NCBI GenBank assembly: GCA_018060515.1
Contig: JAGOVY010000001.1
Span: forward strand, 1 to 57,096
Origin: Anaerolineaceae bacterium
GTDB lineage: Bacteria; Chloroflexota; Anaerolineae; Anaerolineales; Anaerolineaceae
Direction: 5' to 3'
Length of the DNA stretch: 57,096 nt
In this document: positions 1-57,096 of the stretch, piece after piece
How the letters are laid out: each line of letters begins with the position of its first letter
Position numbering within the stretch: position 1 is the stretch's first letter
Made by a program: the position numbers and the translations under genes
The notes under the pieces: generated by a model
Told to the model about the DNA's origin: nothing
Databases searched by the model: none
The model's input: only the letters and a program-made list of their open reading frames with translations

Positions 1-434
1 ACATAATGCTCCGCCTGTTTTCTCGAATCTGTGATCAGATAATCGGCATCAGATAATATGGCTTTTTCGATTCGATATACGAGCCTGGCAACCAGTGAAT
101 TTTCTCGGAAGGTTTTTCGCTCATTAATCCATACATCGTAGGGAGAAATCAACTCGTCGAAAACGATTTTCGACTTTTTGCCGACCAGCCACCTCACCAG
201 CCAATAAATCTCGTGTCCGCGGAAATTTATGAACCAGAGCCTGGTTTGAGTGCTTTTCAAAATGGTTTTGATCTTACGGATCGTTTGAAAATACCGCTTC
301 GTTGTCGGGCTATCGTTTGTGGCATCTTCTACGATAAATGCAGGATTCCTTTCCAGCGCAGTTCTCAGGGTCGTAGACCTGATATATTCCGGCGACCTAT
401 ATGAAAGGACAAATCCTAAGTGACGTTTATTCAT
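1..434 (-). CDS. glycosyltransferase (GT-B, GT1/GT4-like), N-terminal ~144 codons only; the 3' end lies beyond the window start
   Basis: Absent from the supplied ORF track because it runs off the edge. A reverse-strand ATG at 434..432 opens an uninterrupted frame to position 3: MNKRHLGFVLSYRSPEYIRSTTLRTALERNPAFIVEDATNDSPTTKRYFQTIRKIK...FRGHEIYWLVRWLVGKKSKIVFDELISPYDVWINERK...ILSDADYLITDSRKQAEHY. The layout resembles the N-terminal half of polysaccharide glycosyltransferases. Confidence 0.5.
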   Translation of the reverse strand, partial: MNKRHLGFVLSYRSPEYIRSTTLRTALERNPAFIVEDATNDSPTTKRYFQTIRKIKTILKSTQTRLWFINFRGHEIYWLVRWLVGKKSKIVFDELISPYDVWINERKTFRENSLVARLVYRIEKAILSDADYLITDSRKQAEHY

Positions 435-616
435 GTGAGAAAGGTGACCCTCAAGAACCAGAATGGATCTTCTTTTGGAATGGATGTCTGTTTCAACCAG
501 ATAACCCGTTTAGGATATCAGAAATCAGGGCAATTAGCAAGCGCAAGATGCGGCGCTTACTGAAAAGCTTGGCAAGCGGGGTAATTTTCTTAATGATATA
601 ATTCGGCATGTAGTTG

Positions 617-689
617 GGGCCCGTAGCTCAGTGGTTAGAGCAGGCGGCTCATAACCGCTTTGTCGCAGGTTCGATACCTGCCGGGCCCA
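617..689 (+). tRNA. tRNA with anticodon CAT, probably tRNA-Ile2 (lysidine type) rather than elongator Met; no encoded CCA
   Basis: Hand-folded cloverleaf. Acceptor GGGCCCG/CGGGCCC, D-arm GCTC-AGTGGTTA-GAGC, anticodon arm GGCGG-CTCATAA-CCGCT, T-arm GCAGG-TTCGATA-CCTGC, discriminator A. It closely resembles my recollection of E. coli ileX (D and anticodon arms, C4/C5 in the acceptor stem). It is not an initiator: position 1:72 is paired and there is no GGG/CCC anticodon stem. Confidence 0.88.
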
Positions 690-707
690 CTATTACGAAA
701 CTCAGTC

Positions 708-2261
708 ATGAAAACGTACTCCGATACGATCCGCGACATCCTTATTACGCTTGCAACCGCGCTGGTCATCAGCCTGGTAATGGCGGTTTTTCAACCTAAA
801 CCCTTCTTTACCGCCTGGTTTGGGTCTTGGCTCCTTCTCTGGTTAAGCCTTTTCTTATTAGTAAAAGTGTGGCGCCATTTCGGCGGGGGTAAAACTCTGG
901 CTACGCTGATGTTGGTTGCCTTCTTCGCAAGAGTCTTCCTTGGGCTCTTCATATACACTTCTCTTCCCAACATTGGGTTTGGCACTCCTGTAGAGCTCGG
1001 CGGGTATGCTTACAGCGATGCTTTCCGGCGTGATAACCGTGCAATAGAATGGGCAGCAAGCAAAAGCCCGTTGATTCTTATCTTCCAGGACGACTTGCTG
1101 GAAGATCAATACGGTGGCTTGTTATTTGTCAGCGCATCGGTGTATCGCATCTTTGGCCTCAATTCGCCGCGCCCCATGATGATAACCATCCTGGCTGCCC
1201 TGACCATGACCGCGGGGTTGGCATTTCTGCATGATGCGATCAAACGCCGCTGGGGAGTAAAAGCAGCACTTGCTGCTGCCTGGTTCTATGCGCTCTACCC
1301 CGAAGGCCTCTTACTTGGCAGTGTTCAGATGCGCGAGCCGTTTCTTATAGGTTTGTTTAGTATCGCATTCTGGGCTGTCGTCACCTGGCGAGAAAAGACT
1401 GGTTTAAAACTGCTGTATTTTCTCCTTTCGATGGCTGTCGCCATTTCTTTTTCGATTCCATATGGCTCCATTCTTCTCGCAATTCTTTTTATCTTTGGGC
1501 TGATTGAATTTTTGTCCACGCAAAAATCCTCCACTATCAAGGATATCGGCTACCTGATGCTGGCAGTGGTAGGTGTTGCTGCAATCAGTATTGGGTGGAT
1601 GTGGGTTAAACCAACTTTCTATTACGATGCCTATCTGACACGGATCAATTCCGGCAACATTAATGCCATTCTGAATAGCTTGGGCGATGAATGGCATTAC
1701 CCATTCATCACTATTTACGGTATCACACAGCCTTTTCTTCCCGGAGCCCTCACCGATGAATCGCTGCCCTTCTGGCGGGCTACAGCCATCATCAGGGCGT
1801 TGGGTTGGTGGTTCACACTACCGTTCATTTTTTACGGGCTCTTTGCTGTGTGGAAAGCAAAACCGCGTTCAGATCGCTGGGGATTGGTGTTCATTACACT
1901 GACGCTTATCGCTTGGATTGTGATTAGTTCGCTGCGCGGCGGTGGTGACCTGTGGGATAATCCGCGTTACCGCGCTTTATTGATTCCATGGTTAGCCTTG
2001 TTGGTTGGCTGGTGTTGGCAGCGTATTCGGCAGGGAAATTACGCCTGGTTCCTGCGTTGGGCCAGTGTGGTATTTATATTCTTTATCGTTTTCCTGCTCT
2101 GGTATTTTCGCCGTTATCACATCATCATGCACTACATCGGATTTAACGATATGGTCAAGGTCATTGTTGCTTCAACTGCAGTGATCCTTGGAAGCGGGGT
2201 GGTATGGGAGGGTTACAAGTGGTACAAGGGGCGAAAACCAACAAAACCATCAGATGTCTGA
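708..2261 (+). CDS. polytopic integral membrane protein (~517 aa, >=12 predicted TM helices), possible GT-C-fold glycosyltransferase
   Basis: ORF track 660..2261. I trimmed the start to ATG 708 because the TTG at 660 lies inside the tRNA. The protein has many hydrophobic segments. An acidic loop (FQDDLLEDQYGG) follows the first helices, as in GT-C enzymes. Confidence 0.7.
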   Translation: MKTYSDTIRDILITLATALVISLVMAVFQPKPFFTAWFGSWLLLWLSLFLLVKVWRHFGGGKTLATLMLVAFFARVFLGLFIYTSLPNIGFGTPVELGGYAYSDAFRRDNRAIEWAASKSPLILIFQDDLLEDQYGGLLFVSASVYRIFGLNSPRPMMITILAALTMTAGLAFLHDAIKRRWGVKAALAAAWFYALYPEGLLLGSVQMREPFLIGLFSIAFWAVVTWREKTGLKLLYFLLSMAVAISFSIPYGSILLAILFIFGLIEFLSTQKSSTIKDIGYLMLAVVGVAAISIGWMWVKPTFYYDAYLTRINSGNINAILNSLGDEWHYPFITIYGITQPFLPGALTDESLPFWRATAIIRALGWWFTLPFIFYGLFAVWKAKPRSDRWGLVFITLTLIAWIVISSLRGGGDLWDNPRYRALLIPWLALLVGWCWQRIRQGNYAWFLRWASVVFIFFIVFLLWYFRRYHIIMHYIGFNDMVKVIVASTAVILGSGVVWEGYKWYKGRKPTKPSDV

Positions 2262-2282
2262 GCTTTTCAAAACCTGGTTTTC

Positions 2283-2311
2283 TTGACAATCTGATTCGCG
2301 TCGAGTAGAAT
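2283..2311 (+). promoter_or_regulatory. sigma70-like promoter for tRNA-Phe
   Basis: TTGACA (2283-2288), a 17-nt spacer, then TAGAAT (2306-2311). The mature tRNA 5' end is at 2323. Confidence 0.5.
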
Positions 2312-2322
2312 AGGGGTTGCTT

Positions 2323-2398
2323 GCCGAGATAGCTCAGTTGGTAGAGCACACGACTGAAAATTGTGGGGTCGCCAGTCCGATCCTGGCTCTCGGCACCA
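2323..2398 (+). tRNA. tRNA-Phe (anticodon GAA), CCA encoded
   Basis: Acceptor GCCGAGA/TCTCGGC, D-arm GCTC-AGTTGGTA-GAGC, anticodon arm CACGA-CTGAAAA-TTGTG, T-arm GCCAG-TCCGATC-CTGGC, then A-CCA. Confidence 0.93.
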
Positions 2399-2425
2399 TA
2401 CACTCCCTTATGGGAGTGTATTTTC
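2399..2425 (+). terminator. rho-independent terminator after tRNA-Phe
   Basis: 9-bp stem TACACTCCC / GGGAGTGTA with loop TTAT, followed by TTTT. Confidence 0.6.
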
Positions 2426-2479
2426 ATTAATTACGGTATGATTGGGCATGTCATTGTAAAAACGGAAGGGTTGGTTTGT

Positions 2480-3385
2480 ATGAGGGTTTTCCAGGTGTTA
2501 CATGTAGGCGCTGCGGCCGCTGAGGCTTTTACAACTGCATCAGGTGGAATTGTGGTCGGGGTTACCTCAAAAGGTGCGTTCTTGCGCGCTGAAAATCGCA
2601 TCCTCTTCTTAACTGAGTTGGATTATCGCAGCCCCTTTAATCTCCAGGTCAATCGAGTTTCTGAACTCTGTAATTTGCTCGAACCAGGAGACAAGTTTAA
2701 ATTCGTCAATAATGGAATTGATTTCACCGGCAGCAACCTTCACCTTGATACCTTCAGCGCTTCGCTTTGGCTGCCCCCTGGTCCAGTTGGGATAATCTCA
2801 TCCACCGCTCAACAACTGGATCGCAGTGAACGTTTGCTCTCAAAAATAAATCAAAGCAATCCTGAAAAAGGCTTTCTCTTTATTACCCGGCCATCGGGTG
2901 ACACGCTAAGTCAATTTCAGCAGAAAATATCGTTGGCCGCACACGCTTTGACTGAGGCTTTCCATAGAGAAGATCATGATGCATTTATGGCAGCGTCAAT
3001 CCAATTGGTGGGTGTAGGCGGTGGGCTAACCCCCTCGGGTGATGATTTTCTCGCTGGCTTCTTCCTTTATCATTTCCGCAAAACTGAGGCTGAAGCCCTT
3101 CATTCTGATTTTCTTGAAGGTTGTTGGCGTGACTTGGTAGGCTACTCCTTTGAGAAAACTACTACCATTTCAGCCAACCGCCTGGAATATACAGCAAAAG
3201 GCTGGTCAGAATGGCTCTTTCTTGAATTAATCGACTATCTCTTTGACCCCTCGGTTGAGTTTAGTGAAAGTAAAATCCATACGCTTATTAATTTTGGTCA
3301 TTCTTCAGGAATTGATACCCTGGTTGGAGTCGATTTCGCAATCAAATCATTAATCCCCGGCACAAACAAAAACAGGAGCTCTTGA
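2480..3385 (+). CDS. DUF2877 / AllH-like protein (oxamate carbamoyltransferase subunit family candidate)
   Basis: ORF track 2363..3385 overlaps tRNA-Phe. I trimmed the start to ATG 2480, which follows GGAAGGG; ATG 2438 is an alternative. The motif GVGGGLTPSGDDFLAGFFLY matches my recollection of the DUF2877 signature. Confidence 0.55.
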   Translation: MRVFQVLHVGAAAAEAFTTASGGIVVGVTSKGAFLRAENRILFLTELDYRSPFNLQVNRVSELCNLLEPGDKFKFVNNGIDFTGSNLHLDTFSASLWLPPGPVGIISSTAQQLDRSERLLSKINQSNPEKGFLFITRPSGDTLSQFQQKISLAAHALTEAFHREDHDAFMAASIQLVGVGGGLTPSGDDFLAGFFLYHFRKTEAEALHSDFLEGCWRDLVGYSFEKTTTISANRLEYTAKGWSEWLFLELIDYLFDPSVEFSESKIHTLINFGHSSGIDTLVGVDFAIKSLIPGTNKNRSS

Positions 3386-3399
3386 AAGCTCCTGTTTTA
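3369..3399. terminator. bidirectional hairpin terminator between convergent genes
   Basis: 10-bp stem AACAGGAGCT / AGCTCCTGTT with loop CTTGAA, which contains the TGA stop of the upstream gene. There is an A-run before it and a T-run after it. Confidence 0.55.
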
Positions 3400-3416
3400 A
3401 TCACATTGATTGAGTT

Positions 3417-4142
3417 TTAAACCAGAATCTCTTCTGGAACAATCATATCTTCATTCGCCTGGCGCACCTCATCTGGCACTTCAAAATCAAGTTCAGTACC
3501 AGCCATCTGCTGGACGTATTTCTTAACCAGCTGATCCCAATACTTCTTGGTAAGGTAATAAACACGCGCACCGCCCAGCTCATGCTGCACTTCTGGCCAT
3601 GGATACGATGGTTGTGCCATTCCGAGCCCCCAACGAAGCCAGCCATTATAAGATTCGTAAGTTGCCCACCATTCCGTATTACCGATCATTTCAAATGCGT
3701 AATACGCTTTGGCATAATACATAACGGCGCCGATCCTGCCGCCGCGTAACATAGCCATGGTGTGCAGGCTTACATTTACCTTTTCATTCATCACGCGTCC
3801 GTTGGCAAACCCAGCCCAAACTCCATCTATCAAACCGACAAGGGTATAAGGATCTTTCAAACGGTGGCGATACCAGCCCAAGATTTCGGAATATACACGA
3901 GCGCCAACAATATCATAAAAGTCATGATCAACTTCCATCAAGCGCTTCATGTACTCCATCATTTTCGGGGCTTCATCCCGGCGAGCTTCGCGAATGTAGA
4001 GCGTACGCCCATCCTTGAGCTTTGCCTGTGCACCCGGCCATCTGGGTAAATCCATCGCAGGTCCCTGTAATAGGGCTTCGATTTCGCGTGCATCAATTTC
4101 CAGCACCTCCTGGCTTGCTTTTTCAGGTAGCTCAAATTTCAT
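3417..4142 (-). CDS. hypothetical protein, possible GNAT-fold acyltransferase (241 aa)
   Basis: Intact ORF. It lies 21 nt downstream of the cyclase gene on the same strand. The alternating beta/alpha pattern around LYIREARRDEAPKMMEYMKRL...GRIGAVMYYAKAYYAFE suggests a GNAT-like fold. No motif was firmly recognised. Confidence 0.6.
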   Translation of the reverse strand: MKFELPEKASQEVLEIDAREIEALLQGPAMDLPRWPGAQAKLKDGRTLYIREARRDEAPKMMEYMKRLMEVDHDFYDIVGARVYSEILGWYRHRLKDPYTLVGLIDGVWAGFANGRVMNEKVNVSLHTMAMLRGGRIGAVMYYAKAYYAFEMIGNTEWWATYESYNGWLRWGLGMAQPSYPWPEVQHELGGARVYYLTKKYWDQLVKKYVQQMAGTELDFEVPDEVRQANEDMIVPEEILV

Positions 4143-4163
4143 AGTTATCTCCTAAACACAGGC

Positions 4164-5045
4164 TTATGAAAGATTGGCTTTACTTAACTTGTTCAAGCTT
4201 TCAACATGGGCAGGGTCATACACATCACCGAATTTCGTCTTCGGCATGGTGGCAGCCTTCTTCATCAGCTCGTCATATTCTTTATCATCGACAAAGGCAA
4301 CTGCACGGCCGATTGAGGCTTCACCATCAACAAAGCGCCAGGGGAAGAAACCGACTTCAACACGGCGGTTGAGCAGCAGGTCAATCTGCCCGCCAAAGCA
4401 TTCTGCGTGAATGATCTCATTGGGGAACATGTCGATATGCATCAATTGATATTTCTCATCAGTGAAGTATTCTTCTAGTGTCTTGCCGAATTTCTTCATG
4501 AACACATGTTCAGCCTGCTTTGTCTGCCGTGGCATCCAGCTGCGAATGATCGTGTTCATCGGATGGTCGGCGGAACCGCAATCAACAGCAATCCAGCGAA
4601 TCTTCATCTTCTTTGCCCAGTCAGCAAACTCCTGATCGGGGCCTGGATGCTTCACCATATAACGGATTTCATCTGCAGTGGGCATATCCCAACCGAAATG
4701 GTGATAGCCGGTATGGATGACAAGAATATCACCTTCTTTGACTTCGACGCGGTCGGTAATCATCTTGCTCGTGTATACATCGTAATCACCGCAGACATCA
4801 CTCAAGTCAACGATGGCCGCTTCATGCACCAGGTAATCCATGGTTAAAGAAGCCATGTCTTTCCCAGGGGTGTAGAAATGGATTTCTCCATCAAGGTGGG
4901 TGCCAAGATGATTGGAGTGGGTCAACAATTGGCCATTGGCGCCATTTGGAGCCAGCCGCTTAAAGTATTTCACCTGCAATGGTTCATAAGTCGGCCATGC
5001 GGGGGTTCCGATTCCCAAAGGGATGGTAAGATCGATTAGCTTCAT
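4164..5045 (-). CDS. cyclase-family metal hydrolase (kynurenine formamidase-like)
   Basis: Contains HSNHLGTHLDGEIHF, i.e. the HxGTHxDxxxH motif of the Pfam Cyclase family, plus a downstream DxxxH-type region. 293 aa. Confidence 0.78.
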   Translation of the reverse strand: MKLIDLTIPLGIGTPAWPTYEPLQVKYFKRLAPNGANGQLLTHSNHLGTHLDGEIHFYTPGKDMASLTMDYLVHEAAIVDLSDVCGDYDVYTSKMITDRVEVKEGDILVIHTGYHHFGWDMPTADEIRYMVKHPGPDQEFADWAKKMKIRWIAVDCGSADHPMNTIIRSWMPRQTKQAEHVFMKKFGKTLEEYFTDEKYQLMHIDMFPNEIIHAECFGGQIDLLLNRRVEVGFFPWRFVDGEASIGRAVAFVDDKEYDELMKKAATMPKTKFGDVYDPAHVESLNKLSKANLS

Positions 5046-5121
5046 TTTGTTACTCCTTTTCTAAATAATGTGTGTGTAAATTGTGTTACAAATTACATAC
5101 GAACAGACAAATGGTGATTCT

Positions 5122-5162
5122 AAAAGAGCATAGCGAATTAAGACCATTCGCCATGCTCTTTT
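5122..5162 (-). terminator. terminator of the decarboxylase operon
   Basis: 17-bp stem with one mismatch: AAAAGAGCATAGCGAAT / ATTCGCCATGCTCTTTT. On the minus strand the hairpin is followed by TTTTA. It lies 50 nt after the beta-subunit stop. Confidence 0.6.
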
Positions 5163-5213
5163 CATTACCTTAAAAACTTATTGCTCTTGCATGTACGATT
5201 TTTCAAAAAACTC

Positions 5214-6356
5214 CTACATCAAGATCGGGAAAATCATTTGAATGAGGATACCCGCCGCGAGCACCGATGCCACCTGACCAGCAGCGTTGGCACCCAGTGC
5301 GTGCATAAGGATGAAATTCTGATTGTCTACTTCAAGAGCAACTTTTTGTGCCAGTCGTCCACTCATTGGGAAAGCACTGATAGCGGCAGCACCAACCAGA
5401 GGATTGATTTTTCGTCCTGAGAGGGCGCAAACCAACTTGCCAAAAAGGAGCCCGCCGATGGTGTTGAGAGCAAAAGCAACCAGACCCAAAACCATCACAC
5501 GCAGCGTACCGGTATTAAGGAACTGAGCCGCCTGCATCGTCGAACCGATGGTGATGCCAAGGAAGATTGTGGCGGTGTTCGTAATCGCGTTCTTTGAGGT
5601 CTCCACCAAGCCTGGTACAACTTCAGATTCTTTAAGCAGGTTCCCCAGCATTAAAGTAGCGATCAACGGAGCGGCTTCAGGCAGGAAGATACCGGCAATC
5701 ACAGTGATGAGAATCGGGAAGAGGATTACGGTTGTGCGCGATACCGGGCGTGGCGTATATTCCATACGGATGGCGCGTTCAGATTTGGTCGTGAAAAGCC
5801 TCATCAGTGGCGGCTGGATAATGGGAACAAGGCTCATATAAGAATAAGCTGTTACCGCAATTGCAGCTGCCAACCCAGGCGTTTCGAACAAATGCCCGAG
5901 CTTGCCATTTACATAAATTACCGTTGGCCCGTCAATGGCGCCGATCATACCAATGGCGGTAGCTTCAGCCAGGTTGAAACCGAGCAACAAAGCAATAACC
6001 AAGGTGGCGAAAATACCAAGATGGGCAAAGGCGCCCATGATGAACATGATGGGCTGGCTGAGAAGTGGGCGCATGTCAATCATCGCCCCAACACCCAGGA
6101 AGATAAGTAAGGGGAACAATTCATTGCTGATGCCGGCTGCGTAAAGAACGCCGAACAACCCATGTTCACCAATCATATTCGCTGCCACTGGCAGGTTCCC
6201 GAGTATACAGCCAAAACCAATGGGAATAAGCAGGGTAGGCTCATAATCCTTGAAGATGCCAAGGTAGATGAGGAGCAATCCTACTAACACCATCACCAAT
6301 TGTGGCAGGGTGATTTCGAGGAGCCCACCGAGCAGGTTTGAGAAGTCGAAACTCAT
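5214..6356 (-). CDS. Na+-translocating decarboxylase beta subunit (OadB/MmdB/GcdB family)
   Basis: 380-aa polytopic protein. The N-terminus MSFDFSNLLGGLLEITLPQLVMVLVGLLLIYLGIFKDYEPTLLIPIGFGCILGNLP is typical of the family. It sits in an operon with carboxyltransferase and biotin-carrier genes. Confidence 0.9.
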   Translation of the reverse strand: MSFDFSNLLGGLLEITLPQLVMVLVGLLLIYLGIFKDYEPTLLIPIGFGCILGNLPVAANMIGEHGLFGVLYAAGISNELFPLLIFLGVGAMIDMRPLLSQPIMFIMGAFAHLGIFATLVIALLLGFNLAEATAIGMIGAIDGPTVIYVNGKLGHLFETPGLAAAIAVTAYSYMSLVPIIQPPLMRLFTTKSERAIRMEYTPRPVSRTTVILFPILITVIAGIFLPEAAPLIATLMLGNLLKESEVVPGLVETSKNAITNTATIFLGITIGSTMQAAQFLNTGTLRVMVLGLVAFALNTIGGLLFGKLVCALSGRKINPLVGAAAISAFPMSGRLAQKVALEVDNQNFILMHALGANAAGQVASVLAAGILIQMIFPILM

Positions 6357-6373
6357 GACAGTATCCTTTCCTC

Positions 6374-6808
6374 CTACTCAATATCCATGAGTGGCGCACC
6401 GTGGGCAACCTGGCTTCCTTCATTGACATGAACGCGTGCAATTGTTCCGTCTTGAGGAGCTCGGATGATATTCATGGCTTTCATGGCTTCGATCACACAA
6501 ACTTCATCGTTCGCCTTTACTTTTTGTCCTTCGCGAACTTTGATCGAGTTAACTACACCAGGCAGCGGTGATTTTATGGTTCCCGGACCCGCAGCAACCA
6601 CCGGGGCTGCCGGTGCTGCAGGAGCTGCTGCGCGAACAACTGGTGCTGCGACAGCTTTAGTTGCGATAGCAGCCACTTTATTCAGTTCTTCCGTCGCTAC
6701 GGTAAGTTCCTCGCCATTCACCTTAACCAAAACCTCGTCCTTGCGAGGATCATCAAGGATTTCGACTTCGTAGGTTGTATCCTTTACTGTAATGCGGTAC
6801 TGTGTCAT
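6374..6808 (-). CDS. biotin carboxyl carrier subunit (MmdC/OadA-C-terminal-like)
   Basis: An Ala/Pro-rich linker (AAPAAPAAPVVAAGPG) is followed by a biotinyl domain with CVIEAMKAMNII (the EAMK biotinylation motif). Confidence 0.9.
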   Translation of the reverse strand: MTQYRITVKDTTYEVEILDDPRKDEVLVKVNGEELTVATEELNKVAAIATKAVAAPVVRAAAPAAPAAPVVAAGPGTIKSPLPGVVNSIKVREGQKVKANDEVCVIEAMKAMNIIRAPQDGTIARVHVNEGSQVAHGAPLMDIE

Positions 6809-7155
6809 CTTGTTCTCCTGATCATGGAAGATTGATTTAACCGGCGAAGAAGACCGTTTTGCCGCCAGGCGTTAAAATCAGTGGCTCCTGGTTCGTCGTA
6901 AACAACTTGCTGGGTATCAGCCTGGGCTCGAGCAATTGCGACTGCCAATGCTGCGGCCAGTTGATAGTCAGATTTCGGCTCTTCGTTTTCCACTTTGATT
7001 GGTGCTGCTTCTGCATCAGTGGATTCTTCCTTGTCTTCCTTTTCTACAATGTATCGGGTCATCAGGTAGACAATACCTGCCAGTGCGGCGAGGACGAGAA
7101 GAAGCACAATGATACCTATCCCGGATATCGCTAAAGCAGTTGGTAGAATATTCAT
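6805..7155 (-). CDS. small membrane-anchor subunit of the decarboxylase (OadG/MmdD-like)
   Basis: 116 aa with a single N-terminal TM helix (ISGIGIIVLLLVLAALAGIVYLM) and an acidic tail. It overlaps the next gene by 4 nt and occupies the position of the gamma/delta subunit. Confidence 0.65.
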   Translation of the reverse strand: MNILPTALAISGIGIIVLLLVLAALAGIVYLMTRYIVEKEDKEESTDAEAAPIKVENEEPKSDYQLAAALAVAIARAQADTQQVVYDEPGATDFNAWRQNGLLRRLNQSSMIRRTR

Positions 7156-7172
7156 TATCCTTTTCCTTTCAG

Positions 7173-8753
7173 TTACAGCGGTATGTTACCGTGTTTCTTG
7201 GCAGGAGAGGTAGATTGTTTGTTCCTCAATAAATCAAGTGCAGTAATCAATCGTTGGCGGGTTTCGCTTGGGACGATTACTTCATCAATATATCCTGCTG
7301 CAGCCGCACGATATGGGTTGGAGAATTTATCTTCATAATCCGCTACCAATTCTTTTCTCTTCGATTTGGCTTCTTCAGGAGACAATTCTTTCAGAGAACG
7401 GCCATGGAGAATATTTACAGCTCCGCCAGCGCCCATAACAGCGATTTCTGCATTCGGCCAGGCAAATGCCATATCCGCACGCAGGTGCTTGCTGCCCATA
7501 ACGATGTATGCGCCGCCGTAGGCTTTACGGGTTACGACTGAAATCTTTGGCACTGTTGCTTCTGAGAAGGCGTAGAGGATCTTGGCGCCATGGCGAATGA
7601 TGCCATTATGCTCAGTGTGCGTACCAGGCATGAACCCTGGGGTGTCGACAAAGGCAATCACGGGGATGTTAAAGGCATCACAGAAGCGTACAAAGCGGGC
7701 GATCTTGTCAGAAGAGTTGATGTCCAACACGCCAGCCATCGATGCAGGCTGATTGGCTGCAATTCCGACGCTCTCGCCATTCAAACGGGCAAAACCCACC
7801 ACTGCATTGGTGGCAAAGTTGGCATGAACTTCAAAGAAGGAATCAACATCAACCACACGTGTGATTACCTCTTTAATGTCATAGGTTTCATTGGGGTCAA
7901 GCGGAACAATGGTGTTTAATTCTTTATCCGCTCTGAATGGATTGTCGTTCGTCTGAAGGACTCTTGTAGTACTTGCATTGTTATCGGGAATGTACTCAAG
8001 GATCTTGCGCACAATATCAAAAGTGTGTGCCTGATCCTGTCCAAGGAAGTGTGCAACACCAGAAATGGTAGTATGGGTTGCAGCGCCGCCAAGGTCTTCA
8101 TGCGTCACGATCTCATTGGTAACAGCTTTGATGACCTCAGGCCCGGTGATGTACATATTGCCCATGCCCTGGGTCATGATGATGAAGTCTTGCAGTGCAG
8201 GTGAGTAAACGCCACCACCCGCGCAGGGTCCCATGATGACACTGATCTGAGGAACGAGGCCGGAAGCCTGTACGTTGCGGTAGAAAACTTCACCATAAGC
8301 ATAGAGGCTGTAAATACCCTCCTGGATGCGTGCGCCACCACCATCATTGATACCAATGACCGGAACACCCGCTTCCATCGCCAGATCCATCACACGCGCT
8401 ACTTTCTCGCCTGCAACTTCGCCAAAAGAGCCGCCCATGACTGTGAAGTCCTGTGAATAGATGCAGACTTTTCGTCCATTGATAGTACCGAACCCTGCGA
8501 CCATTCCATCACCGGGGATCTTATCTTTATCCAGGCCAAACTCCGTGTGGCGGTTCAACTTTAAACCATTGAGTTCCTGAAAAGACCCTTTATCTAATAA
8601 TGCATCTACGCGTTCGCGGGCAGTCATCTTGCCTTTTTCATGCTGAGCAGCAATACGCTTCTCTCCGCCCCCAAGTTTGCTTTGCTCACGAATCAGTTTC
8701 AGCTTGGCAAACTGGTCTTTTTCGACCTTAGATTCTGGTAAATCCTGGGCCAT
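7173..8753 (-). CDS. acyl-CoA carboxyltransferase, alpha subunit of a methylmalonyl-CoA-decarboxylase-like complex
   Basis: 526-aa protein of the propionyl-CoA carboxylase beta / MmdA family (GGGEKRIAAQHEKGKMTARERV..., GPCAGGGVYSPAL, AYGGAYIVM). I moved the start to ATG 8753, which is preceded by GGAGGT. Confidence 0.9.
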   Translation of the reverse strand: MAQDLPESKVEKDQFAKLKLIREQSKLGGGEKRIAAQHEKGKMTARERVDALLDKGSFQELNGLKLNRHTEFGLDKDKIPGDGMVAGFGTINGRKVCIYSQDFTVMGGSFGEVAGEKVARVMDLAMEAGVPVIGINDGGGARIQEGIYSLYAYGEVFYRNVQASGLVPQISVIMGPCAGGGVYSPALQDFIIMTQGMGNMYITGPEVIKAVTNEIVTHEDLGGAATHTTISGVAHFLGQDQAHTFDIVRKILEYIPDNNASTTRVLQTNDNPFRADKELNTIVPLDPNETYDIKEVITRVVDVDSFFEVHANFATNAVVGFARLNGESVGIAANQPASMAGVLDINSSDKIARFVRFCDAFNIPVIAFVDTPGFMPGTHTEHNGIIRHGAKILYAFSEATVPKISVVTRKAYGGAYIVMGSKHLRADMAFAWPNAEIAVMGAGGAVNILHGRSLKELSPEEAKSKRKELVADYEDKFSNPYRAAAAGYIDEVIVPSETRQRLITALDLLRNKQSTSPAKKHGNIPL

Positions 8754-8794
8754 TATTACCTCCATTAAAAAATATTTTGTTGATTAACAACTAT

Positions 8795-8827
8795 AGTTTA
8801 GGTTCACTTGTCTGACTTTTCAAGTGA
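8795..8827 (-). promoter_or_regulatory. candidate promoter plus overlapping inverted-repeat operator of the decarboxylase operon
   Basis: On the minus strand, TTGAAA (8823-8818), a 17-nt spacer, then TAAACT (8800-8795). The inverted repeat TCACTTG (8804-8810) / CAAGTGA (8821-8827) overlaps the spacer and the -35 box. An extra AAGTGATA copy lies at 8866-8873. Confidence 0.4.
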
Positions 8828-8880
8828 TACATTGAGTATCCTAAAGGGTATTTTGTCACATTAATAAGTGATAAATAACA

Positions 8881-8914
8881 AAAGACACGCGAAACTTCGA
8901 TCCACGTGTCTTTT
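8881..8914 (-). terminator. terminator after the BMP-type ABC operon
   Basis: Hairpin AAAGACACG / CGTGTCTTT flanked by A/T runs. It lies 25 nt after the permease stop. Confidence 0.5.
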
Positions 8915-8938
8915 CTGGTCAACAAATTACAAGCGGGT

Positions 8939-9850
8939 CTATTCGCGCCTGTATGGTTTTAGCAAAGCAGCCGGGTAAGAGGCATTTCTTCCCGTAAAGG
9001 TGAGCGCAATAATGGTAACGATATACGGTAATGCCAGAAAGAGCTCGTAAGGTAGTTTGACACCAGTAAGCTGCAGCCTGGATTGCAGTGCCTGAACCCC
9101 GCCGAAAAGCAGTGCACCCAAGAAAACCTTTACCGGGTGCCAGTTGCCGAAGATAATCAGCGCAATACATACCCAGCCGCGCCCAGCGACGATGCCAAAC
9201 GTAAATGAGCCTAACTGAGCAACGGTCAGGAAGGCGCCGCCCACTGCCATCAGCGCACCGCCTATAACGAGCGCGATCGTGCGTAGCCGATAGACATTGA
9301 TGCCTGCCGCGTCTGTTGCTTCAGGGTTATCGCCAACTGAACGCAGTTTCAAGCCGAAGTTGGTGCGAAAAACAATCCACCAGACGATGGGCACAAGCGC
9401 AATGGCAATATAAGTTAAGGAATACTGTGACAGGATTGGACCCAGAATTGAATTATCTGGCAGAATGCTGATTTGTTTAAAAGGTGTGATGGATGGGAGA
9501 ATTCGATTTTCTCCAAAGATTACTCTAAAGAGATAGAGTGATACTGCTGTCAGCAACAGGGTGATCCCCAAGCCAGAAACATGCTGGTTTACTCCCAGTC
9601 TCACTGCAAAAAGGCTCATAATCAAGCCCGACAACATCCCACCTACCAGAGCAGCAAGCACACCAATCCACAATGAACCAGATAATGAAGCCGCGGCAAA
9701 ACCGGTAAAAGCGCCAAAGAACATTGTGCCTTCAATACCAAGGTTCAAGATGCCTGCTCGTTCGCAGAATAACTCTCCTAATGTGGCAAAAATCAGAGGG
9801 GTCGCAATCCTCAAGGTTGCCGCAATTAAATCAACGGTAAAATCTCCCAT
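8939..9850 (-). CDS. ABC transporter permease (BMP/nucleoside-type, NupQ/RfuD-like)
   Basis: 303-aa polytopic protein. Branched-chain/ribose-type permease fold, in an operon with a BMP lipoprotein and a double-NBD ATPase. Confidence 0.85.
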   Translation of the reverse strand: MGDFTVDLIAATLRIATPLIFATLGELFCERAGILNLGIEGTMFFGAFTGFAAASLSGSLWIGVLAALVGGMLSGLIMSLFAVRLGVNQHVSGLGITLLLTAVSLYLFRVIFGENRILPSITPFKQISILPDNSILGPILSQYSLTYIAIALVPIVWWIVFRTNFGLKLRSVGDNPEATDAAGINVYRLRTIALVIGGALMAVGGAFLTVAQLGSFTFGIVAGRGWVCIALIIFGNWHPVKVFLGALLFGGVQALQSRLQLTGVKLPYELFLALPYIVTIIALTFTGRNASYPAALLKPYRRE

Positions 9851-9852
9851 GG

Positions 9853-10902
9853 TTATATCCTCTTAATTCGGTAGTTCTGTAATACCAGCATACCCAGAGT
9901 AACCAATAACAAAGTAGATTCAACAACATCTCCCAAATACACAGGAACGCCAAGCACACGGCTGACTGTCTGAGAACCCGTATTGATTAAGCCGAGGAAC
10001 AAAGCGGCAACACTCACTCCAATTGGGTTAAGCCCGCCAAGTGTAGCGGCAATGATCCCTGTATAACCATAATTGCCTGATAATTCGCTGATGAGGTGAT
10101 AGTGAATACCGGCAATTTCGCTGACCCCGGCCAGTCCGGCAATCCCCCCGCTAACCAGTGCAGCAATCAGCATCGTGCGATTCACATTGATTCCCGCGAA
10201 TTGGGCGCCTACTTTGCTCGCACCTACAGCCCTCATCTCCAGGCCGAAAGGTGTGCGTTTTATCACAAAGTACACGATCACCACCACAATCAACGCAATG
10301 ACGAACCCCAAGTGCAAACGTGATTTGGGGAACAATTGGACAAATCTGGCTGCCTCAAAAAACTCAGGTGATTTTGGCCAACCAGTAACAGGGTCGCGCC
10401 AGGGGCCATTAAGCAGCGCTGATACAAAATACATGATGATGGAATTCATCAGCAATGTAGTGACCACTTCGTCCACTTTTAACTTTACTTTTAATATCGC
10501 CGGTATTGAAGCCCATAATGCACCCGCTAGAAAACCGAGAATCAACATCAGCGGAACTGCAATTATTGCTGGTAAATTCGTGAATGTTGCTCCAACCCAA
10601 GCGGCTGCCACCGCTCCGGCGTAAAGCTGCCCTTCTGCGCCGATATTATAGTAGCCGGCAGAAAAAGCGAAGGTTACTGCAATACCAGTGAAAATCAGCG
10701 GAGTAGCCTTCACCAGCACTTCAAGAGCTGAAAATTTACTTGAAAGCGGCACAATGATAAAGTTGTAATATGCGGTAAATGGATTTGCATCGGCCAGTAA
10801 AATAAAAACTGAGGTGATCACAAAAGTCACTAAAATCGCAACAATTGGTATGAGCGCCGTAGCCCAAGCTGGCGCAGGAGATCGTTCTAACCGGAATTTC
10901 AT
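9853..10902 (-). CDS. ABC transporter permease (BMP/nucleoside-type, NupP/RfuC-like)
   Basis: 349-aa polytopic protein. It lies 2 nt upstream of the second permease. Confidence 0.85.
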   Translation of the reverse strand: MKFRLERSPAPAWATALIPIVAILVTFVITSVFILLADANPFTAYYNFIIVPLSSKFSALEVLVKATPLIFTGIAVTFAFSAGYYNIGAEGQLYAGAVAAAWVGATFTNLPAIIAVPLMLILGFLAGALWASIPAILKVKLKVDEVVTTLLMNSIIMYFVSALLNGPWRDPVTGWPKSPEFFEAARFVQLFPKSRLHLGFVIALIVVVIVYFVIKRTPFGLEMRAVGASKVGAQFAGINVNRTMLIAALVSGGIAGLAGVSEIAGIHYHLISELSGNYGYTGIIAATLGGLNPIGVSVAALFLGLINTGSQTVSRVLGVPVYLGDVVESTLLLVTLGMLVLQNYRIKRI

Positions 10903-10933
10903 CTCAGTAAATCCTCCAATGAATTAAATAACA

Positions 10934-12418
10934 TCATGCTGCGCCTGCCATTAACAGGCCAAGATTTTCCGGTGTGGCTTCAGCCGAAGGGATAATGCCC
11001 CTGATGCTGCCTTCATAAATAACAGCGATACGATCAGAGAGCGCGAGCACTTCATCTAAATCTTCCGACAGGAGGAGTATAGCTGTTCCCTTTGCCCGTT
11101 CTTCCAGAAGTCGCTTCCGAACATATTCAGTTGCGCCAACATCCAACCCTCTGGTTGGTTGGGCAACGATAAGAACCTTTGGCTTTCGCGAAAGCGCTCG
11201 AGCCAGAACAACTTTTTGCATATTGCCGCCTGAGAGTTTCCGCAATTGGTCGCCAGGTGATGCTTTAATCTGAAACTCTTCAATGATGGCTTCTGCATCT
11301 TTCTGAATCAATTTAGTGTTGAGAAACCCCTTGCCAGAATAGTTGCTGATATTCTCGAGAGCCAGGTTTTCTGCAACGGTAAGGTCACCAATTGTGCCTT
11401 CATGTCGATCCTGCGGGGTGCGCCCTATACCAGCATCTGAGATCTCTGCTGGTGACAGGTTGGTGATATCTTTCCCATGAATTTTTATGGAGCCGCTGGT
11501 TGGTTTTACCAAACCCGTGAGAACCTGCGTTAATTCACCTTGTCCATTGCCAGAAACACCGGCAAGCCCAAGGATCTCACCGACTCCGATGCTGAAGGTA
11601 ACTTTATCAAGTGTTTTCAAACCCAGTTTGCCATCGAGAGAAATATCAGTAACTTCATATACAGGGTTGCTGTTCTCTCGCTGCGTTTGTCGTTGAACAC
11701 CAAACGTTTCGCGTCCGACCATCATTTTTGCCAGTTCAACCTGACTGGTTTCTGCCTTCATTACTGTATTGGCAGCATGACCATCTCGCAAAACGGTGAT
11801 TCTATCGCAAACAGCCATCACCTCAACAAGTTTATGGCTGATAAATATCACAGATAGGCCAGATTTTACCAATCTGACGAGAGACTCGAACAAAACATCC
11901 ACTTCCTGTGGTACCAATACGGCAGTTGGTTCATCCATGATGAGAATCTTGGCGTCGCGGTATAACGCTTTAAGAATCTCAACACGTTGTCTTTCACCAA
12001 CCGAAAGGTCTTTCACCAGTGTTGATGGCGAAACGGGAATACCATATTTTTTTGAAGCTTCAGCAACACTGCTTTCAATCTCTTTTTGTTTGATGATTTT
12101 GTTTGTTGTGTGGCCCAACACTATATTTTCAGCAACCGTCAGTGTAGGAACAAGCGTAAAATGCTGTGTAACCATACCAATTCCTGCAGCAATCGCTTCT
12201 TTTGGAGAATTGATTATTACTTTTTCACCATTGACAATAATATCCCCGCTATCTGGTCGATAAAGCCCATAAAGAATGCGCATAAGGGTTGTTTTTCCCG
12301 CGCCATTCTCTCCGAGAAGTGCATGAATTTCCCCTTCAATTAAATTGAAATCCACGCCTACGTTGGCTTTAACAGGGCCAAAAGACTTGAAGATTTGGTT
12401 CATCTCAACAGCATACAT
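10934..12418 (-). CDS. ABC transporter ATP-binding protein with two fused NBDs
   Basis: Walker A GENGAGKTTL, signature LSVGERQRVEI, a second NBD (GVSGNGQGEL, LSGGNMQKVVL) and Walker B motifs LIMDEPT / LIVAQPTRGLD. Confidence 0.92.
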   Translation of the reverse strand: MYAVEMNQIFKSFGPVKANVGVDFNLIEGEIHALLGENGAGKTTLMRILYGLYRPDSGDIIVNGEKVIINSPKEAIAAGIGMVTQHFTLVPTLTVAENIVLGHTTNKIIKQKEIESSVAEASKKYGIPVSPSTLVKDLSVGERQRVEILKALYRDAKILIMDEPTAVLVPQEVDVLFESLVRLVKSGLSVIFISHKLVEVMAVCDRITVLRDGHAANTVMKAETSQVELAKMMVGRETFGVQRQTQRENSNPVYEVTDISLDGKLGLKTLDKVTFSIGVGEILGLAGVSGNGQGELTQVLTGLVKPTSGSIKIHGKDITNLSPAEISDAGIGRTPQDRHEGTIGDLTVAENLALENISNYSGKGFLNTKLIQKDAEAIIEEFQIKASPGDQLRKLSGGNMQKVVLARALSRKPKVLIVAQPTRGLDVGATEYVRKRLLEERAKGTAILLLSEDLDEVLALSDRIAVIYEGSIRGIIPSAEATPENLGLLMAGAA

Positions 12419-12459
12419 AGTTAATCCTTAAGTTACAGAAGTTGGCAGATAATTGATAT

Positions 12460-12488
12460 GGAGCGGCAAAGACAGGCTCCGCCGCTCC
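12460..12488 (-). terminator. intercistronic GC-rich hairpin between the binding-protein and ATPase genes (probable partial terminator or stabiliser)
   Basis: 8-bp GC-rich stem GGAGCGGC (12460-12467) / GCCGCTCC (12481-12488). There is no U-tract, so it is probably an attenuating or stabilising element. Confidence 0.4.
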
Positions 12489-12503
12489 AAGATCTCACTA
12501 CGT

Positions 12504-13517
12504 TTAGTTTACTGTACCAGGTTGCGCTTCATCAATCGGAACACGGAATAAACCAGACAAAATGGCTTCTTCCTTGGCTTTCACAGCTGCGAGGACTTCT
12601 GCAGGAATTTTACTGTCATTGCCATGGAATGGGGCTAATGATGCTCCGCCTTGCGCCATCATGCTGAAGTCTTTAAGATCGACTGCATCAAAGGTTCCAG
12701 CAGCCACCTGTGCGACAACGTGGTTTACGGTTGGGGTCATGTTCCAGACGGGACCAGTAAGAACCCATTCTGGTGCAATTTCGTTCTGATCGCTCATGTT
12801 GCCGAACACGAAAACACCTTTTTCAGCAGCAGCTTCGATCACGCCCGCGCGTTCCGCAAACAATAAGTCGGCGCCGGCGCTGATGTGAGCTAACGCCTGT
12901 TCTTTAGCAGTAGCAGGATCAAAGAAAGAGTTGATGAAAGAAACCATAACGGTAACTTCAGGATTTACCTCTTTGGCGCCTGCAATGAAGGCGTTGACCA
13001 GGCGGTTTACTTCGGGAATGGGGACTGCAGCGACCACACCAATTTTGTTGGTTTTCGTCATCCCGCCTGCAATCATACCGCACAGGTAAGTGGGTTCATG
13101 GATCCAGTTATCAAAAACCGCCAGGTTCGGGGCAACAGGTCCAAGTTCTGAACCGAAGGCAAATGCAATATCAGGATAATCTGCAGCCACACGGCGAACA
13201 GCTTCTTCGTTTACAAATGCATCACCCATGATGATATCGGGTTTCTGCTGTTCGGCAACTTCTCGCAGAACTCTTTCCATATCACCGGAATAACCAATAT
13301 CCTCAGTGTAGGTGTATTCGATTTTACCTTCTTCTTTTGCGATCAGCAAAGCATCGTGGATGACGCCATCCCACGGCTCTTCGATCGGTGTTGCGAAGGC
13401 ACCAAAAACTTTCACTTTGTCAGAGGTTGTAGCGCCAGGTCCGCCAGCGCAACCAACGATGAGGCTTGCAAGCATCAAAATTACCACAAACATCGGAACA
13501 TACGATTTCTTGGTCAT
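12504..13517 (-). CDS. BMP-family (Med/PnrA-like) ABC substrate-binding lipoprotein, nucleoside-type
   Basis: Lipobox LIVGC, followed by a typical BMP fold sequence (VKVFGAFATPIEEPWDG..., GVVAAVPIPEVNRLVNAFIAGAKEVNP). Confidence 0.85.
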   Translation of the reverse strand: MTKKSYVPMFVVILMLASLIVGCAGGPGATTSDKVKVFGAFATPIEEPWDGVIHDALLIAKEEGKIEYTYTEDIGYSGDMERVLREVAEQQKPDIIMGDAFVNEEAVRRVAADYPDIAFAFGSELGPVAPNLAVFDNWIHEPTYLCGMIAGGMTKTNKIGVVAAVPIPEVNRLVNAFIAGAKEVNPEVTVMVSFINSFFDPATAKEQALAHISAGADLLFAERAGVIEAAAEKGVFVFGNMSDQNEIAPEWVLTGPVWNMTPTVNHVVAQVAAGTFDAVDLKDFSMMAQGGASLAPFHGNDSKIPAEVLAAVKAKEEAILSGLFRVPIDEAQPGTVN

Positions 13518-13646
13518 TTCTTTCTCCTTATGGATTGTGTGGTTGATTACAAAACAACAAAAAACTAATCAATCTCGTCTTCTCCTTCGGTTCTCCTCCT
13601 TTCAAGTGTCAGTTATCTAGGTAAATTGGTTAATGAATTCACCTTC

Positions 13647-14888
13647 TTACGAATTTTCTTGGATGATTGCATCAATCTTTGCCTGATCGATCAAATTACC
13701 ATGGCTGACCACAAAGCGTGGTTTTTCATGGTAACGCAGCGCTTCAAGCACATTGGGTTGGTCAAGTACAACCAGGTTGGCAATCGCTCCTTCTTTGATT
13801 TCAAAATTATTCAAGCCAATCGCCTGCGCAGGATTTATGGAAATCATGTCATAGAGGACTTCCATATCTTCGCGAGTGGTAAACCAGAGCAGGTGAGAAT
13901 TGAGGAAAGCTACTTCGAGCATATTGTTACGCCCATATGGGTAGTAAGCATCTGAGATATCATCCTGCCCCAATGAGACCAACACACCCTCTTCGAGCAG
14001 CTCGCGCACACGTGCATGCAATGGGCCGGTGTGCGGGTCGCTGACCACACCCAGTTTGGCTTTCTTGAGGATTACGGCAAGTTTTTGCAGGTAAGGCTTG
14101 GGGTACAAAGCCATGGCACGGGCGTGATGGGCTAAAGCCCTGCCCTGCCAGCCAGTACGGATAGTTTCCAGCGCCATTGCTTCGAGTGAGCGGAGCCCAT
14201 TATCTCCGGCATCATCCACCAACATGGAGACCGGTTTGTCGTATTCCTTCGCCAGTTTAAAACAAATGCGGATATGTTCTTCAATATCCGCATCCGTAAA
14301 CTCAATCCAAGGAATACCGCCGACAACGTCAGCACCAAGGTCCATTGCCTGACGCATCAGGTCTTCGGCGCCGGGTTCGCGAATCAGGCCGTCCTGTGCA
14401 AAAGCAACCGTCTGAACATCCACAATGCCCTTAAATTCATCACGTGCCTTGATCAGAGCTTTGATGCCTTCGAGTCTGCCTTTAGAATCAACATCGGCAA
14501 AGGCACGAATATGGGTACAACCATAACGTGCGGCCAGAGCTACGGCTTTTCTGACATTCTTGATGATCCATTTCTCGTCGTAATTGTCCTTCACACGCGC
14601 GGCGAGTTCGATAGCGTTCATGGCTTTGCCCATGTCTGCGCCGTGGTAATCCTTCAACGCTGCCTCATCCATCATCATCAACGTGTAGACCTTGCAAAGA
14701 TGAAGGTGGGTATTGACATAGGATTCCGTCACGAGGTTATTGCCGGCATCCAACTCCTGGTTTGCTTTTCCGTCAATTTTTCCGGCAATTTTGGCGATTT
14801 TCCCATCCTTGATGGCAATATCTTTAGGGTTTTTGGGGTCGCTGCGTAGAATCGAATTTCGAATGATCAGATCGTACTGGTCGGTCAT
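13647..14888 (-). CDS. amidohydrolase-superfamily enzyme, cytosine deaminase (CodA)-like
   Basis: HxH motif (VNTHLHL). There is long collinear similarity to my recollection of E. coli CodA (LGADVVGGIPWIEFT, VAFAQDG, GQDDISDAYYPYGRNNMLEV). Confidence 0.78.
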   Translation of the reverse strand: MTDQYDLIIRNSILRSDPKNPKDIAIKDGKIAKIAGKIDGKANQELDAGNNLVTESYVNTHLHLCKVYTLMMMDEAALKDYHGADMGKAMNAIELAARVKDNYDEKWIIKNVRKAVALAARYGCTHIRAFADVDSKGRLEGIKALIKARDEFKGIVDVQTVAFAQDGLIREPGAEDLMRQAMDLGADVVGGIPWIEFTDADIEEHIRICFKLAKEYDKPVSMLVDDAGDNGLRSLEAMALETIRTGWQGRALAHHARAMALYPKPYLQKLAVILKKAKLGVVSDPHTGPLHARVRELLEEGVLVSLGQDDISDAYYPYGRNNMLEVAFLNSHLLWFTTREDMEVLYDMISINPAQAIGLNNFEIKEGAIANLVVLDQPNVLEALRYHEKPRFVVSHGNLIDQAKIDAIIQENS

Positions 14889-14950
14889 TTACTTACTCTC
14901 CTTGTTAAATTAAATGCCAGATGTCCCCATCTGGCATTATGTTAATTAGC

Positions 14951-17308
14951 CTATTCAAGAACCCCTGCATCCAGCATCCCCAAGAAGATTTTCTCCGCTG
15001 AGTATGGAGGTCCTTCCAGCCTGACACCCGTGGCATCATAAATGGCATTCCCCAACGCGGCAATCGTCGGCACCATGGGGTGTTCGCCCACCCCGCGAGC
15101 ACCAAATGGGCCATCATCCTGCGGCACTTCAACGTACTGCGTGTCAAGTTTAAAATCAGCGTCAGCTGAAGTAGCAATGCGGTAATCAACAAAACTCGGG
15201 TTGGTCATCACACCATTGCGCAAGCGAATTTCTTCGAACATGGCAGAGCTCAGCCCTTGAACAAAGCCGCCCTCAACTTGTGCTTTTACCAACTCAGGGT
15301 TAATGGCTTTGCCAACATCAAAGCAAGCCGCGGCAGAAATAACGTGAATTCGGCCGGTACTCTTTTCGATTTCAATATCGAGCCCTTCACAGCCAACGGT
15401 GTAATGCACCACCGCACGTGGACCCTGCCCGGTTTCGGCATCAAGATTGCTGACATATTTAGGCATAAAGGAACCGCGTCCCACAATCGGGCCACCCACC
15501 CAGCCATCATCATTGGGTCTGGGAAGTCCATAAATGACCAGGTTTTCAAGTGGTGTTTCTTGTTCGCTCTTGTAAGAAACAACCATGCCGTTGACAATAT
15601 CCAAGTCTTCGGGTGTCTCATGCCAGGCTTCTGCAACAACATCCAGAATCTGTTTGCGTGCATCGAGCGCTGCCAGGCGAACCGCATTCCCCATACTCCA
15701 GGTGAGTCGGCTGGCAACTGTCTGCCATTCGTAGGGACTGTACTGTGTATCCACCGGTCCGGCGATACGTACATCTTCATATTTAACGCCTAATGACTCA
15801 GCCGCAATTTGCGCCATCACAGTGAAGGTGCCCTGACCAATTTCCTGCCCGCCAAGCCCAACGGTTGCTTTGCCATCTTCTGAAAGCTCCACCCAAGCGC
15901 TTGAACCAGGGTTAGGCGGCATGGCAGGGGCTTTCCACATAATGGCGATGCCTTTTCCACGCAGACGATCTGGGGAAGAAGGTTCTTCCTTGCGCGAAAA
16001 ATCAATCGCTTTTGCTACTTTATCAATACACTGTTGAATACCGTTGGCATGCATCGTCATCCCGGTGACCACAATATCACCTTCGGCGATGGCGTTATGC
16101 TTGAGGAATTTAACCTTTTCAATACCGGCTTTTTCTGCCAACTCATCAATTGCCTGGTCAATACCGGTGTGCAGTTCTGACATGCCAAAGCCGCGATAAG
16201 CGCCGCCAATGGGATGATTGGTATAAACGCAAATACTGTCCGTCCACACATTCGGAATATCGTATGGACCTGAGCTGGAATAACCGCCGGCGCGGGTAAT
16301 GTTGGTGCCATATTCGGTTGAGGCGCCGCCGTCCCAATACATCAAGTTCTTAAGCCCAAGGATGTTGCCATCTTTATCGCAACCCACTTTAACGTGAATT
16401 GTAAGACCCTGACGCACGAAGTTGGTATAAAACTCTTCTTCTCGAGTGAGGATGAACTTGATGGGATATCCCTTGAGCTTGGTTGCCAGCGCAACCGGAA
16501 TGGCTTCCATGGTCAAACCAGCTTTCGAGCCAAACCCACCACCCACCAACGGGGCAATTACACGCAGGTCGCTGTGAGAAATATGCAGCGCCTTGGCAAT
16601 TAAGTTGCGTTGTGCAAATGGCGATTGAGAAGAAGCCCACACTGTAACCTTGCCTTTGGCATCCATCATGGCCACTGCGCCATGAGGTTCAATAGGCACA
16701 TGCTGAATGTGGGGAATTTTGTAGGTTTTCTCTACGATATACGCGCATTGTTTCCAAGCGGCCTCAACATCACCTTTGCGAATCTTGAAGTGGTTGGAGA
16801 TGTTGGTTCCGGGTTTGGGGAAGATGAAGTTCACACAATCATATTTGCCCAAATCAGGGTGGAGGATTGGAGCTTTCTCCGAAACGCCATACTCGGCATC
16901 AAAAACGCCTTCAAGGGGTTCATATTCGACCTCGATTAATGTGCAGGCAAATTGAGCGATTTCTTCGGTAACGGCAGCTACTGCCGCAACAGGTTCACCC
17001 AAAAATCGCACGCGGTCGGTGGCAAAAATAGTTTTGTCTTTAAGGTAGAGCCCAATGCGCTCGGGAAAGTCTTTGCCGGTGACGACTGCTTTGACACCGG
17101 GATAAGCTTCGGCTTTGCTGGTATCAATGCGCTTGATTAAAGCATGAGGATGAGGGCTGCGAACAGCCCGCGCATAAAGTAATTTGTTGCCAAACTGAAT
17201 ATCGTCGAGATAAGCTGCTGCGCCGGTTACCTTTTCCAGCACATCATTGCGAATGACGCTCGTGCCGACGACTTCAGTGGTTTTTTCTGATGATTTCACG
17301 TTTGCCAT
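14951..17308 (-). CDS. xanthine dehydrogenase / aldehyde oxidase family molybdopterin-binding large subunit
   Basis: About 785 aa. Family motifs present: VGGGFGSK, GGAYRGFG, GQGTFTVMAQIAAE, and a C-terminal GVGEHPMVPTIAALGNAIYDATG. I moved the start to ATG 17308, which is preceded by AAGGAG. Confidence 0.9.
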   Translation of the reverse strand: MANVKSSEKTTEVVGTSVIRNDVLEKVTGAAAYLDDIQFGNKLLYARAVRSPHPHALIKRIDTSKAEAYPGVKAVVTGKDFPERIGLYLKDKTIFATDRVRFLGEPVAAVAAVTEEIAQFACTLIEVEYEPLEGVFDAEYGVSEKAPILHPDLGKYDCVNFIFPKPGTNISNHFKIRKGDVEAAWKQCAYIVEKTYKIPHIQHVPIEPHGAVAMMDAKGKVTVWASSQSPFAQRNLIAKALHISHSDLRVIAPLVGGGFGSKAGLTMEAIPVALATKLKGYPIKFILTREEEFYTNFVRQGLTIHVKVGCDKDGNILGLKNLMYWDGGASTEYGTNITRAGGYSSSGPYDIPNVWTDSICVYTNHPIGGAYRGFGMSELHTGIDQAIDELAEKAGIEKVKFLKHNAIAEGDIVVTGMTMHANGIQQCIDKVAKAIDFSRKEEPSSPDRLRGKGIAIMWKAPAMPPNPGSSAWVELSEDGKATVGLGGQEIGQGTFTVMAQIAAESLGVKYEDVRIAGPVDTQYSPYEWQTVASRLTWSMGNAVRLAALDARKQILDVVAEAWHETPEDLDIVNGMVVSYKSEQETPLENLVIYGLPRPNDDGWVGGPIVGRGSFMPKYVSNLDAETGQGPRAVVHYTVGCEGLDIEIEKSTGRIHVISAAACFDVGKAINPELVKAQVEGGFVQGLSSAMFEEIRLRNGVMTNPSFVDYRIATSADADFKLDTQYVEVPQDDGPFGARGVGEHPMVPTIAALGNAIYDATGVRLEGPPYSAEKIFLGMLDAGVLE

Positions 17309-17365
17309 GTTTCGGCTCCTTTTAAGGATTTCTTTTTTCAAAAGTCTTCTTTTGCGTCTGACGCA

Positions 17366-17830
17366 TTAGGCTTTGGCAGCTTCTCTAACGGCCTCGACAA
17401 TGCGATAATAGCCCGTACAGCGGCACAGGTTGCCTACGAGCGCCTCGCGAACATCCGCCTCACTTGGATCAGCGTTGCGTTTGAGCAGCGCCGTAGCGGA
17501 AATTAACATTCCCGGTGTACAGAAACCGCATTGCACACCGCCCGCCTGAATGATGGTGTTTTGAAGAGTGCTGAGCTTGCCATCTTTTGCAAGCCCCTCT
17601 ACGGTAACAATACGCGCGCCATCACATTCAGCAGCCAATACCATGCAGCTATTCACCGGTTCATCGTTGAATAAAACCGTGCAGGCGCCGCACTCGCCGG
17701 CTGAGCAGCCATTCTTGGTGCCAGTGAGCGAGAGTTTTTCACGCAGCATTTGCAGCAGCGTCATATGTTGAGGGACATCTACCGTTTCGAGCACATCGTT
17801 TACGGTGAGTGTAATTCTGGAATAAGACAT
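17366..17830 (-). CDS. [2Fe-2S]-binding small subunit of the molybdoenzyme (CoxS/XdhC-iron-sulfur type)
   Basis: [11 protein letters not shown] and CGFCTPG...CRCTGY cysteine clusters. I moved the start to ATG 17830, which is preceded by AGGAGG. Confidence 0.9.
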
Positions 17831-17862
17831 CGATTCCTCCTGTAAGGTACAAAGAGCCGAGG

Positions 17863-18756
17863 CTATTTGTTCAATTTTTTCCACACTTCCGTGAGGGCTT
17901 CACGTGTCACATTGCGCACCATCAGTTTGCGGTAGCGCGCTGAACCACGTACATCGTCAATTGGTGTAACAGCTTCCATGGCTGCGTCTGCCGCTTGGGC
18001 GATTGTCTCAGGAGTGATTTTTTTCTCAGCAAGAAGTGCTTCAGCCTTGTGGGCTTCCATAGGAACCGGTGAGACTGAAGTAAGTGCAATTCTAAATGTG
18101 TAACCAGATGGTGATTGGCTGTTGGGATATGCCATTGCGGTAACACCAACAATGGAAAGATCGCTAAGTTTGTTTCTTCCCAGTTTTTTATATACGCCAA
18201 CCATTCCCGTTGCAGGCGGGGCAAGTGTTACGGAAACAACGATTTCACCAGGTTTAAGTACTGTACGCCCTGGCGCAAGGAAGAAAGTGTTCAGCGGGAT
18301 GGCACGAGCTCCGCCTGTACCGTGAACATTCAATACTGCATCGTGCACCAGGCAGGTTCCGATTGTATCGCCGGCTGGTGAGGCGTTGCAGATGTTGCCC
18401 ACAATTGTGGCTCGATTGCGCAGTTGATAACTGGCAACAGATTTCGCAGCTTCAACCAGATTGGGATAGTGTTTGATGACATCATGGTTAGCAATGACTT
18501 GATTCATCGGTACTGCGGCGCCAATGGTTAGCCCTTTTTTGGGGTCGAATGATAGCTCTTTCGTGCCTTCAAGTCCCTTGATATCAACGAGGTAATCTAC
18601 CTTAATAACCCCGTCGCGTAGGCGCACAAAACTATCAGTACCGCCTGAGAAGGGTTTTGCTTTCCCTTCATGTTCCTCAAGGAACTTGCACGCATCGTTG
18701 AGAGACACGGGTTTTACGTACTCAAGTTCTGGGAGTCCTGGATGAGGATTGATCAT
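17863..18756 (-). CDS. FAD-binding medium subunit of the molybdoenzyme (CoxM/XdhB type)
   Basis: 297 aa. Contains the GGTDSFVRLRDG FAD-binding motif (GGTD) and ATIGGNICNASPAGD-like TIVGNICNASPAGD. Confidence 0.87.
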   Translation of the reverse strand: MINPHPGLPELEYVKPVSLNDACKFLEEHEGKAKPFSGGTDSFVRLRDGVIKVDYLVDIKGLEGTKELSFDPKKGLTIGAAVPMNQVIANHDVIKHYPNLVEAAKSVASYQLRNRATIVGNICNASPAGDTIGTCLVHDAVLNVHGTGGARAIPLNTFFLAPGRTVLKPGEIVVSVTLAPPATGMVGVYKKLGRNKLSDLSIVGVTAMAYPNSQSPSGYTFRIALTSVSPVPMEAHKAEALLAEKKITPETIAQAADAAMEAVTPIDDVRGSARYRKLMVRNVTREALTEVWKKLNK

Positions 18757-19549
18757 GGTATGTCCTATCTTTCAAGATATTTTGATGCGAGCCTATTAGC
18801 CCTGTTGTTCACCTTTTATATATAAGGTTGAAACAATTCTGCTTTGAGATAAGGGTGAGCTGATGCTGTATGTTTTTAATGGGTATCGGTTAACCTCTCT
18901 TCCTCAAGCACAAAATAATTTTCATTAATTGAACTCTTGGATATTATGTAATTGAAAAACCAAGGAAACCTTCGTACAAATGATAATAGCATGAAAGAAA
19001 AACCTTTTCAAGTAAATTATTGTGCTTGTCTGACAAAAGAGGATAAATGTAATATTTTCTTTGTGCAGAGGCTGGTGTTTTTGATAAACAAAAGATGGAT
19101 TTTACGTGAATACCATTGCGGAAATTTTGTCGCGGTCCGAATATGAAAACCAATGCTGAAGCGGCTTTCATTCCCCATAACGTTCGACATCATATCACCA
19201 CAGACCGCCTTCTGTGATCTTGATATATCGTTCACAGTTGGGTTTACGCCTCTCAATTGAACCCTTTGCTGGAAATCCTGTCGTGTAGACCCTCTCTGCC
19301 TGAATCAACAGCTTATATATCCCTACCATATCAGCCATGTCTTGCGTGTTCACAAGCATAGACACGGCTAAGATGCGTATCTCCTCTTAAAACCGGAGGT
19401 AAACAGCGTGGATATCAATAGAAATTTATCGCAGCTTACTGGCATATTCAACCACCTGCACTCAGAAAACGACCGTTTATCGCAAATCGGTGGCAATTTG
19501 GCTACATTTTTCTTATACTTTAGCTGTAATTTCAACCAGAGGTGACCTG

Positions 19550-19990
19550 ATGCAAATCGAAATTCGAATTGACAGTACATGCAAAGAACCGAAAGTAATC
19601 ATTGTGACCAATCAGGTTACTGACGAAGTCAATTTACTGCTAAGAAAATTCGCTGAAGAGCATCCGAAAATTATCGCCGGCTTTAAGGACGAGGTCGTCG
19701 CGGTGCTGGAGTTGGCAGATATTGTGCGGATTTTTTCCTCAGCCGGTAAAGTTTTCGCTGAAACCCACCATGAACAATTTGCATTGAGATTGCGTTTATA
19801 CGAATGCGAGGAAAGGCTTATTGATGCTTCCTTCACACGCATCTCCAATTCAGAAATTATCAATCTGAAAAATGTAAAGGGGTTTGATCTGAGCATTGCC
19901 GGAACCATTTGCGTTACGCTCTCCAATGGTTCCGTTACTTTTGTTTCAAGACGTTACGTTTCAAAAATCAAACAAGTATTAGGAATTTGA
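19550..19990 (+). CDS. LytTR-family DNA-binding protein (stand-alone, 146 aa)
   Basis: The C-terminal part FTRISNSEIINLKNVKGFD...VTLSNGSVTFVSRRYVSKIKQVLG is typical of a LytTR domain. Start is ATG 19550, after AGAGGTGA. Confidence 0.8.
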   Translation: MQIEIRIDSTCKEPKVIIVTNQVTDEVNLLLRKFAEEHPKIIAGFKDEVVAVLELADIVRIFSSAGKVFAETHHEQFALRLRLYECEERLIDASFTRISNSEIINLKNVKGFDLSIAGTICVTLSNGSVTFVSRRYVSKIKQVLGI

Positions 19991-20000
19991 GGAGCATATA

Positions 20001-20465
20001 ATGAAAAAACAAATGATTTTGCGTGGTCTGTTTGGTTTTCCGGTGGGGATCGCAATCGGATATGTGATTACCATCATGATTTCCGCGGTTTGGGGAAAGG
20101 GGTTCTATCTCGCCGCCACTCCTCAGCTGATCAACGCGCTGGGTAATGAACTCAATGCCGTCATCCTTCAAGCTTTATTGAGCGGAGTGGTTGGCACAGG
20201 TTTCGCGATGGCTTCAGTCATCTGGGAGCTTGACCATTGGAGTATCGCAAAACAGAGTGGAGTCTACTTTCTGGTAATTTCTATCATCTTGCTGCCCATC
20301 GCATACGTAACACATTGGATGGAACATTCGCTCGCCGGGTTTCTCTCCTTTTTTGCAATGTTCCTGGCAATATTTATGATCACCTGGATCATTCAGTATT
20401 TCGTCTGGAAAAACAATGTAAAAAAGATAAATGAAGGTGTAAAGAACATCACGATGACGAGGTGA
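20001..20465 (+). CDS. DUF3021-like 4-TM membrane protein, partner of the LytTR regulator
   Basis: 154 aa with four hydrophobic helices. It lies 10 nt downstream of the LytTR gene and is preceded by GAGGAG. Confidence 0.68.
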   Translation: MKKQMILRGLFGFPVGIAIGYVITIMISAVWGKGFYLAATPQLINALGNELNAVILQALLSGVVGTGFAMASVIWELDHWSIAKQSGVYFLVISIILLPIAYVTHWMEHSLAGFLSFFAMFLAIFMITWIIQYFVWKNNVKKINEGVKNITMTR

Positions 20466-20530
20466 AACTCGCATAGCTGAATTAACCTCTAGCTCTCATC
20501 AGGTGCCAGCGGTTTTCATTCATTGATACC

Positions 20531-20567
20531 AGCCCGCTTAAGATTAATGCAAGCGGGCTTTTTCTCT
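20531..20567 (+). terminator. rho-independent terminator
   Basis: Stem AGCCCGCTT / AAGCGGGCT with an 11-nt loop, followed by TTTTTCTCTT. Confidence 0.72.
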
Positions 20568-20826
20568 TCACAACCGGTTTTCCAGCCGTAATTGCATTCG
20601 TTTAATTCTTAACGAAGTGCTCAATACCCTAAATACCAAACTCCTTCAAGCTGTAAATTGAAAGGACGCCATTAATTTACAAATGGTCTTACAATTAGAT
20701 CAGTCAGACTCATAACCCGTATGAGCTGCCCTAAAATTATTACTCTTAGAATAACCCTCGAGGCCACACAAGAACTTCAACCCAAAAAGATCGAAAATCC
20801 ATTATTAGTGAAATGAGACAAAACCC

Positions 20827-21687
20827 ATGCCCAAAAATATCGCGTTAATTACTGACAGCACCAATGACTTGCCACATGAGCTGCGTGAAAAATACAATAT
20901 CCGCGTGGTGCCGCTTACCATTGTATGGGGAGAAAAACAGTATCTGGATGGCGTGGATATCACCCCGCAGGAGTTTTATGAACGGCTGGGAACCACACCA
21001 GACCACCCCACCACCTCTCAGCCAACCCCTGAAGATTTTACGCACGCTTATGAAGCTGCCGTAGCAGATGGCGCGGAAGAAATTCTGGTTATCACCATCA
21101 GCAGTGCCATGAGCGGCACAATTGAATCTGCGCGTTCGGCAGCGCAAGGGTTTAGAATCCCCGTTCGCGTGCAAGATTCCCGCTCCAACTCGATGAGCCT
21201 GGGCTGGCAATTACTGGCTGCTGCGCGCGCACGCGAGAAGGGTGCAAACCTCGATGAAATGGCAGCAGCGGCTGAAGACGTCAGATACCGCCTGCATTAT
21301 CACATCATCCTCGATACGATGGAGTACCTGGTAAAAGGTGGACGGATCGCCGGGGCAACCAAGTTTATTGGCAACGTGCTCAATATCAAACCGCAAATCC
21401 GCGTCAACCACCAAAGCGGGTCAGTGGAAGCTGGAGATGTCTCACGAACGCGCGCCCGCGCACTCGAAAATCTGTATTCAAGCTTTTTTAAAAAGGTCGA
21501 CCCAGAAAAGCCAATGCACATCGCAGTGCTGCACAATGCCGCATATGACGAAGCCAAAACGCTGGCGGATAAAATCCTCGGCGAGTTCCCCACGGTCGAA
21601 ATCATCATCGGGATTGTTTCCCCCATCCTCGGCGCGCATACCGGTCCACGTGCGGTTGCGCTCTGCGGTTATTCTGAAGGCAGTTAA
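20827..21687 (+). CDS. DegV-family fatty-acid-binding protein
   Basis: IALITDSTNDLP..., TSQPTPEDF, ITISSAMSGT; 286 aa. These are the canonical DegV motifs. Confidence 0.87.
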   Translation: MPKNIALITDSTNDLPHELREKYNIRVVPLTIVWGEKQYLDGVDITPQEFYERLGTTPDHPTTSQPTPEDFTHAYEAAVADGAEEILVITISSAMSGTIESARSAAQGFRIPVRVQDSRSNSMSLGWQLLAAARAREKGANLDEMAAAAEDVRYRLHYHIILDTMEYLVKGGRIAGATKFIGNVLNIKPQIRVNHQSGSVEAGDVSRTRARALENLYSSFFKKVDPEKPMHIAVLHNAAYDEAKTLADKILGEFPTVEIIIGIVSPILGAHTGPRAVALCGYSEGS

Positions 21688-21719
21688 CCAAATTTTAAGC
21701 TTCTTAAGACATTTTTCTC

Positions 21720-21774
21720 TTGTTATCCAACTTGAATTGTTATATGATTAATTTGCGTTTTTCGAAGAAAAACG
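21720..21774 (+). promoter_or_regulatory. candidate promoter and 5'-UTR hairpin upstream of phnD
   Basis: TTGTTA (21720-25), a 17-nt spacer, then TATGAT (21743-48). This is followed by an 8-bp hairpin CGTTTTTC-GAA-GAAAAACG (21756-21774). Confidence 0.3.
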
Positions 21775-21807
21775 TTAAACCTGTTCACCCAATTCAAGGA
21801 GGAAGAA

Positions 21808-22842
21808 GTGAAAAGAACCATGTTCGTGTTGTTGACGGTGCTGGTATTGAGCACGCTTATTTTAAGCGCCTGTACTCAGCCCACCCCCGTTGCTCCGGTT
21901 GAGACCGAAGCACCCGTCGTCCCAGAACCGACTGAACCACCCGCCCCCACTGCGGTTCCATATGAAACCTGTGGAACACCGGAAAAACCATGCGTGATCA
22001 CATTCGTCCCCTCTGCTGAGGTTGGCAAGATCACCGTAGCCGGACAGGGAATTGCTGATTGGCTCGCCGCTGAAACCGGTTTGACCTATCAAATTGAAGT
22101 GGGCACCAGTTTTGCCGCATCAATCGAAGCCATGGGTGCAAAGAAAGCTCAAATCGGCTTTCTTAATACCTTCTCTGTGCTGCTTGGCAAAGCCAAATAC
22201 AATGTTGACCCCGCCCTGGCAGTGGTTCGCAAGTTGGCTGTCAATGAACTCAGCCCCGACAAAGAGCTTGAAGGTACGATGCAGCCTTACTACCGCGGAC
22301 AGTTCATCACGCAAGCTGATTCCGGCATCACCTCAATCGCCGACCTGAAGGGGAAAACCTTCTGCTTTGTTGACCCCAACTCTGCTTCCGGTTATATTGT
22401 CCCCAATATCATCATGAAGTCCCAGGGTATCGATTCTGAAGCTGGTGATGTAACCGTAACAATGGCTGGCTCACACCCGAACGTGGGTGTCGCCGTATAC
22501 AACGGTGACTGCGACGCTGGCGTGACATACATTGACATCCGCAAAGATGAGTCTGCAAAATTGTACGAGACTTATCCCGACATCATGGAAAAGGTCGTTG
22601 TCTTCTACACCACCGACATCATCCCCAGCGACGGCATCCAATTCATCGATAACTTTGATCCTGAATTGAGAGCAACAATTGTCGCAGCTTTCTTGAAGAT
22701 GGCCGAAGATGAAGCCGGAAAACAGTTGTTGAAGGACCTCTATAACATCAATGGCTTGGTTGAAATCCAACCCGATTTCTACGATGCCTTCCTCGCCACG
22801 ATGGTCGCAGCCGGAGTTGACCCCGCAACACTCGTTAAGTAA
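21808..22842 (+). CDS. phnD: PhnD-like phosphonate/phosphite ABC substrate-binding lipoprotein
   Basis: GTG start after AAGGAGG. Lipobox LILSAC, a Pro/Thr/Glu-rich linker, then a PhnD-type body (FVPSAE..., GYIVPN, GVTYID). It is adjacent to phnC and phnE. Confidence 0.78.
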   Translation: MKRTMFVLLTVLVLSTLILSACTQPTPVAPVETEAPVVPEPTEPPAPTAVPYETCGTPEKPCVITFVPSAEVGKITVAGQGIADWLAAETGLTYQIEVGTSFAASIEAMGAKKAQIGFLNTFSVLLGKAKYNVDPALAVVRKLAVNELSPDKELEGTMQPYYRGQFITQADSGITSIADLKGKTFCFVDPNSASGYIVPNIIMKSQGIDSEAGDVTVTMAGSHPNVGVAVYNGDCDAGVTYIDIRKDESAKLYETYPDIMEKVVVFYTTDIIPSDGIQFIDNFDPELRATIVAAFLKMAEDEAGKQLLKDLYNINGLVEIQPDFYDAFLATMVAAGVDPATLVK

Positions 22843-22860
22843 CACAAACATAGGTCGATA

Positions 22861-22888
22861 GGCAGGTCGAAAGACCTGCCTTTTTTAT
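22861..22888 (+). terminator. rho-independent terminator
   Basis: GGCAGGTC-GAAA-GACCTGCC followed by TTTTTTATT. Confidence 0.78.
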
Positions 22889-23084
22889 TCTTTACTCTGC
22901 ACTTTTCTTGGTTGGCTTCCAATCTTAAATATCTGCCAATAAAAAGTAAGCGGCACAAGAATCTGACGCGGCAAGAAATAGTTCATTTTATTAATCACAT
23001 TATGATTATCGATCAAATCCATTCCCCTTTGGAGTTTTTTATATATAATAAAAATTGTTCAAAATTCATTGTCAGGTGATGCGT

Positions 23085-23843
23085 ATGTTAAAGATCGAGC
23101 ACCTTAGTAAGATTTACCCCAACGGTACCCAAGCCCTCTACGATGTCAGTTTTGAAGTCGAACAAGGAGAATTTCTGGCTGTCATCGGACTTAGCGGTTC
23201 AGGGAAATCCACCCTTCTCCGCTGCATCAACCGGTTAATCGAGCCCACATCCGGTACAATCACTTGGAACGGCGTTGAGATCACTAACGCGTCTGGCAAA
23301 GAAATTCGGATGATCAGGCGCCAGATTGGTATGATTTTCCAACAATTTAACCTTGTAAAAAGATCATCAGTTAATACGAATGTTTTAACCGGCAGATTAG
23401 GCTATGTGCGCACCATTCCCAGTTTGTTTCACATTTTCTCAAAAGAAGATCATGCACGGGTAAAGAAAACGCTTGAAATGGTGGGCATTGAGGACAAGAT
23501 CGATGTGCGCGCAGATTCGCTTTCAGGCGGTCAGCAACAGCGCGTTGGCATTGCACGCGCATTAATGCAGGAACCAAAAATGATCCTTGCTGACGAGCCG
23601 GTAGCCTCTCTTGACCCCGTCCTGGCACATTCGATTCTCAAATATCTGGAGAATCTCAACAAAGAATACGGCATAACCGTTCTTTGCAGCCTTCACTTCC
23701 TTGATTTGGTACACCGTTACGCCACGCGGGCAATCGCACTCAAAGACGGCCATTTGGTCTTCCAGGGGCTGCCTAAAGAGATTGACGATGTCCAGTTTAA
23801 GGAAATCTACGGCAAAGAAGCCGAAAGAATCGAAGTAATCTGA
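23085..23843 (+). CDS. phnC: phosphonate-type ABC transporter ATP-binding protein
   Basis: Walker A GLSGSGKSTLLRCINRL, signature LSGGQQQRVGIARAL, Walker B ILADEPVASLD. Start trimmed to ATG 23085. Confidence 0.85.
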   Translation: MLKIEHLSKIYPNGTQALYDVSFEVEQGEFLAVIGLSGSGKSTLLRCINRLIEPTSGTITWNGVEITNASGKEIRMIRRQIGMIFQQFNLVKRSSVNTNVLTGRLGYVRTIPSLFHIFSKEDHARVKKTLEMVGIEDKIDVRADSLSGGQQQRVGIARALMQEPKMILADEPVASLDPVLAHSILKYLENLNKEYGITVLCSLHFLDLVHRYATRAIALKDGHLVFQGLPKEIDDVQFKEIYGKEAERIEVI

Positions 23844-23851
23844 GACCCCCA

Positions 23852-25912
23852 ATGAGCGCTGATCAACAGATAACAAAAAAACCAAGCAGTATCGAGAAGA
23901 TTTTCCCGTACACGTCCATTCTAATCCCCGGGATGGGTCAAATACTGGGAAAGCGACTTTGGCGTGGAATCGCCATTTTTATCCTAACTTTGTTACTAAG
24001 CTTTTTAGTCCAATGGTCTCTGACAAACTACGAAATTGGACTCGTGGGAGACCCTGAGGGAGCCTTCTTTAGCTGGATGTGGATTCCCTTCTTGCTGTTC
24101 TACATTTGGAATATCAGCGATGCGATCAAGTTAAGCAAAAATAAAAAATCGTCTCCTCTGATCGCCGTTATTAGCGCATGTGTCATTCTCTATACAATCG
24201 GTTGGACAGTTACCGGAATTAAGCTTGATCGTCTGGTCACACGTTTCGATGATGCCAAAACAGTAGCTTCACGCCTGGTTAACCCGGATGTATTCTCAAC
24301 GTATGAGGGAGACAAGGTCGTGATGTGCGACTGGAACTGCCTTGGCGAATATATCCGTGCAAAAATCAACCGCACTGAAGCCCCGGCAGTTTTCCCGAGC
24401 ATCAACATCAAACAGATCTTTGGCCAACAAGGAACCGTTACCGCATCACGCTGGGCGGTGTTCTTTGGAAAGGCAACGCTCAACGAGCGAGTTCCAGGTT
24501 TTGAAACCGGTAAACTCGTTGAAACGATTGCTATCGGCCTACTCGCGACGCTCTTTTCAACTGTGCTGGCTATTCCGGTAAGTTTTTTCGGAGCGCACAA
24601 CATCATGAAGCGCGTACCGGTCGGGTCGGTGATCTATTACATTACCCGCGCCTTTCTTAACATCGTTCGGGCAGTTGATACTGTTGTATGGGGCTTGATT
24701 GTGATTGTCTGGGTTGGATTGGGCTCTTTCGCTGGGGTTATTGCCCTCACAATTCATTCCATCGCTGCACTCGGCAAACTTTTCTCCGAAGAGATTGAGC
24801 ACATCGATTCCGGTCCAGTAGAAGCGATTGAGGCTGCCGGCGGAAACTTTTTCCAGGTTATCCGCTTTGGCGTGGTTCCGCAGGTGATTCCGTCATTTCT
24901 CTCTTTTACGCTGCTACGTTGGGATATCAATATGCGCTCAGCCACAGTGATTGGCTTTGTCGCCGGCGGCGGAATCGGCTTTTTTGTTCTCGAAACCATC
25001 CGTATGGGAGGATACAACCAATACGCTGCCGCCATATGGGCAATTGCAGTTGTGATTATCATAGTCGACTTTATCAGCAGTAAATGGCGAGCCAACATTC
25101 TTAAAGACCAGCCTAAATCTGTGGAAAAGACATCCACTTGGAAGAAAGTCAGAACAGCAATCTACATTCTCCTGGGATTGGCGGTTTTCCTTTATTTTTG
25201 GGAAATCACCAAGATCGATCTGAAGAGACTGTTTGACCCCGGACCAACATTTGGTCGCTTATTACGAGATTTCATCACCATAGACGTCAGCAAAAATGTT
25301 GTCAACAATGTGGTCAGAGAGCTGATTATCACGGTAATGCAAGCGCTTTTGGCAACCACACTTGGCGGCATTCTCGCCATTCCATTCAGCTTTCTGGCGG
25401 CCAAGAACCTCACCGGCAAAAGCAAGTTCTCCGCCTGGATTTTCTACGGAACGCGCGGCGTGTTTAACGTTCTGCGTTCGATTGAAGCGTTGCTTTACGT
25501 AGCCATTTTTGTCTACTGGGTGGGCATCGGCCCCTTTGCGGGTATGCTTGCGTTAACCATTACAACCTTTGCGTTGTTGGGAAAGCTTTTCTCAGAAGCC
25601 ATTGAGAATATCGACCCTGGTGTGATTGAAGCTACCACTGCCACAGGTGCGAATAAACTTCAAACCATTATGTATGCGATTGTGCCGCAAATTGTTCCTC
25701 CTTTCCTTTCCTACCTGATTTATCAATGGGACATCAATATCCGCATGGCAACTATCATCGGTTTTGCCGGCGGCGGCGGAATCGGCCTGATGCTCTCCAC
25801 ATTTTTCGGCAGCCTGCAATATCACAAAGCAGGTACTGTGATTGTGGCAATCGTTCTTATCGTAGCGATTATGGATTTCACCAGTGCGAAAATACGCGAG
25901 AAGTTTGTTTAG
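23852..25912 (+). CDS. phnE: fused double PhnE-type ABC permease with an extra N-terminal membrane/loop domain (686 aa)
   Basis: Two homologous permease halves: ...LGKLFSEEIEHIDSGPVEAIEAAGGNFFQVIRFGVVPQVIPSF... and ...LGKLFSEAIENIDPGVIEATTATGANKLQTIMYAIVPQIVPPF.... They follow an N-terminal region of about 210 aa. Confidence 0.82.
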   Translation: MSADQQITKKPSSIEKIFPYTSILIPGMGQILGKRLWRGIAIFILTLLLSFLVQWSLTNYEIGLVGDPEGAFFSWMWIPFLLFYIWNISDAIKLSKNKKSSPLIAVISACVILYTIGWTVTGIKLDRLVTRFDDAKTVASRLVNPDVFSTYEGDKVVMCDWNCLGEYIRAKINRTEAPAVFPSINIKQIFGQQGTVTASRWAVFFGKATLNERVPGFETGKLVETIAIGLLATLFSTVLAIPVSFFGAHNIMKRVPVGSVIYYITRAFLNIVRAVDTVVWGLIVIVWVGLGSFAGVIALTIHSIAALGKLFSEEIEHIDSGPVEAIEAAGGNFFQVIRFGVVPQVIPSFLSFTLLRWDINMRSATVIGFVAGGGIGFFVLETIRMGGYNQYAAAIWAIAVVIIIVDFISSKWRANILKDQPKSVEKTSTWKKVRTAIYILLGLAVFLYFWEITKIDLKRLFDPGPTFGRLLRDFITIDVSKNVVNNVVRELIITVMQALLATTLGGILAIPFSFLAAKNLTGKSKFSAWIFYGTRGVFNVLRSIEALLYVAIFVYWVGIGPFAGMLALTITTFALLGKLFSEAIENIDPGVIEATTATGANKLQTIMYAIVPQIVPPFLSYLIYQWDINIRMATIIGFAGGGGIGLMLSTFFGSLQYHKAGTVIVAIVLIVAIMDFTSAKIREKFV

Positions 25913-25932
25913 CAGCGTTGGCAAATTAAGCA

Positions 25933-25960
25933 AAAACCGGATTCTGAGAATCCGGTTTTT
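25933..25960. terminator. bidirectional terminator between convergent genes
   Basis: AAAACCGGATTC-TGA-GAATCCGGTTTTT. Confidence 0.72.
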
Positions 25961-26005
25961 AGTTGATCTTTTCAGTATTTAAGGAAGGTCGAAGGGTGAA
26001 TTAGT

Positions 26006-26731
26006 TTATTGGCCTACCTTAATTTCACAGCGGTCAAGCCAGGCATTAGCGCCTGGGATAACTGTTTTTGCCATGTCCTGTATGGCTTTGTCCATCCCAG
26101 GGAAGTTGATGGGAAGACCGGTAATCTCTGCGACAATATCTTTCAGGTTTTCCGGAATCTCGCTGATGAGCTGGTCACTGCTGACCATCCAGGCGGCGAG
26201 CTGCAAGTTGATTAACTCGTTGGTCTCTGTTTCGGCTGGTAAATCCGATCGGCAAAGACAATTGGCAAAGTCCAAAGGCTTGCCCGCTTCCAAATAATCC
26301 ACGCGATAGGTTTTATCGGCTGAAGGGAGCAGCTGCAACGCATCAATGCTAAGCACATAAGGTTTGATGGTTTTCATATTTCCTTTTGTCAGGTTTATCA
26401 CGCTGCGCTGTACCACCATCATCCTGCTGGTATTTTCAACATCAGGAATAAAAACCAAACCGCAGGGAACTTCAATTTCCAGGGACTGCTCAGTGGTATT
26501 GAAAAGTTCAAGCTCAATACTCCTGCCGGTCAAAGTGCTCAAGCCGCTGGTTCCCCTAATGCTGACTATCCTTACCTTGCCGGATTCAACCAAGTCGAGC
26601 AAAGTATTGGATTCAGCATCCAATTCCACCTGCGGTTTAAACCTGTTCAGCAGAGAAGAGAGTGAATCAGGCAGGGCACAGGCTGTCAGCATTGCAGCTA
26701 CTAATAATAGCAATAATATTTTAGTTTTCAT
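26006..26731 (-). CDS. hypothetical lipoprotein (241 aa)
   Basis: Start at ATG 26731 after AAGGAGG. Signal peptide plus lipobox (LLLLLVAAMLTAC). No recognisable domain. Confidence 0.7.
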   Translation of the reverse strand: MKTKILLLLLVAAMLTACALPDSLSSLLNRFKPQVELDAESNTLLDLVESGKVRIVSIRGTSGLSTLTGRSIELELFNTTEQSLEIEVPCGLVFIPDVENTSRMMVVQRSVINLTKGNMKTIKPYVLSIDALQLLPSADKTYRVDYLEAGKPLDFANCLCRSDLPAETETNELINLQLAAWMVSSDQLISEIPENLKDIVAEITGLPINFPGMDKAIQDMAKTVIPGANAWLDRCEIKVGQ

Positions 26732-26761
26732 AAAGTCCTCCTTTGATTTTATATTCACTGC

Positions 26762-27556
26762 TCATAATACCCCTGAAAGTTGGTAATACCACATCCCAAA
26801 ATATTCTTTTAAAGTTTTTGTGATGGTGGAAATGTGCGAGTATGAAGGCATCAAATCCAGAATGAATTCCTGTACCGTCGGATTTGAAAGCCTTTCCCAG
26901 GCGTCCACCGTGATGGAGAAATCAGTCGGAGCTGGAATCGCTGTGCAGCCTTGCGCTTCAAATAATGCCATAGACCTGGGCATGTGAAAAGCCGAAGTCA
27001 CCAGAATGACGCTTTCAAAATGGTTTTCCTTGATTAGAGCGCAGCTTAATTCCGCATCTTGCAGCGTGTTGAGAGATTCATTTTGAATAATCATTACATC
27101 TCGCGGGACGCCCAGCATTTCCATTAAAGCTGCCATATCGTCTGCCGGGGTTGAGGGAGAGTCGTTGATAAAGTCAATGTCGCCGCCGCTCAGCAGCAGC
27201 ACAGGGGCAACTCCCTGCTGATACAGCTTGAAGGCGTATAGCACACGGTCTCCGGCAGCGTTGACTTCAACCATGCTGCGCGGGTCAACCTGCGGCTCGG
27301 TTCCACCGCCCAATACAACAATGACGTCAGCGGTGACGCCTTCAGGCAAGGCGGGATAACGCCACTCGAGCGTACGAGCAAAAGCGGTGGCAGTGTATTT
27401 ATTTCCGGCCACCACTAAAATGATGAAGGCGGTGAGAAGCAAACTAAATGCCAAGCGACGCTTCTTCCAAAAAACTAACGTAAAAATGAGCAGCAGAGTA
27501 ACCAACCCGGCGGGATAAAGAAACAAGGGAAGAAGTTTCGAAAAGAAGATGTTCAT
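26762..27556 (-). CDS. YdcF/ElyC-like DUF218 protein with N-terminal TM helices
   Basis: VIVVLGGG...GDRVLYAFKLYQQG...LLLSGG..., typical of DUF218. Confidence 0.75.
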   Translation of the reverse strand: MNIFFSKLLPLFLYPAGLVTLLLIFTLVFWKKRRLAFSLLLTAFIILVVAGNKYTATAFARTLEWRYPALPEGVTADVIVVLGGGTEPQVDPRSMVEVNAAGDRVLYAFKLYQQGVAPVLLLSGGDIDFINDSPSTPADDMAALMEMLGVPRDVMIIQNESLNTLQDAELSCALIKENHFESVILVTSAFHMPRSMALFEAQGCTAIPAPTDFSITVDAWERLSNPTVQEFILDLMPSYSHISTITKTLKEYFGMWYYQLSGVL

Positions 27557-27648
27557 TGCTGCCTTTCTAACAAGATAATTTATATCTAATTATATTGACT
27601 TTTCGTATAAAATTGTTATATACTATTGCATATCAAAAAGGAGGTAGT

Positions 27649-28080
27649 ATGGATTACGGATATAACGAAGGACCCGGATTTCTGTTTTATTTGTTTTATT
27701 TTGCTGTTTTCGCTTTTTCAATCGTTTGTTTGTGGCGAGTCTATGTAAAAGCTGGAAAGCCAGGATGGGCTGCGATTGTGCCCATCTATAACATAATTGT
27801 TGAGCTTCAAATCATTGGCCGCCCAGTGTGGTGGTTGGTGTTGTTGCTGATTCCCTTGGTTAATATCGTTATCGGGATCATCATCATTTTTGACCTGGCA
27901 AAGGCTTTTGGCAAGAGTACCGGCTTTGGGTTTGGCTTGCTCTTCCTTTCACCTATTTTCATGGCAATTTTGGCTTTTGGAGATGCCAAATACATCGGAC
28001 CGGTCGCCGCCGTTCAGCCAACAGTCTACACCCCGCCTTACACCCCTCCGCCAGCGCCCCCTGTACCACCGGCTGCATAA
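27649..28080 (+). CDS. small membrane protein, DUF5684-like, with a Pro-rich tail
   Basis: Start at ATG 27649 after AAAGGAGG. The motif VYVKAGKPGWAAIVPIYNIIVELQIIGRPVWW matches my recollection of DUF5684. Confidence 0.62.
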   Translation: MDYGYNEGPGFLFYLFYFAVFAFSIVCLWRVYVKAGKPGWAAIVPIYNIIVELQIIGRPVWWLVLLLIPLVNIVIGIIIIFDLAKAFGKSTGFGFGLLFLSPIFMAILAFGDAKYIGPVAAVQPTVYTPPYTPPPAPPVPPAA

Positions 28081-28101
28081 TTCGTTAATCAATCACTCAT
28101 A

Positions 28102-28135
28102 AACAAGAGTCCAACACTGGACTCTTGTTTTGTTT
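28102..28135 (+). terminator. rho-independent terminator
   Basis: 12-bp stem AACAAGAGTCCA / TGGACTCTTGTT with loop ACAC, followed by TTGTTT. Confidence 0.72.
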
Positions 28136-28197
28136 ATAATACAATCAACAATATCGTTAAGCAATAAATCAGCGGGAGTGGGTTATAGTTAATTGAT

Positions 28198-31100
28198 ATG
28201 CCTTCAAATATTCCGGTTATACGAACCAAAACTCTTATCCCACGACGACGCAGCGAGATTCTTTCCCGCCCAAGGCTATTGTCGGTTCTGAATAATTTAC
28301 TGGATCTCAAGCTTCTGATTATTGCCGCTCCGGCAGGATACGGCAAAACTTCGCTGCTGGTTGATTTTTCGCATCATACCCAGGTACCTGTTTGTTGGTT
28401 CGCTCTCGATCAGCTTGACAGTGACCCCAAACGCTTTATCGCCCATTTCATTCTGTCAATTCAGTGTAAATTCCCGGCTTTCGGTCAAATGGCTATGGCT
28501 GCACTCAATGATTTGAGCCAGGACGAGATGAACCTCGACCCGGTGATTTCTGCTGTCGTAAACGATGCCTATGAAAATATCTCGGAGCATTTCATTTTGG
28601 TGCTGGATGATTATCACCTGGTGCGCGAGAGTAAACCAATTGAGGCTTTCATTAACCGCATCATTCAAGAATCAGCTGAAAACTGTCATTACATTATCGC
28701 CTCACGCACCCTGCTGACGCTGCCTGACTTAAGCTTGCTCGTGGCGCGTTCACAAGTTGACGGTTTGAGTTTTGAAGAACTGGCATTCTTGCCAGAAGAG
28801 ATCAAACAACTCATGGCTGTCAATTACCATCAAAGCATAAGTGACCAAAAGGCTGAGGAAATGATTACCCGCACAGAAGGCTGGATTACGGGCTTGCTGC
28901 TTACAGCCCAACTTTCACCACGCGGTTCTTATGAACGCAGCCGGATTGAGAAAGTTTCGGGGGTTGGAATTTATGAATACCTGACCCAGCAGGTCTTTGA
29001 CCGGCAGCCGCTTTCCATGCAGAATTTTCTGCTGCGAACTTCAATTTTGGAAGAATTCGATGCTGCTCTGTGTGAAAAAGTGGTCGGCAAAGCACTGGGG
29101 TTGGCGGGGCAGAATTGGGACGAGGTGATTGAGAAAATTCAACGCGATAATCTCTTCGTCCTGCCTGTCGGAGATGAAACACTTTTTCTGCGTTACCATC
29201 ATCTTTTTCGTGATTTTCTGCAAAATCGGATGCGTCTGGAACGCCCGGAAGAAACGCTGAAAATCGAAACTGCACTGGCACAACATTACGAGAGTGTGCA
29301 AGAATGGGAACGGGCAGTCTCCATCCATCTTCGGATCGGAACCCCAAAACAGCAGACTGAAATCATTCGTAAAGCTGCCCCAACCATGATTCTCAGCGGT
29401 CGTATGGTTACCCTGTCAGACTGGTTAAACACGCTTCCTGACAACCTCTCCGTAAAAATGCCGGAACTGATTTCAATTCGCGGCACAATTGCCATGCACA
29501 GGGGTGATTACCACGGCAGCCTGGATCTCTTGGATCGGGCGATTCTTGACCTGCGTGCCGCAGGCTCTGGTGAAGAACTCGCCGCCGCGCTTGTGAGGCG
29601 CAGCGCTGTAAATCGTCACCTTGGGCATTATGAGAACGCGCTAAAAGATGCCCATGACGCGATCGAGTTGACGAAGCCTCCCTTCGGTGCTCCACAAAAT
29701 TATGCTGAAGCGCTGCGCGCCGAAGGGTTGGTGTACTACCAGCTTGGCGAGCTGAATGACGCACAATGGAAACTTCGGGAATCTTATCGCCGGTTTCAAG
29801 ATTTAGGGTTGGAGTCAGATGCTGCCAAGGTGCTCTTGGATCTTGGCGTGGTGTATTCCGTTCGTGCAGATTATGACCAAAGCGAGAAATGTTATGCAGA
29901 CTCGCTTGAGTATTGGCAGGCGGTACAAAACCCGCTCTGGCTGGCAAATGTTCTCAACAATATCGGCATGATTCAGTATTTGCGCAGCCAATATGAACAA
30001 GCGGTAATTACGCTTGAAAGATCGTTGGCATACGCTAAATTAGCAAACCCCAGGCTGGAAGGGTATGCGCTAACCAGCCTGGGCGACCTCTACCGCGATG
30101 TGCGCGCCTTAAAAGAAGCTCGACAGGCATACAACCAGGCGTTAATAATCGTTCAAGAAGCAGCTGATCTCTCATTGGTAATCTACCTCACGCTGGCACT
30201 GGCGGTGCTTGACCGTATTTCAGGCAATTTCTCCTCTGCGCAGGAAGGAATCTCATCTGCCATGAAGAAGGCGCAGAGCAGCGGCTCAAGATACGAGATT
30301 AACCTCTGTGCGCTCGAACAAGCAGTATTGGATTTAAAGAAGGGTAATGTTGAAAACCTCGAGGGTGTTTTTTCACAACTGGAAAACTTCTTCACTGCCG
30401 CCGGCTATCAACTTGAAGGATTCAAAGCCGCAACATACCTGAGGCTGACAACATTAAAAACAGGCTCTGACATGCTGTTTGATAACCACGAAAGTATCTC
30501 AGATGGAGTCGAGGTTAATTTCGGCCAGGCTTTGGTGCAAATTGGGTTGGAGTTCCGTGAAGAACTGATTCAGAGTCAGTCACATGCCAATCCCCTCTCA
30601 TCCTGGACTCAATTATTAGCGAATGTAAACGCCTTCGAGCAACTTATACCGCAAATTCATCGCATCATTCGTCATCATTCCTCGACAGTGGAGTTCACGA
30701 ATCCCAAGCTGACCATCCGCGGGTTTGGACGCATGCAGGTTAAGGTAGGCAACCGCACCATAACCGGAAAAGATTGGAAAACCCAGGTTGTGCGTGACCT
30801 CTTTTTCTATCTCCTCTCGCATCCTGAGGGTGTAACCAAAGAAGAAGTTGGGTTGGCTTTTTGGCCAGAGGCTGATAGTGACACGGTAAAGCTGCGTTTT
30901 AAAAACACGATCTACCGTTTAAGAAGAGCCATCGGCAAAGAAAGTATTACTTTTGAAGATGACCTGTATCGATTCAATCGCACCATCGATTATGACTACG
31001 ATGTGGATACTTTTAATTTTGAATTGGCGAATGCAAAGAGGGAAAAAGGAACAAAGAAAGAGTTCGAGCATTTCCGCGCAGCCATTGCCAGCTACCACGG

Positions 31101-31431
31101 CACTCTACTCCCCAAGTTAGATCAAGAATGGGTGATGCTGCCAAGAGAACAATATCACCAAGCTTTTATGAACACCGTTTTATCGTTGATGAATTTGTAT
31201 CATAAAGCCGGTAAATACGCTCAGGCTGTTGCTCTGGCAAACCGTGCGCTTGAAGAAGATAATTACAATGAAGAAATTTACCGTTCTTCGATGATGGCTT
31301 ATTCGGCATTGAACGACCGATCCGCCATTTCGCGTCAGTTTGAACATTGCAAGATCGTATTAAAAAGAGACCTCAACCTGGAACCCTCATCGCAAACAAC
31401 CAGCTTGTATGAAACCTTGATGCGGAAATGA
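28198..31431 (+). CDS. large STAND-type regulator: N-terminal MalT-like P-loop NTPase, central TPR array, C-terminal SARP module (OmpR-type winged helix plus BTAD)
   Basis: Walker A IIAAPAGYGKTSLL and Walker B ILVLDDYH. TPR-like repeats span roughly aa 450-700. The C-terminus TIRGFGRMQVKVGNRTITGKDWKTQVVRDLFFYLLSHPEGVTKEEVGLAFWPE...LRFKNTIYRLRRAIG plus ...EEIYRSSMMAYSALNDRSAISRQFEHCKIVLKRDLNLEPSSQTTSLYETL is typical of SARP/BTAD. Confidence 0.85.
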   Translation: MPSNIPVIRTKTLIPRRRSEILSRPRLLSVLNNLLDLKLLIIAAPAGYGKTSLLVDFSHHTQVPVCWFALDQLDSDPKRFIAHFILSIQCKFPAFGQMAMAALNDLSQDEMNLDPVISAVVNDAYENISEHFILVLDDYHLVRESKPIEAFINRIIQESAENCHYIIASRTLLTLPDLSLLVARSQVDGLSFEELAFLPEEIKQLMAVNYHQSISDQKAEEMITRTEGWITGLLLTAQLSPRGSYERSRIEKVSGVGIYEYLTQQVFDRQPLSMQNFLLRTSILEEFDAALCEKVVGKALGLAGQNWDEVIEKIQRDNLFVLPVGDETLFLRYHHLFRDFLQNRMRLERPEETLKIETALAQHYESVQEWERAVSIHLRIGTPKQQTEIIRKAAPTMILSGRMVTLSDWLNTLPDNLSVKMPELISIRGTIAMHRGDYHGSLDLLDRAILDLRAAGSGEELAAALVRRSAVNRHLGHYENALKDAHDAIELTKPPFGAPQNYAEALRAEGLVYYQLGELNDAQWKLRESYRRFQDLGLESDAAKVLLDLGVVYSVRADYDQSEKCYADSLEYWQAVQNPLWLANVLNNIGMIQYLRSQYEQAVITLERSLAYAKLANPRLEGYALTSLGDLYRDVRALKEARQAYNQALIIVQEAADLSLVIYLTLALAVLDRISGNFSSAQEGISSAMKKAQSSGSRYEINLCALEQAVLDLKKGNVENLEGVFSQLENFFTAAGYQLEGFKAATYLRLTTLKTGSDMLFDNHESISDGVEVNFGQALVQIGLEFREELIQSQSHANPLSSWTQLLANVNAFEQLIPQIHRIIRHHSSTVEFTNPKLTIRGFGRMQVKVGNRTITGKDWKTQVVRDLFFYLLSHPEGVTKEEVGLAFWPEADSDTVKLRFKNTIYRLRRAIGKESITFEDDLYRFNRTIDYDYDVDTFNFELANAKREKGTKKEFEHFRAAIASYHGTLLPKLDQEWVMLPREQYHQAFMNTVLSLMNLYHKAGKYAQAVALANRALEEDNYNEEIYRSSMMAYSALNDRSAISRQFEHCKIVLKRDLNLEPSSQTTSLYETLMRK

Positions 31432-31530
31432 ACCATTACCTGAGGTTACAACTGACCTGAAAGAGACAAATAACGTGCCAGTCTCTCAATTCTCGGAGTT
31501 AAACTTTATGATATTTACCTGGTTTTTGAG

Positions 31531-31572
31531 TGCAAAATGCATCCTGTTTTGCATCCTGTATGCTGGCATAAT
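31531..31572 (+). promoter_or_regulatory. tandem direct repeats (TGCATCCTGT x2, 12-bp register) next to a -10-like box; candidate SARP-dependent promoter
   Basis: TGCATCCTGT at 31538-31547 and 31550-31559. CATAAT/TAATAA follows at 31567-31574, 7-9 bp downstream. There is no -35 box. The element lies between the SARP regulator gene and the downstream cluster. Confidence 0.35.
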
Positions 31573-31615
31573 AATCAAATAACTGATCAAACTATAAAAC
31601 CTAAGGAGTTTTACA

Positions 31616-31723
31616 ATGAAATCACTTACAAGCAAAGCAAAATTGGTTTACTTCGTCCTCATCCTCGTTGTCTTCGCACTCGCAGCTGGCGCGCCTTTTG
31701 CCACTGGTTCTGTTGGCGGATAA
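31616..31723 (+). CDS. 35-aa small hydrophobic peptide (not in ORF track)
   Basis: AAGGAG (31603-31608), a 7-nt spacer, then ATG. Translation: MKSLTSKAKLVYFVLILVVFALAAGAPFATGSVGG, stop TAA at 31721. It ends 11 nt before the next gene. Confidence 0.45.
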   Translation: MKSLTSKAKLVYFVLILVVFALAAGAPFATGSVGG

Positions 31724-31734
31724 TTACCCCATAA

Positions 31735-32304
31735 ATGATCCTTGTTGCCGCCGTCTTGATAGGACTGGCCGCCGGGATCTTGAGGGCAAGGGCTGGGGGA
31801 AGAGAATATCGGGTATTTGAACTTAGAGCAACCCTATTGGTGCTGGTAGCGTTTATACCCCAACTTCTCATCTTTTTCCTTCCGTTTAGCCGAACACAGA
31901 TTCCAACCAACATCGCGTCCATCCTTCACATCACTTCGCTATTAGCACTGATTGTTTTTTCGTTCTTTAATATCCAAAAGACAAGTTTCTGGCCAATCAT
32001 TACCGGCTTTTTGATGAATGCCTTGGTTATTGTGCTGAATGGCGGTTGGATGCCCATCAGCCCCGACACAATGCAAAAAATCAACGCCGGAACCTGGCAA
32101 ATCGGAAACCGTGTTGGCTTTAGCAAAGACATTTTGCTGCAGCGAGATGAAACCAGGTTATGGTTCCTAAGTGACAGATTTACCTTACCCGCCTGGTTAA
32201 ATTACCAGGTAGCTTTCAGCCTGGGCGACATTTTTATTTTTGTCGGTATCATCTCTCTGCTTTGGTCTCTTGGCGGAGCGAAGAAGGATAAAGTTAAGGA
32301 GTAA
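31735..32304 (+). CDS. DUF5317-like integral membrane protein (189 aa)
   Basis: Five or six TM helices and the motif LNGGWMPIS. The C-terminus LPAWLNYQVAFSLGDIFIFVG matches my recollection of DUF5317, which is often found next to HD-GYP or GGDEF genes. Confidence 0.62.
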   Translation: MILVAAVLIGLAAGILRARAGGREYRVFELRATLLVLVAFIPQLLIFFLPFSRTQIPTNIASILHITSLLALIVFSFFNIQKTSFWPIITGFLMNALVIVLNGGWMPISPDTMQKINAGTWQIGNRVGFSKDILLQRDETRLWFLSDRFTLPAWLNYQVAFSLGDIFIFVGIISLLWSLGGAKKDKVKE

Positions 32305-32308
32305 GAAA

Positions 32309-32593
32309 ATGAGTAATATTTTTCATGATTATCATCGTCACGATGAGGGCATTCTTCAGCAGGAGCGTGAGTATAGCCGTATCCTGACAGCAGCCGTTGT
32401 TAACGAAAAATTTCGCAAATTATTATTAACCAACCCCGGTGTGGCAATCAAAAAAGGGTTTGCAGGTGAAGCTTTCCATCTCGGTGCAGAAGATACCCGC
32501 CGTATTGCCGACATTAAAGTAACAACCTTGGCAGAATTTGCCCGACAGATGAAAGCTGCAGCCCCGAAACACCCCGCACCTGTTTTGGATTAA
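32309..32593 (+). CDS. 94-aa soluble protein with an NHLP (nitrile-hydratase-leader-peptide)-like core
   Basis: Start at ATG 32309 after AAGGAG. The segment SRILTAAVVNEKFRKLLLTNPGVAIKKGFAGEAFHLGAED resembles the xxFRxxLLxNPxxAI helix pair of NHLP-clan proteins. Confidence 0.55.
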   Translation: MSNIFHDYHRHDEGILQQEREYSRILTAAVVNEKFRKLLLTNPGVAIKKGFAGEAFHLGAEDTRRIADIKVTTLAEFARQMKAAAPKHPAPVLD

Positions 32594-32668
32594 TTTCTCT
32601 CAACCATTCTGTATTCTCACCTGCGAATTTCGCGGGATCGATTACTTGTTTTCACCAGGGTCTGTTGT

Positions 32669-33802
32669 ATGACTCATACAATCAATCGTGTGCAGAGGGT
32701 CGATACCCTCAAAGCAGCAGTTGACAGCCTATCTTTGAAAGAAAAGAGGGCTGAGCTTACCGATTTTAACCCTTTCAGCACCAACACCGAAAATATTGAA
32801 TCACTGACTCAAAACGCTGCACGGCAAATCGCTGAGCTTCTTGAAACTGACGAATGTCAGATTTTACTGGCCGGTTTCAACGGTCAGTGCCGCTGCCGAT
32901 CATTTTTCTCCAAAACTACGGCAGAGATTTATCCGGCGAACAAGATCAACCCTAAGCTGATGGAAGAAACCTGTAACAGACTGCTGAATCTGCCCGAAAA
33001 CATACACCGCTACCTGACACAAGCACAACTCTCCGACGAAGAAAAAGCCAACCTGGAACTCAGCCCAAACTTGTTTTATTGGATTGTTCCTGTGAAGATT
33101 AAACCTCGCGATTTTATGTTGCTCATCTTGGGGCGATCTTTCGCCAACGATCCCTCTGTTTTTTCAAATGATGAATATTACATGGTAGACCTGATAGCCG
33201 ACCAGTTAGTGAGCGTCATTGCCCGCACACAAACATGCGAACGCATCGAGCCATTATCCATTGAACCCTTGGTAATCTTTTTAAAAACACTTGAAAACCG
33301 CGGCTTGCACAACGCCTCGCATAGCCGGCAAATGGCAGTTTATTCAGAGAAACTGGCGGCACTGTATCACTTTTCCGCCCGAGAAACGCGAGAACTGTGC
33401 TGGGCGGCTTTGCTGCACGATGTTGGTAAGATCTGCGTAAGCGATAGCATCCTCAAGAAAACCACCACGCTGACTTCAAATGAATGGGAAATTATTAAGA
33501 CCCATCCCAAGATAGGCGCCCAAATTGTCGGCGGCGTATCGGGTCTTGAAAAGATCGCGCCGTTAATATTTGCACATCATGAGCGCGTTGATGGAAAAGG
33601 CTACCCGCTGGGCTTGAAAGGAGATGACATTCCTTTGGGTTCGCGAATCCTTTCGATTGTTGATGCTTACACCACCATGATTTCCGGACGGCCGTACCAG
33701 GCAAAGTACACGCATGATGAAGCGTTGATGGAGTTAGCCAACCACTCAGGTTCGGCTTTTGACCCACAGGTATTGGAAAATTTTTTCAGTATATTTGATT
33801 GA
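32669..33802 (+). CDS. HD-GYP domain protein (cyclic-di-GMP phosphodiesterase type) with an N-terminal GAF-like sensor region
   Basis: HSRQMAVYS...ALLHDVGKI...HPKIGAQIV...HHERVDGKGYPLGL...SIVDAYTTMISGRPY. Confidence 0.87.
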   Translation: MTHTINRVQRVDTLKAAVDSLSLKEKRAELTDFNPFSTNTENIESLTQNAARQIAELLETDECQILLAGFNGQCRCRSFFSKTTAEIYPANKINPKLMEETCNRLLNLPENIHRYLTQAQLSDEEKANLELSPNLFYWIVPVKIKPRDFMLLILGRSFANDPSVFSNDEYYMVDLIADQLVSVIARTQTCERIEPLSIEPLVIFLKTLENRGLHNASHSRQMAVYSEKLAALYHFSARETRELCWAALLHDVGKICVSDSILKKTTTLTSNEWEIIKTHPKIGAQIVGGVSGLEKIAPLIFAHHERVDGKGYPLGLKGDDIPLGSRILSIVDAYTTMISGRPYQAKYTHDEALMELANHSGSAFDPQVLENFFSIFD

Positions 33803-33864
33803 TTTTTAACTTGACATTTTCGCTTGGTTCCAAGCGTTCGAACAATTCTTCGCTGAAGGGGGAA

Positions 33865-33907
33865 AAAGGAAACGGATGGCTATGGGCTTGAGCCATCCGT
33901 TTCCTTT
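33865..33907. terminator. perfect 17-bp hairpin between convergent genes
   Basis: AAAGGAAACGGATGGCT (33865-33881) / AGCCATCCGTTTCCTTT (33891-33907), with a 9-nt loop. Confidence 0.6.
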
Positions 33908-33923
33908 GCTATCAACACTTGAA

Positions 33924-34742
33924 TTATCCATCAAGGCGAAGTTCTTTTCGAAGCTGCTGAACAGCACCCCGTGCAGCTTCACGCCCGGCTTCGATGATCA
34001 ACGAGCTGTCTTTGAAACCCCATGGGGGAAAATTCGACACCTCTGGACGAATATAACAATTGGATTGATCCTCTGCCGGTCTCGCAGAGCGATTGTGCAT
34101 AATTGTCATCATAAAAACCAATACTTCAAACAAGCTCTGAGGATTCTTCCCTTGCCCGATGTGATGCGACACATCGCTCGAAATCAGATATTTTCCGCCC
34201 ATGGCTCTCACTTGCTCGACGGGCAAGTTGTCGACCACACCCCCATCAACAAGCATGAGATTGTTGATTAAGACGGGCGAAAACAATCCGGGGATTGCCG
34301 CGCTAGCCCGCACTGCAGGGGCGAGAGGTCCATCCTCTAACACCACCCTTTCACCATTACTGATGTCGCAGCAAATCGCGGCAAACGGGATGTTAAGATC
34401 TTTAAACTCTATATCACCAAGTTTCTGCCGTAAGAACTCCTCCATAGGCTGCGTGTCAAAAACAGAAAGAGACTGTCGTTTTGAAAGCTTGATCAGGGTT
34501 GGCCAGCTCATGGAGCGAAAGAGCGTCTCTATTTCAGATAATGGTATGCCCGCGCAATAAGCTGCTCCTACCAACGCCCCTGCGCTGGTTCCGGCAACAA
34601 AATCGGGCTTGATTCCATTTTCTTCCAATACCTGCAAAACGCCAACATGCGCTGCGCCTAATGTTGCTCCGCCGCTCAGCGCGATGCCGATGGTTTTTCG
34701 TTTGAAAATAAACGGGAAGTTTTTAACCAGCTGATTCATCAT
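33924..34742 (-). CDS. patatin-like phospholipase
   Basis: Oxyanion GGATLG, nucleophile elbow GTSAG, and DGG (LVDGGVVDNLP). Confidence 0.87.
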   Translation of the reverse strand: MMNQLVKNFPFIFKRKTIGIALSGGATLGAAHVGVLQVLEENGIKPDFVAGTSAGALVGAAYCAGIPLSEIETLFRSMSWPTLIKLSKRQSLSVFDTQPMEEFLRQKLGDIEFKDLNIPFAAICCDISNGERVVLEDGPLAPAVRASAAIPGLFSPVLINNLMLVDGGVVDNLPVEQVRAMGGKYLISSDVSHHIGQGKNPQSLFEVLVFMMTIMHNRSARPAEDQSNCYIRPEVSNFPPWGFKDSSLIIEAGREAARGAVQQLRKELRLDG

Positions 34743-34856
34743 TTTATTTACTGCCTCTCATAGTAATAGATTCGAAGGATGCATCAAACCGAACCTGAAG
34801 CGTAGTTCAAGTATAATTTTCAAACATATTTTATCCTATGATTGGCGGAGTGATTA

Positions 34857-35606
34857 ATGAGTATTACTGACGCACTACAACAAGAGATTGTTGAGGGAGA
34901 GATTTTGGCGGTACAGGTGGGGCTATGGCGTACAGCAGTGCTTGCCAAAACAGAAAATGGAATCCGATGTGGTCTGGCTGCATCTTTATCCAACCAGGAT
35001 GCCCGCAATAAAAAATTATTTGCCGTGAAAGATGCTGGAAGATTACACACTAAGGGCTATCGCGAGTTGGCCGCAATGATCGATTCCACCAGTCAAACCG
35101 AAGCTTCCATTGGGTTGGCAACTATTAATGCGCTGCTGCCCGCTGAACCCCTGCCGTTTATTGAAGAAAACGCCAGTAAGTACCTGACAGAGCATTGCTC
35201 TGGTAAGAAAATCGCTCTAATCGGGCATTTCCCTTTCATCGAGCTTCTACGTGGTAAATTTCAAAATCTTTGGGTGTTCGAATTGAACCCGCGCGATGAT
35301 GATCTACCTGCTGCCTTAGCCCCAGAGTATCTGCCGCAGGCTGATGTTGTGGTGCTCACTGCAACGACCTTGGTGAACCATACTTTTGAGGGTCTTATGC
35401 CATATTGCCAAAACGCAACTCGGGTTCTTATGGTTGGCCCCAGTACACCAATCAGCTCTGTTATGTTTAATTCTGGTCTTACCACCCTTTCAGGGACAAT
35501 TGTACTCAAACCTGAAGAAACCCTATTGGGAATCGGACAGGCGGGTTCGATGCATGCTTTGCAGGAACAGGGCTATGTAAGGCAAGTTACTACAGAAAAG
35601 GTATAA
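34857..35606 (+). CDS. DUF4213/DUF364-like Rossmann-fold protein (putative metal-chelate handling)
   Basis: 249 aa with an N-terminal beta-rich part and a C-terminal Rossmann-like part (KKIALIGHFPF...ADVVVLTATTLVNHT). The architecture matches my recollection of DUF364 proteins. Confidence 0.55.
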   Translation: MSITDALQQEIVEGEILAVQVGLWRTAVLAKTENGIRCGLAASLSNQDARNKKLFAVKDAGRLHTKGYRELAAMIDSTSQTEASIGLATINALLPAEPLPFIEENASKYLTEHCSGKKIALIGHFPFIELLRGKFQNLWVFELNPRDDDLPAALAPEYLPQADVVVLTATTLVNHTFEGLMPYCQNATRVLMVGPSTPISSVMFNSGLTTLSGTIVLKPEETLLGIGQAGSMHALQEQGYVRQVTTEKV

Positions 35607-35674
35607 GCTTTTTCAACCCGTTGTTTCCAATCAGGGTAAGTTTCGGGCTGGCGCTTCGCTGTGCCACGTCCATC

Positions 35675-36232
35675 TTACCCTGGTGAGCAGGCTGAGATAA
35701 TTTTTTCTTTAAGCTCGCTGAGTACATTGGCCCGGTTTTCGACGGCGAGGTAAACTACTTCAGCATCTGGCCAGTGCATGGCAGCGATATTGCTGAGCAA
35801 ATTCCGAACCACAATCACGGCTACATCGAAGTCATGTGTGTTTATCATTGGGATGGCAGAGACGAATCCCCGCCCTCTTTCAAACTCAAGCGGACCCAAT
35901 TCATCAATGATGAATACCTGGCAAGGTAAAGCTTTTTCGATAACCTGATTCCCCCAATCAACCACTTCTGCATTGAACTGCCAGCGCATAGTAGACAGCT
36001 CATCATCAATCGCGCGGGTGTTTAGTTCTGCCAGCCGTTTTACCTGCCCTTGATGCAAATCGACCAGATCTATGCTGGTTTTTTCACCATTTGTAAAAAC
36101 TGGAGGGGAGATCAAGCCTTCAATGTGTAGTTCTTCGTGTTTAAGATCATCAATCAAGTTCAGCAATAACGAAGTTTTTCCGGAACCGATTTCACCACTG
36201 AGAACTATGATGATTCCATTTCCGGAACTCAT
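35675..36232 (-). CDS. P-loop NTPase (THEP1/DUF2478-like)
   Basis: Walker A LSGEIGSGKTSLL and Walker B VFIIDELGPLE. It overlaps the upstream ABC ATPase gene by 4 nt. Confidence 0.65.
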   Translation of the reverse strand: MSSGNGIIIVLSGEIGSGKTSLLLNLIDDLKHEELHIEGLISPPVFTNGEKTSIDLVDLHQGQVKRLAELNTRAIDDELSTMRWQFNAEVVDWGNQVIEKALPCQVFIIDELGPLEFERGRGFVSAIPMINTHDFDVAVIVVRNLLSNIAAMHWPDAEVVYLAVENRANVLSELKEKIISACSPG

Positions 36233-37017
36233 GCCAGTCTTTCCATCGACTTCACAATCAACAATCCATCCAAATGCATCACTTCGATCGGCGTACCGTA
36301 AGTCAGGCTCAACTTGTCATTCGTAAATGTCGTTTCCATTGAACCTGCATCCAATACCTGACCAGCGCGCATCAACACAAGAGAATCTGCAACCAGAGCT
36401 GCGGCTTCGGGATCATGGGTGGTGAAGATTACAGTTGTTCCATTGTTGCGTAATTGATGCATCAGCCGCAAGGTAATGTTGCGATTAGCAAGGTCGAGAT
36501 GTGAAGAAGGTTCATCCAGCAATAGGATTTTGGGTCTTTGCGCCAAGGCTCTGGCGAGCGTCACGAGTTGTTGTTCGCCACCGCTCAGTGCCAACACAGA
36601 ACGGTTGGCAAGCATCTCGATGCCGATCTCCTTCAATGCGCTGCCTGCAATTTCAATATCTTTTTCACTGGGAAGCTCGAGTGGTCCTAAATAAGGCGCT
36701 CGACCGAGCAGTACATATTCGAGTACGGTATATTCAAAAGCCAGGTTTTCAGATTGTGGAACAAGACCGATCCACTGGCTCAGTTCATTTCGAGAATAGT
36801 GCCCAAGCGGTTTATTGATTAAATTTATCGATCCCTTGGAAGGATGTTTCAAACCCAAAAGAAGGTGGAGCAGTGTGGTTTTTCCCGCGCCATTAGGGCC
36901 AAGAATTGCAGTTACTGTTTGAGGGAGAATTGAAAAACTAACCGCTTCAACTGCTGATGGAGTGCCCGGGTTGTATGAAAAACTCAGGTTTTCGATGGTT
37001 AATATTGGCGCGGTCAT
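36229..37017 (-). CDS. ABC transporter ATP-binding protein (FecE/BtuD-type iron-chelate/cobalamin class)
   Basis: GPNGAGKTTLL, LSGGEQQLVTLARAL, LLLDEPSSHLD. Confidence 0.9.
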   Translation of the reverse strand: MTAPILTIENLSFSYNPGTPSAVEAVSFSILPQTVTAILGPNGAGKTTLLHLLLGLKHPSKGSINLINKPLGHYSRNELSQWIGLVPQSENLAFEYTVLEYVLLGRAPYLGPLELPSEKDIEIAGSALKEIGIEMLANRSVLALSGGEQQLVTLARALAQRPKILLLDEPSSHLDLANRNITLRLMHQLRNNGTTVIFTTHDPEAAALVADSLVLMRAGQVLDAGSMETTFTNDKLSLTYGTPIEVMHLDGLLIVKSMERLA

Positions 37018-38006
37018 TTGGCAATCCTCATGTTCCTGCTTGTCATAATGATAAGGAAGATTGTGGCGCCAAGCAGCGAAGTGATAATGCCGAGCGGAAT
37101 TTCTCCAACGGTGAGCGTTCTGGCAATATCATCGCAGAGAATCGCAAATACTGCACCCAATGACATACTTAACGGAATAAACTCGGCCGCGTTGGCGCTG
37201 GTGGCTTTGCGCGCGATGTGTGGAATGATCAAGCCAATCCAACCGACGATGCCAGCAACTGAAACAACCACTGCGGTTACAGCTACGCTGGCTACCAACA
37301 AGAGCGTACGCTCTCTACCTACTGCAACACCCAACGAGAATGCTGTTTCATCGCTCAACGATAAAAGATTCAACCGCCATCGCATCAGATATATGATTGT
37401 TAGACCGATAATAATTACAGGCAGTATATAAAAAAGGTCAGTCCAGGTTACCGCATACAGCCCACCCAATAGCCAGAAGACAATCTCAGGAAGTTGTGAC
37501 GTTGGGTCAGCCAGATATTTCAACACTCCCAACCCCGCCGAGAAAAAAGCGGAGACTGCGATACCAGAAAGAATGAGTCTGAGCACCCACCCGCCGTAAC
37601 GGATTCGGCGTGCGATAAAATATGAAAGTACCAAACCCAGCAGTGCAAAAAATGTGGCGCTTACTTCAATAATAAAAGGCGATGTAACCATTAACAAAAT
37701 GGCCAGCGCAGCGCCAAAACCAGCACCCTGAGTAACACCCAAGAATCCCGGCTCAATGAGTGGGTTGCGAAACAACATTTGCATTACGCCACCTGCTGCT
37801 GAAAGAGACATCCCCAAAAGCGCAGCTGTGATCAACCGCGGAAGGCGCAGGTTGAAAACCAACTGTTGGGCAAGTTCATCGGTTTGTAGAACATGCAGCG
37901 GGATAAAAAGGGGTTTCGGGTATCTGCCACTAAATAATGAGACACCCAACACTAACAATGGAAAGGCTATCAGGATAATTGTGTTGATGATTTTTTTTGT
38001 TTTCAA
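37014..38006 (-). CDS. FecCD/BtuC-family ABC permease
   Basis: 330-aa polytopic protein. Contains LRLPRLITAALLGMSLSAAGGVMQ and a C-terminal GEIPLGIITSLLGATIFLIIM, both typical of FecCD. Confidence 0.9.
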   Translation of the reverse strand: MKTKKIINTIILIAFPLLVLGVSLFSGRYPKPLFIPLHVLQTDELAQQLVFNLRLPRLITAALLGMSLSAAGGVMQMLFRNPLIEPGFLGVTQGAGFGAALAILLMVTSPFIIEVSATFFALLGLVLSYFIARRIRYGGWVLRLILSGIAVSAFFSAGLGVLKYLADPTSQLPEIVFWLLGGLYAVTWTDLFYILPVIIIGLTIIYLMRWRLNLLSLSDETAFSLGVAVGRERTLLLVASVAVTAVVVSVAGIVGWIGLIIPHIARKATSANAAEFIPLSMSLGAVFAILCDDIARTLTVGEIPLGIITSLLGATIFLIIMTSRNMRIAK

Positions 38007-38078
38007 CTTAGATTCCAGAATAATGGGGTAGTTGTTACCAACTACCCCATAAGTTAGACTGATCAGGCAATAATAATC

Positions 38079-39233
38079 TTAGAGGTCGCCTTTTACAAGG
38101 GGCAGGATAGTCTCTGTAATTGTGGCTTCATCAAGGTTGTAGTAATCTTGATAGAACCTTTTAACTTCGTCCATCATGTTGATAGAGCTGAACAAATCAG
38201 GATGAAGTTTTGTAGCGATCCATGTCATACCCAATGTCCAGCGTGTATCGGGTTGATCCCAACTTTGAAAATCCACCGGGAAAGCGTATAACTGGTTGTT
38301 CTTCACAGCATCCAGCAAAGCCCACTTGCTGTCAGCTTTTAACCCAGCAACGATATCCTGGGCATTCCCCTTATAATCGACAAGGAGAATAACCTGCGGA
38401 TCCCATACAGCTACCTGCTCGAAAGTAATCGTTGTCCAGCCATCGGTCGGAACATCTGACCAAACTGGTATACCACCGGCCATCTCAACCATTGAGGTTT
38501 GCAGCCAATCCAAAGGTGGAACCTTGAAGGCAATTTCTCCACCCTTATCAGAGTATTGTAATAAGAGGACGGATGGTTTTTCTTCTTCTTTCAATTCGCT
38601 GGTGATGTCGGTAATTCGGGCACTGTTTGCAACATTCAAAGCCACAATTTCTTCAGCCCTTGCAGTGTTGCCAAACAACTCACCCAGCATCATGATGTCT
38701 TTATTGATAGCGTCAGCCGATTCGAGATCTAAGTAAAGTACCTTGATGCCGACTTGTTCCAACAGGTCGCCTACATCCTTCTTCAGGTATGCTTTTAGCA
38801 AAACCACATCGGGTTGCAATGGTGCAATCTGCTCCGCACTGGATCCACTTTCGACCTGTGTCATGTTAGCCGCTTCTGGGAAAATCATTTTGATGAAGTC
38901 ATTTGGTGTTTGACTGCCTGGAACATAAGCTACTACACGCTCTCTGGCTTCAGGAAACAGGAACGCAGCATTGGCGATCATAAAGCCTGCTTTACCTGAA
39001 ATCACGATCCGTGTGGGATGTGAATCAAATTCAACGGTACGGTCAAGCACATCAGTAACAAGCACTTTTTCAGCAGCGGGGGCTTCAGTTGGAGCCTGTG
39101 TCTCCACTACTTCTGGTGCTTGCGTGGCGGGTGGCTCAGTAGCTACTGGTGTTGCCTGAGGCGCAGCCGTACAAGCAGCCATCAGACTTCCGATTAAAAC
39201 AAAAAACACAAACAACTGTAAAGCTCTTTTCAC
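38079..39233 (-). CDS. periplasmic-binding-protein (class III, FecB/BtuF-like) lipoprotein
   Basis: GTG start overlaps the padR stop (GTGA). Lipobox LMAAC, an Ala/Pro/Thr/Glu linker, then a PBP-type body (RIVISGKAG..., VLLVDY). Confidence 0.8.
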   Translation of the reverse strand: MKRALQLFVFFVLIGSLMAACTAAPQATPVATEPPATQAPEVVETQAPTEAPAAEKVLVTDVLDRTVEFDSHPTRIVISGKAGFMIANAAFLFPEARERVVAYVPGSQTPNDFIKMIFPEAANMTQVESGSSAEQIAPLQPDVVLLKAYLKKDVGDLLEQVGIKVLYLDLESADAINKDIMMLGELFGNTARAEEIVALNVANSARITDITSELKEEEKPSVLLLQYSDKGGEIAFKVPPLDWLQTSMVEMAGGIPVWSDVPTDGWTTITFEQVAVWDPQVILLVDYKGNAQDIVAGLKADSKWALLDAVKNNQLYAFPVDFQSWDQPDTRWTLGMTWIATKLHPDLFSSINMMDEVKRFYQDYYNLDEATITETILPLVKGDL

Positions 39234-39817
39234 TTTTCACCTCTTTGAGTGTGTATTATTGGGATCTGGGTTTTGAGCCAGATCAACCATTCAACCATTG
39301 ATTGGATTTGAGAATAACGGAAGTTCCTGGTAAGGTCAGCAAAACTCCCTGATAATTTCGGCGGCACATCAGAACCGAAGATGTTTTCTAACCAGCGCTG
39401 ACAGGTATTAATTTGTTGATCTATGAGTGGTTCAAGGTCGTTGGGTTGGTATTCTGAAATGAAGTAGATTCTTAGCAGAAATTCATGGCGAAAACCACTA
39501 GGATGAATAGCCGGTTCGCGAAGCCAACGCCGTACTGCTTCCTCACCTTTCACAGTGAGCCTATACTCTGTGCGCGCTGGTCTTTGGCTCTCACTCGCTT
39601 GGATGTTGCCCTGGATAAACCCACGCAGGGCAAGTTTCTCCAATTGGGCGTATAAATTTGATATCTTTACATTCCAGATCATTCCCACGCCATTGCTGTC
39701 TGATATATGTTTATGTAGGTCGTAACCATGGCTGGGTCCAGGCAATAGTAAGGCCAGGAGCGTGAGTTCAGAAGTGGAGAGAGGAGATTCTTTATTGGTC
39801 ATATTATGATTATTCAC
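39230..39817 (-). CDS. PadR-family transcriptional regulator with a C-terminal extension
   Basis: LTLLALLLPGPSHGYDLHKHI...LYAQLEKLALRGFIQG...RTEYRLTVKGEEAV. ATG 39802 is an alternative start. Confidence 0.8.
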   Translation of the reverse strand: MNNHNMTNKESPLSTSELTLLALLLPGPSHGYDLHKHISDSNGVGMIWNVKISNLYAQLEKLALRGFIQGNIQASESQRPARTEYRLTVKGEEAVRRWLREPAIHPSGFRHEFLLRIYFISEYQPNDLEPLIDQQINTCQRWLENIFGSDVPPKLSGSFADLTRNFRYSQIQSMVEWLIWLKTQIPIIHTQRGEK

Positions 39818-39902
39818 CTATTGAATACTATTATAACATAAAACGACTTAGAAAACCAAGTTATAATAAGAGCAAAACTACTCAGTAAGAAAGGATTTTG
39901 AA

Positions 39903-40712
39903 ATGGCAGGACAAAATATCGATCTGGCCAAGTTATTCGGCAATGTTGCGACAACCCTTGATGAGAATAAATCCACTTTGAACAAAGCGGATAGTTACAA
40001 TCATGATCATGGGGACAATATGGTGCAAATCTTCGAAGTGGTCACCCAGGCGGTAAAAGCAAAAAGCAACGCTACACCAGCTGAACAATTGGCATATGCC
40101 AGTGAACTTCTGCAGTCGAAAACTCAGAGCGGATCGGCAAAATTGTACGCCCAGGGGTTACAGGATGCCTCAAACAAATTTTCTGGACAAAAAGCAATCT
40201 CAGCCGAAAATGGCGTTCAACTGCTGCAAGCCTTAATGGGCACGCAAAACAAGGTAGCCCCTGAAACCCTAAAAACTCAGGTTAAGCAAAGTGCTAGCCA
40301 ACAGGCTGGTGCTGACTTATTAGGCTCGCTTCTCGGCGGTTTAGGTGGCGCATCTCAAAACCAGGCTGATGATGCCGGAGATATGTTGGGGTCACTTCTT
40401 GGCGGTTTGGTTGGTGGTCAGCAAAGCGCTACTGCGAACAACGGTGCCGGTGATTTGTTAGGTTCGCTCTTGGGCGGGCTTGCTGGTGGTTCAGGCGGAG
40501 ATGGACTCGCAGATGGCAAGCTGGATGTTGCCGATTTGCTTACTGCCGGAATGTCTTATATGCAGGCAAAGCAATCCGGCAGCACCGACCTGAATGCACT
40601 TCTCAGTGCTGTGATGGCTGGCAGCCGCATGGGTTCGCAGGATTATCGCACCCAATCAGGCACACTGGTGGCAAACACACTGCTACAAAGCCTCACAAAA
40701 ATGAAGAAATAA
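39903..40712 (+). CDS. DAK2(DhaL)-like N-terminal domain protein with a Gly/Leu repeat region
   Basis: LNKADSYNHDHGDNMVQIFEVV resembles the DhaL/DAK2 GDGDHGxNM motif. It is followed by three GDLLGSLLGGLxGG repeats. Confidence 0.55.
   Translation: MAGQNIDLAKLFGNVATTLDENKSTLNKADSYNHDHGDNMVQIFEVVTQAVKAKSNATPAEQLAYASELLQSKTQSGSAKLYAQGLQDASNKFSGQKAISAENGVQLLQALMGTQNKVAPETLKTQVKQSASQQAGADLLGSLLGGLGGASQNQADDAGDMLGSLLGGLVGGQQSATANNGAGDLLGSLLGGLAGGSGGDGLADGKLDVADLLTAGMSYMQAKQSGSTDLNALLSAVMAGSRMGSQDYRTQSGTLVANTLLQSLTKMKK
40308..40493 (+). repeat. in-frame tandem coding repeat (3 copies, ~20-24 codons each)
   Basis: GADLLGSLLGGLGGASQNQADDA / GDMLGSLLGGLVGGQQSATANNGA / GDLLGSLLGGLAGGSGGDG. Confidence 0.75.
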
Positions 40713-40758
40713 ACAGCTCTTTAAGTTGGTGAAAAATCTGGTTCTTCCAGCCAGGAAC

Positions 40759-40798
40759 ACTCCCGCAGGCAAAACGTTTGCGGGAGTTTAGTTTTTTC
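40759..40798 (+). terminator. rho-independent terminator
   Basis: ACTCCCGCA / TGCGGGAGT stem followed by TTAGTTTTTT. Confidence 0.68.
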
Positions 40799-40881
40799 TG
40801 CCTCGAATACGGTTTATAATTGTGCCGGCGAACCACCCTTCAGGTTATCTTGCAGGCTGCCAATTCTTTAATGGAGCGTAC

Positions 40882-41718
40882 ATGAGCCTCCACAAGCACA
40901 CACCAATTGAAGCGTCAACAGCGCAAAAAGATCACCTGTTGCCGCAAATTTCATCGCTGCCCTATTTTCGTGGGTTGCTGCGGGCGGTAGAAGCTCGCTT
41001 TTACGAAAACATCGAGCTCCCTTCTCCAACCTTCGACCTGGGCTGCGGTGATGGTCATTTCGCTTCACTGGCATTTAACCGAATACTCGAAGTTGGCCTC
41101 GACCCATGGGAAAAACCTCTGCAAGAAGCAAAAGCTCGCGGTGTTTATGCTACAACAGTGCTTAGTCCGGCCAGTGCAATCCCCTACCCCAACGAAACAT
41201 TTGCCAGCGCAGTCAGCAATTCTGTGCTCGAGCATATTCCAGAGCTCGACCCAGTGCTGCAGGAACTCAACCGAGTGATGCGGCCCGGCGCGCCATTCAT
41301 TTTTTGTGTTCCCAACCATCGCTTTCTCGCGACTCTCTCCATTGGCAAGTGGTTAGACCGGCTGCACTTGCGCGCACTGGGAGACTCTTACCGCCGCTTC
41401 TTCAACCATATTTCCCGTCATCACCATTGCGATGATGCCACAGTGTGGCAAACTCGCCTGCTGAACGCCGGGTTTGAAATCGTCGATTGGTGGGATTACT
41501 TCTCGCCACGTTCACTTCGCATTCTCGAATGGGGGCATTATTTCGGTGTGCCTTCGCTGGTTTCGCACGCTCTCTTCCGCAAGTGGATTCTCGTTCCGCA
41601 TCGATGGAACCTTTTTTTCACCAGCATTATTACCCGCCCCACCTACAACGAGCCGGCAATACAAAAAGAAGGTGTCTACACTTTTTATATTGCCAGAAAA
41701 ATGAATCACGGAAAATAA
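40882..41718 (+). CDS. class I SAM-dependent methyltransferase
   Basis: Motif I TFDLGCGDGHF and the post-I/II segment AVSNSVLEHIPE...MRPGAPFIFCVPN. Start trimmed to ATG 40882. Confidence 0.8.
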   Translation: MSLHKHTPIEASTAQKDHLLPQISSLPYFRGLLRAVEARFYENIELPSPTFDLGCGDGHFASLAFNRILEVGLDPWEKPLQEAKARGVYATTVLSPASAIPYPNETFASAVSNSVLEHIPELDPVLQELNRVMRPGAPFIFCVPNHRFLATLSIGKWLDRLHLRALGDSYRRFFNHISRHHHCDDATVWQTRLLNAGFEIVDWWDYFSPRSLRILEWGHYFGVPSLVSHALFRKWILVPHRWNLFFTSIITRPTYNEPAIQKEGVYTFYIARKMNHGK

Positions 41719-41722
41719 ACCC

Positions 41723-43864
41723 ATGGACGAACCCAGCCTGCTTGATTACCTAAAAGAAAGGCTTAACCTTCGCAGGATTCTTACCGGTGAACGTATAACT
41801 GATTCAGCCATTGCTCCGCATGAGGTGGAAAGCCTGCCTGAACCTGTTCCAGTCAGTTCGCCGCCTGTTCTTGGGTTCCCGTGGCGCTCATTGTTGGCGC
41901 TTGTGATGGGCTTGATTGGGCAGCGTTTTTTTGAACCAGGCGCTCTTACTCCCCAGCTGGGGATTGGGTTCTACTTTATTGCCTTCGGATTGTTGGTATT
42001 CGCTTTGCTCAAAGGAGAATGGCGTGCCGCTCCAATTCCACGAACGCAGGAAACAGGCTTTAATGCTTCAGTTAACAAAATGCCGCTGTTTTATCTTGCT
42101 CCTCTGCTGGTAATCAGTTTCTTCGCCTTTAGCGGAAACCGGTTTAGCGGCATCAACCTGATTTTGTGGACAGTTACTCTCATTGCCGCGCTGGCCGCTT
42201 TCTGGCAGAGAGGTGAAAGAGAAGAAGGTCAGCTCTCCTTCAAAACCCGTATTCAAAATCTGCTGCAGCGCAAAACATTAACCCTGCACCTGAACTGGTG
42301 GACTGTGCTGATAGTTGCGGTATTCGCCATCAGCGCCTGGTTTCACCTCAGCCAGCTCAATGCCGTTCCGCTGGATATGACCAGCGATCATGCGGAAAAA
42401 ATCCTCGATGTCAACGCGGTTTTGAATAGCCAGTTTTCAATATTCTTTCCGCGTAATTCTGGGCGCGAACCGCTTCAGTTTTATCTTACAGCCGCTCTGG
42501 TGCGTTTTTTAGGGCAGGAACTCGGTTTCACCACCCTCAAACTGGGCATGGCGGTGGCGTTCCTGGTTTCATTGGTTTACGTCAATCGATTGGGAAAAGA
42601 AATCGGCAGTCGTTGGACTGGCTTATTTGCCCTGCTGCTGGTGGGTATTGCAGCCTGGACGAATATCCTCGCCAGGTCAGGCATGCGCCTGGTATTAACA
42701 CCGGTATTCGTCGCCCCAGTTTTGTTCTACCTTCTGCGTGGGCTTCGTCTATTCCGGCGCAATGATCTAATCTTGGCTGGCATCTTTCTAGGCTTCGGGC
42801 TTATGGGGTATTCCGCTTTTCGGATTATGCCGTTGGTAGTGCTGCTCACCCTGGTAATTTTTCTCGTTTATCATCCTCAGGCCAGCCAACACAAGGGTTT
42901 TTTCTTTGCCTTTGGCGTCATGGTGATTTTCGCACTTATCATGGCGCTGCCGCTGCTGCGCTTCACGCTGCAGTATCCCGAGCTGATTGCCTATCGCACC
43001 GTCACCCGTATGACTGGCGCCGAACAGACAATTTCCGACCCAATTCTGATTGTTTTTTTGCGTAATTTCTGGAATGCCTCATTGATGCCCTTCTGGCGCA
43101 ACGGCAATACCTGGGTGATCTCAGTAATTAATCGACCTGCGCTTGACCTTGTTTCTGCAAGCTTATATTTATTAGGAATTGTCACTCTGATATATACATG
43201 GCTGCGGCAGAAGGTTTGGCAGTATCTGGCGCTGCTCATTGCCATCCCCGTCTTGATGCTGCCTTCAATCTTCGCCTTGGCTTTTCCGCTTGAAAACCCA
43301 TCTCTCAGCCGCGCCGGCGGCGCGATTATTCCAATTCTGCTTGCGGCTGCCGTCGCACTCGAAAGTATCGTCATCAGCTTGTGGCGGGCTGCAAGAACTT
43401 CAGGCGCTAAAACGCTGGTCGTGCTGACCTGTTGCGCACTTTTGTTTACTTCTGCGGTGCAGAATCATGATCTGGTTTTCAACCAATACCGCCTGCAATA
43501 CCAAAACGCCACCTGGAACACAAAGCAGATGGGAGAAATTGCCAGGAACTATGTGGAGTGGATTGGCAGCCCAGAAAGTGTATTTGTGCTGGCTGTGCCG
43601 CACTGGGTGGATACACGTTTGGTAGCGATGAATGCTGGCTTCGTAGATCGTGATTTCGCCATTTGGGCAGACGATCTGGAATCAACCACTTACATGTCAG
43701 AAGCTAAACTCTTTTTTGTGAAGGCAAGCGACACTGAGGGTATGGAAAAACTGATTCAGCTCTATCCGAGCGGGTTCAGCCAGTTGCATAACAGCCCGGC
43801 ACCGGGGCGGGAATTTTATACCTACCTGGTTCCCCCCGCCATCACAGGTCAATTCCAAAATTAG
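41723..43864 (+). CDS. large polytopic GT-C-fold glycosyltransferase (GT39/ArnT-like), 713 aa
   Basis: Twelve or more TM helices plus a C-terminal soluble domain. The first-loop acidic motif (LDMTSDHAEKILD) is followed by REPLQFYL. It lies 4 nt after the methyltransferase gene. Confidence 0.68.
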   Translation: MDEPSLLDYLKERLNLRRILTGERITDSAIAPHEVESLPEPVPVSSPPVLGFPWRSLLALVMGLIGQRFFEPGALTPQLGIGFYFIAFGLLVFALLKGEWRAAPIPRTQETGFNASVNKMPLFYLAPLLVISFFAFSGNRFSGINLILWTVTLIAALAAFWQRGEREEGQLSFKTRIQNLLQRKTLTLHLNWWTVLIVAVFAISAWFHLSQLNAVPLDMTSDHAEKILDVNAVLNSQFSIFFPRNSGREPLQFYLTAALVRFLGQELGFTTLKLGMAVAFLVSLVYVNRLGKEIGSRWTGLFALLLVGIAAWTNILARSGMRLVLTPVFVAPVLFYLLRGLRLFRRNDLILAGIFLGFGLMGYSAFRIMPLVVLLTLVIFLVYHPQASQHKGFFFAFGVMVIFALIMALPLLRFTLQYPELIAYRTVTRMTGAEQTISDPILIVFLRNFWNASLMPFWRNGNTWVISVINRPALDLVSASLYLLGIVTLIYTWLRQKVWQYLALLIAIPVLMLPSIFALAFPLENPSLSRAGGAIIPILLAAAVALESIVISLWRAARTSGAKTLVVLTCCALLFTSAVQNHDLVFNQYRLQYQNATWNTKQMGEIARNYVEWIGSPESVFVLAVPHWVDTRLVAMNAGFVDRDFAIWADDLESTTYMSEAKLFFVKASDTEGMEKLIQLYPSGFSQLHNSPAPGREFYTYLVPPAITGQFQN

Positions 43865-43865
43865 G

Positions 43866-44603
43866 TTAGCGCTTCAGATGGACAAAATACTGGTAGCGGT
43901 CGCCGCGGTAGAGAATCTTCACGAATTCAACCGGTTTTCTCTCTTGCGAGAATAACAAGCGTTCATTCAATAATAAAGGCGCTCCAGCAGCAATATTCAA
44001 CAATGCCGCTTCTTCAGGTGTTGCCAGCGTCACTTCGAGCGTTTCATCCGCTTCTGTCGGGATGATGTGGAATTTTTCTGCCAGAATGCGATAGAGTGAA
44101 CCTGCCGCCGCCATTTCTTCAGTGGTTATTTGCTGATCATCTGCCAATACTAGGTAAGAAGTCTGTAAGCCGATCGGAACCCCATCACCGAGACGCACAC
44201 GCTCAATGCGATAAACCGTACTGCCTGGCGGCAGTTCCAGGCGCTGTAATACCCTCGGCGCCGGTTCCACCCGCTCAATGCTGCGGATGATTTGCCCGGG
44301 TTCAATGCCCCGCTTGGTCAGATCTTCTGAAAAACTGGTCAAGTCCATCCACCCTTTTTGCAGTTTTTTGGGCGAGACGAAAGTGCCCCGTCCCTGTTCA
44401 CGATAAAGATAGCCCTGCTGCACGAGAGAATCAATTGCCTCGCGCGTGGTCGTTCGGCTGACGTTATAGAGCTTCTCCAACTGGCGCTCAGATGGAATGG
44501 CGGCGCGCGGCGGCCATTCGCCATCTTCGATCTTTTGGCGTAAAATGGAAGCAAGCTGGTAATACTTTGGGATTATGTTATGAGGATCAACGGTTCTTGA
44601 CAT
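43866..44603 (-). CDS. GntR-family (HutC subfamily, UTRA effector domain) transcriptional regulator
   Basis: YYQLASILRQKIEDGEW...IPSERQLEKLYNVSRTTTREAIDSLVQQGYLYREQGRGTFV, plus a UTRA-like C-terminal half. It is divergent from the BMC operon. Confidence 0.87.
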   Translation of the reverse strand: MSRTVDPHNIIPKYYQLASILRQKIEDGEWPPRAAIPSERQLEKLYNVSRTTTREAIDSLVQQGYLYREQGRGTFVSPKKLQKGWMDLTSFSEDLTKRGIEPGQIIRSIERVEPAPRVLQRLELPPGSTVYRIERVRLGDGVPIGLQTSYLVLADDQQITTEEMAAAGSLYRILAEKFHIIPTEADETLEVTLATPEEAALLNIAAGAPLLLNERLLFSQERKPVEFVKILYRGDRYQYFVHLKR

Positions 44604-44616
44604 TTTTCCCTTGCGT

Positions 44617-44655
44617 GGTAAAATAACTCTATATTGGTAATGTGGTCATTACCAG
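44617..44655. promoter_or_regulatory. candidate GntR operator in the divergent intergenic region
   Basis: Perfect inverted repeat TGGTAATG-tggt-CATTACCA (44636-44655), plus an extra TGGTAA half-site at 44617-44622. Confidence 0.45.
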
Positions 44656-44707
44656 TTAGATTATCCGCCTTAATTCATGATTCGTCAAGAGTGGAGTGCC
44701 GCAATTC

Positions 44708-45337
44708 ATGAGCCAGGTTTCAGAAAACGACATCCATGAAATCGTCAAACGGGTCGTGCGCCTGACGCTCGGCAGCGATTCAGCCGCCTCTGCCCCCATT
44801 CAACAAGAAAAAACGCCGCTTTCAACCCCGGTGACAACTGTATCGGATCCTGTTAAAGATGTTCCGGCACAACGCGTGGTCGCCATCGGCACAGACCATG
44901 GCGGTGTAGAAATGAAGAAAATTCTCATCAAAGACCTCACAGAAATGGGCTATAACGTGTTCGATTGCGGTACAAACTCAACCGAGCCGGTGGATTACCC
45001 CGACATTGCTTACGCGGTGGCATTACTGGTTGCGCAAGGAAAAGCCTGGCGCGGTGTAATCCTCGACGGTGCTGGAATCGGATCTTGTATGGCGGCGAAC
45101 AAAGTGCAGGGTATCCGCGCCGCGTTGTGCTATGATTATGCTACGGCGGTTAATAGCCGCGAACATAATGATGCCAACGTTCTCACACTTGGTGCCGGTT
45201 TGATTGGCAACAATCTCGCCAGACAAATTTTAAAGACATGGCTTGCCACTGAATTCGGCGGCGGCAGACATGCAAAACGCGTGGATAAAATAATGGAAAT
45301 TGAAACTAAACCTTACAACGACGGGATGAGGAAATGA
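44708..45337 (+). CDS. rpiB: RpiB/LacAB-family sugar-phosphate isomerase with a ~60-aa N-terminal extension (encapsulation-peptide-like helix plus Pro/Ser/Thr linker)
   Basis: Core [14 protein letters not shown]...[24 protein letters not shown]...[13 protein letters not shown]...GGRHAKRV. N-terminus [21 protein letters not shown] 44696 is an alternative start. Confidence 0.85.
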
Positions 45338-46248
45338 CACCGGATCTAAAGACGATTGAAACTCTGGTGGAAATCATCACCCGCGAGGTGCTATTGGCGA
45401 TGGTTGAAGAGGAGGAGAGACAGAAGAACCCTGCTGGAGCAACCTGCCTCATTGAAGTAGCTGATGGAGTTAAGGTAAAAACCTGCTTCGATAACGCTGG
45501 GCGCGTAATCAGCGCCGGCGCCGAACGGCTAACCTCTACTGTTGGCATCATCCCTGAAGATCATTCACTGGCAGGAATGATTGACCATACGTTGTTAAAA
45601 CCCGATGCAACCAGCGACAAAATCGCGCAATTATGTTTTGAAGCCCGAAAATACCATTTCGCTTCTGTATGTGTCAACCCAACACACGTAAAGCTATGCG
45701 CAGACTTATTGAAGGGTTCAGAAGTCAAAGTCTGTACGGTCATCGGCTTTCCACTTGGAGCCACCTCCGCCGAAGTCAAAGCTTTTGAGACTCGAAACGC
45801 ACTGGATAATGGCGCCACGGAGATCGACATGGTGATTAATATTGGCGCTCTCAAAGCAGGCGAAAATGCGCTCGTCGCTCGTGATATCCGCGGTGTGGTT
45901 GAGGTTGCTCACGCTGCCATGGCATTGGTAAAAGTGATCATCGAAACATCATTACTGACCGATGAAGAAAAAGTAATCGCCTGCCTGCTTGCCAAAGAAT
46001 CCGGAGCGGATTATGTGAAGACTTCAACAGGCTTTTCAGGTGGCGGAGCCACCGTGCACGACATCGCCTTGATGCGCCGCGCCGTCGGCCCGGGCTTAGG
46101 CGTCAAAGCTTCTGGCGGCATCCACACCCACGAAGAAGCCGAAGCATTGGTTGCCGCAGGGGCAACCCGCATTGGCGCCAGCGCCGGCGTAAAAATTATC
46201 CGCGCTGACCAAGCCGCAAACCCTGCACCACAGTCAAAGGCTTATTAA
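45334..46248 (+). CDS. deoC: deoxyribose-phosphate aldolase with a ~85-aa N-terminal extension carrying an encapsulation-peptide-like helix
   Basis: Core [11 protein letters not shown]...SVCVNP...[11 protein letters not shown]...EIDMVINIG...VKVIIET...[10 protein letters not shown]...VKASGGI (DeoC catalytic Lys context). N-terminus [22 protein letters not shown] overlap with rpiB. Confidence 0.9.
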
Positions 46249-46260
46249 CCGGAGGAGACT

Positions 46261-46551
46261 ATGCTGATCGCAAGAGTGATCGGAACCACGGTTTCGACAA
46301 TAAAAAACGAGAAACTTACCGGGCGGAAATTGCTCATTGTGCGCCAGACAGATGAGCATGGCGAGCCTGTCGGCAAGCCTTTCGTAGCGATTGATACCGT
46401 TGCCGCTGGCGTCGGCGACCTTGTGCTGACCGCTGCAGGTTCAAGCGCGCGCCAAACTGAAATCACCAAAGACACTCCGGTTGACGCGGTGATTATGGCG
46501 ATGATTGATTCATTGGAAGTAGACGGAAAAACAACATTCCGCAAGAGTTAA
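46261..46551 (+). CDS. BMC-P pentameric vertex shell protein (EutN/CcmL/PduN family), paralog 1
   Basis: MLIARVIGTTVSTIKNEKLTGRKLLIV...AIDTVAAGVGDLVLTAAGSSAR; 96 aa, preceded by GGAGGAG. Confidence 0.9.
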   Translation: MLIARVIGTTVSTIKNEKLTGRKLLIVRQTDEHGEPVGKPFVAIDTVAAGVGDLVLTAAGSSARQTEITKDTPVDAVIMAMIDSLEVDGKTTFRKS

Positions 46552-46555
46552 TAGT

Positions 46556-48019
46556 ATGGCTGATCTCGACCAGGATCTAATTTCTATTCAAGAAGCGCGC
46601 AACCTCGCCAGCCGGGCTTTTATCGCCTGGACGGAATGGTCGAAAGCCTCTCAGCAAGACGTCGATCGTGTCTGCGCAGCCATGGCTGCCGCCGCCTTTA
46701 ACGCCGCAGACCGCCTGGCGCAACTGGCACACGACGAAACAGGTTTTGGTCATGCGAGCCACAAACGCCTCAAAAACGAGTTTGCTGCACAGAATGTGTG
46801 GCAAAGTATTCGAGACGTCAAGACAGTCGGCGTCATCCAGCATGATGTTGAAAAGAAACTTTATCAGATTGCCTGGCCGATGGGTGTGGTCGCTGGGCTC
46901 ACCCCAAGCACCAACCCAACCTCAACGGTGATCTACAAAATTCTCATCGCCGTAAAAGCGCGTGATGCAATCGTCATTGCACCTCACCCTTCTGCCGCTC
47001 AATGCAGTTATGAAGCAGCCATGTTGATGGCAAAAGCCGCAGAAGAAAACGGCGCGCCGCAGGGTCTCGTCTCTTGTATGAGAAATGTCAGCCTTGCGGG
47101 CACGCAAGAACTGATGAATCACAAGTATGTTGCGCTCATCCTCGCCACCGGCGGCACCCCGATGGTGCGTGCGGCGCATTCCACCGGCAAACCTGCTATC
47201 GGCGTTGGCCCGGGGAACGTCCCGGCTTATGTGGATCGTTCGGCTGACCTCGAAAAAGCCGCCCGATACATCACCGCCAGCAAGGCGTTTGATTGCTCAA
47301 CCATCTGCGCCACTGAACAAGCGGTGGTAGCTGACAAACCAATTGCCCGGGCTTTACAGCAGTTAATGGAAAAAGAAGGCGCATTCTTCACTGATGAAAA
47401 TCAAACCAACCTGCTGCGCCAGCTGCTGTTTACTCAAGAAGGGGCGATGGTGTCTTCAACCGTGGGCAAACCCGCGCAATACCTGGCGGCCCTGGCAGGT
47501 TTTGACACTCCACCGGGAACCCGCGTTCTCGTCACCCGATTAAAGCGCGTCGGTAAAGAAGAAGCACTTTCGCGCGAAAAACTTACCACGGTACTTGGCT
47601 GGTATGAAGAAGAAGGCTGGGAAGCCGGCTGTGAACGCTGCATCGAGCTGATCCAGTTTGGCGGGCGCGGACATAGTTTGGTGATTCACGCCACCGATGA
47701 AAAGGTCATCATGGCATTCGGGCTTGAAAAACCCGTCTTTCGGATCGCTGTGAATACTATGTCTTCTCTGGGTGCCATAGGTTTGACCACCGGGGTATAC
47801 CCTTCGCTCACCCTTGGCGCAGGCGGCGTGGGTGGGTCAATCACAGGTGACAACGTCACTGTGCACCATTTATTCAATATCAAACGCCTCGCCTACGAAA
47901 CTACTTCTCCTCCACCCGCTGCACTCGCGCCGGCGAATTCAACAACTGGCGCTTCAACTCATGAAGTTGAACAGGCTGTGTGGAATGTTGTGCAGGAAAT
48001 ATTAAAATTACAAATCTAA
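46556..48019 (+). CDS. CoA-acylating aldehyde dehydrogenase (PduP/EutE class) with a C-terminal encapsulation-peptide-like helix
   Basis: [12 protein letters not shown]...PSTNPTST...ATGG...GPGNVPAY...ICATEQ (catalytic Cys context). The C-terminal tail is a [16 protein letters not shown] linker followed by [19 protein letters not shown]. Confidence 0.9.
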
Positions 48020-48043
48020 TTAAGTACCAGAAAGGATGAAGAA

Positions 48044-48373
48044 ATGGCATTAGATACAGCATTAATCGCGTTGGGAATGGTTGAGACCAAAGGACTTGTC
48101 GGCGCAGTAGAAGCAGCTGACGCAATGGTCAAAGCAGCAAACGTTGTCCTCATCGGTTCAGAGTATGTGGGCGGCGGTTTCGTCACAGTGATGGTGCGTG
48201 GTGATGTCGGCGCCGTTAAGGCTGCCACTGATGCCGGCGCTGCTGCTGCCAAACGTGTGGGTGAATTGGTTTCCGTTCATGTCATTCCACGCCCCCACCA
48301 GGATGTTGAGATGATTCTGCCGCAAAGCTCCAAAGGCAGCATCGGTGGCCGTGGATCTGAAGCCAAGAAATAA
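48044..48373 (+). CDS. BMC-H hexameric shell protein (PduA/EutM/CcmK class, Pfam00936-type)
   Basis: [77 protein letters not shown]. Confidence 0.93.
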
Positions 48374-48388
48374 ACACGGCTTTCACAC

Positions 48389-49255
48389 GTGACATCCGTA
48401 CGTCTGACAACTGCGGCAGCTGACCCGCTGACTTGGCTTGCCCGCGCCGAACAAGTATTCCATCTCAACCCAGATGGCCGGGCTGCCTCACTCCACGCGC
48501 CGCCTGAAGGCGCGCTGCGTGTGGGCGTAGATTTGGGCACCGCCTACACGGTAATCGTGGTATTAGACAGCGCCGGAACACCTTTGGCAGGTGAATATCA
48601 GTTTGCCCAGGTGGTGCGCGACGGTTTGGTCGTAGACTTTTTTGGCGCAGTGAACCTGCTTCAATCACTCAAACAGAAAGTTGAAGATCGCCTCGGCAGA
48701 AAGCTCAGCAGCGCGGTTAGCGCATACCCCCCGGGTGTGCCGCGGGCAGATGCCCGAGCCGCAGCCAGTGTGCTGGAAGCTTCTGGTTTGAGATGCAAAG
48801 CGCTGCTGCCAGAACCCGAAGCTGCGAACCATGTCTTGGGCATTCGGGATGGTGTCATTGTAGATATCGGCGGCGGCACTACTGGCATCGCCGTGCTTGA
48901 AAATGGCAAAGTGACTTATACGGCAGATGAAGCCACCGGCGGAACGCACTTCAGCCTGGTGATTGCCGGCGCCACTGGCCTAAGCCTGGAAGAAGCGGAA
49001 GTATTGAAACGCAACCCCGATCAGCAGAAACAGCTTTACCCTCTGGTGCGCCCTGTGATGGAAAAAATTGGCACAATCATTGAACATCACATCCGCGGCA
49101 GCCAGCCCTCAATGATCACATTGGTTGGCGGTACGGCTCTCTTCCCGGGTATTGCAGCCGTAATCGAAGAAGTAACCGGAATTCCAACACAGGTTCCAGC
49201 GCACCCTTTGTTTGTTACCCCACTGGGCATTGCACTCGCAGATACAGGCGAGTGA
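48389..49255 (+). CDS. eutJ: EutJ-like actin/Hsp70-fold protein
   Basis: GVDLGTAYTVIVVLD...VVDIGGGTTGIAVLENG...EATGGTHFS...VGGTALFPGI. The GTG start at 48389 has no clear SD. Confidence 0.8.
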   Translation: MTSVRLTTAAADPLTWLARAEQVFHLNPDGRAASLHAPPEGALRVGVDLGTAYTVIVVLDSAGTPLAGEYQFAQVVRDGLVVDFFGAVNLLQSLKQKVEDRLGRKLSSAVSAYPPGVPRADARAAASVLEASGLRCKALLPEPEAANHVLGIRDGVIVDIGGGTTGIAVLENGKVTYTADEATGGTHFSLVIAGATGLSLEEAEVLKRNPDQQKQLYPLVRPVMEKIGTIIEHHIRGSQPSMITLVGGTALFPGIAAVIEEVTGIPTQVPAHPLFVTPLGIALADTGE

Positions 49256-49268
49256 TTCAGGAGGCAGG

Positions 49269-49895
49269 ATGATTGAAGATTTTTCATTACGTTGTTACTG
49301 TTTTATTGATCGTATGCAGGCACAATATGCCGCCTTTGTCGGCACTATCACACAAGGCGACCTGCCCGTGGAAGGGATGGCGGCTCTTTATGTTGAGATG
49401 GCGCCTGGAAACGAAGTTTTCAGGGTAGTGGATATTGCCGTCAAAGCCACAGAGTCCAAGCCTGGCGCCCAAATCGTAGAACGCGAATTCGGCATGTTTG
49501 AAGTGCATTCGCTCAACCAGGCTGCGGTCATCGAAGCCGGCCAGGTAGTACTCGACAGACTGGGATTAAAGAAAGAAGACCGTATCAAGCCTGAGGTGGT
49601 TTCTACCCAGGTGATTACGCGCATCGATCCCTACCAATCACAGCTCATCAACCGCTTCAGGCGCGGCAGCATGCTTGTGCCAGGCGAGACCATGCTCGTG
49701 CTGGAATGTGCTCCAGCTGCCTACATTAATTATGCGGTTAATGAAGCTGAGAAAAACGCGAATATCAAAATTATCCATGTGTCCTCCGTTGGCCGTTATG
49801 GCAGGATGTGGCTCTCAGGCACTGAATCTGAGATTATCAATGCTAAAAATGCCGCCACAAGCGCTTTGGAAAGCCTGGAAGGAATTAGAGGATAG
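49269..49895 (+). CDS. tandem-domain BMC-T shell protein of the CsoS1D/CcmP (double-stacking, permuted) type
   Basis: Start at ATG 49269 after AGGAGG. LRCYCFIDRMQAQYAAFVGTITQGDLPVEGMAALYVEMAPGNEVFRVVDIAVKATESKPGAQIVEREFGMFEVHS and ...LVLECAPAAYINYAVNEAEKNANIKIIHVSSVGRYGRMWLSG parallel the two domains of CsoS1D as I recall them. Confidence 0.78.
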   Translation: MIEDFSLRCYCFIDRMQAQYAAFVGTITQGDLPVEGMAALYVEMAPGNEVFRVVDIAVKATESKPGAQIVEREFGMFEVHSLNQAAVIEAGQVVLDRLGLKKEDRIKPEVVSTQVITRIDPYQSQLINRFRRGSMLVPGETMLVLECAPAAYINYAVNEAEKNANIKIIHVSSVGRYGRMWLSGTESEIINAKNAATSALESLEGIRG

Positions 49896-49926
49896 CACAA
49901 GGTCAACCCTGCTACAGGAGCAATTT

Positions 49927-50280
49927 ATGGCGAAACAATTTTTCACTGAACGTGATATCGAAGAACTTGCTGCCCGCGGAGAGAAGACGCTGCAGGTTAC
50001 TGAAGAGGTGGTATTAACCGAATTGGCCTATGAAAAAGCTGAAAAGCTGGGTGTCCGTCTGCTGCAAGCCCATCAACTGCCGCCGGCTGCACCCGTAAGG
50101 CCGTATCTGTCGCAGCCTCCGTGCGCTTGTACATCACCTGGCGCGCCTCAATCAGGTGATCCCGCAGACCTGCGCCAACGCATCCGTGATGCTGTCACAT
50201 TAAAACTGGGAGCCCAGGTTGACCCCCTACTGCTTGACACAATAATCACGCGGGTTCTCAACAACGTGGGAATGAAGTAA
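49927..50280 (+). CDS. 117-aa BMC-locus protein of unknown function; N-terminal FTERDIxxL...LTxxAxxKAxxLGVRL module, Pro-rich linker, C-terminal amphipathic helix
   Basis: Start at ATG 49927 after AGGAG; the longer ORF-track version (49675) overlaps the BMC-T gene out of frame. Sequence: MAKQFFTERDIEELAARGEKTLQVTEEVVLTELAYEKAEKLGVRLLQAHQLPPAAPVRPYLSQPP...DPLLLDTIITRVLNNVGMK. Confidence 0.65.
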   Translation: MAKQFFTERDIEELAARGEKTLQVTEEVVLTELAYEKAEKLGVRLLQAHQLPPAAPVRPYLSQPPCACTSPGAPQSGDPADLRQRIRDAVTLKLGAQVDPLLLDTIITRVLNNVGMK

Positions 50281-50282
50281 AC

Positions 50283-50603
50283 ATGCTTTTTGGTCGTGTC
50301 CACGGTACAGCGGTTTGTACTGTCAAGGCTGCCGGCCTTGAGGGGATAAAACTGCTCATCGTTCAACCACTTAACCGCAATCTCGAACCTACCGGCAGCT
50401 TGCAGGTGGCAGCAGATGTGGTACAAGCTGGTGCTGGTGATTTATGCGTGATGGTGCGAGCCCGCGAAGCAGCCCTGGCTATGCCTGAGGTTAAGTTTGT
50501 TCCGGTCGATTTGGCACTGATCGGAATAGTCGATGAGTTAGCCGTGATGCCTGATGGAAAATCAGATTTAGTCATGAAAAAAGGCACTACGGGTTACTCA
50601 TAG
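50283..50603 (+). CDS. BMC-P vertex protein, paralog 2 (with a ~20-aa C-terminal extension)
   Basis: MLFGRVHGTAVCTVKAAGLEGIKLLIVQP...AADVVQAGAGDLCVMV...LALIGIVDEL. Confidence 0.85.
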   Translation: MLFGRVHGTAVCTVKAAGLEGIKLLIVQPLNRNLEPTGSLQVAADVVQAGAGDLCVMVRAREAALAMPEVKFVPVDLALIGIVDELAVMPDGKSDLVMKKGTTGYS

Positions 50604-50610
50604 GGTTAAC

Positions 50611-50880
50611 ATGATTCTGGCAAAAGTTGTTGGCACTGTCGTAACTACCATCAGCCACGCGCATTACAAACAGCGCCGTTTGCTCGTAGTTCAGCCGCTC
50701 GTCACGGAGGGCGAAACGCCCGATGAAGATTTCATTGCCATCGATAGCACCCATGCTGGCATTGGAGATACGGTGCTTATCAACCGCGAAGGCAACGGTG
50801 CGCGTCAGGTGCTGAACAACCCTGACGCCTGTATCATCTCGGTGATTGTCGGCATCGTTGATTCTGTAACGTTGCCCTGA
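50611..50880 (+). CDS. BMC-P vertex protein, paralog 3
   Basis: MILAKVVGTVVTTISHAHYKQRRLLVVQPL...AIDSTHAGIGDTVLINREGNGARQ...VIVGIVDSV. Confidence 0.88.
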   Translation: MILAKVVGTVVTTISHAHYKQRRLLVVQPLVTEGETPDEDFIAIDSTHAGIGDTVLINREGNGARQVLNNPDACIISVIVGIVDSVTLP

Positions 50881-51075
50881 TTTTCGCACCACCCCGGAAT
50901 AAGATACAAGTTAGTGGTGTTTAATAACCCGCTCTTGCGATTGGGGGTTTATGAGTAAGTTCGTTCGTTTCTTCCAAGCTACTACCTTCTGAAAAACCAT
51001 GCGCAGGGTTGTGAAACTCTAACCGCAGCCAGTCTGAGAATCCAATCAAATCATCATCCTTATCGGTAAATGAAT

Positions 51076-51102
51076 AAAAAAAGGATCCCTTGAAGGGATC
51101 CC
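51076..51102 (-). terminator. rho-independent terminator of the minus-strand cytochrome-c cluster
   Basis: On the minus strand: GGATCCC-TTCAA-GGGATCC followed by TTTTTTTT. Confidence 0.68.
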
Positions 51103-51125
51103 GATGAATATTGAACCGGTTCCTT

Positions 51126-51515
51126 TTACTTAAAATTTTCCACCAAATATTGAACCAACAGCTCTTTTTCTTCATCGCTGAGTACTGCGCCGCGACCGAT
51201 CATTTCGGCTACAATGGCTTCCCATTCAGCGGCAGTAGCCGTCTTGGATGTGACCTTCGAGGTTGAATGACAGACAGAGCATCTTGAATCCAACAATTCT
51301 GCGCCATCAATTGCAGGCGGCGTATTGGCGGGAGGTTGAAGAGTTGTTGAATCTTTCGTTGATAAATCTGCCGTGCCTGTTGCGAGAATGGGGAAATCGG
51401 ATGAGGAGAGAGTCGGTTGCTGCCCATTCTGGGTGGGTAGGGGAACTTCAGCTCTGGTACACGCACTCAAGACGAAAAGGAATAAGATCGCCAGAAGGAG
51501 TAAATTTCTATTCAC
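51126..51515 (-). CDS. small lipoprotein with a single c-type haem-binding motif
   Basis: Lipobox LSAC and a Thr/Pro-rich linker. CSVCH (CxxCH) is followed by TAAEWEAIVAEMIGRGAVLSDEEKELLVQYL. This resembles the haem domain of quinohaemoprotein amine dehydrogenase-type mono-haem modules. Confidence 0.68.
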   Translation of the reverse strand: MNRNLLLLAILFLFVLSACTRAEVPLPTQNGQQPTLSSSDFPILATGTADLSTKDSTTLQPPANTPPAIDGAELLDSRCSVCHSTSKVTSKTATAAEWEAIVAEMIGRGAVLSDEEKELLVQYLVENFK

Positions 51516-51517
51516 TC

Positions 51518-51922
51518 TTATTCCTCAACCTCTTCGATCGGTTTCCGGATGGTTAAGCTAAATGCCATCAAGATTACTCCTGCAGATACCGGAATGTACC
51601 AGAAGGGAGCGTAAGTGGAAATAAAGGTTTCATCCTGAATCAGCGGCCATTTTAACACATTGAAATTGTTGTAAGCGATAATTCCCGCAAGCATAAGCAG
51701 CATAGAAAAAATGACCAACGCCCAGCTTCGAACGATCAACCAAGAGCTGCCTTTTGGCTGTTGAGGCAGCGGTGACCCTTTTGATCTGCCTTTGACCTTT
51801 CGGCGCTTGAGTGCCAAGTCGCGTTCATAACGTTTTTTCTTTCCGCGCAGCATGGCAATACGCACATAAAAAATCACAATGGCAACCACCACCACAATTA
51901 ATTCGGTTGAGACTCGATTCAT
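51518..51922 (-). CDS. hypothetical membrane protein (134 aa, 3 TM)
   Basis: Intact ORF. It overlaps its upstream neighbour by 4 nt and ends 2 nt before the downstream gene. A basic loop (RGKKKRYERDLALKRRKVKGRSK) lies between the helices. Confidence 0.6.
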   Translation of the reverse strand: MNRVSTELIVVVVAIVIFYVRIAMLRGKKKRYERDLALKRRKVKGRSKGSPLPQQPKGSSWLIVRSWALVIFSMLLMLAGIIAYNNFNVLKWPLIQDETFISTYAPFWYIPVSAGVILMAFSLTIRKPIEEVEE

Positions 51923-52410
51923 TTCTTTTTCTCCAATCGATTCTTGATAATCCGGATAAAATCTTGTTTAGTTGGTTTCAAACCAACCCCGCGCTCGTGG
52001 TAGTTCCCTCTCGGGGTAACCTCACCGAAACTGGTTCGGTTTGGTTGATCTACATCGTCCTTGCGAAGCAATACGAACATGGTTGAATTATAGAACCTGA
52101 CTATGGAAAAGCGGCGTTCAGGTTTGGGGATTAGCCCGACAAAAAAAGCGTCTCCATCCTCTTTTGGTGATGGTAAAGTAATGAGCACCAATTGGGTCTT
52201 TTCATCAATCGTATGTTTTTCATAATTTAGCCCCGGAGAAGAAACTCGCTTCTCTTCAGGCATCTTGTCGCCTGTGTGGTCCCAATAGAACTTGAGGAAT
52301 TTGACGCCGTCAGTGTCAATATATTTCATAAAACCATCAGTCTGGGAGTGGAAGAGCGCGGGTAGTGCTTCAAAAACAAAATTCCATTGGTGGCTTTTCT
52401 TATTGTCCAT
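51919..52410 (-). CDS. hypothetical soluble protein (163 aa)
   Basis: ORF-track version 51919..52554 overlaps the NmrA gene by 155 nt. I trimmed the start to ATG 52410, which is preceded by AGGAAA. No recognisable motif. Confidence 0.55.
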   Translation of the reverse strand: MDNKKSHQWNFVFEALPALFHSQTDGFMKYIDTDGVKFLKFYWDHTGDKMPEEKRVSSPGLNYEKHTIDEKTQLVLITLPSPKEDGDAFFVGLIPKPERRFSIVRFYNSTMFVLLRKDDVDQPNRTSFGEVTPRGNYHERGVGLKPTKQDFIRIIKNRLEKKK

Positions 52411-53314
52411 TTGAAGTTTCCTTGATACCGATATGGTTTCCGTTAGCCCTGATGCGTTGATCTGCGGTATAGATACGGCGTAAAAATTCAGAGAATTTCG
52501 TTGCAGGTCGTTTGAGCAAATAGTTGAGAATATTCGCGTTCCCTGAAAATCCAAAGTTTTCGTAATATTCGAACATCAATCTAAGGGTTCGAATGGAATT
52601 TTCATTCAAACCCGACCGATGGGCGTTGTCTGCCCAGACAGCCCGATTCAATTCCTCAGCGCGCACAGGTTTATTGAGCACTGTCGACATTGCCTCCGCC
52701 ACTTCAACCTGGCTGAGTGCCTCAGGGCCGGCGAGCTCATATATCGCGTTGGAATGGTTTAATTGCGTCAATACAGTTTCCGCGGCAGCAGCCACATCTT
52801 CAAGGTCAACCATGCTGATGCGCGCCGACGTAGCATAAGGAACGGTATACACACTTTCCTCATAGATGGATTTCCAGTTAGGTAAAATATTCTGCATATA
52901 TGCGCAAGGCTGCAAAATTGTGAAGTCAATTCCTGACTCGAAGATCTTTTCTTCTACACGCATTTTTTGCCAATGATGCGGCATGCTTTCAACATGAGGA
53001 TGCATGACCGAATGATAGACAAATCGGTCAACACCAGCTTTCTGGGCAAGATTGATTAATGAATCCCCAATTTCAAACTCATCTGGCGCCATATTTGGGC
53101 TGATGAAATAAATTTTCCTGATACCTTCAACTGCCCTTTCTAACGTCGCCTGGTCGCGCAAATCACCAATGATTATTTCCAGGTTGCCAATTTTCTTAAT
53201 CGCATTCTTCTGAGCCTCAGTACGCACCAGGCTGCGAACGCGAACGCCATGTGTTACTAGCCGACTCAAAATCGCTCTGCCGGTTTTTCCAGCTGCTCCT
53301 GTTATTAAAATCAC
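52400..53314 (-). CDS. NmrA-like / atypical SDR NAD(P)-binding protein
   Basis: MILITGAAGKTGRAILSRLV (GxxGxxG) and the NmrA-type layout; 304 aa. Confidence 0.85.
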   Translation of the reverse strand: MILITGAAGKTGRAILSRLVTHGVRVRSLVRTEAQKNAIKKIGNLEIIIGDLRDQATLERAVEGIRKIYFISPNMAPDEFEIGDSLINLAQKAGVDRFVYHSVMHPHVESMPHHWQKMRVEEKIFESGIDFTILQPCAYMQNILPNWKSIYEESVYTVPYATSARISMVDLEDVAAAAETVLTQLNHSNAIYELAGPEALSQVEVAEAMSTVLNKPVRAEELNRAVWADNAHRSGLNENSIRTLRLMFEYYENFGFSGNANILNYLLKRPATKFSEFLRRIYTADQRIRANGNHIGIKETSNGQ

Positions 53315-53431
53315 GCAAATTCTCTTTTCTTGAACAGTAAGTTAATGCAATGATTATAATCGATGCTGATAAAAAACTCCCCGATGATATATCACCGGGG
53401 AGAGTTGTTTTACTTCAACTTAATCTTGGAA

Positions 53432-54850
53432 TTACTCCAAAACGTCAACCGAGCGAACCTGGGGTGGTTTCCATGCCAGGAAGAGCAGGTTGAGAAGAAT
53501 GCCAAAGACAGCAGCGGAAGCGATCGCGGGCCAGCCGAAGGGGAATACTCCCTTGAGCAGCGGGATGGGCAGATTGCCGCCGTATCCGATATTGCCGCCG
53601 ATACCAACGACCAAGATGAGCGCTACGATTGCCAGCTTGCCGGGATCGTAAAGATCAACTTTCTCTGCCATCATCAGAGCAATGCCCTGAACACCGATGA
53701 CACCGTACAGGTAGATGGCAAGACCACCGGTGACCGCTGTTGGGATGCTATAGATTGCATCGCGTAGTGGGCCGATAAAGCCAAGAACCACTGCAATTAA
53801 ACCTGCAGTAATGAGCGCCGGGCCGGAGTAGTTGCGGGTGATCACCATCAAAGAGTTGTTCTCACCGTAGTTCGTGCCAGCGGTGGAGCCGAAGAGACCG
53901 TTCACCAAGTCATTCAAACCATCGAGCATCAGGTTGAGGCCGATATGTTTTGAAAGGCCGGGTTTCTCGCGTCCCTGTTCTTCAGCCAAGTGGTCAACAT
54001 ACAAGCTGATCTGATACAGGTGGGCGGTGGATTCGGGGATCGTCGCGATAGCCATAACACCAACACCGACCATCGCCGTAAACGTGAGTGCGTGATTGAA
54101 TACCGGGAAGACAATGCTCGGCATGGTCAGCACACCGCTTGAACCGATTGAGGAGAAATCCACCAAACCGATGGGAATGGCAGCAACATAACCGAGGATC
54201 ATGGCCAGCAAAATTGGGAGCATGCCAATGAAACCTTTACCCTGCAGGTAAACTGAGAAAATAACAGCCCCAAGGAAGGTAATGAGTGCTGCGAGCCACC
54301 ACTTCAAGGTTGGGGCTGCATTCGCTTCTACACCGCAGCAGGTACCGGAAGCCATGGTAAGGGCTGTGTATGCCAGGCCAATACCGATGACAATAGCGAC
54401 AGAACCGGTAATTTCAGCGGGCAAAACTTTATCAAGACCTTTCTTACCACCTGTTGCACGAATCAGTAAACCAACCAGAATGTTGATTACGCCAGTGAGA
54501 ATGAAACCAGCGGTCACAACTGAGATGGTAGATGGTAATGCAGGTGCGCCAAAGGCAAGGTCAGGTTCCAAAACACCAACAATCGATGATGCAGCAGCGA
54601 TGTAGGCAAAACTGGAACCGTAGTACAGAGGAATATAGGTATTAATCGCAAATTTAGATCCAATTAATGCCACGACTGTTCCAAGGCCAGTGATGGTCAA
54701 GACTGTCGAAACATCAAAGTGCATGAGCAGGGCGCACAACACGGTTGCCGGGAACATGGTAAGCACGTGCTGAAAACCGAGCAATAACATCTTGCCAAAT
54801 GGGGGTTTATCGTGTGGTAGATAACCCATCACTTTTGAAGTAGTTGCCAT
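53432..54850 (-). CDS. NCS2-family nucleobase:cation symporter (uracil/xanthine permease type)
   Basis: GKMLLLGFQHVLTMFPATV..., ...IPESTAHL..., ...GTNYGENNSLMVITR.... These are canonical NCS2 motifs. 472 aa. Confidence 0.9.
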   Translation of the reverse strand: MATTSKVMGYLPHDKPPFGKMLLLGFQHVLTMFPATVLCALLMHFDVSTVLTITGLGTVVALIGSKFAINTYIPLYYGSSFAYIAAASSIVGVLEPDLAFGAPALPSTISVVTAGFILTGVINILVGLLIRATGGKKGLDKVLPAEITGSVAIVIGIGLAYTALTMASGTCCGVEANAAPTLKWWLAALITFLGAVIFSVYLQGKGFIGMLPILLAMILGYVAAIPIGLVDFSSIGSSGVLTMPSIVFPVFNHALTFTAMVGVGVMAIATIPESTAHLYQISLYVDHLAEEQGREKPGLSKHIGLNLMLDGLNDLVNGLFGSTAGTNYGENNSLMVITRNYSGPALITAGLIAVVLGFIGPLRDAIYSIPTAVTGGLAIYLYGVIGVQGIALMMAEKVDLYDPGKLAIVALILVVGIGGNIGYGGNLPIPLLKGVFPFGWPAIASAAVFGILLNLLFLAWKPPQVRSVDVLE

Positions 54851-55061
54851 TGGTTTTTTCCTTCTTTCCTTTGATTTATAGGTTTTCTTTGATCTGAATC
54901 TACTTACCTGGATTGAGCGACGACAAATGATAATGATTTTCTGTTCTCTAACGCTCGCACCTGAAACGCAAAATGAAATCGCCTAGACACCTCCTTATTT
55001 AAATAAATCACCATCTTGAATGTAAACTGATATGTATATGATACAACATATTGTCAAGATG

Positions 55062-55098
55062 GTTGATGGGGAGTGTTACTCCCCATCAACGGTTTTTT
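55062..55098 (+). terminator. strong intrinsic-terminator-shaped hairpin oriented for the plus strand, with no plus-strand gene upstream
   Basis: 12-bp stem GTTGATGGGGAG / CTCCCCATCAAC with loop TGTTA, followed by GGTTTTTTAT. Confidence 0.5.
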
Positions 55099-55102
55099 AT
55101 GC

Positions 55103-55258
55103 TTATTTGCCCAATATTAAAGCCAGGACAAGCAAGACAAGCGCAACCGGTACTACATAAACCAGCATTCGATATTCAGCAACTTCCATGAATTTCTTTT
55201 TTGGTTCTGGTGCATTTTCTGTGCCGGTTTCTTTGTTGCTTTTCAATTCTTCTGCCAT
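55103..55258 (-). CDS. possible 51-aa single-TM peptide, translationally coupled to coxG (not in ORF track)
   Basis: The ATG lies inside the last codons of coxG (ATGGCAGAAGAATTGA). Translation: MAEELKSNKETGTENAPEPKKKFMEVAEYRMLVYVVPVALVLLVLALILGK. Confidence 0.3.
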   Translation of the reverse strand: MAEELKSNKETGTENAPEPKKKFMEVAEYRMLVYVVPVALVLLVLALILGK

Positions 55259-55698
55259 CTTTCCTCCAAAATCTTATCGAGTTTATCAAACACAGTTTTG
55301 AACATTGATTTGGCGACGCTGTCGATCATTCTTTGTCCAACACTGGCAAGAGTACCGCCTATGTTTGCTTCTCCGGTGTACCTTAACAAAGTTGTCTCGT
55401 CACCAAGATCTTCAAACTTTACATAACCGACTCCTTTAACGAAACCTGCTCCGCCTTTCCCTTCAATAATCAGGGTGACGCTTTCTGGCGGAACCTCATC
55501 GGTTAGCGTGAGATTTCCCGAAAAGTTGGCAGATACCGGCCCTACGCGAATGCCTATGGCCGCTTCGTAATGAGATTCATCGAGCTTGACCATCTTCTGC
55601 ATCCCCGGCACTGCTGCACCGAGGGCATCAGGGTCATTGAACATCTCATAAACGACTTCACGAGGAGCATGAAAAAGATGCTCTCCTTCTACTTTCAT
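55243..55698 (-). CDS. coxG: CoxG / SRPBCC-family protein (carbon monoxide dehydrogenase subunit G-like)
   Basis: MKVEGEHLFHAPREVVYEMFNDPDALGAAVPGMQKM...GPVSANFSGNLTLTD...GGAGFVKG...GGTLASVGQRMIDSVAKSMFKTVF. Confidence 0.85.
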   Translation of the reverse strand: MKVEGEHLFHAPREVVYEMFNDPDALGAAVPGMQKMVKLDESHYEAAIGIRVGPVSANFSGNLTLTDEVPPESVTLIIEGKGGAGFVKGVGYVKFEDLGDETTLLRYTGEANIGGTLASVGQRMIDSVAKSMFKTVFDKLDKILEERWQKN

Positions 55699-55769
55699 AA
55701 CACTCTTCCTCCTATTTCGTTTCGTAAAGATTTCAGGTGTTTTTCAATTTTACACCTGAGTTTCAATTC

Positions 55770-57096
55770 TTATGCTTTATTGAGGTATCCAAAAACCACG
55801 CTTGGCGACAGATTGGATTCAAGTAGTTCCAATTTTTTGTCGTAGAAAGCGTCTTCAAATGCCTGTGCAAAAGCTGGGGGCGGCGGCAGTGCGCCAGCTT
55901 CACCCACACCTTTGATTCCAAGTGGGTTCAATGGGCTCGGTGTGTGCAGATGCCCCATTTCGATCTTCTTGGGCATATCTGAGGCCAGTGGCATGAGGTA
56001 ATCCATGAACGAAGCGGTCAATAACTGCCCATTTTCGTCGTATACCAATTTCTCGTAAAACGCATTGCCAATTCCCATAGAAACACCGCCATGCAATTGT
56101 CCTTCGAGAATCAGCGGGTTGATGACCGTGCCGCAGTCGTGGACGAGCACAAAGCGCTCAATCTTGGGTAAGAGGGTTTCTTCATCAATTTCCAATATCA
56201 CCGCACAAGCTCCTGAACCTGTGGCGCCATGCGGCGGGCCATAGTACGCGGTGGCTTCAAGGCCGGGTTCAACACCAGGCTCAACTACACCCCGCATGGG
56301 GTTCGCCAGGGCAGCCAGCGTGCCCAAAGAGATCGCGGTTTCAGGTTTGCCTTTGACACATACACTGCCCACGCCAAGTTCGACTTCGTCTTCAGGTACG
56401 CCAAGCGCCTTGCTGGCAGTGGTAAAGACTTTGGCGCGAACCTTCTGGCTGGCCAGATGGGTAGCCGTGCCCACCAGCGTGGCGCCGCGGCTGGCAAAGG
56501 TGCCTGCCCCCCATGCAAAGTGCCCCGTATCTCCGGTAATCACTTTTACATCTTCCACATTCACATTCAGCGCATCAGCCACAATCTGCGCAAACACGGT
56601 GAAATGCCCCTGCCCCTGCGAGCTATAGCCGGTAGTTAATGTGACCTTGCCATTGGTACTTACGGTTAATTTTACACCCTCGTACGGGCCAACCGCAGTG
56701 CCTTCGGTAAAGGCTACCACGCCGATCCCAAGCCGTTTGCCTTCTTTGCGCGCTTTGGGTTGAATTTCCTTGCGGAATTTATCGTATTCGACCATATCCA
56801 AACACATATTCATCGCGCCAAGATAATCACCGCTGTCGAGCACGCCTTCCACAAAGTCTTGGCCAATAATCCCTGTTTTAACCGGAAATTCTTCGGGTTT
56901 AAGCAGGTTTTTCAACCGTAGTTCAACCGGGTCCATTCCCATTTCACGCGCTGCAAAGTCAATCATACGCTCCATAGCGTGAATGCCTTCTGAGCGGCCA
57001 GCGCCGCGTACGGGGGTTACAACCATCTGGTTGGTAAAGACCATGCGGATTTCTGTGTAAAAATTCGGTACGCGGTAATTGCTCACTGTGTGGGTT
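55770..57096 (-). CDS. CoxL/xanthine-dehydrogenase-family molybdopterin subunit, C-terminal ~440 codons; the 5' end lies beyond the window end
   Basis: The frame stays open upstream of the ORF-track GTG (57086) to the window edge. Motifs: VRGAGRSEG, GYSSQGQGHFTVFAQIVAD, and a C-terminal GIKGVGEAGALPPPPAFAQAFEDA. Confidence 0.87.
   Translation of the reverse strand, partial: THTVSNYRVPNFYTEIRMVFTNQMVVTPVRGAGRSEGIHAMERMIDFAAREMGMDPVELRLKNLLKPEEFPVKTGIIGQDFVEGVLDSGDYLGAMNMCLDMVEYDKFRKEIQPKARKEGKRLGIGVVAFTEGTAVGPYEGVKLTVSTNGKVTLTTGYSSQGQGHFTVFAQIVADALNVNVEDVKVITGDTGHFAWGAGTFASRGATLVGTATHLASQKVRAKVFTTASKALGVPEDEVELGVGSVCVKGKPETAISLGTLAALANPMRGVVEPGVEPGLEATAYYGPPHGATGSGACAVILEIDEETLLPKIERFVLVHDCGTVINPLILEGQLHGGVSMGIGNAFYEKLVYDENGQLLTASFMDYLMPLASDMPKKIEMGHLHTPSPLNPLGIKGVGEAGALPPPPAFAQAFEDAFYDKKLELLESNLSPSVVFGYLNKA

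Follow-up and report, generated by a model that had tools for sequence, protein, structure and literature searches.

Proteins of the SPU6 subtype of sugar-phosphate-utilisation (SPU) bacterial microcompartments (BMCs) have been assayed by Dwyer, Sutter & Kerfeld (2024, PMC11585597), which makes obsolete the view in our preliminary description that neither a substrate nor a cargo of the class has been established experimentally. [quoted passage not shown] Its DERA cleaves deoxyribose-5-phosphate, as activity measurements showed, its RPI has negligible activity on ribose-5-phosphate, and a complex of the two was isolated (PMC11585597). SPU-type shells of Hodarchaeales self-assemble, according to a 2025 preprint (PMC12747264).

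Layout, class and control region

The locus described here lies in a 57,096-nt stretch of DNA from an uncultured member of the Anaerolineaceae (Chloroflexota), analysed whole and referred to below as the window. It is, at a probability we put at about 0.8, an SPU6-subtype SPU operon (Table 1). We know of no SPU6 organism in which a compartment has been seen.

Table 1. Features of the locus, with coordinates in the window and supporting matches
Feature	Position	Strand	Support
GntR/HutC-type regulator, N-terminal winged helix and C-terminal UTRA effector domain	43866..44603	-	GntR 1.5e-18, UTRA 2.9e-36 (Pfam)
Operon promoter-like site, TTGACA, 16 nt, TAAAAT, TG extension	44597..44624	+	11/12 consensus positions
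Candidate GntR operator, perfect inverted repeat TGGTAATG-TGGT-CATTACCA	44635..44654	.	conserved palindrome
Regulator-gene promoter-like site, TTGACG, 17 nt, GATAAT	44660..44688	-	10/12 consensus positions
RpiB-like protein (RPI)	44708..45337	+	LacAB_rpiB 1.7e-53
DERA, signature enzyme	45334..46248	+	DeoC 4.5e-14; TIGR00126 deoC 283.7 bits, cutoff 117
BMC-P (pentamer/vertex) paralogue 1	46261..46551	+	EutN_CcmL 7e-29
CoA-acylating acetaldehyde dehydrogenase (AldDH)	46556..48019	+	TIGR02518 557 bits; Aldedh 4.4e-18
BMC-H, only hexamer gene, presumed main facet protein	48044..48373	+	PF00936 2e-28
EutJ-family actin/Hsp70-fold ATPase	48389..49255	+	NF011660 EutJ 340 bits, cutoff 182
BMC-Tdp, CcmP/CsoS1D-like tandem-BMC trimer stacking in pairs	49269..49895	+	CcmP 5lsr 1.3e-61
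117-aa protein, candidate shell-cargo linker	49927..50280	+	hhalign to EutQ N-terminal region
BMC-P paralogue 2	50283..50603	+	EutN_CcmL 8.5e-22
BMC-P paralogue 3, last gene of the operon	50611..50880	+	EutN_CcmL 4.3e-21

The eleven open reading frames of the preliminary description are all recovered at the same coordinates, with families matched by Pfam and NCBIfam for all except the 117-aa frame, which has no Pfam match. The regulator is indeed divergent from a plus-strand cluster of ten genes, and the architecture is the same as that of the SPU6 operon of Dwyer et al. (PMC11585597). The tight packing noted earlier (2-31 nt) is borne out by the gaps calculated from the coordinates: rpiB and deoC share an ATGA at 45334-45337, and from deoC onward the genes are separated by 12, 4, 24, 15, 13, 31, 2 and 7 nt. 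For rpiB, the ATG at 44708 is preferred over an alternative GTG at 44696, as it yields the 209 residues seen in orthologues and has a GGAG 11 nt upstream. Spacing and synteny suggest that the ten genes form a single transcript. The gene 3' of the operon is convergent, with a hairpin terminator of its own at 51082-51102.

The order RPI, DERA, P, AldDH, H, (EutJ), Tdp, 117-aa, P, P is common to about 70 species-level Anaerolineae genomes, at protein identities of 50-99%; the closest relative is the Anaerolineaceae MAG AnMBR.bin355, which shares the flanking synteny as well. The assignment to the SPU class holds, each testable SPU6 feature being present: the N-terminal extension and residues D165/K229/K258 of the DERA, the encapsulation peptide and Cys-to-Asp exchange of the RPI, the C-terminal encapsulation peptide of the AldDH, the set of one BMC-H, one BMC-Tdp and three BMC-P, and the divergent GntR/UTRA gene. 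PTAC and PduS have no gene in the window, as expected of SPU6. The locus had been called complete, which holds with a reservation: for cofactor recycling, neither a phosphotransacylase nor an alcohol dehydrogenase is found anywhere in the window, a lack that is normal in SPU6.

The top NCBIfam matches of the regulator are members of the HutC subfamily, every one of them under its cutoff, and an orthologue occurs in the same divergent placement in about 30 related loci. Since promoter-like matches in the region are in total no more frequent than the shuffled expectation, the operon promoter is supported by its conservation and position: the extended -10 element TGGTAnnAT is kept in 26 orthologous intergenic regions. 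The hexamers of the regulator promoter (CGTCAAG and ATTATCC on the plus strand) are likewise conserved in orthologous regions. The candidate operator follows immediately 3' of the -10 element of the operon and shares sequence with the start region of the gntR promoter; its palindrome occurs once in the window, even when up to three mismatches are allowed, at a chance expectation of 0. Its core, ATGTGGTCAYTACCAG, is found upstream of rpiB in 33 of 86 loci, once in each (L083 carries a second copy elsewhere), and all 26 orthologous GntR-rpiB intergenic regions extracted contain the palindrome or a close variant. Conservation extends to the operator and to each of the two promoters, which co-occur with the regulator. 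A HutC-type GntR/UTRA repressor would bind this palindrome, between and overlapping the two divergent promoters, and might be released by a phosphorylated sugar, plausibly deoxyribose-5-phosphate, although the effector is a guess.

Enzymes and predicted chemistry

The DERA carries an N-terminal extension of 77 residues, comprising an amphipathic helix and a short beta region and conserved across loci; DERAs in the PDB match it over residues 78-290 (6e-88), and D165, K229 and K258 have identical numbering in the characterised SPU6 enzyme (PMC11585597). The AldDH shares 34% identity with E. coli EutE, whose catalytic Cys region aligns with Cys251 of the AldDH, and ends in a Pro-rich linker followed by a conserved helix, the encapsulation peptide. 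The chemistry proposed earlier, a DERA split followed by conversion of acetaldehyde to acetyl-CoA, agrees with the published model (PMC8217296, PMC11585597). [quoted passage not shown] With neither a phosphotransacylase nor an alcohol dehydrogenase among the encoded enzymes, CoA/acetyl-CoA and NAD+/NADH would have to be exchanged across the shell, for which the large gated pore of the BMC-Tdp is the most plausible route. The enzymes that make deoxyribose-5-phosphate (nucleoside phosphorylase, phosphopentomutase, deoxyribokinase) were not found in the window; nucleoside and purine catabolic genes are present elsewhere in it, and fit a nucleic-acid-scavenging lifestyle.

The RPI consists of an N-terminal encapsulation peptide, a Pro/Ser/Ala-rich linker and an RpiB fold. 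The conserved amphipathic helix has a hydrophobic moment of 0.78 (background 95th percentile 0.53), and the fold matches the RpiB structure 3ph3 (1.6e-41), its 'ilDgagig' aligned to 'vicgtglg'; at the position of the catalytic Cys, 67 of 68 related loci have Asp. Of the term "RpiB-type isomerase", the family stands (LacAB_rpiB), but the activity is doubtful, given the exchange of Cys for Asp and the negligible turnover of ribose-5-phosphate by the orthologue. The protein is probably a pseudo-enzyme that serves in packaging, as the partner of DERA, rather than an isomerase: it would play no part in ribose-5-phosphate isomerisation and would pack DERA by means of its encapsulation peptide, as the complex and the inactivity of the orthologue suggest.

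Shell and accessory proteins

By homology to solved shells, the shell would be built from BMC-H hexamers, a CcmP-like gated double-trimer and three BMC-P pentamers, the first BMC-P being 38-44% identical to the other two. A search of the five shell frames with PF00936 and PF03319 returns four significant matches, but the BMC-T stays below threshold (18.1 against 24.5 bits, E 0.0026). Its sequence is nevertheless clearly that of a tandem-BMC trimer protein, with full-length matches to CcmP (5lsr), HO-5816 (1.1e-58) and CsoS1D (1.5e-48) and a further match to NCBIfam CcmP (1.3e-75, 253.7 bits, under the equivalog cutoff of 340); its orthologues bear PF27545 CsoS1D_N, and the gating pair E71/R72 is conserved, with 'iver' aligned to CcmP 'fier' (E69/R70).

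In related loci, the gene of the 117-aa protein constantly has the BMC-Tdp gene on one side and the two adjacent BMC-P genes on the other, and the protein has 516 homologues of 117-122 residues. Its N-terminal alpha/beta module (4-47) is joined by a disordered linker that contains Cys (50-78) to a pair of C-terminal helices (79-114), with an AF2 model at pLDDT 77.5, for which Foldseek gives no match in the PDB, the EutQ N-terminus being absent from the structures compared. Aligned by hhalign to residues 2-100 of E. coli EutQ, a single-sequence target of remote identity (27-30%), it reaches a probability of 91.3% (E 9.6e-7, score 44). About 125 unrelated frames score at most 19 and 30 shuffles at most 17, leaving EutQ the lone outlier; the probability climbs from 75% to 91% with a more diverse alignment, and NCBIfam EutQ points independently in the same direction (E 4.3e-4). 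The layout of four helices and a long linker agrees with that reported for EutQ 1-99 (PMC12487888); unlike full EutQ, the protein has no cupin domain. Variants with three N-terminal modules occupy the same slot 3' of the BMC-Tdp gene. A likely role can be assigned to the earlier "unknown", as the protein resembles, in sequence, the shell-cargo linker region at the N-terminus of EutQ. The N-terminal module may hold the shell, and the C-terminal helix pair the amphipathic encapsulation peptides of RPI, DERA and AldDH.

The earlier EutJ-like call is upheld, the NF011660 score marking a genuine EutJ; the protein is 44% identical to that of E. coli (8e-69), with the phosphate-binding motifs GVDLGT and DIGGGTT intact. 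Of 72 related loci, 50 have a full-length EutJ gene and one a gene with an internal deletion, while 21 have none. As its deletion in Salmonella gives no phenotype (PMC12487888) and 21 of the 72 loci lack it, its role may be marginal; it would act as a dispensable helper ATPase.

Alternative readings and significance

The 117-aa protein could instead be a small encapsulated cargo or regulatory protein, convergent on EutQ through low-complexity amphipathic helices, which are alike in composition in encapsulation peptides everywhere; the low identity, the lack of a structural match and an N-terminal module modelled as alpha/beta rather than purely helical would allow for this. We consider it unlikely, though a serious competitor, as the EutQ match takes in the two modules and the intervening linker in an unchanged order, grows with alignment diversity and scores well above both sets of controls, while the place of the gene beside shell genes shows strict conservation, and some lineages have several copies of the N-terminal module. 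Less probable by a wide step is that the RPI is an active isomerase for another sugar phosphate, with Asp as the base in the manner of Glu in M. tuberculosis RpiB, and that the entry substrate is not deoxyribose-5-phosphate but a compound which the RPI converts for the aldolase. Dwyer et al. leave room for this (PMC11585597), the remaining fold and the His are conserved, the score exceeds the RpiB subfamily cutoffs, and the near-invariance of the Asp suggests selection on the residue; but besides the orthologue's negligible activity on ribose-5-phosphate, DERA alone cleaved deoxyribose-5-phosphate (PMC11585597), there is no known pathway from an RpiB product to DERA, and the absence of RPI from SPU5 loci and its fusion to DERA in SPU3 loci (PMC11585597) fit a structural role.

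For the locus as a whole, a shell that is mainly or additionally an ethanolamine-type organelle, with the EutJ- and EutQ-like genes as a working link to ethanolamine catabolism, is very improbable. SPU6 is the sister of EUT3, with adjacent AldDH and BMC-Tdp clades, and satellite EUT modules (EutABC/EutL) are reported in some SPU6 genomes (Sutter et al., 2021, PMC8217296); ethanolamine catabolism also supplies acetaldehyde for the same dehydrogenase, and the operon does encode a genuine EutJ as well as a protein resembling EutQ-N. Against this, eutA, eutB, eutC, EutL and additional BMC-domain genes were all not found in the 57-kb window, and encapsulation signals are carried by DERA and RPI, which head the operon. 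A remnant that is in decay or does not assemble is hardly credible: the locus lacks two enzymes of textbook metabolosomes, PTAC and alcohol dehydrogenase, the RPI is probably a pseudo-enzyme and EutJ is decaying in some relatives, but the ten frames are intact and tightly spaced, the motifs for catalysis, gating and ATPase activity are all preserved, and purifying selection is evident over about 70 species (identity across related loci 84-99% for BMC-H, 79-95% for BMC-Tdp).

The SPU6 operon is a genuine yet typical example of an organelle type already catalogued and partly characterised in Anaerolineae. Added to its description are the EutQ-N likeness of the 117-aa protein, the genuine EutJ gene and the conserved palindromic operator candidate; the sole new point is that both "unknown" accessory genes look, from their sequences, like relatives of the EutJ and EutQ of ethanolamine organelles. 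The fuel of the organelle is most likely the sugar of degraded DNA.

Gene content and class of the locus

The ORF table and family scans confirm all eleven genes of the preliminary description and their coordinates. The operon genes are tightly spaced, with gaps of 12, 4, 24, 15, 13, 31, 2 and 7 nt, and rpiB and deoC share a four-base ATGA overlap, read from the sequence. The RpiB-type isomerase (RPI) matches LacAB_rpiB at 1.7e-53; DeoC (DERA) scores 283.7 bits against the NCBIfam deoC equivalog (TIGR00126, cutoff 117); the aldehyde dehydrogenase (AldDH) scores 557 bits against TIGR02518 (acetylating), with Cys251 present; BMC-H matches PF00936 at 2e-28; and the three BMC-P proteins, 38-44% identical to each other, match PF03319 (EutN/CcmL) at 7e-29, 8.5e-22 and 4.3e-21. 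For the tandem BMC-T protein (BMC-Tdp) the expected PF00936 match falls below the Pfam threshold, which read to the letter touches the refuting condition set in the preliminary description, but the identification itself stands. As its full length aligns with CcmP, HO-5816 and CsoS1D, and its orthologues carry the newer Pfam model CsoS1D_N, the observation of a BMC locus is confirmed overall. There are no satellite shell genes elsewhere in the 57-kb window; an Rfam scan returns just a pair of tRNAs, and the operon leader shows no riboswitch; and no phosphotransacylase (PTAC, PF06130), alcohol dehydrogenase (ADH, PF00465) or PduS is encoded in the window ORFs scanned (for PTAC and ADH the scan took in the operon, its neighbours and, outside the operon, every ORF of 120 aa or more).

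Coordinates of the features in the window and in related loci (L-handles)
Feature	Position	Strand	Description
GntR/UTRA regulator	43866-44603	-	GntR and UTRA matches
Regulator promoter-like site		-	TTGACG, 17 nt, GATAAT
Candidate operator	44635-44654		Perfect palindrome between both promoters, TGGTAATG-TGGT-CATTACCA
Operon promoter-like site		+	TTGACA, 16 nt, TAAAAT; extended -10, near-consensus
Ten-gene operon	44696/44708 to 50880	+	ORF table
DERA N-terminal extension	45334-45570	+	Residues 1-77
117-aa protein	49927-50280	+	Accessory gene
Gap after the operon	50881-51125		245 nt, non-coding
tRNA-Met	617-690	+
tRNA-Phe	2323-2398	+
ORF at tRNA-Met	660-2261		Overlaps the tRNA gene
ORF at tRNA-Phe	2363-3385		Overlaps the tRNA gene; AllH-like C-terminal domain
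Sodium-pumping biotin decarboxylase genes	5214-8765	-	Carboxyltransferase, biotinyl carrier, OAD beta subunit
PnrA/Bmp-type nucleoside ABC transporter and neighbours	8939-18756	-	Two permeases, double-ABC ATPase, Bmp binding protein; adjoining amidohydrolase and three-subunit xanthine-dehydrogenase-family molybdoenzyme
Second molybdenum hydroxylase and neighbours	53432-57096	-	Hydroxylase cut by the window end; CoxG-like; xanthine/uracil permease
Deleted EutJ	L004:8906-9322		138 aa, between BMC-H and BMC-Tdp
Three-module relatives of the 117-aa protein	L088:457-1164, L089:448-1119, L087:479-1216		223-245 aa
Extra epimerase-family gene	L001/L007:10984-11973		NAD-dependent, after the last BMC-P

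Loci for sugar phosphate utilisation (SPU) are among the commonest catalogued microcompartment types, and the best-studied subtype is SPU6 in Anaerolineae. They were defined in 2014; by 2021 more than 280 were known in seven subtypes, and SPU6 was assigned to Anaerolineae in that year's survey (PMC8217296). The earlier assignment of the locus to SPU is borne out by the DERA extension, the Cys-to-Asp exchange in RPI and the triplet of BMC-P paralogues; the accompanying view that the class lacked experimental characterisation is outdated, an SPU6 operon having been studied in 2024 (PMC11585597). Of the marks of a metabolosome, the locus has clustered BMC-H and BMC-P genes (at least one of each being required) and an aldehyde-generating enzyme with a CoA-acylating AldDH, in DERA and AldDH; it has no in-locus cofactor recycling by PTAC or ADH, and since their absence is usual for SPU6 (PMC11585597), this does not exclude membership. 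Among the marks of SPU6, the locus shows one BMC-H, one BMC-Tdp, neither PduS nor PTAC, a GntR/UTRA regulator, and a host of the class Anaerolineae, as judged from relatives and flanking synteny (the shell-protein clades that BMC Caller HMMs would be expected to assign to an SPU6 locus are fuchsia BMC-H, bright-blue BMC-Tdp and squash, bordeaux and silver BMC-P). The locus is another copy of a known, partly characterised microcompartment type.

The SPU6 locus of Chloroflexi bacterium GWB2_54_36, from another Anaerolineae lineage and compared here through its published description (PMC11585597), has in common with the window the divergent GntR/UTRA regulator, an RPI gene with DERA next after it, one BMC-H, one BMC-Tdp, three BMC-P, the absence of PTAC and PduS, an AldDH with a C-terminal encapsulation peptide, the DERA residues D165, K229 and K258, and the Cys-to-Asp exchange and His of RPI; it likewise has two small or accessory genes, there called 'hypothetical'.

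Enzymes, predicted encapsulation peptides and the BMC-Tdp shell protein

Residues 78-290 of the window's DERA (PF01791), its core, match DERAs of known crystal structure at 6e-88, and DERAs in the PDB align there only; the 77-residue N-terminal extension that precedes this core is kept in relatives, is absent from free DERAs and is a mark of SPU. The three catalytic residues bear numbering identical to that of the characterised SPU6 DERA (PMC11585597). RPI, an RpiB-type protein (PF02502) with a putative encapsulation peptide, carries Asp at the position of the RpiB catalytic Cys ('ilDgagig' against 'vicgtglg') and keeps the His, both as reported for all SPU RPIs (PMC11585597). AldDH has no N-terminal extension, its catalytic domain beginning at residue ~5 of the model, and ends instead in a conserved amphipathic helix (468-485) after a Pro-rich linker; the AldDH encapsulation peptide is C-terminal in SPU6 and N-terminal in every other SPU subtype (PMC11585597; PMC8217296). 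The conserved amphipathic helices at the N-termini of RPI and DERA and at the C-terminus of AldDH, each parted from the catalytic domain by a linker, have hydrophobic moments of 0.59-0.78 (95th percentile 0.53) and thereby the predicted character of encapsulation peptides.

A C-x3-C-x4-C-x3-C motif lies in the DERA extension at 24 of 65 related loci (e.g. L046, L059, L065, L069, L076, L081); at the other 41, the lineage that includes the window, two cysteines are left (C38 and C51 in the window). The four cysteines, of which the text of the 2024 paper makes no mention (PMC11585597), may form a metal or Fe-S site that was lost in the window's lineage.

BMC-Tdp gives full-length tandem-BMC matches to CcmP (1.3e-61), the Haliangium shell trimer HO-5816 (1.1e-58) and CsoS1D (1.5e-48), and keeps the pore-gating Glu-Arg pair (Glu71/Arg72). 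Its score against the CcmP equivalog, however, is 253.7 bits, under the NCBIfam cutoff of 340, and in contrast to carboxysomal CcmP and CsoS1D its gene is located in a catabolic locus; judged by its sequence, BMC-Tdp shares the fold class of CcmP but is not a carboxysome protein.

In vitro, the DERA of an SPU6 orthologue cleaves deoxyribose-5-P, while its RPI is inactive on ribose-5-P and forms a complex with DERA (PMC11585597); the order of DERA and then AldDH, as in the preliminary description, is the accepted scheme. In the organelle of the window, cargo would be enclosed through the terminal helices, acetaldehyde would be oxidised to acetyl-CoA within the shell, and CoA and NAD species would pass the gated BMC-Tdp pore, an exchange proposed because the operon encodes no recycling enzymes.

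The two accessory genes

For the published SPU6 operon, the paper reports that neither hypothetical protein is homologous to BMC-related proteins, and its text mentions neither EutJ nor EutQ (PMC11585597). In the window, by contrast, one accessory slot, between BMC-H and BMC-Tdp, is filled not by a Pfam-less 'hypothetical' protein but by a full-length EutJ whose motifs are intact, and the second accessory gene appears related to the EutQ N-terminus. The earlier EutJ-like call is well founded: the protein shares 44% identity with its E. coli counterpart (E 8e-69), has both phosphate-binding motifs intact, and scores 340.5 bits against NF011660 (cutoff 182) and 296 bits against TIGR02529 (cutoff 152). 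Of 72 species loci, 50 carry a full-length EutJ, 21 have none and one has an internally deleted form. The deleted form, in a more distant SPU6 locus on a 314-kb contig (L004, JGI 3300015370), is a Pfam-less gene whose 138-aa product corresponds to EutJ without residues ~121-262 (a deletion of ~140 residues) and has Pro in place of Leu in the first phosphate motif; it is a decaying EutJ copy.

The 117-aa protein is built from two conserved modules with a variable, Cys-containing linker between them. Its AF2 model (pLDDT 77.5) begins with a small alpha/beta module that contains two helices (8-16 and 32-41), followed by a disordered stretch (50-78) and two more helices (79-97 and 100-114). Against NCBIfam it gives a weak match to the N-terminal part of EutQ; profile-sequence comparison of the family with E. 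coli EutQ gives 75% probability with a shallow alignment and 91.3% (hhalign, E 9.6e-7) with a more diverse one, and in both cases the match extends over the full family and EutQ residues 2-100. The score of EutQ in a control run was 44, with maxima of 19 among ~125 unrelated ORFs and 17 among 30 shuffled sequences. Foldseek with the AF2 model found no match in the PDB below E 0.1, a result that says little because the flexible linker holds the pTM of the model at 0.37; a sequence search of the PDB returned only noise.

A 2025 study found that residues 1-99 of EutQ, two helix pairs joined by a flexible linker, connect the shell with its cargo: H1/H2 attach to EutM/EutL and H3/H4 to encapsulation peptides, and assembly does not require the cupin domain (PMC12487888). 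Membership of the EutQ family itself would entail a C-terminal cupin (PF06249) with acetate kinase activity; the 117-aa protein is not a family member, because it ends at residue 117, without a Pfam match. It does have the layout of EutQ 1-99, at the level of remote homology. Given the match to EutQ 2-100, the controls and the bridging role of EutQ 1-99 (PMC12487888), we put the probability at about 0.5 that the 117-aa protein acts as a EutQ-N adaptor standing on its own, without a cupin, and as the hub tying cargo to shell in SPU6. Its N-terminal module would dock on the shell, and the pair of C-terminal helices would hold the encapsulation peptides carried by RPI, DERA and AldDH. Longer relatives have three N-terminal modules followed by one C-terminal helix pair, and return no match in a Pfam scan; on two of their three contigs, which are 1-2 kb long, a fragment of a BMC-Tdp gene (75% identical to the window's) lies upstream. 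The occurrence of the N-terminal module in three copies after BMC-Tdp fits a docking role.

With the Eut microcompartment of Salmonella and E. coli the window thus described has in common an acetaldehyde-producing step followed by an acetylating AldDH, an EutM-like BMC-H, EutN-like BMC-P proteins, EutJ and the protein matching the shell-cargo bridging region of EutQ. It differs in its signature enzyme, DERA in place of EutBC; in the absence of EutD (PTAC), EutG (ADH), EutL, EutK, EutS and the cupin domain; and in having BMC-Tdp, three BMC-P and a C-terminal encapsulation peptide on AldDH. Reading the two genes as EutJ and as EutQ-N-like fits the common ancestry of SPU6 and the ethanolamine type EUT3 proposed in the literature (PMC8217296).

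Conservation, regulation and genomic setting

The 117-aa protein served as survey probe because it is specific to the SPU6-type locus. The protein collection contains 516 homologues of it, 117-122 aa long and unannotated throughout, and there are relatives in 452 species-representative genomes, of which the best 80 include 79 MAGs of Anaerolineae/Chloroflexota (Anaerolineaceae, Brevefilum, Bellilinea, Longilinea). By tblastn with the window's eleven proteins, gene order is the same in essentially every contig long enough; identity across the surveyed loci is 84-99% for BMC-H and 79-95% for BMC-Tdp. The closest genome, the Anaerolineaceae MAG AnMBR.bin355 (JAXGRS010000003.1, L002/L007), has identical gene order, protein identities of 69-98% and the same flanks (Dak2, methyltransferase and PMT_2 upstream; NmrA, xanthine/uracil permease, CoxG and Mo-hydroxylase downstream), and differs by an extra epimerase-family gene, of which no remnant was found in the gap after the window's operon. 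The window is accordingly assigned to a related Anaerolineaceae species, apparently one not represented among the genomes.

The exception among the best 80 is a low-coverage contig (L080, JABCSI010000194.1, 7.9 kb, coverage 0.57) binned as an Asgard archaeon, 'Promethearchaeota archaeon HM1_B6_4', with identities to the window of 80% for BMC-Tdp, 53% for the 117-aa protein and 72% for BMC-P. SPU-type loci have been reported from Hodarchaeales (PMC12747264); a mis-binned Anaerolineae contig is here more likely than an archaeal microcompartment.

The divergent intergenic region (104 nt) contains three elements, two promoter-like sites and a palindrome, all kept in 26 orthologous intergenic regions. 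The palindrome occurs once in the window, a search for further copies marking a regulon having found none; its core lies upstream of rpiB in 33 of 86 related loci (one of them with an additional copy at another place), and the palindrome or a close variant is present in all the GntR-rpiB intergenic regions examined. Its position would suit a HutC-type repressor closing both promoters, whose effector, we infer from the ligands that UTRA domains generally bind, may be a sugar phosphate. Scans for promoters (7 found, 5.7 expected from shuffled sequence) and terminators (7 found, 8.9 expected) are at chance level, and of the promoter matches the conserved intergenic pair alone was used; inside the operon the scans thus say nothing against a single transcript and nothing directly for it.

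The steps making deoxyribose-5-P are not encoded in the window. The region of the nucleoside ABC transporter looks like a cluster for purine and nucleoside uptake and catabolism, which could feed the organelle's pathway, and together the nucleoside and purine genes, 3-30 kb from the operon (the transporter, the amidohydrolase, two enzymes of the xanthine-dehydrogenase family and the xanthine/uracil permease), fit a nucleic-acid scavenger. Genes for a sodium-pumping biotin decarboxylase lie at 5214-8765; near the window's start, two ORFs overlap the tRNA genes, and their real starts are therefore placed further downstream.

By itself the locus adds little, and its worth lies in the details that it opens to testing; new here are the EutJ and EutQ-N-like readings of the accessory genes, the conserved candidate operator and a survey of variation over ~70 species. 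The compact ten-gene operon, with all motifs intact, could serve for shell reconstitution; the EutQ-N-like protein is a concrete candidate for the shell-cargo linker of SPU organelles; the candidate operator provides a handle for finding the inducer; and the locus poses the problem of how CoA and NAD+ are recycled in a metabolosome with neither PTAC nor ADH. If the 117-aa protein is such a hub, the EutQ-type assembly described for Salmonella in 2025 would reach a phylogenetically distant, non-ethanolamine microcompartment, and both genes called 'hypothetical' in the published SPU6 model locus would be assembly factors derived from Eut. Since Anaerolineae abound in anaerobic digesters and sediments, an organelle burning the sugar of extracellular DNA would be relevant to carbon turnover there.

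Follow-up and report, generated by a model that had tools for sequence, protein, structure and literature searches.

Positions 43866-50880 of the window, by which we mean the whole 57,096-nucleotide stretch of DNA that was analyzed, hold a typical SPU6 (sugar-phosphate-utilising) bacterial microcompartment operon from an Anaerolineae-type Chloroflexota bacterium. In the reading that we consider likely, its RpiB-family protein (RPI), deoxyribose-5-phosphate aldolase (DERA) and acylating acetaldehyde dehydrogenase (AldDh) carry encapsulation peptides (EPs), and a 117-aa protein serves as a shell-cargo adaptor resembling residues 1-99 of EutQ. [quoted passage not shown]

The genes lie in the order GntR/UTRA regulator, RPI, DERA, BMC-P, AldDh, BMC-H, EutJ, CcmP-like BMC-T, 117-aa protein, BMC-P and BMC-P (Table 1), which is retained in most of 80 related loci, all except one (L079) from Anaerolineae-type Chloroflexota records. 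The start codon of DERA overlaps the stop codon of RPI, and within the listed ORF 49212-49895, Met20 is the probable start of BMC-T. Downstream of a promoter-like site (TTGACA-16-TAAAAT, 11/12 matches, TG-extended) is a perfect inverted repeat, TGGTAATG-N4-CATTACCA at 44635-44654, that is a probable GntR operator. Related loci carry the same DNA ahead of RPI, visible there as the translation artefact GNVV(I/T)TSYIIRHF.

SPU6 loci have been described previously (Sutter 2021, PMC8217296; Dwyer, Sutter & Kerfeld 2024, PMC11585597), with Chloroflexi bacterium GWB2_54_36 as the example studied. The window shares with the published system the GntR/UTRA regulator, RPI, DERA, AldDh, one BMC-H, one BMC-Tdp and three BMC-P proteins, as well as the EP, linker and Cys-to-Asp change of RPI, the C-terminal EP of AldDh, a DERA with a 70-75-aa N-terminal helix and beta-strand extension and catalytic residues D165/K229/K258, and a host among the Chloroflexi/Anaerolineae. 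The shell would be composed of the BMC-H, the CcmP-like BMC-T and the three BMC-P proteins, and inside it the acylating AldDh would convert acetaldehyde to acetyl-CoA.

Table 1. Features of the SPU6 operon, with positions in the window.
Feature	Position	Strand	Basis or remark
GntR/UTRA-family regulator	43866..44603	-	Pfam PF00392 and PF07702; divergent from operon
Promoter-like site and inverted repeat	44597..44654	+	recurs in related loci; putative operator
RPI (RpiB family), 209 aa	44708..45337	+	PF02502 at aa 58-195 (209-aa numbering)
RPI N-terminal EP helix, aa 5-22	44720..44773	+	hydrophobic moment, conservation
RPI Pro/Ser/Thr/Ala-rich linker, aa 23-55	44774..44872	+	hypervariable in alignment
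DERA (DeoC), 304 aa	45334..46248	+	TIGR00126 at aa 79-289
DERA N-terminal long helix, aa 5-31	45346..45426	+	AF2, conservation
DERA Cys-containing beta element between helix and TIM barrel, aa 32-76	45427..45561	+	conservation, AF2
BMC-P (EutN/CcmL) pentamer protein 1	46261..46551	+	PF03319
AldDh (acylating), 487 aa	46556..48019	+	TIGR02518; PDB 5j78, 3k9d
AldDh C-terminal linker, aa 450-468	47903..47959	+	semi-conserved PPxAA(L/M) motif
AldDh C-terminal EP helix, aa 469-487	47960..48016	+	conservation, EutC likeness
BMC-H shell hexamer protein	48044..48373	+	PF00936
EutJ-family actin/Hsp70-like protein	48389..49255	+	NF011660, E=6e-102
Tandem-domain BMC-T, CcmP-like	49269..49895	+	NF053796 (CcmP), E=2e-75, aa 25-224
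117-aa protein, stand-alone EutQ N-terminal region homologue	49927..50280	+	NF012001, hhalign
117-aa beta-alpha-beta-beta-alpha-beta N-domain, aa 1-47	49927..50067	+	AF2 pLDDT 84-89
117-aa flexible region, aa 48-78	50068..50160	+	LPPAAPVRPYLS motif, then variable Cys-containing stretch
117-aa helices H3 (aa 79-97) and H4 (aa 100-113)	50161..50268	+	AF2; aligned to EutQ 68-99
BMC-P pentamer protein 2	50283..50603	+	PF03319
BMC-P pentamer protein 3	50611..50880	+	EutN-like by eye; tblastn matches at conserved last operon position

The original prediction for this DNA held that all four of these proteins carry a terminal EP-like helix, each joined to a catalytic core by a Pro/Ser/Thr/Ala-rich linker. 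The six peptide strings it quoted occur exactly where it placed them, and alignment with stand-alone RpiB, DeoC and AldDh structures confirms that the segments of these three enzymes are true extensions outside the catalytic cores.

The RPI tag is a classical N-terminal amphipathic helix followed by a hypervariable linker, matching the EP and unstructured linker described for SPU6 RPI (PMC11585597). In PDB alignments its core begins at aa 56-58, where residues 1-3 of the stand-alone RpiB structures align, leaving an extension of 55 aa relative to the solved stand-alone enzymes (numbering is from the ATG at 44708; in the 213-aa ORF from the GTG at 44696, PF02502 covers aa 62-199). The predicted segment (aa 8-21 of 209; 44729-44770) belongs to a helix with a hydrophobic moment of 0.93, the highest in the protein, and a consensus of xSDxxIHxIVxRVVxQTLG among 63 sequences, one from the window and 62 from related loci. 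This helix resembles the N-terminus of E. coli EutE, QDIEQVVKAVLL (stretch compared, DIEQVVKAVL). The linker measures ~33 aa rather than the ~40 aa originally estimated, varies in length among the 63 sequences, and has column conservation of 1-3 on the 0-9 scale of our script. Asp takes the place of the catalytic Cys ('ILDGAG' aligned to 'VICGTG' in PDB alignments), a change common to all SPU RPIs (Dwyer, Sutter & Kerfeld 2024, PMC11585597) that probably renders RPI catalytically inactive.

The AldDh core, which matches 5j78 and 3k9d over aa 5-446/453 (E down to 1e-136), ends at ~aa 446-453 and is followed by a 38-aa extension relative to solved stand-alone enzymes. The predicted linker (aa 452-467 of 487) and helix (aa 471-487; 47966-48016) are located here. 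From the helix consensus, PSxxEIExxVRSVVxEIL (61 sequences), the portion EIExxVRSVVxEIL is near-identical to the E. coli EutC EP, QIEEIVRSVMASM (QIEEIVRSVM). A C-terminal EP on AldDh is specific to SPU6 (Dwyer 2024, PMC11585597).

The DERA core begins at aa 77, which corresponds to residue 3 of stand-alone structures in PDB alignments, after an extension of ~75 aa that is conserved throughout. D165, K229 and K258 are invariant and carry the same numbering as in the characterized SPU6 enzyme, whose ~70-aa extension consists of a helix of ~25-30 residues and two beta strands (Dwyer 2024, PMC11585597). The predicted helical segment (aa 7-24 of 304; 45352-45405) lies within a helix that AF2 places at aa 5-31 with pLDDT below 50, and that has a near-invariant consensus (66 sequences). 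The ~40 residues after the helix, originally noted as being of unknown role (quoted segment, aa 38-66), are a conserved Cys-containing beta element and not a flexible linker. AF2 places strands at 37-43, 46-52 and 58-65 with low confidence, C38 and C51 are invariant, and distant loci carry CX3CX4CX3C at this place.

Like classical EPs (PduP/PduD 1-18, EutC 1-19, EutE 1-20 and the CcmN C-terminus), the window tags are short terminal amphipathic helices with hydrophobic residues spaced i, i+3/4, i+7/8, and those of RPI and AldDh share the poorly conserved linker between helix and domain. In contrast, the DERA helix is longer (~27 aa) and leads into a structured element. The predicted linker-plus-core architecture does not hold for DERA, which has no Pro/Ser/Thr/Ala linker, nor for the 117-aa protein, which has no core. 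The window tags also differ from classical EPs in being borne by an isomerase-like protein and an aldolase. This choice of cargo was correctly judged unusual relative to Pdu/Eut systems, but it is a defining SPU feature known since 2014 and 2021.

Conservation of the RPI, DERA and AldDh extensions extends over 61-66 syntenic Anaerolineae loci, and no solved stand-alone homologue in the PDB alignments has them. The helices are preserved in 61-81 syntenic loci, with the extensions in frame and beginning at the same start positions. A strict amphipathic 9-mer pattern has five matches in the window's 57 ORFs, and its terminal matches are confined to RPI and the 117-aa protein (0.31 expected, P=0.03). 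Hydrophobic moments, a weak measure by themselves, are 0.34-0.70, in the same range as the 0.23-0.53 of proven EPs (EutC, PduP, PduD). For the helices of DERA, AldDh and the 117-aa protein, comparison with shuffled sequences gives no significance (P=0.06-0.15). Together with the published SPU6 data (Dwyer 2024, PMC11585597), these sequence comparisons support the view that the RPI, DERA and AldDh tags are real.

By homology, the 117-aa protein is a cupin-less counterpart of the EutQ shell-cargo linker region, residues 1-99 of the Salmonella and E. coli proteins (Yang et al. 2025, PMC12487888; Held et al. 2016, PMC4827028). Its match to NF012001 (EutQ, NCBIfam) is confined to positions 2-98 (E=4e-4). 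Hhalign with larger alignments yields a collinear match to EutQ residues 2-99 that spans both modules (96 columns, 95.5%, E=1.6e-8; 72% with smaller alignments). The reversed control scores E=0.6. AF2 predicts helices at 8-16 and 32-41, a disordered stretch, and helices at 79-97 and 100-113, a layout that mirrors H1, H2, the flexible region, H3 and H4 of EutQ. The N-domain, corresponding to H1/H2, matches EutQ 2-46 by itself (92.5%, E=5e-7). The H3/H4 module by itself matches weakly (E=0.004, probability 8.6%), and the equivalence of the LLLDTIITRVLNNV helix to H4 thus rests on collinearity and a short motif, QRIR(D/E)A, common to both proteins. Within the aligned hairpin, L89/V93 of Salmonella EutQ correspond to the invariant I106/V110. 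A further likeness to EutQ is the presence of EutC/EutE-like partner tags on cargo of the same operon.

Unlike EutQ, the 117-aa protein lacks the cupin/acetate kinase domain (PF06249), stands alone in an SPU rather than a Eut operon, and carries an additional strongly conserved linker motif, LPPAAPVRPYLS, with five invariant residues (P53, P56, R58, P59 and Y60). Domain and profile searches detect no catalytic core or enzyme domain, more than 516 close homologues yield no Pfam match, and Foldseek with the model gives no significant structural match. In the syntenic operon the gene is always flanked by BMC-T and BMC-P, and one family member directly follows a separate EutQ-cupin gene. The SPU6 study (PMC11585597) describes the two hypothetical proteins of its operon as unrelated to any BMC protein, whereas here the 117-aa protein is assigned to the EutQ linker family, and our literature search found no published link between the two.

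In Salmonella EutQ, H1/H2 form the shell-binding part, the EPs of EutC/EutE are bound by H3/H4, and mutation of L89 and V93 abolishes EutC-EP binding (Yang et al. 2025, PMC12487888). By analogy, the N-domain is a putative shell-binding module and the H3/H4 hairpin a putative EP-binding module whose helices, including LLLDTIITRVLNNV, would engage the three cargo tags on their hydrophobic faces, such that the protein would anchor the enzyme core at the shell. We infer each of these contacts, and their polarity, from a distant protein. The LLLDTIITRVLNNV helix (quoted segment aa 101-114 of 117; 50227-50268) is more likely a receptor for tags than a tag, since it is aligned to EutQ H4 and I106/V110 match the peptide-binding L89/V93. 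Thus, the prediction of EPs agrees with published work for RPI, DERA and AldDh, but probably has the direction wrong for the 117-aa protein.

Alternatively, all four helices might be cargo EPs, with the 117-aa protein a small lumenal component that attaches to the shell by its C-terminal helix, in the manner of CcmN, and binds something else by its N-domain. The helix is indeed terminal and preceded by a flexible region, its LDTIITRVL fits the strict hydrophobic/polar pattern with spacing like that of the PduP and PduD tags, and the EutQ H3/H4 region is aggregation-prone, as EPs are (Yang et al. 2025, PMC12487888). We nonetheless regard this arrangement as unlikely. The homology places the helix at EP-binding H4, the shell contact of EutQ being H1/H2; an enzyme domain that such a tag could deliver is lacking; and in relatives the N-domain occurs one to three times, the C-terminal hairpin only ever once.

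The extensions could instead serve mainly enzyme-enzyme assembly, be it core condensation, a DERA-RPI-AldDh complex, or a metal/redox site in the DERA beta element, with the 117-aa protein a core scaffold that makes no shell contact. The DERA extension causes insolubility or aggregation when expressed, EPs promote cargo aggregation (Dwyer 2024, PMC11585597), and the DERA element shows the conservation of a folded domain, its two invariant Cys becoming four in deeper-branching members. However, DERA truncated to remove the extension still forms a complex with RPI (Dwyer 2024, PMC11585597), and within the 117-aa protein the clearest homology is that of the N-domain to the half of EutQ that binds the shell. 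As the principal explanation such assembly seems improbable, although it is compatible with a EutQ-like adaptor. An origin of the helices as chance amphipathic segments or start-codon artefacts is exceedingly improbable and effectively refuted by their in-frame conservation, even though the window has many matches to a hydrophobic-only pattern (80, mostly membrane helices) and the source annotation starts DERA at Met82, omitting an extension whose loss elsewhere has been attributed to systematic annotation error (Dwyer 2024, PMC11585597).

The window differs from the published SPU6 locus in also holding a EutJ gene. Among related loci that have both flanking genes, EutJ is present in 44 of 71 (~60%), and the gap between BMC-H and BMC-T is 802-978 nt with EutJ versus 28-240 nt without it.

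ORF listing combined with Pfam and NCBIfam scans reveals one forward-strand operon downstream of a divergent GntR/UTRA regulator gene. The operon encodes three cargo enzymes, namely an RpiB-family protein (RPI), a DeoC-type aldolase (DERA) and an acylating aldehyde dehydrogenase (AldDh), and its shell genes specify a single BMC-H, a single BMC-Tdp and three BMC-P proteins, a complement that, together with the regulator, fits the SPU6 type of bacterial microcompartment (BMC). This gene set has been described as a sugar-phosphate-utilising (SPU) microcompartment, subtype SPU6 (Sutter et al. 2021 PMC8217296; Dwyer, Sutter & Kerfeld 2024 PMC11585597). Judged from the encoded proteins, the locus can be assigned to the SPU6 BMCs by its DeoC-type aldolase, its RpiB with a Cys-to-Asp change, the C-terminal encapsulation peptide (EP) of its AldDh and its shell set. 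The listed ORF for the BMC-T protein begins at a TTG codon that overlaps the end of EutJ; because alignment to the CcmP profile begins at aa 25, the true start is probably Met20.

Genes of the SPU6 operon and its divergent regulator in the window
Gene product	Coordinates	Strand	Basis or remark
GntR/UTRA regulator	43866-44603	-	Pfam/NCBIfam
RpiB-family protein (RPI)	44708-45337	+	PF02502
DeoC/DERA	45334-46248	+	PF01791, TIGR00126; adjoins BMC-P gene
BMC-P 1	46261-46551	+	
Acylating aldehyde dehydrogenase (AldDh)	46556-48019	+	
BMC-H	48044-48373	+	
EutJ	48389-49255	+	
CcmP-like tandem BMC-T	about 49269-49895	+	ORF listed as 49212-49895
117-aa protein	49927-50280	+	
BMC-P 2	50283-50603	+	
BMC-P 3	50611-50880	+	assigned by synteny and tblastn

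In a scan in which each species was represented by a single genome, 189 genomes were found to encode relatives of the 117-aa protein. Eighty related loci were fetched, 79 of which are records of Anaerolineae-type Chloroflexota. The exception (L079, JABCSI010000194.1) is labelled Promethearchaeota archaeon and encodes a homologue of the 117-aa protein with 53% identity; mis-binning of a Chloroflexota contig is the probable explanation. Gene order is as in the window for most of the 80 loci. Where contigs are cut or genes are undetected, the remaining genes keep their order, the only ambiguity being which of the three similar BMC-P genes occupies which position. Among loci with both flanking genes, about 60% (44/71) also have EutJ, and the gap between the BMC-H and BMC-T genes is 802-978 nt with EutJ versus 28-240 nt without it. 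A short cluster in another locus (L086:7152-10140) comprises genes for RPI, DERA, BMC-P, a relative of the 117-aa protein, BMC-P and BMC-P. This relative (P0150) has 171 aa and a linker of about 100 residues. Since AldDh, BMC-H and BMC-T are not nearby, the cluster may represent part of a split locus or a satellite.

For the SPU6 subtype, the tags of RPI, DERA and AldDh have been reported before. All SPU DERAs carry an N-terminal extension of ~70 residues, made up of an amphipathic helix of ~25-30 residues and two beta strands, which is absent from non-BMC DERAs and whose deletion results in soluble protein. In SPU RPIs, the N-terminus bears a typical EP and an unstructured linker, and Asp stands in place of the catalytic Cys; the EP of AldDh is C-terminal in SPU6 and N-terminal in other subtypes (Dwyer 2024 PMC11585597). 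The window matches all of the RPI, DERA and AldDh features described for SPU6 in that work. At the RPI catalytic position, the window reads ILDGAG (ILDGAGIG) versus VICGTG in a solved RpiB; the published SPU6 RPI has negligible isomerase activity (Dwyer 2024 PMC11585597), and the window RPI may therefore be mainly structural. In DERA, residues D165, K229 and K258 are invariant, with numbering equal to that of the characterised enzyme. Thus, the targeting of an isomerase-like protein and an aldolase, which the original prediction regarded as unusual, is a defining trait of SPU microcompartments and not an anomaly. Because the three tags have been published, the finding as originally posed contributes little on its own. 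The window is also an example of a known problem, in that automated annotation misses such extensions (a warning given in Dwyer 2024 PMC11585597): the record from the source contig (P0511) is a 223-aa DERA starting at Met82, corresponding to an annotated start at 45577, and public annotation thereby drops the entire N-terminal extension.

All six peptide strings quoted in the original prediction are present at the termini assigned to them, and alignment with stand-alone homologues bears out that those of RpiB, DeoC and AldDh lie outside the enzyme cores. The RpiB fold starts at aa 56-58, matching residues 1-3 of solved RpiB, and the DERA barrel starts at aa 77, matching residue 3 of solved stand-alone enzymes. 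Alignment with PDB entries places the AldDh core at aa 5 to about 446-453 of 487, with no N-terminal extension and with a conserved 38-aa C-terminal tail. The extensions of all three proteins are absent from PDB homologues outside microcompartments.

Each helix had also been proposed to be separated from a catalytic core by a linker rich in Pro, Ser, Thr and Ala. Comparison of in-frame sequences pulled from the related loci upholds this architecture for RPI, where a conserved helix (consensus xSDxxIHxIVxRVVxQTLG) is followed by 33 residues that are hypervariable in sequence and length. It holds in part for AldDh, whose tail combines a semi-conserved PPxAA(L/M) and a variable segment with a conserved helix (PSxxEIExxVRSVVxEIL). 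No such linker exists in DERA, whose extension is conserved across all 75 residues, and a catalytic core is lacking in the 117-aa protein. An AF2 model of the window DERA has a helix at residues 5-31 and strands at 37-43, 46-52 and 58-65, with pLDDT <50; it derives from a shallow alignment with 83-91% identity and supports the secondary-structure outline only. The helices of the 117-aa protein (hereafter H117) are predicted at pLDDT 70-81.

The amphipathic helix of about 15-20 residues expected of an EP is clear in RPI, where its hydrophobic moment of 0.93 ranks first in the protein. Moments for the other helices (0.34-0.45) resemble those of proven EPs and are not significant versus shuffles. 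With ranges of 0.23-0.53 for proven tags and 0.34-0.70 for candidates, this measure is a weak test alone, and it was rejected as a discriminator because the scores of proven EPs are no higher than those of candidates, RPI being the single outlier. A nine-residue pattern defined by hydrophobic residues only proved non-specific (80 matches, mostly membrane helices) and was replaced by a strict amphipathic nine-residue pattern. This yields five matches in the 57 window ORFs, and the only terminal ones are in RPI and H117, with 0.31 expected. The strict pattern misses the DERA and AldDh helices because each has one deviating residue.

The hypothetical proteins of the operon have been described as lacking homology to BMC proteins (Dwyer 2024 PMC11585597). 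H117 has more than 516 close homologues, none with a Pfam domain, and its family comprises at least 441 clusters at 50% identity. Its AF2 model (mean pLDDT 75.5) consists of a beta-alpha-beta-beta-alpha-beta domain (aa 1-47), a disordered segment (48-78) and two C-terminal helices (79-97 and 100-113). This architecture agrees with the H1/H2, flexible region and H3/H4 modules of EutQ (Yang 2025 PMC12487888). The EutQ model of NCBIfam (NF012001) gives a single match, at positions 2-98 of 233 (E=4e-4), which is the part before the cupin domain, and profile comparison with E. coli EutQ gives 72% probability. When a 241-sequence family alignment is compared with 69 EutQ N-terminal sequences using hhalign, the probability is 95.5% (E=1.6e-8) and the match is collinear over 96 columns, pairing window aa 3-112 with EutQ 2-99; a control with the reversed EutQ alignment gives E=0.6. 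The N-terminal domain alone matches EutQ with E=5e-7. The helical hairpin alone gives a weak match (E=0.004), which is correctly placed and includes a QRIR(D/E)A motif common to both. A Foldseek search of the AF2 model against the PDB returns nothing at E<=0.001, the top matches being 40-50-residue fragments of unrelated proteins, and phmmer against PDB sequences returns noise only. The profile comparisons show that H117 is homologous to EutQ(1-99), the part of EutQ that precedes the cupin. The cupin domain PF06249 is not found in H117 by Pfam, and the protein ends at aa 117; it is thus not a member of the EutQ family in the Pfam sense, but a homologue of the EutQ N-terminal region only.

EutQ(1-99) acts as a shell-cargo linker in the Salmonella Eut microcompartment (Yang et al. 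2025 PMC12487888). Shell binding, at the EutM/EutL interface, is a function of H1/H2, and H3/H4 bind the EPs of EutC and EutE with micromolar affinity; the flexible region is needed as well. The substitutions L89A and V93A abolish binding to EPs (Yang 2025 PMC12487888). Binding to EutM requires the first 100 EutQ residues (Held et al. 2016 PMC4827028). The main rival to an adaptor role keeps the opposite polarity implied by the original prediction, and would have the C-terminal helix of H117 serve as a shell-binding tag as in CcmN. Within that same helix (aa 101-114), I106 and V110 align with L89 and V93 of Salmonella EutQ in an alignment that is weak for this module on its own, and both residues are 100% conserved among 81 sequences. 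The cargo tags of the operon are similar to the ligands of EutQ: the start of E. coli EutC, MDQKQIEEIVRSVMASMGQ, resembles the SPU6 AldDh consensus EIExxVRSVVxEIL, and the start of E. coli EutE, MNQQDIEQVVKAVLLKM, resembles the RPI tag. SPU6 and EUT3 loci had already been linked evolutionarily (Sutter 2021 PMC8217296), and EutQ homologues have been mentioned for GRM loci only (Yang 2025 PMC12487888).

In the adaptor model, the three tags would dock onto the H3/H4 hairpin of H117, and its N-terminal domain, perhaps together with LPPAAPVRPYLS, would attach to the BMC-H/BMC-T shell, so that a DERA-RPI-AldDh core would be anchored there through the adaptor. Homologues P0172, P0177, P0202, P0229, P0233, P0265 and P0268 (220-255 aa) carry two to three tandem N-domains and one C-terminal hairpin. 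The contigs of these multi-domain homologues are just 1-2 kb, and their context yielded one adjoining gene of interest: a separate EutQ-cupin (PF06249) gene lies immediately upstream of the P0172 gene (L082:2-472 and 479-1216). These relatives, including the one beside a EutQ-cupin gene, are consistent with a modular adaptor. We see an even chance that SPU6, and probably other BMC types, use a stand-alone, cupin-less EutQ-N adaptor to bridge the shell to several cargo EPs. In this putative adaptor family, linker length varies and some members have one to three putative shell-binding domains.

EutQ is nowhere mentioned in Dwyer 2024 PMC11585597, and among the papers that could be searched none joins EutQ with sugar-phosphate utilisation or Anaerolineae. 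The EutQ-N assignment of H117 goes beyond Dwyer 2024. It is a useful increment that places a conserved "hypothetical" protein in the EutQ N-terminal linker family, offers a concrete and testable assembly model for a BMC type that is among the most widespread and least studied, and suggests generality for a mechanism found in Salmonella in 2025. If the adaptor reading is true, the "hypothetical protein" in the SPU6 operon as published would act as its assembly factor, and EutQ-type assembly through linkers would be a modular principle that applies to metabolosome biogenesis in general and not only to Eut systems of enteric bacteria. A small natural adaptor with three matched tags might also be used to engineer cargo loading into SPU shells.

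The otherwise "flexible" region of H117 includes a strongly conserved LPPAAPVRPYLS (50077-50112, aa 51-62), in which P53, P56, R58, P59 and Y60 are invariant; the variable segment after it frequently has a CxxC. The PPxAA(L/M) of the AldDh linker is similar to this motif, and LPPAAPVRPYLS could bind the shell as a short linear motif. In the beta element of DERA (45445-45486, aa 38-51), C38 and C51 are invariant in the clade of the window, and deeper-branching loci (L050, L064-L080) have four Cys residues in the arrangement CX3CX4CX3C, e.g. FCTQECAEGLCVNTCFD. These Cys residues may form a metal or disulfide site, which receives no mention in the text of Dwyer 2024 PMC11585597.

Between the GntR/UTRA gene and RPI (44597-44654) lies a near-consensus promoter, TTGACA-16-TG-TAAAAT, with a perfect inverted repeat, TGGTAATG-N4-CATTACCA, immediately after it. 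Related loci conserve this DNA ahead of RPI, and the repeat is likely to be the operator of the GntR/UTRA regulator. Just downstream of the operon, on the reverse strand (51126-51515), a small protein with a signal- or lipoprotein-like N-terminus carries a CSVCH (CxxCH) motif and is possibly a c-type cytochrome. Elsewhere in the window, a forward-strand gene (39903-40712) encodes a 269-aa protein with three copies of the repeat G(D)(L/M)LGSLLGGL(x)GG.
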